From an uncultured Actinomycetes bacterium (lineage in GTDB: Bacteria > Actinomycetota > UBA4738 > HRBIN12): a stretch of DNA of 33,455 nt. The translations under genes and the position numbers were made by a program. The stretch covers positions 1 through 33,455 of the forward strand of contig CAVPIB010000015.1 in the NCBI GenBank assembly GCA_963704885.1, written 5' to 3'. This document shows, in pieces, positions 1 through 33,455 of this stretch (positions are counted from its first letter, which is position 1; each line of letters opens with the position of its first letter). Under the pieces are notes generated by a model, which worked only from the letters and a program-made list of their open reading frames with translations, was not told the origin of the DNA and searched no databases.

Positions 1-124
1 CGTTCGGAGTCACCAGGCCTCCACACGCGAGCGCGCTCGCCGCGGGAACGAACACGGCGAGCGAGACGGTTGCGGCGAAGATCGTCCTGCGGGCGAGGCG
101 GCGATGAGCCTTGCGGTGGGCCAT
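1..124 (-). CDS. Secreted protein, 5' part only, probably DUF2330 family
   Basis: Not in the ORF track. ATG at 124 follows a GAAGGAG RBS and translates MAHRKAHRRLARRTIFAATVSLAVFVPAASALACGGLVTPN. This is a signal peptide ending ALA followed by the CGGLV start typical of DUF2330. It runs off the window edge. Confidence 0.6.
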   Translation of the reverse strand, partial: MAHRKAHRRLARRTIFAATVSLAVFVPAASALACGGLVTPN

Positions 125-181
125 GGGGCTCCTCCTTCGCGAGATCGCGGTTGGACGGAAGAACCCGAGCCTCGGTTCCCT

Positions 182-1288
182 TTAGGCGGAAGGACCTGCC
201 GGCGCCGGCGCCGCTACGTCCGCCGGGTAGGCGATGCCGGCCCGCTCGGGCCAGCCGATCGACAGCCGCTCGCCTGGAGCCCGTGGCTCCCGCAGTCGCA
301 GTCGGCAGGATCCGATAGTGGTTGAGGTCAACACGTCGAAGTGCGAGCCGAAGAACGAACAGGTCTCCACGGAGCCCGTGAGCGCTCCTTCGCCATCGGC
401 TCGGATCTCCAATTCCTCGGGGCGTAGAAGCACTTGCGCTCCGGCTCCGGGTCGTGCTCCGGCGTCGAGCGCTCTGAACCGTCGTCCTGCCACTTCCACC
501 TCCACGTTGCCCTCACCGGCGGATATGACGGTCGCCGGGAAGAACGAGCCGGCACCGATGAATCGCGCGGTGAACAACGTCGCGGGCGAACGGTAGATGG
601 TTTGCGGGTCGGCCATCTGTTCCAAGCGGCCCTGGTTCATCACGCCGACAAGCTGAGAGATGCTTAGGGCCTCGTCCTGGTCATGCGTCACGAACACGAA
701 GGTAGTCCCGAGCTCCTGATGGATCCGGAGCAGCTCCTCTCGGAGCGCGAACCGAACGTTGCGGTCGAGCGCGCTGAGCGGCTCGTCCAAGAGCAACACG
801 CGAGGACGGTTGATCAACGCACGCGCGACCGCCACCCGCTGCGCCTGCCCGCCCGAGAGCTCCGACGGGTAGCGTGCGCCCAATCCCTCCAGTCCTACTA
901 GCTGAAGCATGTCGGCCACGCGCTGCGAACGCTCCGCCGCAGATGGTCGCGAGTTCTTCGACTGAGTGGTCAAACCGAACCCGACGTTCTCGGTGATCGT
1001 CATGTGGGGGAAGAGTGCGTAGTGCTGGAACACCATGTTGAAGGGACGGCGCTCGGGCGGCCTCCGTGTGATGTCGGTCCCGTCGGTGAGGACCAGCCCA
1101 CTATCCGGCGACTCCAGCCCAGCGACGATCCGCAGAAGCGTCGTCTTCCCACACCCGCTCGGCCCGAGCAGGCTGAAGAACGAGCCGGCCGGGATATCCA
1201 GATCGAGCGCGTGCAGCGCCACCACATCGCCGAACCGCTTCGACACCCCTTCGATCGAGATAGCGCCCTTAGGGCCGGCGCCCGTCAT
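182..1288 (-). CDS. ABC transporter ATP-binding subunit, PotA/polyamine type
   Basis: Walker A GPSGCGKT, VFQHYALFPHM, signature LSGGQAQRVA, LLLDEPLSALD, VTHDQDEA and a C-terminal TOBE-like region. The true start is MTGAGPKG at 1288; the 640-aa ORF is a frameshift artefact. Confidence 0.92.
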   Translation of the reverse strand: MTGAGPKGAISIEGVSKRFGDVVALHALDLDIPAGSFFSLLGPSGCGKTTLLRIVAGLESPDSGLVLTDGTDITRRPPERRPFNMVFQHYALFPHMTITENVGFGLTTQSKNSRPSAAERSQRVADMLQLVGLEGLGARYPSELSGGQAQRVAVARALINRPRVLLLDEPLSALDRNVRFALREELLRIHQELGTTFVFVTHDQDEALSISQLVGVMNQGRLEQMADPQTIYRSPATLFTARFIGAGSFFPATVISAGEGNVEVEVAGRRFRALDAGARPGAGAQVLLRPEELEIRADGEGALTGSVETCSFFGSHFDVLTSTTIGSCRLRLREPRAPGERLSIGWPERAGIAYPADVAAPAPAGPSA

Positions 1289-2104
1289 GCCACCCTCGCG
1301 AGCGCCTCGGCTTGGGAGCGCAAAGCGGATCGGGACGACCGTCGCCGCTGAATGGCGAACGACAACGCAACCGCCACCCATGGCACCACTAATAGGATCG
1401 TCGCGACCGCGTTGATGGACGGGTCGATCGTGCGTCGCAGGCGGGACAGAACGAAGAGCGGCAGCGTCACCCGCGTCCCGGATGTGAAGTTGGTGATCAG
1501 CACCTCGTCGAAGGAGATCGCGAACGCGATCATCATGGCGCCCAGTATCGAAGGGCCTATCAGAGGGAGCGTGATGCGGCGAAGGACCATCGCTGGACGG
1601 GCGCCCAGATCGCGGGCCGCCTGCTCGACGGCCAGGTCGTAGTTCCTCAGTCGGGCTCCCACGATGGGGATCACGAACGGCGTCGTGACGATCACGTGCC
1701 CCGCCACGATGTGTCATGGACGGGTCGATCGCGAAGGTCTTCAGTGCGGCGACGAGTGAGATGCCGATGAACAGAGGTGGCAGCATGATGGGCAGTCGCG
1801 ACCCGCTCTCCAACCATCTGGTGGCCCGATTGATCCGCCGGGTTATCGCGAACGCGGCTGCGGTACCTACCACCCCCGCAACGACCGCCGTCGCGCTGGC
1901 CGCGGTCAAGCTTGTCTTCATGCCAGTGCGGAACTGCTGTTCGCTGAAGATCACGCGGAACCATCTGAGCGAGATCCCCTGGGGCGGCCAACTCAGATTC
2001 GACCCGGAGTTCAGCCCGTAGAGCACCACCACGATCAGCGGGAGATAGATGAAGACGACGAGGATCACGACGACCACCGTGAGTAGACCCGGATGGCGCT
2101 TCAT
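1285..2104 (-). CDS. ABC transporter permease, PotC-like (frameshift near 1710)
   Basis: FIYLPLIVVVLYG...SLRWF N-terminus. In the next frame there is the EAA loop (VEQAARDLGA) and FAISFDE...TLP. Confidence 0.88.
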
Positions 2105-2990
2105 CCGACGTGCCTGGGCAGGAGACCCGCACCGCGCATCGCGAGCCGAAGCAGGACAACCAGCCCAAGGAACAGGACGAGCATGACGAACGCCATAGCG
2201 GCTCCGAGGGGGTAGTTGAGGGCCGTGGTCAGTTGATCGGCGATCAACGTGCCGAACATAGCGCTCGAGCCGATGCCCCCGAGGAAGACAGGCGTTATGT
2301 AATCACCGGCCGAGAGGAAGAACACGAACAGGGTGGCGCCGAACATGGCGTTTCCGGAGAGGGGCAGAACGATCCGGCGGAGGGTCATCCACCGTGACGC
2401 ACCTAGGTCTCGCGCCGCGGGCTCCACGCTCAGACGAGATAGAAGACAGGCTGGAGTAAAGGACCAGCGCGGTGAACGGGAGGAAGAAGTTCGCCCTCTC
2501 GGCTACGACGACCGCGACCCGGGAGAAGAGCAGTATATGGAGGGGCTTATCGGTGACGTTCAACGCCTGCAGCAAGGGAGTTGAATATGCCGCTCTCGCC
2601 CGAGAGCGTGCGCCAGGAGTAGATCAATGCCCGGGATCGCTTCCCCCATCAGCGCGATCACGATCGCGATGAGGAGGAGCCCCTGGATCGACGGGCGCGG
2701 AACGCCAGGAAGTACGCGAGTTGGTAACCGAATACCACGGAGATGAGGGCCGTTGGGCCGGCGATCAACAGCGTGTTGAGCGCATACCGTCGGTATAGCT
2801 GCGTGGTCGAGGACCCTTCGGTAGTTGTCGACCGTCGCGCCGGGCACGATCTCGAGCAGATGAACGTGGAAGAACGAGAACGCGAACAGCATCGTGACCG
2901 GCACCAGCACGCCGAACAAGAGAAGCGCCCCCAAAGGGGTCGACAGGAGCGCAGCCGGCGACGGGAGAGCGGCAAGACCTAGGACGAGGG
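2101..2990 (-). CDS. ABC transporter permease, PotB-like (several frameshifts, start approximate)
   Basis: Fragments TVDNY, GYQLAYFLA, LPFTALVLYSSL, EPAARDLGASRW, GDYITPVFLGG and NYPLGAAMA. Confidence 0.85.
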
Positions 2991-2995
2991 CCGGT

Positions 2996-4178
2996 TCAGG
3001 AGCCCTTGACCTCCTCCCACAACCCGATGACGTCGTCGTACGTGGCGCGGTCTCCGTCGGGCTCGTGCGGGAATCCTTGGTTGAACGTCAGAGTGTTCGA
3101 CAGGTAGTTGTCGATGTCATCGTACGGATAGAGAGCAGCGGCTTCCGGAGTCAAGAGCGGGATCGCCGCGGAAACCCCCGGCCCTTGCAGGAGGCTGCTG
3201 TTCGCGTCAGCGTTCACCTCCGGATCCAGCAGGTGATTGACGAAGGCGTAGGCGTTCTGAGGATTGGGTGCCGTCGGAGTGATGAACGCCGAGTCCGCCC
3301 AACCGATGGCTCCTTCCGACGGGATCACCGTCTTCGTGGGGATGCCCTCGTCGGCGGTGACCGAATCCATGAAGGCCAACCCGACCACCATGTAGTCCAC
3401 ATCGCCGGCGATCAGCAGGGCGATGGAGTCGCCGATGGTCGGTGTCGACGCCTTGATCTGCCCGACTAGGCTCGTCAGGTAGTCCTTGACTTCGCCGTTC
3501 AGCTGATCCGTGGTCAGCTCGTCCGGATCGATGCCCACCGCGATGGCCCCGAGCGCGACGTTGTTCAGGGCGCTGTCGATGGTGGAGACGCGTCCCTTGT
3601 TCGCGGGGTCGAGGAGGTCGTGCCAGCTCTTCGGCTCGGGCACCCGATCGGTCCGATACGTCACGCCCGAGAAACCCCAGGTCCATGGGGACGCGTTATA
3701 GGTGCCATCGTCGTTCTTGAACGGCGCGACCTGGAAGGCGGGCATCAGTCCGGCCAGACCCGGAACCTGATCGAGGGTGGTCGGGCTGGTCAGGCCAGTC
3801 CACGTAGTCCAGGAGCACCACGTTGTCGCCATACGAGATGTCCCACTGATCACCGCCTGGACCCTTGAGGACCGTGGCCACCTCCTCGGGACCCGCGATG
3901 TACTTGACGTTCACCTCGATGTCGTTCTGCTTGAGCCACGGGGTCAGGTCGCCCGCCGTGTCGTATCCCTCCCACGTGTAGAGGTTGAGCGGTCCTCCCA
4001 CCGGTGGGAGCGGGCTCGGCGACGGACTTCCCGCCGTGCCGGAGGTGGGGCTCGACTCCGAGTCGCCGGACAAGCCGCAGGAGGCGAGGAAGGCGGCGGC
4101 GGCCGCCGTTCCGGTGACCCTCAGGAACCGCCTGCGGTCCATCAAGAATCTCAGCTCACGGTCTTGTGCCTCGCCCAC
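2996..4178 (-). CDS. ABC substrate-binding protein, PotD/PotF-like, Tat-exported lipoprotein (frameshift near 3810)
   Basis: MDRRRFLR twin-arginine signal with lipobox FLASC. LNLYTWEGY, PWTWGFSGVTY, SWHDLLDP, IPSEGAIGWAD and AYAFVNHLLDP are PotD-family motifs. Confidence 0.88.
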
Positions 4179-4219
4179 TCTCCCCTCTCCACGAACTCAT
4201 CACGGCCACCCTCGGTGGT

Positions 4220-4238
4220 CAGGTGGCATGATAACCTG
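4220..4238. promoter_or_regulatory. Operator-like site 1 (CAGGT-GGCATGATA-ACCTG), overlapping a minus-strand TATCAT -10 upstream of the ABC operon
   Basis: Inverted CAGGT/ACCTG arms with a 9-nt spacer that resembles the sites at 5664, 10489 and 14296. TTGACA and TTGACT hexamers lie upstream on the minus strand (4248-4258). Confidence 0.6.
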
Positions 4239-4281
4239 CATACCCGCTGTCAAGTCAACGCCGTTCGGGCCAGGCGACCTC

Positions 4282-5580
4282 CTAAGAAGGCTCCAGGTAG
4301 CGGTCTCGCTCCCAGTCCGTCACGTGCTCACGGAAGGCCGCCTCTTCGCGGCGACCCAGGATCGAATAGGTTTCCACGAACAGCTCGCCGAACACGTCCT
4401 TGCAGAAGGCGCTCTGCTCGAAGATGTCGATCGCCGCTGCCAAGGTGCCGGGGATCCGCTCGAGCGAGTCGTCCTTGTATGCGTCGCCCTCGATCTCCGG
4501 CGGCGGCTGGAGCCTCGGGCGATGCCATCGGCTCCGGAGGCGATGGCGCCCGCGAGGATGAGGTAAGGGTTGGCATCGGCCGAGGGCGTTCGGTTCTCGA
4601 GCCGTCGCGCCTCTGGCTCGCCGGGCGGGATCCGCACAGCCGCGGTCCGGTTGTCGAGGGCCCACGACACGCGATTCGGCGCGAACGTGTAGTCCTTCAG
4701 TCGCTTGTAGGCGTTGACCGTTGGGAGGTTGATGGCGGTCGTATCGACCGTGTGCATCAGAACGCCGGCGAGGTACGCGTGCGTGACCGACTCGTCGGTC
4801 GCGAACACGTTCCGTGGAGCCCTTGCGACGCAGGCTGTTATGGATGTGGTGGCCACTGCCTTCCATCCCCGTGAAGGGCATCGGCATGAACGTGGCGCGC
4901 AGATCATGTCGTTCTGTGATGAGCTTGACGACGTACTTGAGGACGGCGGCGTTGTCCGCCGTCTCGATCGGCGACGCGGGCCCCACGTTGATCTCGAACT
5001 GCGCGGGCCCGCCCTCCGTCTGGCTGGACTCGATGGGGACTCCGGCCGCGAGCAGCATCGCCCGGATCTCACCGATGACGGGCTCGTATTCCGCCCCGCG
5101 CGTCATCGACCAACAGCGGTGATCGTCGAAGGCGGGACGCCAATCTCGATCGCAGAGGTAGAACTCGAGCTCGGGAGCGACCCACGCCTCGTAGCCCAGG
5201 TCCTCGAGCGACATGACCGATCGTCGAAGGATGCTCCTGGAGTCCAAGGGGTGCTCCGCGCCGCCTCGCGCAAGGACTGCGTCCATGAGACAGAAGGCGG
5301 TGCCCGCGGCCCAGGGTGCCGGACGGAGGGTGGACAGGTCCGGGAACACGTGCATGTTCGGGAAGCCGGTGCTCAGCGTTGGCGTAAGGGGTCGGAGTGA
5401 TGTCGCCGAGGATGCTCCATGTGAACGCAGCGTTGGGCATGCTCATCCCGCTTTCGGCGACATTCAGGAACGCGGCCGTCGGCATCCGACGCCCGACCAA
5501 GACGCCCCACGTGTCAGGGAAGCAGCATTCGACAGTATCTATCGTCGAAAGGAAGCGTTCGGTCTCCGCCAGATTCGCGC
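4282..5580 (-). CDS. Glutamine synthetase family protein, gamma-glutamyl-amine ligase (PuuA/GlnA3-like); frameshifted, start codon not resolved
   Basis: Motifs FPDTWGVLVGRR, APELEFYL, TEGGPAQFEIN, ATFMPMP...GSGHHIHNSL, PTVNAYKRL, WALDNRTAAVRIP and RLENRTPSADANPYL are spread over three frames. GGAGGAG RBS near 5590. Confidence 0.85.
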
Positions 5581-5622
5581 TTGCTGAGGCTCCTCCCTGG
5601 ACGGTGGCCGGAGGATAGCACC

Positions 5623-5636
5623 CTGCAACGTTGCAG
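5623..5636. promoter_or_regulatory. Perfect 14-bp palindrome CTGCAACGTTGCAG in the divergent GS/SDR intergenic region
   Basis: Seen directly. It lies next to the minus-strand extended -10 TGCTATCCT (5612-5620) and resembles LacI-family operators. Confidence 0.5.
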
Positions 5637-5663
5637 AAGAACCGTCCTGGCGACCCCTGATAT

Positions 5664-5682
5664 CATCTGGTCTGCTCACCAT
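5664..5682. promoter_or_regulatory. Operator-like site 2 (CATCT-GGTCTGCTC-ACCAT), overlapping the TATCAT -10 of the SDR operon
   Basis: The reverse complement ATGGTGAGCAGACCAGATG shares GGTGAGCAGA with 14298-14307. The ATCTGGTC half-site is FadR-like. Confidence 0.55.
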
Positions 5683-5706
5683 ACATCTAGGCGAGGAGCG
5701 GTGAGG

Positions 5707-6457
5707 ATGCAGGGGAACGAGGTCTTCGCCCGCCTCGATGGCCTCACGGGGTTGGTCACGGGTGCAGGGCGAGGGGTCGAGGGGAGGCCTGCGCGATCGC
5801 TCTGGCCGGCCACGGTGCTCAGGTGCTGCTGGCCGATCTGGACGAGAAACGCCTGGTTGAGGTGGCCAAGATCGAGTCCGACGGCGGCCGCGCGACGACC
5901 TGCGTGACCGACGTTCGACAGTGGGCGAGCGTGCAAGCCATGGCCGACAGCTGCATCGAAGCGTTCGGCGGCATCGACTTCGCGATAGCCAACGCGGGGG
6001 TGGGCAGCTACTCATCGCTCAACACGGCGAATCCAGAGCTTTGGCGCCGTGTCGTCGAGACCAACCTGCTCGGCGTGCTGCACACGGTCCGTGCCGTCTA
6101 CCCGCAGATGAAGGAGCGACGAAGCGGACACCGTTCGTCCTGATGGCTTCCATCGCCGGGCGCCAGACATGGGTGGGTGAGCCCGTCTACATCGCCACGA
6201 AGTGGGGTGTCGTGGGGCTCGGGTGGGCCCTGCGGAAGGAAGCCCTGCCCGGCCGCAAGGTGCGCGTGACGATGATCGAGCCCGGCATGGTCGACACACC
6301 GCTCCTGCACGAGACCGAGGAGGGGATGAGCGAGCTCGAGCGTTTCGCGGCGCTCGACGTGAAGGATGTCGCTCGCGCCGTGGTCTTCGCGCTTTCCCAG
6401 CCTGAGGGAGTCGCGGTGAGCGAACTGATGATCACGCCCGTCGGTCCCGAGCTCTGA
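5707..6457 (+). CDS. SDR family oxidoreductase (ribitol-dehydrogenase/YdfG-like), frameshifted
   Basis: VTGAGRG, ANAG, NLLG, MASIAG, catalytic YIATK and IEPGMVDT across frames. GAGGAG RBS. Confidence 0.85.
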
Positions 6458-6485
6458 CGAGCCAGCCCGATGACCCGCGCCGGGA

Positions 6486-7609
6486 ATGACACTCGACCTG
6501 TGGGTCCGAAGGTGGAGCTGGCTGGAGTCGTTGGGAGACCGATCGAGGAGGTGGCGACGCCCCGGCGCTCGTACTGGACCTAGCCGCCGCCCGTCGCAAC
6601 ATCGCCGCCATGGCCGAACGGATGGCGGCGCTCCCGGCCGGCCTGCGACCTCACATCAAGGTGCACAAATGCGCGGAGCTGGCGCGGATGCAGATCGCAG
6701 CGGGGGCTCTCGGCGTCACCGCCGCGACCGTGTCGGAGGCCGTGGCGATGGTGGATGCTGGCGTCACCGACGTGCTGGTCGCGAACCAGGTCGTATCTCC
6801 AGTATCGGTCGCCCGGCTGCTGGACGCGGCGGGCCGAGCCCGCGTGCTGGTGGCGATCGACGACCGGCGCAACCTGGAGATGCTTGGCCTCGCCGCGATC
6901 GGGGCGGGGGTCGAGCTGGGAGTGCTGATCGAGCTCGACGTCGGACTCGGACGCGGGGGCGTTCGGTCGGTGGATGAAGTCGTGCGTCTTGCCGGGCTCG
7001 CGACCGAGACGCCAGGCGTGATCTTCGACGGACTCATGGGGTACGAAGGCCATTGTGCCAGCGAACCCGATCCGAAGATCCGGACCGAGGCGGCCACGCG
7101 AAGCATGGAGCTGCTGGCGTCCGCGGCCGATCGCTGTCGTGACGCTGGGCTCGTGGTTTCAACCGTTTCAGCAGGAGCCACGGGGACGTTCGAGTCACGG
7201 CCAACGCCCGCGCCGTCACCGAGGTGCAAGCTGGTTCCTACGTCGTGATGGATTACCAACTTTTCCATGAGGCGCTCGTCTCTGGGTTCGAGACCGCCCT
7301 GACCGTCATGGCCACCGTGACCGGGCGTCACGACGATCTGCTCGTGCTCGACGCCGGCCGCAAGTCGATCGATGTCAGCCTGCGTCCGCTCCAACCCTCG
7401 GATCCGCGTGCCACGCTCGCATTCATCCATGAGGAACACGTGGGAATCCGCTACGAGGGACCGGCTCCGGGGTCCGTGAGTAGTCGAGCGTGAGCTTCGT
7501 ACCGGGATACGCTCCCACGACGGTCAACCTGTTCGGTGCCTACCACGTCGTCGAGGACGGCTACGTCGTAGACGTATGGCCGGTGCTAGCGCGACACGGG
7601 GCTCCGTGA
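6486..7609 (+). CDS. DSD1 / D-threonine aldolase family PLP-dependent enzyme (fold type III), frameshifted
   Basis: TPALVLDL...NI, PLP lysine motif LRPHIKVHK, ELDVGLGRGGV, GLMGYEGH, EVQAGSYVVMD, LDAGRKS, HEEH and PGYAPTTVNL...DVWPVLAR. Confidence 0.85.
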
Positions 7610-9266
7610 AGGCGGGGTGGTTCTCCGCCGAGCTCGAGGGCGCCGACCTGACGCAGCTCCGACGATGGGGTGGACTGGAGTACGCTGGTGGCGAGCCAGG
7701 TGACCGTGAGAGATGAGCGGTGGGGCACGCTCCGGCCGGCGTTAGTGACCGCCGAGGTAGAGCGAGGACGCCGATCGGTTCTCGGTGAGTCTCGAGGCGA
7801 CACACGGCGACGACGTCTTGGCGTGGACCGGAACCATCCACGCCTCCGCCGACGGAACACTTGGATTCGACGTGAACGCGATCGCCAAGCGTGAGTTCGT
7901 GTACCGCCGGATCGGAGTGTCGTCCAGCATCCCTGGGCGTCGCATGTTGGCGCGCGGTCCGACCTCCCAGGCGTCGGCACTGCCGCGACCGGCACCTTCC
8001 CCTCGGATATCGCGCCCCAACCTTTGGTCGACGGACACCTCGCTCCCTTCGTACCCGCGTTCAAGGAACTCTCGATCCGGTTCCCCACGGGTGTTGACGC
8101 GGGCTACGTCTTCGAAGGTGAGGACGATGGGTTCGAGCTCGAAGGAGCCAACGCAACTGGACCGACGCCTCGTTCAAGACCTATCCGACGCCGCTGAAAC
8201 GGTCGCTCCCGAGGCGGGTGCGGCCGGCGATCGGTGGACCCAGAGGTTACGGCTCACCGTCAGAGGACCCGCTCCGGGGTCGGCGGCCACCGATGGGCCG
8301 GTAACGGTCGAGATCGGCTCCCCAACGGGCGGCCACGTCGTCGATCGGCGTAACGGCACCCGCCGGACCTGTGGATTCGGGCGCGCTCCGCAGGCTGCAG
8401 CCCGCTCATCTGCGCGTAACGGTAGAACCACCTGATCGTGATCGGGTCGTGCGGCGAGCCACTTCCCTCGCGAGGGAGATCGGCGTTCCGCTGGAGCTCG
8501 TTCTCCTGTTCGATGACGAACCCGAAGGGGCGGACCTGTTCGGCAAGGCCCTCGAGGACGCCCCTCGCCCGGGTCCTCGCTCTACGCCGAGACGGCGTCA
8601 CAACCGACGGGCGTTTCGTTGCTAGGGCGCGCCCCGATTTCCTCGAACGGAGCGGGGTTCTTCGGTGGCACAGCCTCGCACTTCTCGGAGCTGAATCGCT
8701 TGAGGCCTTCGCCCGATGGGATGGACGGGGTCGCGCTGGCGATGTCTCCACAGGCGCACACGATAGATCGAGCGATCGATGGTGGAAACATCGAGTAGGA
8801 AAGAGGCAGATCGTGAGGCAGGTGAGCGGTTTCTCCCGTGGCCTGCCCGTTGCAGTCTCGCCGGTGACCCTGGCCGCCCGTGAACCTCCCCATGAGCAGG
8901 TTCCGATCGACCACCGCGTGGGCTCCTCGTTCGGCGCTGCTTGGACCGGCGGGCTCGGTGGCGAACCTCGCGGCCAGGCTGCACATCTCGTCCGTGACGC
9001 TGCGCGAGGCCGTCGATCGCACGATCTTGGGCTCTGCTCAACTCAGCCGCGTCTTCAGCGAGCTCGCAGCGAGGCGCGGTTCCACGCTGCACGAGGTCTC
9101 ATCGTCCGAGCCACGACGGGCCCTGGCGATCGCCGCAACCGGCGCACCTGTAATTGCTCGTCGAACCTGACACCAGGAGTCGTGCGAGGTCAGGCTCCCG
9201 AGGCGTCGTGTCGGGGGAGCGGACCTCGCGCCCTACGAGGTGGCGGCGCTCGACCTGTCCCCGTGA
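7606..9266 (+). CDS. D-apionate lactonase (ApnL)-like protein, heavily frameshifted
   Basis: The GTG start overlaps the upstream stop. Fragments KAGWFSAELEGADL, VRDERWGTL, FEGE..GFELE..RNWTDASFKTYPTPL, SPVTLAAR, FGAAWT and C-terminal LAPYEVAAL match my recollection of the ApnL family (VRDRDWGT; EDQRNWTDASYKTY). Confidence 0.65.
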
Positions 9267-9960
9267 TAGTGGGGGATCCATCGACATCCCGACGTCCCGC
9301 TCGAGCATCCGCAGGCGGGCAAGCTCGCCGTCCCCGGAGGCGATCGCGTCGCGGATGCGTGTGTGCTGGTCCAGTTCCCAGTGTGCGTATCCCTCGGCGG
9401 TCTGATAGAGCTGCGGGCCAAGCTCGAAGGCCAACCTGAAGAACGGGCGGACGATGCTCGATAGGACCCGGTTCTTCGCGGCATCGGCAACCAGCAGGTG
9501 GAACTGCGAGGCCTCGACTATGGGCCGCTTCAACTCATCCAAGCGAGCACGGTGTCGGTCCAGCACGTCCTGCATGGCGGTCAGATCCTCATCCGTCCGG
9601 CGCTCCGCAGCCAGGCGTGCCAACTCGACCTCGATGAGTCGCCGGGCCTCGAGGAGTTCCGGTGTGATCACCTTCGGCTCGGCGTTCGTCTCGTCTTTCG
9701 AGATAGGCGGATGTTTCCGCCACGAACACACCCTGGCCGTGCCGGATCTCGATGACGCCGATCATGGCCAGTCCGTTCAACGCTTCGCGGACCGTCGATC
9801 GACCGCACCCGAGTCGTTGCGTCAGCTCGCGTTCGGCCGGCAGGCGAGTGCCGGGAGGGAGGTCTTCGACAGCATTTATCAGGATCTGCTGCGCGACCGT
9901 CTCGGCCAGCTTCTTGCGTGGAGCCTGGTAACGTGTCAGGCGGGGATTCTCATCGTCCAC
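9233..9960 (-). CDS. GntR family transcriptional regulator, FadR subfamily (frameshift near 9730; 3' end approximate)
   Basis: wHTH region LPPGTRLPAERELTQRLGCGRSTVREAL...IRHGQGVFV. FCD domain ELLEARRLIE...FHLLVADAAKNRVL...HTRIRDAIASGD. Confidence 0.9.
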
Positions 9961-9970
9961 GGCAGTCGGT

Positions 9971-10451
9971 CTAGCCCGTTCCCTGCTCAGTTCCAGGACG
10001 CGCCCGCTCGATCAACTCGATCTGGACGCCATCGGGATCGGACGCGTAGGCGCCCTTCCCTCCCGCGTAGGCGCCCAGTTCCATGTCGATAGGCTCCGCG
10101 GTACGCGAACGCACGCCGGCAGCCCGCAGCTTGGCCAGGGTGCTCGTCAGATCGTCCACCAGGAGCGAGAGGTGTGACCGTCCCGGCTCGTTCTCTGCAC
10201 CCGTCGGAAGGGGAGTCCCGACGGGACACCGGTACTGCATACAGTCGACCGAAGTGCCCCCAGGGATCTTCAGCTCAGCCCATTCGATTCTCGTTCGGTC
10301 CAGAGCAACCAACCTGTCGATGTGGTCCCACTCGATGACACCGCGCCCAACCACTTCCAGGCCCAGGGAGTTTCCTCCAGAAGGTGAGCGAACGCTCGAT
10401 GTCGCTCACCGTGGCGCCGAAGTGATCGACGCCCGTGACCCCACCCGCCAT
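9971..10451 (-). CDS. VOC / glyoxalase family protein (frameshift near 10375)
   Basis: GGAGG RBS and ATG at 10451. DHFGATVSDIERSL, HLSLLVDD and DPDGVQIELIE are metal-ligand motifs. Confidence 0.85.
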
Positions 10452-10488
10452 CGACCTGCCTCCTAACCCGTGACGCCGGTGACGTCTT

Positions 10489-10512
10489 CAAGAGAGCAGA
10501 TAACCTGCTGAC
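10489..10512. promoter_or_regulatory. Operator-like site 3 in the divergent VOC/E1-alpha promoter region
   Basis: GAGCAGATAACCTGCTGAC at 10494-10512 is identical to 14301-14319. An extended -10 TGCTACCAT follows at 10523-10531, 7 nt before ATG 10539. Confidence 0.75.
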
Positions 10513-10538
10513 CTGTGAACGATGCTACCATGCGCCAC

Positions 10539-11489
10539 ATGGGTCAGACCGAGGCGCCGTCACGCACGGCCGCCTTCGAGCTTCTGGTGCTCATCCGCCG
10601 CTTCGAAGAGGAGGCGAGACGCCTTTCTCTTTCCGCTTCGCTTCCGGGGGCTGTGCATCTCGCGACGGGGCATGAGGCGGTGAGCGTTGGGGTCGGCTCG
10701 GCGATCGAACCTACGGACTGGGTAGCTTGTACCTATCGGGGTCACGGACACGCTCTGACAGCCGGGGTGACTCCGCGCGCCCTCATGGCGGAGCTACTGG
10801 GTCGCGAGACCGGCATCTGCGGTGGCCGTGCGGGATCGATGAACATCGTGGCTCGCGAGCACCGATTGCTCGGTTCGTTCGGGATCATCGGCGGAAGCAT
10901 CGCTGCCGCTACGGGGGCCGGACTGTCACTTCGCGGCACGGGCGCAGCCGCGATCGCGTTCTTCGGTGACGGGGCGGTGAATCAGGCGTACTTCCTTGAA
11001 TGCCTCAATCTCGCCGCGGTGCTGTCCCTCCCGGTTCTGTTCGTGTGCGAGAACAACCTGTACAGCGAGTACACCCGCACCGATGTCGTCACCGGAGGCT
11101 CCATCGCCGATCGCGCCAGGGCCATGGGAGTCGTCGCCGAGGTGGTGGACGGCATGGACGTGCGAGAGGTCAGCCGGGTCGCGGGCTCCGCGCTCGAGGA
11201 GGTTCGGCGGGGTACCGGGCCCCGGTTCGTGGAGGCCGAGACCTATCGGTTCGTGCCGCACAGCCGAGCCGATCCCGTTGCCTACCAGCCTCCCGACGAG
11301 GTGGAGCGATGGAAGGCGCGCGATCCGATCGATCAGGAGCGCGTCCGCCTGCTCGCCGAGGGCGCGGATGCAGGCGAGCTGGATTCGCTCACGCGATCGA
11401 TCGATGAGCAGGTCAAGGCCGCGATCGCGGCCGCGTTCGAGGATCCGTTCCCTGAGATCGGGTCACTCCTGGACGGAGAGTTCCTCTGA
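10539..11489 (+). CDS. ThDP-dependent dehydrogenase E1 alpha subunit (AcoA/PdhA-like)
   Basis: GAVHLATGHEA, TYRGHGHAL, GRAGSMN, ThDP motif GDGA...ENN and YRFVPHS. Intact ORF with a probable leaderless start. Confidence 0.9.
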   Translation: MGQTEAPSRTAAFELLVLIRRFEEEARRLSLSASLPGAVHLATGHEAVSVGVGSAIEPTDWVACTYRGHGHALTAGVTPRALMAELLGRETGICGGRAGSMNIVAREHRLLGSFGIIGGSIAAATGAGLSLRGTGAAAIAFFGDGAVNQAYFLECLNLAAVLSLPVLFVCENNLYSEYTRTDVVTGGSIADRARAMGVVAEVVDGMDVREVSRVAGSALEEVRRGTGPRFVEAETYRFVPHSRADPVAYQPPDEVERWKARDPIDQERVRLLAEGADAGELDSLTRSIDEQVKAAIAAAFEDPFPEIGSLLDGEFL

Positions 11490-11500
11490 GCGCCGGATCG

Positions 11501-12460
11501 GTGTCGATCAGGGATGCCCTTCACGCCGCCCTCGCGGACGAGTTGTCCGCGGACGCGTCCGTGATCTTGTTGGGCGAAGACATCGGCATGGCCGGCGGCG
11601 TCTTCGCCGTCACGAGCGGTCTCATAGAGCGGTTCGGCCCGGAGCGGGTGATCGATACGCCGATCTCCGAGCTGGCTCTGACCGGGGCAGGGTTCGGCGC
11701 CGCCGTGACCGGATCGCGTCCGGTGGTGGAGATCATGTTCGGCGACTTCATGGCGCTGGCGATGGATCCACTCCTGAACCAGGCCGCGAAGTATGCGTTC
11801 GTCTCGAACGGGCAGGGCGGCGTCCCGATAGTTGTCCGATGCGCCGTCGGAGGCGGGGCGCGCATGGGGGCGATGCACTCGCAGGTCCCTGCGTCGTGGT
11901 TCATGGGCGTTCCGGGCCTGAAGATCGTGGCTCCGAGCGATCCGGCGTCTGCCTACGGTCTGTTGCGGGCGTCGATCCGCGATGACAACCCGGTGATCTT
12001 CATGGAGCACAAGATGCTCTATTCGGAGAAGGGTCCGAGTTGGAGCGACGAGCCGATGCCGATCGGGCGCGCCGCGATCGTGCGCGACGGGACGGACGTC
12101 ACCATCGTCACAGCCATGCGATCGACACTTGATGCCGTGGAGGCGGCCGGGCGGCTGAGCGCTGAGAACGGGATCGAGGCAGCCGTGATCGATCTCCGAT
12201 CCCTCCGTCCTCTCGACATGGCGACGATCATGTCCTCGCTGTCGATCACCAACCGCGCGATGGTCGTGGAGGAGGGGCCGAAGACCGGAGGATGGGCGGG
12301 TGAGGTCGTGGCTTCGATCGCCGAGACCGCCTGGGGTGAGCTGGAGGACCTCTGGCGCCTGACGTCGCCTGACCTTCCGACCCCATTCAGCGCGCCGTTG
12401 GAGGACGACTTCCTACCGCGGGTTGACGCGATCGTCGGATCGGTCCTGAGCCACGCCTGA
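11501..12460 (+). CDS. ThDP-dependent dehydrogenase E1 beta subunit (AcoB/PdhB-like)
   Basis: GEDIG..GGVF, RVIDTPISE, RPVVEIMFGDF, HSQ, NPVIFMEHK and IDLRSLRPLD. Intact ORF. Confidence 0.92.
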   Translation: MSIRDALHAALADELSADASVILLGEDIGMAGGVFAVTSGLIERFGPERVIDTPISELALTGAGFGAAVTGSRPVVEIMFGDFMALAMDPLLNQAAKYAFVSNGQGGVPIVVRCAVGGGARMGAMHSQVPASWFMGVPGLKIVAPSDPASAYGLLRASIRDDNPVIFMEHKMLYSEKGPSWSDEPMPIGRAAIVRDGTDVTIVTAMRSTLDAVEAAGRLSAENGIEAAVIDLRSLRPLDMATIMSSLSITNRAMVVEEGPKTGGWAGEVVASIAETAWGELEDLWRLTSPDLPTPFSAPLEDDFLPRVDAIVGSVLSHA

Positions 12461-12464
12461 CCGG

Positions 12465-13448
12465 TCAGCGGCGAGCCGCGATCGCCTCTTCGGCGGCCGC
12501 CAACACGGCACCGGCCGTCAGGCCGTGCGTTCGGGCGACGTAGTCGTTGGTGCCGAACGAGCAGAACTCATCTCGCACGCCCACGGGCCGCACGGGCACC
12601 CCGACCCCTTCGCGCGCGAGCACCTCCGACACGCAGGAGAACAATCCGCCGATGATCGAGTGGTTCTCGGCCGTCACCAGCGCGCCCGTCTCGTGCGCGA
12701 GCGCGAGCACCGCTGCGCCGTCGAACGGCTTGATCGTGGACATCTTCAACACGGCGGCCGATACGCCCTGGTCTGCAAGCGCCGTCGCGGCATCGAGCGA
12801 GCGCCGCACCATCACGCCGCTGGTGACGATACCCACGTCGGTCCCCTCGTGCAGGATCTGCCCCTCACCGATCCTGAACGTGTGGCTTCCCCTCTCCACA
12901 TCTGGCGTCTCACGGCCGAGCAGCTCGCGCAGGTACACCGGACCCTCGAAGTCAACGACCGCGTGCGTTGCCTCAGCCATCTCGGCGTTGTCGCACGGGT
13001 CGATCACGGTCATGTTCGGCAGCGCTCGCATGTGCGCCAGGTCGTCGATCCCTTGGTGCGTCGGGCCGAACGTCGAGTAGATCCCCGGAAGCGCGGCCAC
13101 TATCTTCACGTTCGCACGGTTCAGCGCACATTGGATGGCTATGAAGTCGAGAGCTCGGCGCGTGGCGAACACGGCGAACGTGGTGGCGACCGGTGTGAAC
13201 CCTGCCTTCCACAGACCCACCGCCGCGCTTGATCAGGTTCTCCTCGGCCATGCCGACGTTGATGAACCGATCCGGGAACGCCTGGGCGAACGGGTGTAGT
13301 CCCGTGACGCCGGCGACGTCGGCGGAGAGCGTGACCACGTCTGGCCGGCGTTCGCCGATCTCCAGGATCGCGTGACCGAACGGGCCGGACTTCGCCAAGA
13401 CGACCGGGTCGACCGGTGGATGGCCCGTGCCGGCAGCGTGTCGCTCAC
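12465..13448 (-). CDS. Transketolase C-terminal subunit (split transketolase), frameshifted
   Basis: LSADV, FPDRFINVGMAEENL, VFATRRALDF, GPTHQ, GPVYLR, TIKPFD and ENHSIIGGL. The GTG start overlaps the upstream stop. Confidence 0.88.
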
Positions 13449-14279
13449 GTGGATCCTTCCAGCTGGCGCGTGACCGCGTCCCACTCGTCGTCGTCCACAC
13501 GGACGAAGTGATTGCGTTCGCGCTCCATGATCAGCGGAACGCCACATCCGAGCGTGGTGCGACAGACCACGGCCTTCGGTCGACCGGTCACCTCACGCGC
13601 CCGATCGAACGCGCCCAGCAGCGCCGCGATGTCGTTGCCGTCGACCTCGTCCACCCACCAGCCGAACGCGCGCCACTTCTCAGCGTGCGGCTCGATCTCC
13701 AGGACCAGGTCGCCATCGGCCTGAACGCGATTGACGTCGATCACGTTCACCAGGTTGTCAAGGCCTTGCGCCGCGGCGAACATCGCCGACTCCCAGGTGG
13801 AGCCCTCCTGGACCTCTCCGTCGGACATGAAGTTGAAGACGCGCGCCGGGTGGCCCTTCAGGCGGAGCCCGATCGCCAGGCCCGCCGCCACACCAAGGCC
13901 GTGCGCGAGTGAGCCGCCCGTCATTTCGATCAACGGAGGGTGCCCCTCGTACGTGGACATGATGAGCGTGGTGCCGTCGGCACCGTAGGTGTCAAGATCC
14001 TTCGCCCAAGTGGCCTGCCTCCGCGAGTGCGGCCCACAGTCCGATGGAGTAGTGGCCCGCCGAGTAGATCAGGCGATCGATATCGGGAGAGCGGTCGACC
14101 GGGTCGTAGCGCATCTCAGATAGGAGTAGGACGGCGAGGATGTCGGCCACGTCCAGTCCCTGACCCACGTATTCCTCACCTTTGCCGGCGCACATCCGCA
14201 CGACGTTCTTGCGTATCTGCTTTGCTCGGGTTCGGAGCTCGTCTATGGACGCGCCAGTTGAACTCCGCTTCGGTTGCAG
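13445..14279 (-). CDS. Transketolase N-terminal subunit (split transketolase, atypical GY subfamily); frameshift near 13995, start approximate
   Basis: RAKQIRKNVVRM, DRLIYSAGH, GGSLAHGL, ThDP motif SDGEVQEGSTWE...DVNRVQADG, EKWRAFGW and VDGND. GGAGGG RBS at about 14283-14288. Confidence 0.88.
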
Positions 14280-14289
14280 ATGCCCTCCT

Positions 14290-14320
14290 AGTCAGAAGGT
14301 GAGCAGATAACCTGCTGACT
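14290..14320. promoter_or_regulatory. Operator-like site 4 upstream of the transketolase operon
   Basis: AGTCAGAAGGT-gagcagata-ACCTGCTGACT is an inverted repeat matching at 10 of 11 positions. It contains the 19-mer identical to 10494-10512. Confidence 0.75.
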
Positions 14321-14386
14321 CTCAGTATACGATGGCTGGAGATCCGGGGTCGACCGGGCCGGGACGCCCGGCCGTAGGCTTAGCCC

Positions 14387-15263
14387 GTGATCGTGCACCT
14401 GGTGGACGGGACGTACGAGCTGTTCCGTTACCACTTCGGGGTGCCCTCACACGTGACCGACGACGGCCGCGAAGTCGCCGAGCGACGCGAGGGGTCCTCG
14501 GCTCCATGCTCTCCATGCTCGAGGGCGGTGCTACCCACGTGGGTATCGCCACCGATCACGTCATCGAGTCGTTCCGCAACGCGTTGCTCGAGAGCTACAA
14601 GACGGGCGAGGGCGTCGATCCCGTGCTCCGCTCGCAGTTCGAGCTCTTCGAAGACACGCTAAGGGCAGTCGGGTTCTGCGTCTGGCCGATGGAGGACTAC
14701 GAGGCCGATGACGCTCTCGGCTCGGCCGCCAGCGTGGCCGCCTCCGACCTACGCGTCGAGCGGGTGATCATCTGCACACCCGACAAGGATCTGGGCCAGT
14801 GCGTGAGTGCCGATGGGCGGGTGGTGCAGTTCGACCGGCGAGAGGCCCTGACCGACTTCGCCGGCGTCGTGGCCAAGTTCGGCGTGGCGGAGAGCATCCC
14901 GGACTACCTGGCTCTGGTCGGCGACACGGCCGACGGGATCCCAGGCGTGCCCGGCTGGGGGGCGAAGACCTCAGCGACCGTGCTTGCCCGCTACCGGCAT
15001 CTGGAAGACATCCCGCTACAGGCGGGCCTCTGGGACATCTCCGTGCGGGGGAGGGCGAACCTGCTGCGAACCCTGGCCGAGCGGTTGGAGGAGGCGTTCC
15101 TCTACAGGCGGCTGGCGACGATCGACACGAACGCGCCGACGATCAGTGGGTCGAGGAGCTCGAGTGGACGGGTCCGGCCGAGGGCTTCGAGGAGTCGCTG
15201 AGGGCGATCGACGCCGACGGGTCCATCGCGCGCATCATGAGGCTCACCGACACGCGCGGTTGA
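14387..15263 (+). CDS. 5'-3' exonuclease / flap endonuclease (Xni/ExoIX-like), frameshifted
   Basis: VHLVDGTYELFR, SFRN..YK, YEADD, TPDKDL and H3TH motif LALVGDTADGIPGVPGWGAKT. TAGGCT -10 lies 6 nt upstream of the GTG. Confidence 0.9.
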
Positions 15264-15352
15264 GCGAAGGTCCTCCCGGGTGGGTGACGGCTGTTTCCGA
15301 CCGTGGGCCACGTCACGCTAGGCTCTCTGCCTTCGCCGGAGGGAGCCGAGAC

Positions 15353-16472
15353 ATGCCGACACGCCACACGCCATACCACCAGCGGTTCATGGAGCTCGGG
15401 GCTGAGATGGGGGGATAGGATCGGGTTCGACGCGGCGGTCGTATTCTCATCGACCGAGAAGGAGCACCTGGCCACACGCCGAAGGTGTGGGGCTGTACAA
15501 CATCTACTACCAGGGCGCCTCGACATCAAGGGTCCCGATGCGCAGGCGCTCCTGGACCATGTCCTGGCGCGTGACGTGCCGCGGCGGTTGGCCACCGACG
15601 GTCAGGTGCTCTACTCCTCGGTCTGCAACGCGGACGGCGGCATGATCGACGATCTCACCGCTTACCGGCTGGGCCCGGAGCACTACTGGCTGATCGCCAC
15701 GCCGGCCCGCGCCGAGATCGTTGGGACTCACGTGACCGAGCACGCGCGCGATCGCCGCGCCTATGTGACCAACTGCATCTCGGGCACTGCGTATCTGTCC
15801 GTACAGGGCCCGGGTTCGCGCGAGCTGCTCGCGCCGCTCGCGGAGGCGGATCTGTCGACCGACCGGCTCCTCTACTTCAAGTGTGTTCGAACCGTGGTCG
15901 CCGACGTGCCCACCCTCGTATCGCGCACCGGCTACTCGGGCGAGCTGGGGTACGAGCTCTACTACCCGCGCGACTACGCGCTCCACATGTGGGACACGCT
16001 CACGAACGCCGGGGCCACGCCGTGCGGGTTGGGGGCGCTACGGAGCGTTCGCATGGAGAAGAAGTACCCGCTCTACGGCCTGGACGTTAGCGAGACCACG
16101 TCGCCGCTGGAGGCGGGTCTGGGATGGGCGGTCGACCTGGATGGGTCAGAGCATCCGGGACGCGACGCGCTGCTGCGTCAGCGCGATGAGGGGATCGCAC
16201 GGCTCCTCACGGGGATCGAGTTCCCCGACCTGTCGTTCGTCCCGTCCGCTGGGGACGCCGTGGCGACCGCCGGCGGAGAGCCGCTCGGCACTCTCACGTC
16301 CGCGGACCGCGGCTGGTTCCTTGGCAAGGCGCTGGCGATGGGCTATCTCCCCTCCCGACCACCTGCCCACCGGTATCCCGCTCCCCGTGGCCTCGGCTCG
16401 CGGACCCAGTGCGAAGGCCTCACTTCGGATCGACCGTTCTACGACCCGGACGGAACGCGCGTCCGCGCTTAG
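15353..16472 (+). CDS. Aminomethyltransferase family protein (GcvT-like), frameshifted near the 5' end
   Basis: GGAGGGAG RBS and MPTRHTPYH start. GGMIDDL, VQGP, SRTGYSGELGYE, GLGALRSVRMEK, SPLEAGLGW and PFYDP. Confidence 0.88.
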
Positions 16473-16492
16473 GGTGCCTGGCGGTGGAACGC

Positions 16493-17173
16493 ATGGAGTT
16501 GTTGCTCGGCAGGCGCGCCCTGGTGACGGGCGCCAACCGTGGCATCAGGCCTCGAGGTTGTACGGCTCTTGGGTGAGCTTGGCCTGGAGGTCTTCCTAGG
16601 CTCGCGCGATCCGGAGGCGGGGGCGAGGGCAGCAGCAGCGCTCGGATCGCCGCGCATCACGCCGGTGCGCATCGACGTATCCGATCCCTCGAGCGTGAAG
16701 GCTGCTCATGATTCTCTGGCGCCGGCCGGCATCGACGTGCTGGTCAACAACGCCGCGATCAACCACAGCTCGATCACGCCGGAGGAGGCCGACCGGGCTT
16801 GGCAGGTGAACGCGCTGGGGTGTTGGCGCGTGACACAGGCGTTCCTGCCGCCGATGCGTGAGCACGGCTGGGGCCGGATCGTGAACGTCTCTTCCGAGGT
16901 GGCCGCGAACGCGCATGAGCAGCGGGGCGGAGGGATCTACGCCGCGACCAAGATCGCTCTCAACGTCATGACCCGCGCGCTCGCAGAAGATCTAGAAGGG
17001 ACCGGGATCTTGGTGAACGCGATCAGTCCGGGGTGGTGCCGATCGGACATGGGTGGTGCGAGCGCACCGCGATCGGTCGAGCAGGGTGCTGCGAGCATCG
17101 TCTGGGGAGTGACGCCCTCGATGACGGTCCATCCGGAGGCTACTTCCAGGACGGCGAACCGCTGGCCTGGTAG
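16493..17173 (+). CDS. SDR family oxidoreductase (carbonyl-reductase-like), frameshifted
   Basis: ALVTGANRGI, LVNNAA, NVSS, YAATK, VNAISPGWCRSDMGG and C-terminal YFQDGEPLAW. Confidence 0.88.
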
Positions 17174-17189
17174 CGGCGAGCGCGAACCT

Positions 17190-17216
17190 TGTCGATATCA
17201 GCCGGGGCCCTTCGTC
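17190..17216 (+). promoter_or_regulatory. ECF42-type sigma promoter (TGTCGA-N17-CGTC) upstream of the YciI gene
   Basis: TGTCGA at 17190-17195 and CGTC at 17213-17216. This motif and YCII/DGPF target genes are characteristic of ECF42 sigma factors. Confidence 0.55.
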
Positions 17217-17269
17217 GTAAAGGGTGATGGTCCCGCGCCGGGACCCGCGAACCGCAAGGAGGGGATGGC

Positions 17270-17584
17270 ATGGCGAAGTACCTGCTGCTCTACGGAGGCG
17301 GCCAGATGCCCGAAGGTGAGGCAGCTCAGGCCCAGGTCATGGCGGCTTGGGAGGCGTGGTTCACGGAGCTCGGCCCGGCGGTCGCCGACCCCGGTAACCC
17401 GTTCACGCCCGCCGCGAAGAAGATCGCGAGCGACGGCGCCGTGGGTGACACCCACCCCACAGCAAGTGGCTACTCGATCGTCGAGGCGGACTCGCTCGAC
17501 ATCGCGGCCAAGCTCGCCGCCGGATGCCCGGTCCTGCAGGGCGGTGCCGACATCACCGTCTTCGAGACCTTCAACGTGATGTAG
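17270..17584 (+). CDS. YciI / YCII-related protein
   Basis: AAGGAGG RBS. MAKYLLLY, WEAWFTELG, DPGNPF and SGYSIVEADSLDIA...CP. Confidence 0.85.
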   Translation: MAKYLLLYGGGQMPEGEAAQAQVMAAWEAWFTELGPAVADPGNPFTPAAKKIASDGAVGDTHPTASGYSIVEADSLDIAAKLAAGCPVLQGGADITVFETFNVM

Positions 17585-17605
17585 GAACCTCCACGGGTAT
17601 GTGAG

Positions 17606-17629
17606 CGCGGCGGCGTCCTCGCCGCCGCG
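17606..17629. terminator. GC-rich hairpin between convergent genes
   Basis: CGCGGCGGCG-TCCT-CGCCGCCGCG, a perfect 10-bp stem between the YciI and DDN stop codons. No long U-tract. Confidence 0.6.
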
Positions 17630-17638
17630 TTCGCGTAT

Positions 17639-18052
17639 CTAGGCGCGGTCGAGGACGATCACCGGGATCGTTCGATGCCCGGCGGTCTTCTCCTCGTACT
17701 CGCCGAACTGTGGGAACTTCGCCACCTGCCGAGCGTAGAGTTCGTCGCGTTCTGGCCCCTCGCGGAGGATCTTCGCGTTCACGGGGACGCTTTCGATTCC
17801 CAGCTCGATCGTGGCGTGTGCATCGGCCTCCAGGTTGAGGAACCAGTGCGGGTGCGCGACGTGGCCGCCCTTCGACGCGAAGATGACCCACTGTTCGCCA
17901 TCGGGCAGGTACATCAATGGACACACGTGCTCGCCTCCGGTGCGGCGTCCTGTTGAGTGCAACAGAAGGAGAGGCGCCCCTTCGAACGTGCCGCCGACGC
18001 GACCCTCGTTCGATCGGAACTCCTCGATGACGTTCGTGTTCCAGTCGCTCAC
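17639..18052 (-). CDS. Nitroreductase family deazaflavin (F420H2)-dependent oxidoreductase (DDN-like)
   Basis: NVIEEFRSNEGRVGG, LLLLHSTGRRTG, ASKGG...HPHWFLNL and EYEEKT..RTIPVIVL. Confidence 0.92.
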   Translation of the reverse strand: MSDWNTNVIEEFRSNEGRVGGTFEGAPLLLLHSTGRRTGGEHVCPLMYLPDGEQWVIFASKGGHVAHPHWFLNLEADAHATIELGIESVPVNAKILREGPERDELYARQVAKFPQFGEYEEKTAGHRTIPVIVLDRA

Positions 18053-18125
18053 GCGTACTCCTTTTCAAGGTGTCGCGGGTGGAACCTGACGGAGCCGAGA
18101 AGCATTCCCGAACGACCGGCCCTCT

Positions 18126-19346
18126 TCAGCTGCTTCCCGTGACCTTGGCACGAGGTCGCTCGAAGCGTCCGAAGATGGCGATCATGCCGAGGAGGATCAT
18201 TCCCGGGACGAACGACCATCGTGCGCGTTCCGCCCGCCATCGTGCCGTGCTGTCCGTCTCGTGGCCGAATCCGAGCGGCCAGAGCAGGAGCACGGCAAGC
18301 AGGTAGGCGGTCATGTGCCAAAGGAACAGTGTCATGATCACGCCGTTCACGGCGATCTATCGCCACGGCCACCGGCGTTGGAGCCATCTAGAGAGCCGGG
18401 GCCGAAGCAGCATCACCGCGCCGATCGACCACACGCCGCCGAGCATGAAGCAGACCGTGGGTGGGTAGGCGTTCGACACGGCCTCGATGTCCGTGCCGAG
18501 CAGGCTCTTCGGGTAGGTGCCGATCCCTGGGAACCAGGAGTAACGGATGTCGCCGAACAGCTTCCACAGGGGAGGGTTCGTCAGAAGGATCAAGCCCGAG
18601 AGGCCCGCGACGACCATCGCCCAGAACGCCCTGCGGGGCCATCGCGTCATGCTCTCATCGCCGTAAGCGTGTCCTAGCTGATGTGGGAACAGCAGGACGA
18701 ACGCCACGTTTGCCCAGCGAGCGAGGGGATGTCCGCCCATGAACCCGATCGCATCCGTGAGGAACGCTCCTGCGACCATCGCCGCCGGGACCCAGAGCCC
18801 GAAACGTCGGTGCAGGGCGATCGTCCACGGCGAGATGCAGACGACCACGACGTAGACGGCCAGGAACCAAGGGGGCCGAACGGGATCGTCGCGCCCGGCG
18901 GGAGCATTCCGCCGCAGCGGTCTGGTGTCTCCCCAAAGAGGCGGTCCCGCGGTGGCGCCTATGTCGGCTAGGTGCAGCGCGATCTGTACGACGGCCCATA
19001 CACCCAGGAACACGAGCGACGGGCGCAGGAGCCGTGCGAGACGGTCACGGACGAACGCGCCGGTCGACTTGCCTCGCTCCTGATAGGAATCGAACGCTAC
19101 GAGGTTAGAGAAGCCACCCACGAAGAAGAAGATCGGCATCACCTGGAGGAACCAGGTCGCCAGCCAGAGCCACGACGTGAGGCCGATCGCACTGGTCGAT
19201 CGGATGAACCCATGATCCCAAGCGATCATCGCGATCGTCCAGTGGCCGACCACGACACACAGGATGCTCACTGCACGCAGGAAGTCGACATAGCGATCCC
19301 GCGTTGCGGGGGTCCGATCGGCCAGCTCGCCGATGCTCGCCGTCAT
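18126..19346 (-). CDS. Acyltransferase 3 family membrane protein, frameshifted
   Basis: RDRYVDFLRAVSILCVVVGHW, TWFLQVMPIFFFVGGF, WFLAVY, SNAYPPT and MTLFLWHM. Confidence 0.88.
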
Positions 19347-19355
19347 GGGTCAAGT

Positions 19356-20039
19356 TCACGCGTCTCGGCGCGTCAGGTCAAGGGGCGAGGGCCATCGACC
19401 GTGGGAGAGCGTGTGTGCGTATGCGACGAGCGCGACGGCCACCAGGATGTGCCAGATCGCATGCCACTGGAACAAGCTCTCGGGCCGGCAGAGCGGCGAG
19501 CCCGTCTGGCCCAACAGATATGCGACTCCACCCAGCGCGATCGCGGCCAGACCAACCTTGCGGGCGAGGGCTCCACGCCGGAGACCCTCGGACCGGCGGG
19601 TTCGGCGATCGCCGGAGAGCGTCGTGACCTCGCCTAGGACCGCGCGGCCAAGGTGCCTGCGAACGGATCCGACGCGCCGTTGATGGCGGCAAGGCCCAGT
19701 CCGATGGCGACGAGACCGATCGCGTAGCCACCCGCCTGTATGCCTGGACGCCACCCCAAGGATGTGTCCGAACGCGCGGACCGCGATGAAGAGCAGGACG
19801 GCCATGATCGCGGCGTCGTGCGCCCACTGCGCCCAAGAGGGATCGGGACCGTGAAGCGCGAAGCTCCCAACGCCGTTCGCGGCCACCGCGAGCGCGAGCA
19901 CCAGCAGGGCGGTGCGCGTCGTGCCTTCGCGCCGGAACGCGAAGATCAGGATGCAGCCGGCGGCGACCAGGAACGCCATGCTAGATAGGGCGTTCGTGGG
20001 TTGGTGGAGGAAGCCCGAGACGATGAGTTCGCAGTCCAT
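19356..20039 (-). CDS. Ceramidase-domain (CREST superfamily) membrane protein, frameshifted
   Basis: DCE...QPTNALSS, GSFALH (SxxxH) and CRPES.FQWHAIWH (HxxWH), with several hydrophobic helices. Confidence 0.7.
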   Translation of the reverse strand: MDCELIVSGFLHQPTNALSSMAFLVAAGCILIFAFRREGTTRTALLVLALAVAANGVGSFALHGPDPSWAQWAHDAAIMAVLLFIAVRAFGHILGVASRHTGGWLRDRSRRHRTGPCRHQRRVGSVRRHLGRAVLGEVTTLSGDRRTRRSEGLRRGALARKVGLAAIALGGVAYLLGQTGSPLCRPESLFQWHAIWHILVAVALVAYAHTLSHGRWPSPLDLTRRDA

Positions 20040-20152
20040 GGCCGTTCAGTCATCATCGCACCCCGAGCGCCGTGGCTATCACTCGATCCCTCGCCAAGGA
20101 TGGCTGGTTTCCCTGATGCTTTGGTCGACCCGACCTGTCAGACTCCCGACCG

Positions 20153-21571
20153 ATGGAGGGGCCGGCGCCAAGCGCGCCCGCTCGGTCGAGTGCCCTCGAT
20201 CTAGCCTCCGCAACGCCCGCTACGCGGAACCGCTACGTCGACCTGATCCGTGTCGTCTCGATCGGGGTCGTCGTTCTGGGTCATTGGACGATGGCCGTCC
20301 TGGGTTACTCCGACGGCTCGTTTACAGGTAAGAACCTCCTGGAGATCGCACCCGGGTTGCAGATCCTCACCTGGATCTTCCAGGTGATGCCGCTCTTCTT
20401 CATAGTGGGAGGCTTCTCGAACGCGGCCTCGTGGGTATCGGCATCATCTCGCGGCGAGTCGTACGGTGACTGGCTTCGCGCCCGGTCGACCCGGTTGCTC
20501 AGGCCTTCGCTCTGGTTCGTTGGCTTCTGGACGTTGTTCCCGGTGGCCGCCGTCGCGTCAGGGCTGCTGTCGTCAGGCGTCGCCAGGGTCGGAGGGGGCG
20601 AGGTGGCTCTCCCGACGTGGTTCCTCGGCGTGTACCTGCTCGCGATCCCCGCGGTGCCCCCGCTGCTGGCTGCGCACCGCAGGTTCGGGGCTCGCGTCCT
20701 GATCCCGCTCGCAGGGGGAGCGCTCCTGGTCGACTCGCTTCGGTTCGGGCTCGACGTGACCGCTCTGGGGGTGGCGAACTTCGCGTTCGTATGGCTCGCG
20801 ATGCTCGAGCTCGGGTTCCTGTGGAAGGACGGGGTCCTGCGTCGACCCCCATGGCTCCCGTGGGCCATGGCCGGGGGCGGGCTCGCTTCGCTCGGGTTGC
20901 TGGTCGGTTTCTTCGATTACCCGGTGCGATCATCGGGCTCACACACGGCATCCGGTCGAACACGCTTCCACCGTCTTCGGCCCTGCTCGCGCTCGGCGTG
21001 TGGCAGTGCGGCGCGATGTTGCTCTTCGAGCACGCGGCCAACCGATGGCTAGCGAAGCACGTCCCGTGGGCGGCGGTGATCGTCGCGAACTCCATGGTGA
21101 TGACCTTCTACCTGTGGAACATGACCGCGGTCGTCCTGGCTGCGGTCATCTTGTTCCCGACGGGGCTGGCACCGCAGCCGAACCAACTCAGCACGCCATG
21201 GTGGTGGCTGCGTCCGGCATGGATCGTCGCCTGCGCGATCTGCCTGGTGCCGTTCCTGCTGGCGTTCCGGTGGGCTGAGCGACCGGTTGCGGCAAGGGGC
21301 GATATCCCAGTGGTGCCGCGGGTGTGGCGCTCGCCCTGGTGGGAACGGCGGCGGCCGCCGCAGGGTTCACGATCCTGACGACCCAGGCCTTCCCGGTACC
21401 CGGCGAGGTCGTGTTGATGCCATCGATCGGCGTCGCCTGCGTCGTGCTGGGCGCCGTGCTGCTGAAGGTGGATCCGATCGCCCCTCTACGCGCGGAGCGA
21501 CGAGCGAGTCACTCCGGCGGCGCCTCTTCCTCCGTCTCTTGATCAGGGGCGCCGGCGAGCTTGGCCTCTAG
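20153..21571 (+). CDS. Acyltransferase 3 family membrane protein, frameshifted (3' end approximate)
   Basis: RNRYVDLIRVVSIGVVVLGHW, TWIFQVMPLFFIVGGF, WFLGVY, SNTLPPS and MTFYLWNM. Confidence 0.85.
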
Positions 21572-21787
21572 GGCCTGGATCTCCTCGACGAGTTGGTCCG
21601 CTTCGGCGCCCGCGGGATCGCCTCCGCTCCGCTCTCTGACGATCAGATATCCGAGCTTCTCGGCGAGGCCGTCCGCCTTCTTGCGGGTCTGCGAGTGCTC
21701 GACCTTGCCTTGAACCTGTGCCGTTCCCTTCTTAGCTTCCTCAGCGACCTTGCCGGCCGCTGCCTTCGCCTTGTCGAGCAGGCCCAT
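21509..21787 (-). CDS. Small hypothetical protein with an MGLLDKAK N-terminus
   Basis: AAGGGAG RBS-like sequence upstream. MGLLDKAKAAAGKVAEEAKKG... is an amphipathic, coiled-coil-like 92-aa protein of a type common in actinobacteria. Confidence 0.7.
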   Translation of the reverse strand: MGLLDKAKAAAGKVAEEAKKGTAQVQGKVEHSQTRKKADGLAEKLGYLIVRERSGGDPAGAEADQLVEEIQALEAKLAGAPDQETEEEAPPE

Positions 21788-21830
21788 AGATCCATCTCCC
21801 TTCGGTCGAAACCCTACGTGCTCCGGTCTT

Positions 21831-22365
21831 CTAGAGGTATCGAGCGGTCGACATCGCCAGGACGGCGAGGAGGAGCAGACCAAGGCTCAGCCGGGCCGAA
21901 CTTCTCGAGACGGTCCTGGATCGCTCCGATCTCGGCGGCAACCTCGGGCGACGGCGGGCCGCCCGACTCCGCGACCTGACGTCCGAGGCCCAGGAGCCGC
22001 ATCACGTTCGGGCGGGTGCCGAAGGCGCCGATCGCAAGTGCTGTGATCGAGGCGATCATGCCCACCGTCATGGTCGCTCCGAACGACGAGGTGACCCAGT
22101 CGACCAAGGTCCCGTTCAGGTGCCAGTCGCGCCAGTAGAGGAACAGGCCGCCCACCACTGAGGTGAGTCCGAGGGCGATGATCCGGTCGACCAGGCGCCG
22201 TTTGCCCAGCAGCTCCGCCATGAAGGGAGCCCCGGCGGGCGCTATGGCGGCCACGCTGGGCTGAACGTAGACCACTAACAGGAAGACCGATCCGACCCAA
22301 AGGACTCCGGCCAGGATGTGCACGATCCTGAACACGACCATGTACGGGGCGATCGCGAGCGTCAC
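21831..22365 (-). CDS. Hypothetical four-helix membrane protein (frameshift near 21890)
   Basis: FRIVHILAGVLWVG N-terminal helix with further TM segments. It ends LLLLAVLAMSTARYL* at 21831 in the shifted frame. Confidence 0.7.
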
Positions 22366-22421
22366 GTACTCACTCCGGCCGGAATCCTTCTCACTTCGGC
22401 GCTATCCGTCGATGGCGCGTG

Positions 22422-22705
22422 CTACTTCGCCATGATCTTGCGGACCTCGTCCCCTTCGAAGGCGCGCATCGTCTGCGAGCGTACGTTCCCCAGGGACGAG
22501 ACCTTGGCCAGGAACTCGACGGCGGTCTCGTCGTTGGCGAACTCGGTGATCGCCACCAGATCGCACTGACCCATCGTCCAGTAGACCTGGAGCGGCGCCC
22601 CATATCGGCGGCGAGCTTCTGCGCGGCCTCCGCACGATCAACGGACTGGGCGGCGCTCTTGGCCCCCTCGTCGGTCCAGTTCAGCAGGCTGACGTACTTC
22701 GACAT
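22422..22705 (-). CDS. GYD domain-containing protein (frameshift near 22600)
   Basis: MSKYVSLLNWTDEG...DRAEAA, then VYWTMGQCDLV...GNVRSQTMRAF. GGGAGG RBS. Confidence 0.85.
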
Positions 22706-22776
22706 GCCGACCTCCCTTCCTCGGTCGAACCCATCCTAGGACAGTCGGCGAACGCGTGCCCAGGGGCGACCGGCCC

Positions 22777-23195
22777 CTAACCGCCCAGCATCCTGAACGG
22801 CTCTGGTGTGTACTCGCCGAGTACGCGGACCCACTCCTGGCTGAGCAGGTCCCGGATCACCGGATCGTCCTTCGATAGCCAGGACAGGTGTCGCAGGCCA
22901 TGCTCGATCACCTGGATCACGTCTATCCGCGCGGGCGCGCCGTGCGCGCTTCCACGTGCCAGCTCTGCACGCTCGACGTCGTCCTCGGTCCAACCGACCG
23001 CGGTCTCCGGCACGACCGCCAGATAGGTGAGCACGACGCGGTCGCCCTCGGTTCGCCACGATGTTGAGTGAACGGCGATCGGCTCGAGCCCGCGGGACGC
23101 GAGCTGCGCCAGACCACATCGCCCGGCTGCCCGTCCGCGGTGCTCGCCACGCGAAGCGGGTGATCCTGGCGGGCCGCTCGCGACCAGTGGACGCA
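22777..23195 (-). CDS. Conserved hypothetical protein, C-terminal part only, joined to the cyclase gene
   Basis: VHSTSWR...VVLTYLAVV...RAELARGSAHGAP...QVIEHGLRHLSWLSKDDP...YTPEPFR reads like a real globular protein. No start codon or RBS of its own is visible. Confidence 0.55.
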
Positions 23196-25880
23196 GTGCG
23201 CGGACATGGCGAACCCCTCGTCGCGTCGGTTGCCCAGCTCGCGACAACCCCCGATGGACTCGTCGAAGGCGGCCAGGGCCGCGTGCAGCTCCCCGCGGAG
23301 CCAGTGGGCCCAAGCCACCATGTAGAGGTTGTGGAACACCATCGGCCGCTGGCCCAGCGTCCGGAACGCGCGGTCGGCCTCCAGCCCGTCGGCGAGCAAG
23401 AGCGAGAGAGAACGGCCCCAGGAAGAACCGCGTCTCGCACAACCCGTGCAGCGACATGGCCTCGCCGAGCGCGTCCGTGCTCGCGCGCGACGCGGATCGC
23501 CTCCTGATGATGGGCGAGCGCCTCGTCGAAGTGCGCGCGACCGAACGCGAGCGTCCCCGCCGTGTAGAGAAGGTGCGCGACCAGATCGTTGGCGCCGGCG
23601 GCGCGCGCGTGCTCGAGGGCGTGAGCCACACGCCCTCGCCTTCGTCGTAGCGGTCAGTTCCAGCCACAGCACGTGCGAGAGCGCCGCGAGCGCCCGCGCC
23701 TCGTCGGCCGGCGACCAGGGCGCGACCGGCTGCATCGCGCGCGGCCTCGTAGTCGGCCTGCGCCTCCTCAACCGACCCAGTTGTTCCCGAACCTCGCCCC
23801 GGGACAGCAGCAGGCGCGCCAGCGAATCGTCGGCTCCGACCTGCGATGCGAGCGGGACCGCTCGGTCGTATCGGTCGATCGCCAGCTCTGCGGCGAACGT
23901 CTTGCGCGCTCGGTCGCCGGCGCGCGTGAGCGCCGCCAGCAGCGGCTCCCGCAGCGACGCTTCATCGTCGGTCCGCCCGAGCTCCACGGCCAGGTCGGCC
24001 GCGAGCACCAGGTGCTGGGCGGTCGCGTCGGCCAGAAGCTCGCCGCCCGCGTGTTCGTTCAGCCACTCGGCCACAGCTCGATGCTTGGACATCCGGACGG
24101 CTCGCGGGATGCTCGTGTAGGCGACGTCCCGCACCATGACGTGCCAGAACGCAAGCTCCCTCTCGTTCGCCATCGTCGAGGGCGTCGAGGGTCGCACCAG
24201 CTCCCTGCGGATCAGGTCGTCGACGATCGAACCGACCTGCGTTGCATCTCGATCCGTGAGCGCCGCGAGTACCCCCGGCCAGAACGCACGACCGACCACC
24301 GCGGCGTCCTGGACGAGCGACTTCACATCCGGTGACAGGGTGTCGAGTCGCGCGGCGACCAACGCCTGAACGGTCGCCGGCACCGCTGTAGGATTCGCGG
24401 CGCTCTCGCCCTCGCGAACCGACGCGGCCAGTTGCTCGGCGTAGAGCGGGCTGCCTCCCGCCCGTTCGAGGACGGCCGCGGTCATCTCGGGAGAGGCATC
24501 CGGCAGCACGGTCGAGACGAGCGCGGCGACATCCCGGTCGGCCAGCGGCGGCAGGGACAGGACCGTGGAGCGGCGCCCGCGCGCGAACCACGATGGGTGT
24601 CGGTCCTCGACCGTGGGTCTGGCCGTCACGATCACCAGGAGCGGGAGCCCCGCGGTCCGATCGGCGACGTCGGCCAGGAACCCAACGAGAGCGTCGTCGG
24701 CCCAGTGCAGGTCCTCGATCACCACGACCGCTGGACCGTCCGCGGCGAGCGACTCCAGGAAGGTCCGCCATGCGGAGAACGTCTCCGCGCGCATCCATGG
24801 CCGCCTCCGCGTCCAGACCGACCAGCGTCGCCAACCGCTCCTGCACCCACGGACGCCTGCCGGGCTCCACGCCGATCAACGCCTCCCGCAACTTGGCCTC
24901 CACCACTTCCGGCGCATCGGTGTCCAAGATCCCTCCATGCGCCTTCACGATCTGGGCGAGGGCCGCGAAACTGCCGCCGTCGCCGAACGGGAGGCAGCGA
25001 CCCTGACGCCAGACGGGGCCCGACGCACCCTCGGCGGTGGCACGACCAAGCTCGCGGACCAACCGCGACTTGCCCGTCCCCGCGTCGGCCACGATCGTGA
25101 CGAAGCTGGTGGACGGGTACCTCCGCCGCCCGTCGGTAGAGCTGGTTCAACAAGCCGAGCTCAAGGTCCCGTCCGACCAGCGGACCGGCGTCCGATACGT
25201 CCCCGCCAAGTGGGGACGCTCGCTCTCCGATCACCCGCCAGATCGGCACCGGGGCGGCCTTTCCCTTGACCGCCACGGGTTCCAAGGCCTCAAGCTCGAA
25301 GTCGCCGCGCGCGGCCCCGAACGTGGCCTCCCCGACGATCGATCCCCATCTCGGGCGCAACACCCTGCAGCCGCGAGGCGGTGTTCACCGCGTCGCCGGT
25401 GACGTAGCCCTCGCCGGCCTCGGGCCGCGCGTCCATGGCCACCAGAACCTCGCCGGTGTTGATGCCGATCCGCACCCGCAGGCCGTCGCCGGCCGTCCCG
25501 AGAGAACGCATTATCGACAGGCCCGCTCGGATCGCTCGCTGCGGATCATCCTCGTGCGCGATCGGCGCACCGAACACGGCCATCACGGCGTCCCCCACGA
25601 ACTTCTCGACGGTGCCGCCCAGCCGCTCGATCTCTCGGCGCAGTAGCCCGTGATAGGGCTTCAGCAGCGATCGGACATCCTCAGGATCGGCCCCCTCGCT
25701 CGATGCGGTGAACCCGACCAGATCGCAGAACAAGATCGTGACGACCTTGCGCTCGTCACCACGCGTCACCGGCTCCGTATCGGCCAGCCTCGAGCCGCAG
25801 CTGCCGCAGAAACGGTTCCCGTCAGGGTTGGGTGCGCCGCACGAAGGGCATTCGTCGGCCGAATGTGGTCGATCCGTCAC
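23196..25880 (-). CDS. Zinc-ribbon + class III adenylate/guanylate cyclase + AAA/STAND ATPase + TPR protein; frameshifted, C-terminus truncated or fused
   Basis: CPSCG...FCGSCG, ILFCDLVGFT, EKFVGDAVMA, RIGINTGE, GDAVNTASRLQ, Walker A DAGTGKS, Walker B VIEDLHWAD, GGSPLYAE, ARLD.L and TPR-like helices. TAGGCT -10 lies 7 nt before GTG 25880. Confidence 0.88.
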
Positions 25881-25938
25881 GTTCGGGAGCCTAGCGACCG
25901 GGGGAGTGGAGCGTGAAGGGCTCAGCTCTGGCCGGGGA

Positions 25939-26517
25939 TCACTCCACCGTGGCAAGGGCCTCGATCTGGGCGACCGTGCGGTCCAGCTCGTCGACCAGGC
26001 GGGATCCGAAACCGTCAAGCGAACGATAGATGCCGACGAGGGTCCGGTAGTACCAGAGCGTGCCGTCCCTGCCGCCGGTGAACCGCTCGAACACCCCGAC
26101 GCCTCCTGTGCGGAGATCCGTCGGGATCGAACGAGCGTTGTGGACCTTGTCCGCCACCGAGACCAGGAGCGCGTCGGGCGGCGCGCTCGGCAGGTGCGCC
26201 AGGTAGGACTCCTTGCGTTGTCGCCACGGCGGCTTGGGCTCCTGAGTCGTGTCGGTGCATGCCTCTACGATGTCGGCGACTTCTTGCCCGAAGCGCGCGC
26301 GGATCTCCTCGAGCCGCGGAAGGCCGCCCTGGTCCTCGACCGCGTCGTGCAGGAGCGCGGCGATGGCCTGAGTCTGGGTTCCGCCCTCCTCGATCACCAG
26401 CGACGCGACACCCAGCAGGTGCGAGACGTAGGGAACTTCGCTCGCCTTCCGCCGCTGTGCTCGGTGGATGTCGGATGCGTAGGCCAGCGCATCGTCGAAG
26501 TCCGGTCCAAGCTCCAC
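25939..26517 (-). CDS. HD domain protein, small alarmone ((p)ppGpp) hydrolase / Mesh1-like
   Basis: H..Q.RK...PYVSH, AALLHDAVED and VADKVHNARS are RelA/SpoT hydrolase motifs. No synthetase domain. Confidence 0.88.
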   Translation of the reverse strand: MELGPDFDDALAYASDIHRAQRRKASEVPYVSHLLGVASLVIEEGGTQTQAIAALLHDAVEDQGGLPRLEEIRARFGQEVADIVEACTDTTQEPKPPWRQRKESYLAHLPSAPPDALLVSVADKVHNARSIPTDLRTGGVGVFERFTGGRDGTLWYYRTLVGIYRSLDGFGSRLVDELDRTVAQIEALATVE

Positions 26518-26539
26518 GGCCGCAGACTATCCTTTCGCC
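26518..26539. promoter_or_regulatory. Overlapping bidirectional -10 elements for two leaderless genes
   Basis: AGACTATCCT at 26524-26533 gives TATCCT (+) 6 nt before ATG 26540 and TAGTCT (-) 6 nt before GTG 26517. Neither gene has an RBS. Confidence 0.65.
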
Positions 26540-27679
26540 ATGTCGACGTCGGTGCTCGTCCTCGGTGCCGGCTTCGGCGGACTCGAGCTGTCGACCCGGC
26601 TCTCGGAGGAGCTCGGTGACGAGGTCGACGTCACGCTGATCGACCGGGCCGACGCGTTCGTGTTCGGTTTCTCGAAGCTCGACGTGATGTTCGGCCGGCG
26701 GACGCCCGACGCGGTCCGGCTCCGCTACGAGCGACATCACGACGCCGCAGGTCCGGTTCCGCCAGGAGACCATCACCTCGATCGACCCCGACGCACGGCG
26801 CGTCGTGACCGACCTCGAGACGTACGAGGCCGACGTCCTGGTGGTGGCGCTCGGCGCCGACTACGACCTCGCCGCGACGCCCGGACTGGCCGAGGCCGGC
26901 AACGAGTTCTACTCGGTGCCGGCGCCGAGGGCGTGCGCGACGTGCTCCCCGGGTTCCGGACGGGTACGGCGATCGTCGGCGTGTGCGGCGCGCCGTTCAA
27001 GTGCCCGCCCGCACCGAGCGAGGCGGCGCTCCTGCTGGACGAGTTCCTGCGCGAGCGCGGCGTTCGCGACGACGTGCGGATCCAGGTCGTGATGCCGTTC
27101 GGCACGCCGATCCCGCCGTCGCCCGAGACGTCGGCGGCGGTCCTGGCGCCGTTCGCCGAGCGGGGGATCGAGTTCGTCCCCGACCGGCGGGTCGCCGCGC
27201 TCGACCGCGGTCGCGAAGGAGGCCGTCCTCGACGACGGCAGGCGGCTGCCCTTCGACCTGTTCCTCGGCATCCCGGTGCATCGGGCGCCGCAGGTCGTCG
27301 TCGAGCTCCGGTCTCACGGAGGACGGCTGGATCCCGGTCGACCCGGCGACGCTCGCCACGCGCTTCCCAGGGCGTGTACGCGGTCGGCGACGTCACGAGC
27401 GTGGGCACCCCGAAGGCCGGGGTCTTCGCCGAGGGCGCGGCGCGCGTGGTCGCCGATCAGCTGATCGCGCGGATCCGCGGGGCGAGCCCAGCCGCCCGGC
27501 TACGACGGCACGGGCTCGTGCTACATCGAGTTCGGCGGCCGAGGTCGCGCGCGTCGACGTGGACTTCTTCTCGACCCCCGGCCACCCGACCGGCACGTTC
27601 GTGCCGCCGTCGCGCGGAGACGACCGCCGAGAAGGCCGACTGGGCGTCCAGCCGGCACGCACGCTGGTTCGGCGCCTAG
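26540..27679 (+). CDS. FAD-dependent oxidoreductase, sulfide:quinone oxidoreductase-like; several frameshifts
   Basis: VLVLGAGFGGL, DVLVVALGA, FKCPPAPSE, GWIPVD, VYAVGDV, PKAGVFAE and GSCYIEFG. Confidence 0.82.
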   Translation: MSTSVLVLGAGFGGLELSTRLSEELGDEVDVTLIDRADAFVFGFSKLDVMFGRRTPDAVRLRYERHHDAAGPVPPGDHHLDRPRRTARRDRPRDVRGRRPGGGARRRLRPRRDARTGRGRQRVLLGAGAEGVRDVLPGFRTGTAIVGVCGAPFKCPPAPSEAALLLDEFLRERGVRDDVRIQVVMPFGTPIPPSPETSAAVLAPFAERGIEFVPDRRVAALDRGREGGRPRRRQAAALRPVPRHPGASGAAGRRRAPVSRRTAGSRSTRRRSPRASQGVYAVGDVTSVGTPKAGVFAEGAARVVADQLIARIRGASPAARLRRHGLVLHRVRRPRSRASTWTSSRPPATRPARSCRRRAETTAEKADWASSRHARWFGA

Positions 27680-27686
27680 GCGCTGA

Positions 27687-27962
27687 TCACCTCTTGCGGT
27701 GGGCTCCGTTCGACGCGAACGCGAAGCCCGCCGGCGAATCGTAGGCGCCCACGAGCTGGGGGAGTTCCACGCGGAGCGTTCGTGCATCGGGTCGCGAAGG
27801 GGGAACGACGTCGGCGCCGGCCGGGCGACCCAGCCGCTGGAGCGCCAGTCGCCGCAGCTCTGATTCCACGTCGGCCGCCGCGGGTACCGGGGCCTCCGCC
27901 AGGCGGCCGCGGAGTCCATGGGTGAGACCATCGAGCGGGTTCCTGGCGGTGGATCCAGCCAT
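27687..27962 (-). CDS. Hypothetical protein
   Basis: A strong AAGGAGG RBS precedes ATG 27962 and a 91-aa ORF. No recognisable domain. Confidence 0.45.
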   Translation of the reverse strand: MAGSTARNPLDGLTHGLRGRLAEAPVPAAADVESELRRLALQRLGRPAGADVVPPSRPDARTLRVELPQLVGAYDSPAGFAFASNGAHRKR

Positions 27963-28126
27963 GCGGTCCTCCTTGCTTGAGCCCCCCGCCTGGCGACAAC
28001 TCGACCACGGTAGCGGGTCGGACTCCGTCGCCATAGAGGCTCTCGGTCATTCTTGGCTACGCCCAACGTCGCAGGCCTTCTAGATCGAAGGTCCGTCTTT
28101 CGGCGACGTGGGCGACTCGGGGACCT

Positions 28127-30323
28127 CTAGTCGAGCAGGGCGTCGAAGGCCTCAGACGTGTCGGTCAGCCGCTCGGCGAGCGTCGTCGCGAGCCACCGGT
28201 GCAGCGCCGCTGCGAGCTCGGGCTCGTCGGCCTCCATGCGCTCGATCGAGGCCCGGCTGAGCCGCAGGACCACGCTCGGCGTCTCGGCCACGACGTCGGC
28301 CGTGCGCGGGACCCCCGTGTAGAGCGCGACCTCACCGACCACCACGCCTGGGCGGACGGCGCGCAGGCGCATCCGCGTGCCCTCGGGGGTCACCGTCTCG
28401 ACGCTGAGCCGGCCCGACTCCAGCACGAACACGTCGTCGGGCGGCTCGTCCTGGCGGATCAGCACGGTGCCCTCGGCCAGGGGCACGCGCTCGAGGTACG
28501 TCGAAAGACCCGGCAGCAGTCGGCGACCGCCCGCTCGACGCCGTCCGTTCCTCGAGTCGCTCGCCGGCGCCCTGAGCAGAGCGTCCTCGCACCGCTGCAG
28601 GCCGCGGTCCAGATCGGGCTCGAACGCGACGACCCCTTCGAGGCCACCACGCCGCCCGCGCGGCCAGCTGCGCGCGCACCGATCTCGCAGGCGCCGGCGA
28701 ACACCAGCTCGAACCCGCTGGCCTGGGCCAGGTGCGTCACCTTGACGAAGGACATAACCGCCGAGGCGTCCACGCCGGTCACCCGCCGCAGGTCGATCAC
28801 CAGGAACCGCAGCGCCGCCGCCTCCACCCGTTTGCGGATCCGCTCGAGCAGGCCGCTCGCCGAGCCGAAGAACACGAACCCGTGCACGCGCAGGATCTGG
28901 ACCCGGTCGCCCATCTCGCGCAGGGATGCCCGCTCCGCGGGCGGGCGGTCGACGTTGCTGCGGTAGGTGTCCCCGAACGCGACCTCGCGCACCAGCTCGG
29001 TCCGGCCGTAGCTGACCGCGAACAGCACGACCGCGAGCACCAGGCCGAGCACGACGCCGGGCAGGAACCCGCTCGGCGATGATCGCCACGAGGATCACCA
29101 GGACGACGACGTACTCGAGCCGGGGCAGCAACCGACGCTTGTCCCACACCCACTCGACGATGAAGGCAAGGCCGAGGAACACCAGCACGCCGCCGACGAT
29201 CATCCGCGGGATCAGCTCGACGACCGCGGCGCCGAACACCACCGCGGCCAGCGGGACCAGCGCGGCGACCAGGCCCGCGGTCCGCGCGTTCACGCTCATG
29301 CGCTCGGCGAGCGCCGTCAGGCTGAGCGCGTGGTAGCCGGGGATGCCGCCGAGCGCGCCGGAGAGCACGTTCAGGACCCCGGCGTCGCGCAGCTCCTGGT
29401 TCGTGTCCAGGTCCCGATCCAGCACGACCTCGGTTCCGCTGATGTTGAACAAGATCGCGATCGTGGCCACGAACACCGCGGTGACGATCCCGGCCCACTG
29501 CCCGAGCACCGCCGACCAGTCGGCGCCGGTGAGCGCGCGCAGCGTCCACGGCTGCCACAGCCGTACCGACTCGAACGGCCCGAGCAGCCAGCGGCCCTCC
29601 CGCGCGTCGTCGATCGAGGAGCCCGTGAGCGAGCATGCCAAGCACGAACGGCAGCCAGCCCGCACCGAGCACGATCGGGATGACCAGCGGCTTTTTCACC
29701 AGCCGGACGGCGAGGAGCAGGACCACGCCGAACGCGAGGGCCGGCAGCCAGTGCTTGAGCGTCTCCGAGCCGGCATCAGTCCGATCGTGCGCAGGTGCAC
29801 CTACACGCCGGAGGCGACGTAGATGCCGCCCTTCAAGAGCAGCCATCCGGTGCCGGCCAGGAACCCGCCGACGACCGGGTACGGCACGAACCGGACCAGG
29901 TTGCCGAGCCGGACGGTCCCGAGCGCCAGGAAGACGACACCGCACAGGACCGTCACGACCAGGGTCGCGGCGATGACGGTGAGGAAGACGTCGGGGGCTT
30001 CGTAGTTGCCCGGACCCGGCCTCGGAACCCTCGCGATCGCGCGGCCTTCGCCGCCGTGGTCGCAGCCACGACCGCGAGCACGGCCGCCGCGGCGTCCTGC
30101 ACGCTGCCGACCACTCCCCGGCGCCCGCCCGCCACGCCATGATCGACAGCATCAGGACGGCGGCCACGAGGTACAGGCCGATGCCGTCGGGCAGGCGGCG
30201 CACGAGGAGGCCGCCGAACACGAAGGCCGCGAACGCGACCGCGAGCACCACCTCGACGGCGCCGATGATCACGCCCGCCGCGATCGCGGGGAGCACACCC
30301 TGGGATCGTCGCTCCTCGGACAC
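28127..30323 (-). CDS. SulP/SLC26 family anion transporter with STAS and cNMP-binding domains, copy 2; frameshifted
   Basis: LGNLVRFVPYPVVGGFLAGTG, DLDTNQELR, GGIPGYHALS, YRSNVDRP, STAS GFVFFGS...IDLRRVTGVDASA and cNMP GVVVGEVALY..PRTADV. Confidence 0.88.
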
Positions 30324-30359
30324 GACGGATGCTCCCCCATCGCTCGTCCGCGAACGGCT

Positions 30360-32520
30360 CTAGGCCGAGTCCATGAGCGCGTCGACGGCCCTCTGCGTGT
30401 AGCTGAACCGGTCGGCCAGCGTCGTCGCGAGCCACCGGTGCAGCGCCGCCGCGAGCTCGGGCTCCTCGGTCTCCATGCGCTCGATCGAGGCCTTGCTGAG
30501 CCGCAGCACGACGCTCGGGTCCTCGGCCACGACGTCGGCCGTGCGCGGCACCTCCGTGTACATCGCGATCTCGCCGACCACGACGCCGGGGCGCATCGTC
30601 CGCAGACGCATCCGCGTGCCCTGCGGTGTCTGCGTCTCGATCTGCAGCGCCGGACTCCAGGACGAACAGGTCGTCGGGCGGCTCGCCCTGGCGGATCAGC
30701 ACGGTTCCCTCCGCGATCGACTCGCGCCGAGGTGGGGGCGCAGCCCCTCGGGCATCCCGACGAGCACGCGGGCCGGATCGTCGCCCGCGGACCGGCTCGG
30801 CCTGGCGCCCGCGAGCAGGAGGTCCTCGCACCGCTGCAGGCCACGGTCCAGATCGGGCTCGAAGGCGACGACCCCTCGAGCCGCCTGGACCCCTCCGCGT
30901 GCGAGCTGCTCGCGCGCCCGATCGGAGGCCCCGGTGAACACGAGCTCGAAGCCGCCCGCCTGCGGCGAGGTGCACCACCTTGACGAAGAGACCACCGCCG
31001 AGGCGTCGACGCCGCGTCACGCGGCGCAGGTCGATCAGCAGGAACCGCAGCGGCCCGGCCTCCACCCGTTTTCGGATCCGCTCGAGCAGGCCGCTCGCCG
31101 AGCCGAAGAACACGAACCCGTTCACGCGCAGGATCTGGACGCGGTCGCCCACTCGCGCAGCAGCGCGCGCGCTGCCGGCGGGCGGTCGACGTTGCTCTGG
31201 TACGTGTCGCCGAAGGCCACCTCGCGCACCAGCTCGATCCGGCCGTAGTTGACCGCGAACAGCACGACCGCGAGCACGAGGCCGAGCACGACGCCGGGCA
31301 GGAACCCTCGAGCGATGATCGCGGCCAAGATCACGAGGACGACGACGTACTCGATCCTGGGCAGCGACCGACGCTTGTCCCACACCCACTCGACCATGAA
31401 GGCAAGGCCGAGGAAGACGAGCACCCCGCCGACGATCATCCGCGGGATCAACTCGACGACGGAGGCGCCGAACACGACGGCGGCCAGTGGGACCAGGGCG
31501 GCGACGAGCCCGCGGCCCGCGCGTTCACGCTCATCCGTTCCGCGAGCGCCGTCAGGCTGAGCGCGTGGTAGCCCGGGATGCCGCCGAGCGCGCCGGAGAG
31601 CACGTTCACAACCCGGCGTCGCGCAGCTCCCGGTTCGTGTCCAGGTCCCGATGCAAGACCACCTCGGATCCGCTGATGTTGAACAAGATCGCGATCGTGG
31701 CCACGAACACCGCGGTGGCGATCCCGGCCCACTGCCCGAGCACCGCCGACCAGTCGGCGTCGGAGAGCGCGCGCAGCGTCCATGGCTGCCACAGCCGTAC
31801 CGACTCGAACGGCCCGAGCAGCCAGCGGCCGGCTCGGGCATCGCCGAGCGAAGAGCCCGTGAGCACCATGCCAAGGACGAAGGCAACCACGCCCGCACCG
31901 AGCACGATCGGGATGACGAGGGGCTTTGGCACCCGCCGGACGGCGAGGAGCAAGACCACGCCGAAGGCCAGGGCGGGCAGCCAGTGCTGCGAGCATCGGG
32001 GCCGATCAGCCCCTCGATCGTGCGCAGGTGCACCTCCACGCCCGATGCGACGTAGATGCCGCCCTTGAACAGCAACCAGCCGGTTCCGGCCAGGAACCCG
32101 CCCACGACCGGGTACGGCACGAACCGGACGAGGTTGCCGAGCCGGGCGGTCCCAAGCACCAGGAAGACGACCACCGCACGACACGGTCACGACCAGCGTC
32201 GCGCCGATGACGGTGAGGAAGGCCCGGTCGGTACCCCCGAAGGTGTCGAGGGCGGTGCTCGCGGCCACGATCGCCAGCACGGCCGCGGTCGCGTCCTGCA
32301 GGCCTCCGACCACGCCCCGGTCGCCCGCCCGCCAGGCCATGATCGCGAGCGCCACCACGGCCGCCCCCAGGAACAGGCCGATCCCGGCGGTCAGGTTCCC
32401 GACCAGCAGCCCGCCGAACACCAGGGCGGCGAACGAGACCGCCAGCACCGCCTCGGCGGCGCCGATGATCCCGGCGGCGACCGAGGCCAGCAGGCTCCGC
32501 GAGCGTCGTTGCTCGGACAC
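30360..32520 (-). CDS. SulP/SLC26 family anion transporter with STAS and cNMP-binding domains, copy 1; frameshifted
   Basis: Same motif series as the neighbouring gene (VPYPVVGGFLAG, GFVFFGS, VGEIAMY..PRTADV). Starts MSEQRRS at GTG 32520. Confidence 0.88.
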
Positions 32521-32610
32521 GTCCCCCCCCACGCCCTGTGCGAGAGAGACCTTATGCCCAGGCGGTCGTTCCCGCTAGTGGCTGTAGATCTGGATCCATA
32601 CTGCTGACCA

Positions 32611-33447
32611 ATGCCCCAACCTCCTCGCTGGCCTGGCGTCGCTGCTCTGGGGGACCGCCGACTTCCTCGGAGGTGTCGCGGTCAAGGACTGGAGCGCGCC
32701 CAGGTTCGGAGCGTTGACGCAGCTGATCGGCCTGGGGGTCGTGACCATCGCCATCGCGTTCTTCCCGGCCGATCCCACCACGACCGATCTCGTGTGGGGC
32801 GGTGTCGCCGGCGTGGCGACCGCGACCGGCATCGTCTTGCTCTACCGGAGCCTGGCGATCGGTCCGATGAACGTGGCTGCCCCCACCGCAGCCGTCGTCG
32901 GCACGAGCATCCCCGTGATGCTTGGATTGCTGGCCGGCGAACGTCCCAGTGCGGCCGCGCTCTTGGGGGTCGTGCTGGCGTTGGTCTCGGTCGCCCTCGT
33001 CGGCTCTCCGCAAGAGGGCACGACCCTGCGTGGAACGCGTCACGTGCTCCTGGTCGCCGCGGGGGCTGGAGTGTCGATCGGGGTCGGGACCGCCTGTTTC
33101 GCTTAGACCTCCATCTCGTCTGGGGTCTGGCCCTTCGGGATGGCCAAGCTGATCGCGGCCGTCCTGCTCGGGGCGACGGTGCTCGCATCTGGCGGGGTTC
33201 GGGAGCGGGGGCAGCGGCGGGATCTCCGCCTGCCGCTCGCGGTGGGGGTCGCAGACGCCGGGGCGACGATCTCGCTGCTCCTCGCACTCCAGCGAGGGTC
33301 GCTGGTGCTGGTGGGGGTGTTGGCTCACCTCTCCCGGTCGTCACCGTTCTTCTCGCCCGGTTCATCCTGAAGGAGCGGATCGGTCGGGCGCAGCTCTTGG
33401 GTCTCATGCTGGCACTCGCAGCTGTTGCCCTCATCGCATCTTCGTGA
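32611..33447 (+). CDS. EamA/DMT family transporter (frameshifts and one in-frame TAG at 33104)
   Basis: LLWGTADFLGG, LLYRSLAIGPMNVAAP, GERPS and PVVTVLLARFILKERI across frames. Confidence 0.85.
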   Translation: MPQPPRWPGVAALGDRRLPRRCRGQGLERAQVRSVDAADRPGGRDHRHRVLPGRSHHDRSRVGRCRRRGDRDRHRLALPEPGDRSDERGCPHRSRRRHEHPRDAWIAGRRTSQCGRALGGRAGVGLGRPRRLSARGHDPAWNASRAPGRRGGWSVDRGRDRLFRLDLHLVWGLALRDGQADRGRPARGDGARIWRGSGAGAAAGSPPAARGGGRRRRGDDLAAPRTPARVAGAGGGVGSPLPVVTVLLARFILKERIGRAQLLGLMLALAAVALIASS

Positions 33448-33455
33448 GACGGGTG

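Follow-up and report, generated by a model that had tools for sequence, protein, structure and literature searches.

Carter et al. (2018) reportedly described ApnL, a D-apionate lactonase, together with oxidative routes for D-apiose. In E. coli, PuuA and PuuBCD constitute a gamma-glutamyl-amine pathway. The glutamine synthetase (GS)-like paralogues GlnA2, GlnA3, and GlnA4 of Streptomyces coelicolor are described as glutamylating polyamines and ethanolamine (PMC8998196, PMC5403932, PMC6529630), and an outline of the apiose pathway that includes a transketolase route is given in PMC13753588.

The catabolic cluster described here comprises 14 neighbouring genes at positions 182-14320 of a 33,455-nucleotide stretch of DNA (the window) from an uncultured soil-type actinobacterium. 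It is a genuine and conserved catabolic regulon, as yet uncharacterised, that probably serves a polar amine. It probably imports and degrades a hydroxylated amine, e.g., an amino sugar, by a route matching no described pathway. All 14 contiguous gene families listed in an earlier note on this DNA were recovered by Pfam and NCBIfam matches on the window open reading frames and on the better-preserved copies L009 (G000:C7) and L010 (G012). No cluster member reaches the curated NCBIfam cut-off of a characterised equivalog model. The features are as follows:

182-1291, minus strand: ABC transporter ATPase, PotA-like (Pfam ABC_tran and TOBE_2)
1288-2137, minus strand: ABC permease 1 (BPD_transp_1), one frame break near 1710-1715, intact in L009 at 5808-6629
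2104-3018, minus strand: ABC permease 2 (BPD_transp_1), PotB/PotH-like; PotB NF007044 gives 127 bits (cut-off 348) for the intact L009 copy at 6626-7492
2999-4196, minus strand: periplasmic binding protein, PotD/PotF-like (SBP_bac_6/SBP_bac_1), frame break near 3796-3804
4222-4240: operator-like site, variant GGCATGATAACCTGC / GGTGGCATGATAACCTGC, upstream of the binding-protein gene
4291-5620, minus strand: GS-like ligase (Gln-synt_C), frame-broken in the window
5653-5685: conserved element CTGATATCATCTGGTCTGCTCACCATACATCT in the divergent GS/SDR promoter region
5664-6457, plus strand: short-chain dehydrogenase/reductase, SDR (adh_short), frame break near 6134-6179
6486-7606, plus strand: fold-type III PLP enzyme (Ala_racemase_N and D-ser_dehydrat) of the DSD1/DTA family, subfamily lacking the DTA metal site, broken in frame twice
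7576-9263, plus strand: ApnL-like protein (identified by NF049900, tblastn pieces, model and fold, and tree), about 550 aa expected, several frame breaks
9243-9960 (ends approximate), minus strand: FadR-subfamily GntR regulator (GntR HTH and FCD), frame break between the domains
9971-10451 (start approximate), minus strand: VOC (glyoxalase-fold) protein (Pfam Glyoxalase, E 1.6e-5)
10494-10512: operator-like 19-mer in the divergent VOC-FadR/E1 promoter region
10515-11489, plus strand: ThDP-dependent E1 alpha subunit, intact, accessory (E1_dh, 204.6 bits)
11501-12460, plus strand: E1 beta subunit, intact, accessory (Transket_pyr/Transketolase_C; NF006667 313 bits, cut-off 321)
12465-13440, minus strand: split transketolase C-terminal (Pyr + C) subunit (Transket_pyr/Transketolase_C), one frame break
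13445-14290, minus strand: split transketolase N-terminal (ThDP-binding) subunit (Transketolase_N), one frame break
14301-14319: second copy of the operator-like 19-mer, in front of the transketolase operon

As in the Puu and GlnA2/3/4 systems, the GS-like ligase adjoins an amine importer and is subject to a local regulator. Unlike these systems, the cluster has no oxidase, aldehyde dehydrogenase, or gamma-glutamyl hydrolase; in their place it contains ThDP enzymes, a PLP enzyme, and a member of a lactonase family. The absence of a kinase, gamma-glutamyl hydrolase, and aminotransferase, pointed out earlier, was borne out within 182-14320. As in many ApnL loci, an SDR gene adjoins the ApnL-like gene, and the cluster shares a transketolase with one known apiose route, where, according to the outline cited above, it is the final step. 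Unlike the apiose systems, the cluster lacks an ApnO-type Gfo/Idh/MocA protein, a DUF1537 kinase, and an isomerase, and has an amine-type importer, a GS-like ligase, and a PLP enzyme. The literature searched yielded no pathway with this combination, in line with what the earlier note had stated.

That the genes form one unit, as had been proposed, is corroborated by their co-occurrence: the set is present in conserved order in 18 of the 68 loci with an ApnL homologue. The window gene order recurs in 14 loci of Actinomycetota metagenome-assembled genomes, and four Thermoleophilia-type loci carry a shorter version, all four with an APC amino-acid permease in the place of the ABC importer. No other flanking genes common to at least four loci were found. 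The E1 pair, counted earlier as part of the cluster, is indeed present in the window; of the 13 assessable loci, seven have it and six are without it, and it does not belong to the core. The cluster thus consists of 12 core genes and an accessory E1 alpha/beta pair, and a scattered selection of uncultured Actinomycetota has kept both its gene order and its operator sites.

Another contig of the assembly duplicates the window copy to 97%. The window copy is riddled with 1-nt indels, so that most of its genes are frame-broken; a single frame is kept only by the genes for the ATPase and for E1 alpha and E1 beta. Between the window and G000:C7 there are 162 gap events (113 of them inside 182-14320), of which 132 are of 1 nt and only eight are multiples of three, and 70 lie in homopolymer context. 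The frame-breaking indels are almost certainly assembly errors. The broken state of the majority of the genes could also mean a decaying pseudogene cluster with genuine frame breaks; this is highly improbable, given the size and context of the gaps, since the near-identical C7 copy has its breaks elsewhere, with the genes from the ATPase through to the PLP enzyme intact, breaks of the same kind occur in the same-genus genome G012, and other assemblies hold intact orthologues.

There are exactly two copies of the 19-mer GAGCAGATAACCTGCTGAC, one at 10494 and one at 14301, with zero copies expected (100 shuffles). The variant upstream of the binding-protein gene recurs at the corresponding position in 10 of the 12 Actinomycetes-type loci scanned as well as in L009, and the element at 5653-5685, related to the shared motif, is kept in L009 and in all 11 orthologous loci shown. 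Together these sites place a related, non-identical element at all four promoter regions, so that the claim of a motif shared by every promoter holds in this form, but not for one identical motif. Across loci the operator-like sites occupy homologous intergenic places. The cluster is a self-contained regulon, and is probably repressed by its own FadR-type regulator, whose orthologue in L050 is nearest to the NanR, LldR, and GlcC models of NCBIfam, below cut-off; its effector is probably an acidic intermediate. The reactions of the DTA family and of transketolases are reversible, and GS-like ligases occur in biosynthesis, so the genes might conversely serve biosynthesis or salvage, with glycine and a ThDP-derived ketol as the building blocks of an amino sugar or a beta-hydroxy amino acid. 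This is very hard to accept, as a binding-protein-dependent importer or APC permease with a local FadR-type regulator and operators at every promoter is the usual layout of a catabolic regulon, and neither an exporter nor NRPS/PKS or tailoring genes were found in the conserved unit.

That the substrate is an amine, as suggested earlier, or resembles an amino acid gains support from the two unrelated importer types, PotABCD-like and APC permease. The ATPase scores 345 bits on PotA NF006987 (cut-off 482) and aligns in a single frame, 233-1267, with its L018 orthologue. The closest solved structures to the binding protein are of the PotD/PotF type (E 4e-23 to 1e-11); with 50-53 bits on the equivalog models it is only distantly PotD/F-like, which counts against the amino-sugar reading. 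Also speaking against the route proposed below, no equivalog-level NCBIfam match points to a substrate.

The most likely substrate would be a sugar of the 2-amino-2-deoxy type or an amino-sugar acid related to it. Import and degradation of a hydroxyl-bearing polar primary amine is the best explanation of the cluster, held tentatively and with somewhat less than even confidence; we infer the order of steps, the substrate class, and the role of the GS-like enzyme. Uptake would occur by the PotABCD-like system, or by the APC permease in the Thermoleophilia-type version. The SDR would oxidise the anomeric or a terminal carbinol to an amino-lactone, which the ApnL-like enzyme would open to an alpha-amino-beta-hydroxy acid, and the fold-type III PLP enzyme would remove or rearrange the amino-acid end. 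The VOC protein may, as a guess, isomerise or detoxify a carbonyl product, and the split transketolase would cleave an unphosphorylated ketol, aided by the E1 pair where present. The GS-like enzyme may gamma-glutamylate the amine at some stage or capture nitrogen.

The GS-like ligase is core, being present in 17 of the 18 cluster loci and absent only from the truncated L015. It is an extra paralogue, as elsewhere the genome has a pair of true GSI genes and four further GS-like ones. Its NCBIfam scores are nearly equal for type III GS (240 bits), gamma-glutamylputrescine synthetase (GGputSyn, 225 bits; cut-off 650), and GlnA (223 bits), and none reaches its cut-off. Its conservation, these scores, and the glutamylation of polyamines and ethanolamine by the actinomycete paralogues GlnA2/3/4 speak for a possible pathway in which an amino alcohol or amino polyol is gamma-glutamylated, as in the Puu/Ipu/GlnA4 type. 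The GS-like enzyme would then first mask the amine, and the SDR would oxidise the resulting gamma-glutamyl conjugate at a hydroxyl. Cyclisation would give a lactone for the ApnL-like enzyme to open, after which a hydrolase would release glutamate and supply the PLP enzyme with an amino acid. A candidate deblocking enzyme, an M20 hydrolase nearest to glutamate carboxypeptidase models, is encoded in three of the four short-version loci but in none of the 14 long-version loci, which hold no hydrolase for this step. Its match is below cut-off, and carboxypeptidase G-type enzymes cleave alpha-linked and not gamma-linked glutamate; an aldehyde dehydrogenase or oxidase, as in Puu, is also missing. 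Such a pathway is possible but unlikely.

The SDR is closest among solved structures to clavaldehyde dehydrogenase (2jah, 139 bits). Its pairing with the lactonase-family protein in consecutive steps, as put forward in the earlier note, is backed by SDR genes beside ApnL homologues in 19 of 50 other loci. The two frame pieces of the ApnL-like gene match NF049900 (D-apionate lactonase; E 2.3e-32 and 9.2e-10); the Pfam copy used gave no match, and all close relatives carry precomputed Pfam ApnL domains (PF25837/8/9). Full-length relatives have 517-555 aa. Like ApnL, the ApnL-like proteins belong to the NF049900 family and retain all family-invariant residues; unlike ApnL, they reach 102-112 bits where the cut-off is 750, form well-supported clades of their own, apart from the homologues of apiose and acid-sugar clusters, and have Arg for Asn at position 99, the only clade-specific change common to both cluster-type groups. 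Arg99 suggests a substrate with an extra negative charge rather than a cation; it would suit a gamma-glutamyl conjugate with its additional carboxylate, and is at odds with the proposed route. The family match also raises a variant of D-apiose or other neutral-sugar or acid-sugar catabolism, with the SDR, ApnL, and transketolase as the pathway and the nitrogen-related genes as mere neighbours. Sugar and acid-sugar clusters typically pair an SDR with an ApnL homologue, five of the 50 other loci (L047, L058, L060, L070, and L075) have transketolase halves in the vicinity of the ApnL homologue, and the transketolase route for apiose is on record in the outline of PMC13753588. We consider such a variant quite improbable: the GS-like and PLP genes are equally conserved under shared operators, both importer types are for amines or amino acids and not sugars, the DUF1537 kinase, Gfo/Idh/MocA, and isomerase genes that mark other ApnL loci are missing, and the ApnL-like proteins stand apart in clade and score.

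The fold-type III PLP enzyme shares its domain composition and fold type with AxDTA (4v15, 200 bits) and the D-3-hydroxyaspartate aldolase BhcC (6qkb, 160 bits), its best sequence matches, and scores 200.7 bits on NF045642 (cut-off 690). As in AxDTA, the PLP lysine Lys59, Arg157, and Tyr187 are kept (AxDTA numbering). Unlike AxDTA and BhcC, all 10 cluster orthologues aligned have Ser for His193, Tyr for His347, and Pro for Asp349, and thus lack the two metal ligands of D-threonine aldolase as well as its catalytic His; AxDTA, 7dib, and BhcC retain all three, and in 7yqa only His193 is readable, as the alignment ends before the metal-ligand motif. The earlier assignment of dehydration or retro-aldol cleavage is therefore not safe. 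With the residues of metal-assisted aldolases and dehydratases missing, the step that would yield glycine or a keto acid is the weakest of the proposal. A PLP enzyme needs a free amine, which the GS-like ligase would block; this, too, speaks against the proposed route. The same PLP subfamily adjoins the ApnL homologue in L045 and L052, along with an FGGY kinase and a DeoC/LacD aldolase, which would cut a sugar-like product in another way; this speaks for the proposed pairing of lactonase and PLP enzyme.

The VOC gene, conserved in 17 of the 18 cluster loci, encodes a protein weakly matching the Ni-glyoxalase I 4mtq (E 0.0055). E1 alpha scores 289 bits on TIGR03182 (cut-off 394) and is closest among solved structures to the pyruvate dehydrogenase E1 alpha. 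Like the split-chain transketolase of Carboxydothermus hydrogenoformans (6yaj/6yak), that of the cluster is encoded by two genes, the N-subunit being closest to the N-chain of 6yak (170 bits) and the C-subunit matching the same system best (215 bits). Unlike 6yaj, the C-subunit has I/V/T and L in the place of a Ser and a His, which we take to be phosphate-binding positions in transketolases. The lack of these two residues would fit the absence of a kinase, and the neighbouring motif resembles that of DXP synthase.

The 14 genes of the cluster named in the earlier note were all found between 182 and 14320 by Pfam and NCBIfam searches and by comparison with orthologues, and they are arranged as follows.

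Genes of the cluster and the gene next to it (window coordinates)
182 to ~5620, minus strand: ATPase, two permeases, binding protein and glutamine synthetase (GS)-like gene
~5664 to 9263, plus strand: SDR, PLP enzyme and ApnL-like gene
~9243 to 10451, minus strand: FadR-type regulator and VOC protein
10515 to 12460, plus strand: E1 alpha and E1 beta
12465 to ~14290, minus strand: two transketolase halves
14332-15201: 5'-3' exonuclease, the next gene, outside the unit (placed on the basis of the copy on contig C7)

The FadR and VOC genes were placed on the minus strand, and the plus-strand ORFs at 7480-10466 have no Pfam match. GC3 frame plots were too noisy for gene calling, since the frames switch often.

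The window is an entire contig, C15, of a 3.0-Mb assembly of 20 contigs (97% complete, 4.5% contamination). Its positions 1-23204 are 97.2% identical to positions 222523-245704 of contig C7 of the same assembly (G000), and contig C17 holds a third copy of its right half at 88%. Along its whole length (1-33455) it is a near-duplicate of G000:C7:222523-258549, at first 97% identical (23 kb), then 92% and finally 85%; the assembly therefore contains the region in two or three strain or species variants. The alignment of C15 with C7 contains 452 mismatches and 162 gap events, 113 of the latter inside 182-14320. Most gaps (132 of 162) are of 1 nt, 70 fall in a homopolymer context, and the length is a multiple of three in just 8. 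In the C7 copy the frames are open from the ATPase to the PLP enzyme and also in FadR, and in the window copy in the ATPase, E1 alpha and E1 beta, so the breaks hit different genes in the two copies; a genome of the same genus, G012, has breaks of a like kind, and the orthologues in other assemblies are intact. The indel pattern, the different genes broken and the intact orthologues elsewhere indicate that the frame breaks are assembly errors, apparently of the uncorrected long-read type, and that C15 is probably a strain variant of the C7 region. The divergence between the two copies over window positions 1-23204 is mosaic: mismatches number 0-7 per kb at 0-7 kb and 18-23 kb, and 40-67 per kb in most of the stretch 9-17 kb (just 13 in kb 13), from FadR to the genes following the cluster, which suggests strain recombination or a chimeric contig.

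An alignment of 28 close full-length ApnL-like relatives served to search one genome per species (185,579 species), yielding 68 loci with an ApnL homologue, all of which were searched by tblastn with 15 cluster queries. Co-occurrence of the genes in other genomes, proposed earlier as a test, was found in 18 of these loci. The gene order of the window recurs in 14 (L011-L020, L023, L032, L062 and L071; L015 and L016 are truncated by contig ends, and L062, a duplicate of the G012 copy L010, was counted once), all from MAGs whose records are titled Actinomycetota or uncultured Actinomycetes. The other four (L048, L050, L056 and L067), three of them titled Solirubrobacterales or Thermoleophilia, carry a short version with the GS, SDR, PLP enzyme, ApnL-like, FadR and VOC genes and both transketolase halves; PotABCD is absent, and all four have an APC amino-acid permease gene between GS and SDR. 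An M20 hydrolase gene is found in three of them, nearest to 'hydrolase' and glutamate carboxypeptidase models and below their cut-offs. It lies together with a gene of about 290 aa, which has no Pfam or NCBIfam match, between transketolase and GS (L050:3310-4470 and L050:4382-5293, and likewise in L048 and L056). The E1 alpha/beta pair is present in 7 long-version loci and absent from 6 that span its site (one locus was counted as neither), and is therefore accessory. No flanking gene outside the unit is common to at least four cluster loci. The ApnL-like gene itself is a patchy accessory trait, present in 10 of the 201 sampled genomes of the order (G000 counted), 8 of the 129 of the family and 4 of the 75 genera.

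The promoter motif reported in the earlier note was recovered as an exact 19-mer at 10494 and 14301, with zero occurrences expected by chance; a variant is located near 4225, and a related conserved element lies in the divergent region between GS and SDR. The copy at 10494 gives the E1 alpha/beta pair an operator-like site of its own. The sites end in GGT...ACC, which is typical of GntR-family operators, and they are found at homologous intergenic positions in orthologous loci. The regulator has the architecture of the FadR subfamily, an N-terminal GntR HTH (E 4.4e-16) and a C-terminal FCD domain (E 1.1e-20), on neighbouring minus-strand pieces in the window and in single ORFs in its orthologues. 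The promoter regions of the short version contain a palindromic element of the GGTCATCTGATGACC / TGGTCTGATCAGCA type, related to the window sites but not the same (L067:5147-5170 and 12898-12930, and upstream of the permease gene in L048, L050 and L056). A chance neighbourhood of the cluster genes was rejected in view of the conservation and the shared operators: the cluster is a conserved, co-regulated unit with an importer of the amine/amino-acid type.

Close orthology to an already characterised pathway, named earlier as an outcome that would speak against the proposal, was not found; judged by profile scores and residue comparisons, no cluster enzyme is an equivalog of a characterised one. 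The importer has the PotABCD/PotFGHI architecture, with a binding protein, two permeases and an ATPase with a TOBE domain, and falls below the equivalog cut-offs of PotA (345 vs 482 bits) and PotB (127 vs 348), as does the binding protein below those of PotD (50 vs 582) and PotF (44 vs 636). The GS-like protein stays below the cut-offs of three GS-family models, with 223-240 bits, among them type I GS (TIGR00653, 223 vs 429) and gamma-glutamylputrescine synthetase (NF045547, 225 vs 650). Its gene is one of five GS-like paralogues besides two true GSI genes in the genome; in a genome-wide search the C7 copy reached 196 bits and two other genes passed, at 679 and 518 bits. Structures of GSI align to its C-terminal domain only. 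The SDR is nearest to clavaldehyde dehydrogenase (139 bits), and the VOC protein is weakly glyoxalase-like. Whereas the Puu pathway has an oxidase, an aldehyde dehydrogenase and a gamma-glutamyl hydrolase beside the ligase, no gamma-glutamyl-amine oxidase, aldehyde dehydrogenase or gamma-glutamyl hydrolase is present among the 14 cluster genes.

The ApnL-like gene has no match in the Pfam copy used. It matches NCBIfam NF049900 (D-apionate lactonase ApnL, equivalog), with the cut-off of 750 bits not reached: the two frame pieces of the C7 copy score 112.3 and 37.7 bits and the intact L050 orthologue 102.3 bits. Relatives of 517-555 aa bear the precomputed ApnL domains PF25837/8/9. The family-invariant residues, namely the ELEDQRNW..D.S.K.Y block, R269, H380, D383 and W442 (numbering of L011), are kept in a comparison of six Actinomycetes-type and three Thermoleophilia-type rows with 40 others, L071 being omitted for its long, error-ridden branch. 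A quick maximum-likelihood tree was built from 50 proteins. One branch with 100% support has all seven Actinomycetes-type cluster proteins on one side, and the three Thermoleophilia-type proteins make up a separate clade, also with 100% support; the cluster-type label changes twice, and a single origin of the cluster-type proteins is possible. The nearest full-length relative, P0004, shares 67% identity with the N-terminal piece of the C7 copy; in its AlphaFold model (mean pLDDT 92.4) a beta-sandwich at either end flanks a central (beta/alpha) barrel. Foldseek searches with this model gave fold-level matches only, to GH36, GH97 and GH79 glycosidases at 7-14% identity, which were taken as shared architecture and not as a sign of glycosidase activity.

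Position 99 is the sole one at which both cluster groups agree against the rest, with Arg in place of the Asn found in 34 of the 40 others. This gain of Arg99, together with the M20 gene of the short version, favours the main rival explanation of the pathway, that gamma-glutamylation is its first step; the lack of a hydrolase in the 14 long-version loci counts against it. The ApnL-like protein is read here as a putative lactonase-type hydrolase of altered specificity.

The setting of these proteins also differs from that of their homologues. Around the 50 ApnL-homologue loci without the cluster the commonest neighbours include an SDR (19 loci), parts of ribose-type sugar ABC transporters, a DUF1537-type kinase (SBD_N/NBD_C), Gfo/Idh/MocA, PGDH_C and xylose-isomerase-like TIM barrels, which reportedly, on the strength of Carter et al. 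2018, is an apiose/acid-sugar context. Unlike apiose/apionate clusters, with their Gfo/Idh/MocA oxidoisomerase, DUF1537 kinase and sugar ABC transporter, the window-type cluster has none of the three, and they are absent around all 18 cluster loci. For apiose, PMC13753588 gives three oxidative routes and one through transketolase.

The best matches of the PLP enzyme are, in order, D-threonine aldolases (4v15, AxDTA, 200 bits), the D-3-hydroxyaspartate aldolase BhcC (6qkb), and D-threo-3-hydroxyaspartate dehydratase and D-serine dehydratase; Protein Atlas returned only generic 'alanine racemase family' clusters. In passages of PMC4401734 the roles of AxDTA residues are given as PLP binding for Lys59, contacts with PLP and substrate for Arg157 and Tyr187, proposed base for His193, and metal ligands for His347 and Asp349. 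In the alignment to 4v15 the cluster enzyme retains Lys59, Arg157 and Tyr187. His193 (motif Y.G..QH) is lost in all 10 cluster orthologues aligned, which have YEGHC(A/V/T/I)(S/D) with Ser or Asp at this position, and in the same 10 the metal ligands (His-x-Cys/Asp motif) are replaced by Tyr and Pro, nine reading GYAP and L016 AYAP, whereas AxDTA and 7dib have PSHVDPT and BhcC has PGHCDPT. AxDTA, 7dib and BhcC thus hold His193 and both ligands, and the cluster enzyme none of them; 7yqa holds His193, its alignment stopping before the metal-ligand motif. Because all three residues are missing, the PLP enzyme is not a canonical aldolase or dehydratase of the DSD1/DTA family, and the dehydration or retro-aldol cleavage previously assigned to it was not borne out. 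The conserved His-Cys pair of YEGHC and the Tyr of GYAPT may provide other acid/base chemistry. The same PLP subfamily adjoins an ApnL homologue in L045 (5107-14467) and L052 (6813-19191), beside an FGGY kinase, a DeoC/LacD aldolase, a family-5 binding protein, a 2-hydroxyacid dehydrogenase, DUF4432 and a metallo-beta-lactamase-fold protein, so lactonase and PLP enzyme form a module in at least two contexts, both of which can be read as ending in the cutting of a sugar-like carbon chain.

The transketolase is split, with Transketolase_N on one gene and Transket_pyr and Transketolase_C on the next, and both halves are nearest to the split enzyme of C. hydrogenoformans (6yaj/6yak). The Ser and His of the 6yaj Pyr domain, positions which presumably bind the sugar phosphate in transketolases, are replaced by I/V/T and Leu in each of the 14 cluster C-subunits; one Arg (LGR) is kept, and the first Arg could not be aligned. 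The replacement fits the absence of any kinase in the unit. The E1 proteins are of the PDH/acetoin type, just below the cut-offs (alpha 289 vs 394, beta 313 vs 321 bits), and the conserved unit yielded no E2 gene.

Catabolism of amino sugars and hydroxylated amines is a main means by which soil bacteria reclaim the carbon and nitrogen of cell-wall and polysaccharide debris. To our knowledge, the known amino-sugar routes begin with a kinase or PTS, or with deacetylase or deaminase steps. The earlier observation is borne out in full and its interpretation in part, the substrate and order of steps still being matters of inference. The cluster is regarded as a catabolic regulon whose gene families are known but whose combination of them is undescribed, and three of its subfamilies are divergent; literature searches of an open-access library yielded no described pathway with this set of genes. 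The substrate is probably an amine with hydroxyl groups, an amino sugar or amino-sugar acid being the likeliest candidate. Its oxidation would give a lactone, which would then be opened; the PLP enzyme would act on the opened product, and the carbon skeleton would be cut by a phosphate-independent transketolase. The most far-reaching form of this proposal is tentative and rather doubtful: that amino sugars or amino-sugar acids are degraded by an oxidative pathway not yet described, so far in uncultured Actinomycetota only, combining an ApnL clade of new specificity, a DSD1/DTA PLP subfamily devoid of the metal site and with new chemistry, and a phosphate-independent split transketolase obviating a kinase. 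If true, a conserved oxidative, kinase-free, ThDP-dependent route would be a new type of pathway and would give first functions to the ApnL-like clade, to the fold-type III PLP enzymes that lack the metal site, whose pairing with ApnL homologues extends to another setting with a kinase and an aldolase, and to non-phosphate split transketolases. Although we know of no cultured host, the compactness of the cluster, its clear regulator and operator and the intact orthologues in several assemblies make it directly testable in vitro.

Some other genes of the window are also worth mentioning. A GcvT-family aminomethyltransferase gene (15303-16472, plus strand), two genes past the cluster, would be suggestive if glycine were a product; it was rejected as a pathway member, as none of the 68 loci has a homologue close to the cluster. 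Two divergent Acyl_transf_3 membrane acyltransferase genes are located at 18357-19346 (minus strand) and 20153-21052 (plus strand). Further on, tandem copies of about 1.85 kb (28137-29987 and 30376-32221), 86.6% identical, encode SulP-family (Sulfate_transp) proteins, one of them with a cyclic-nucleotide-binding domain.
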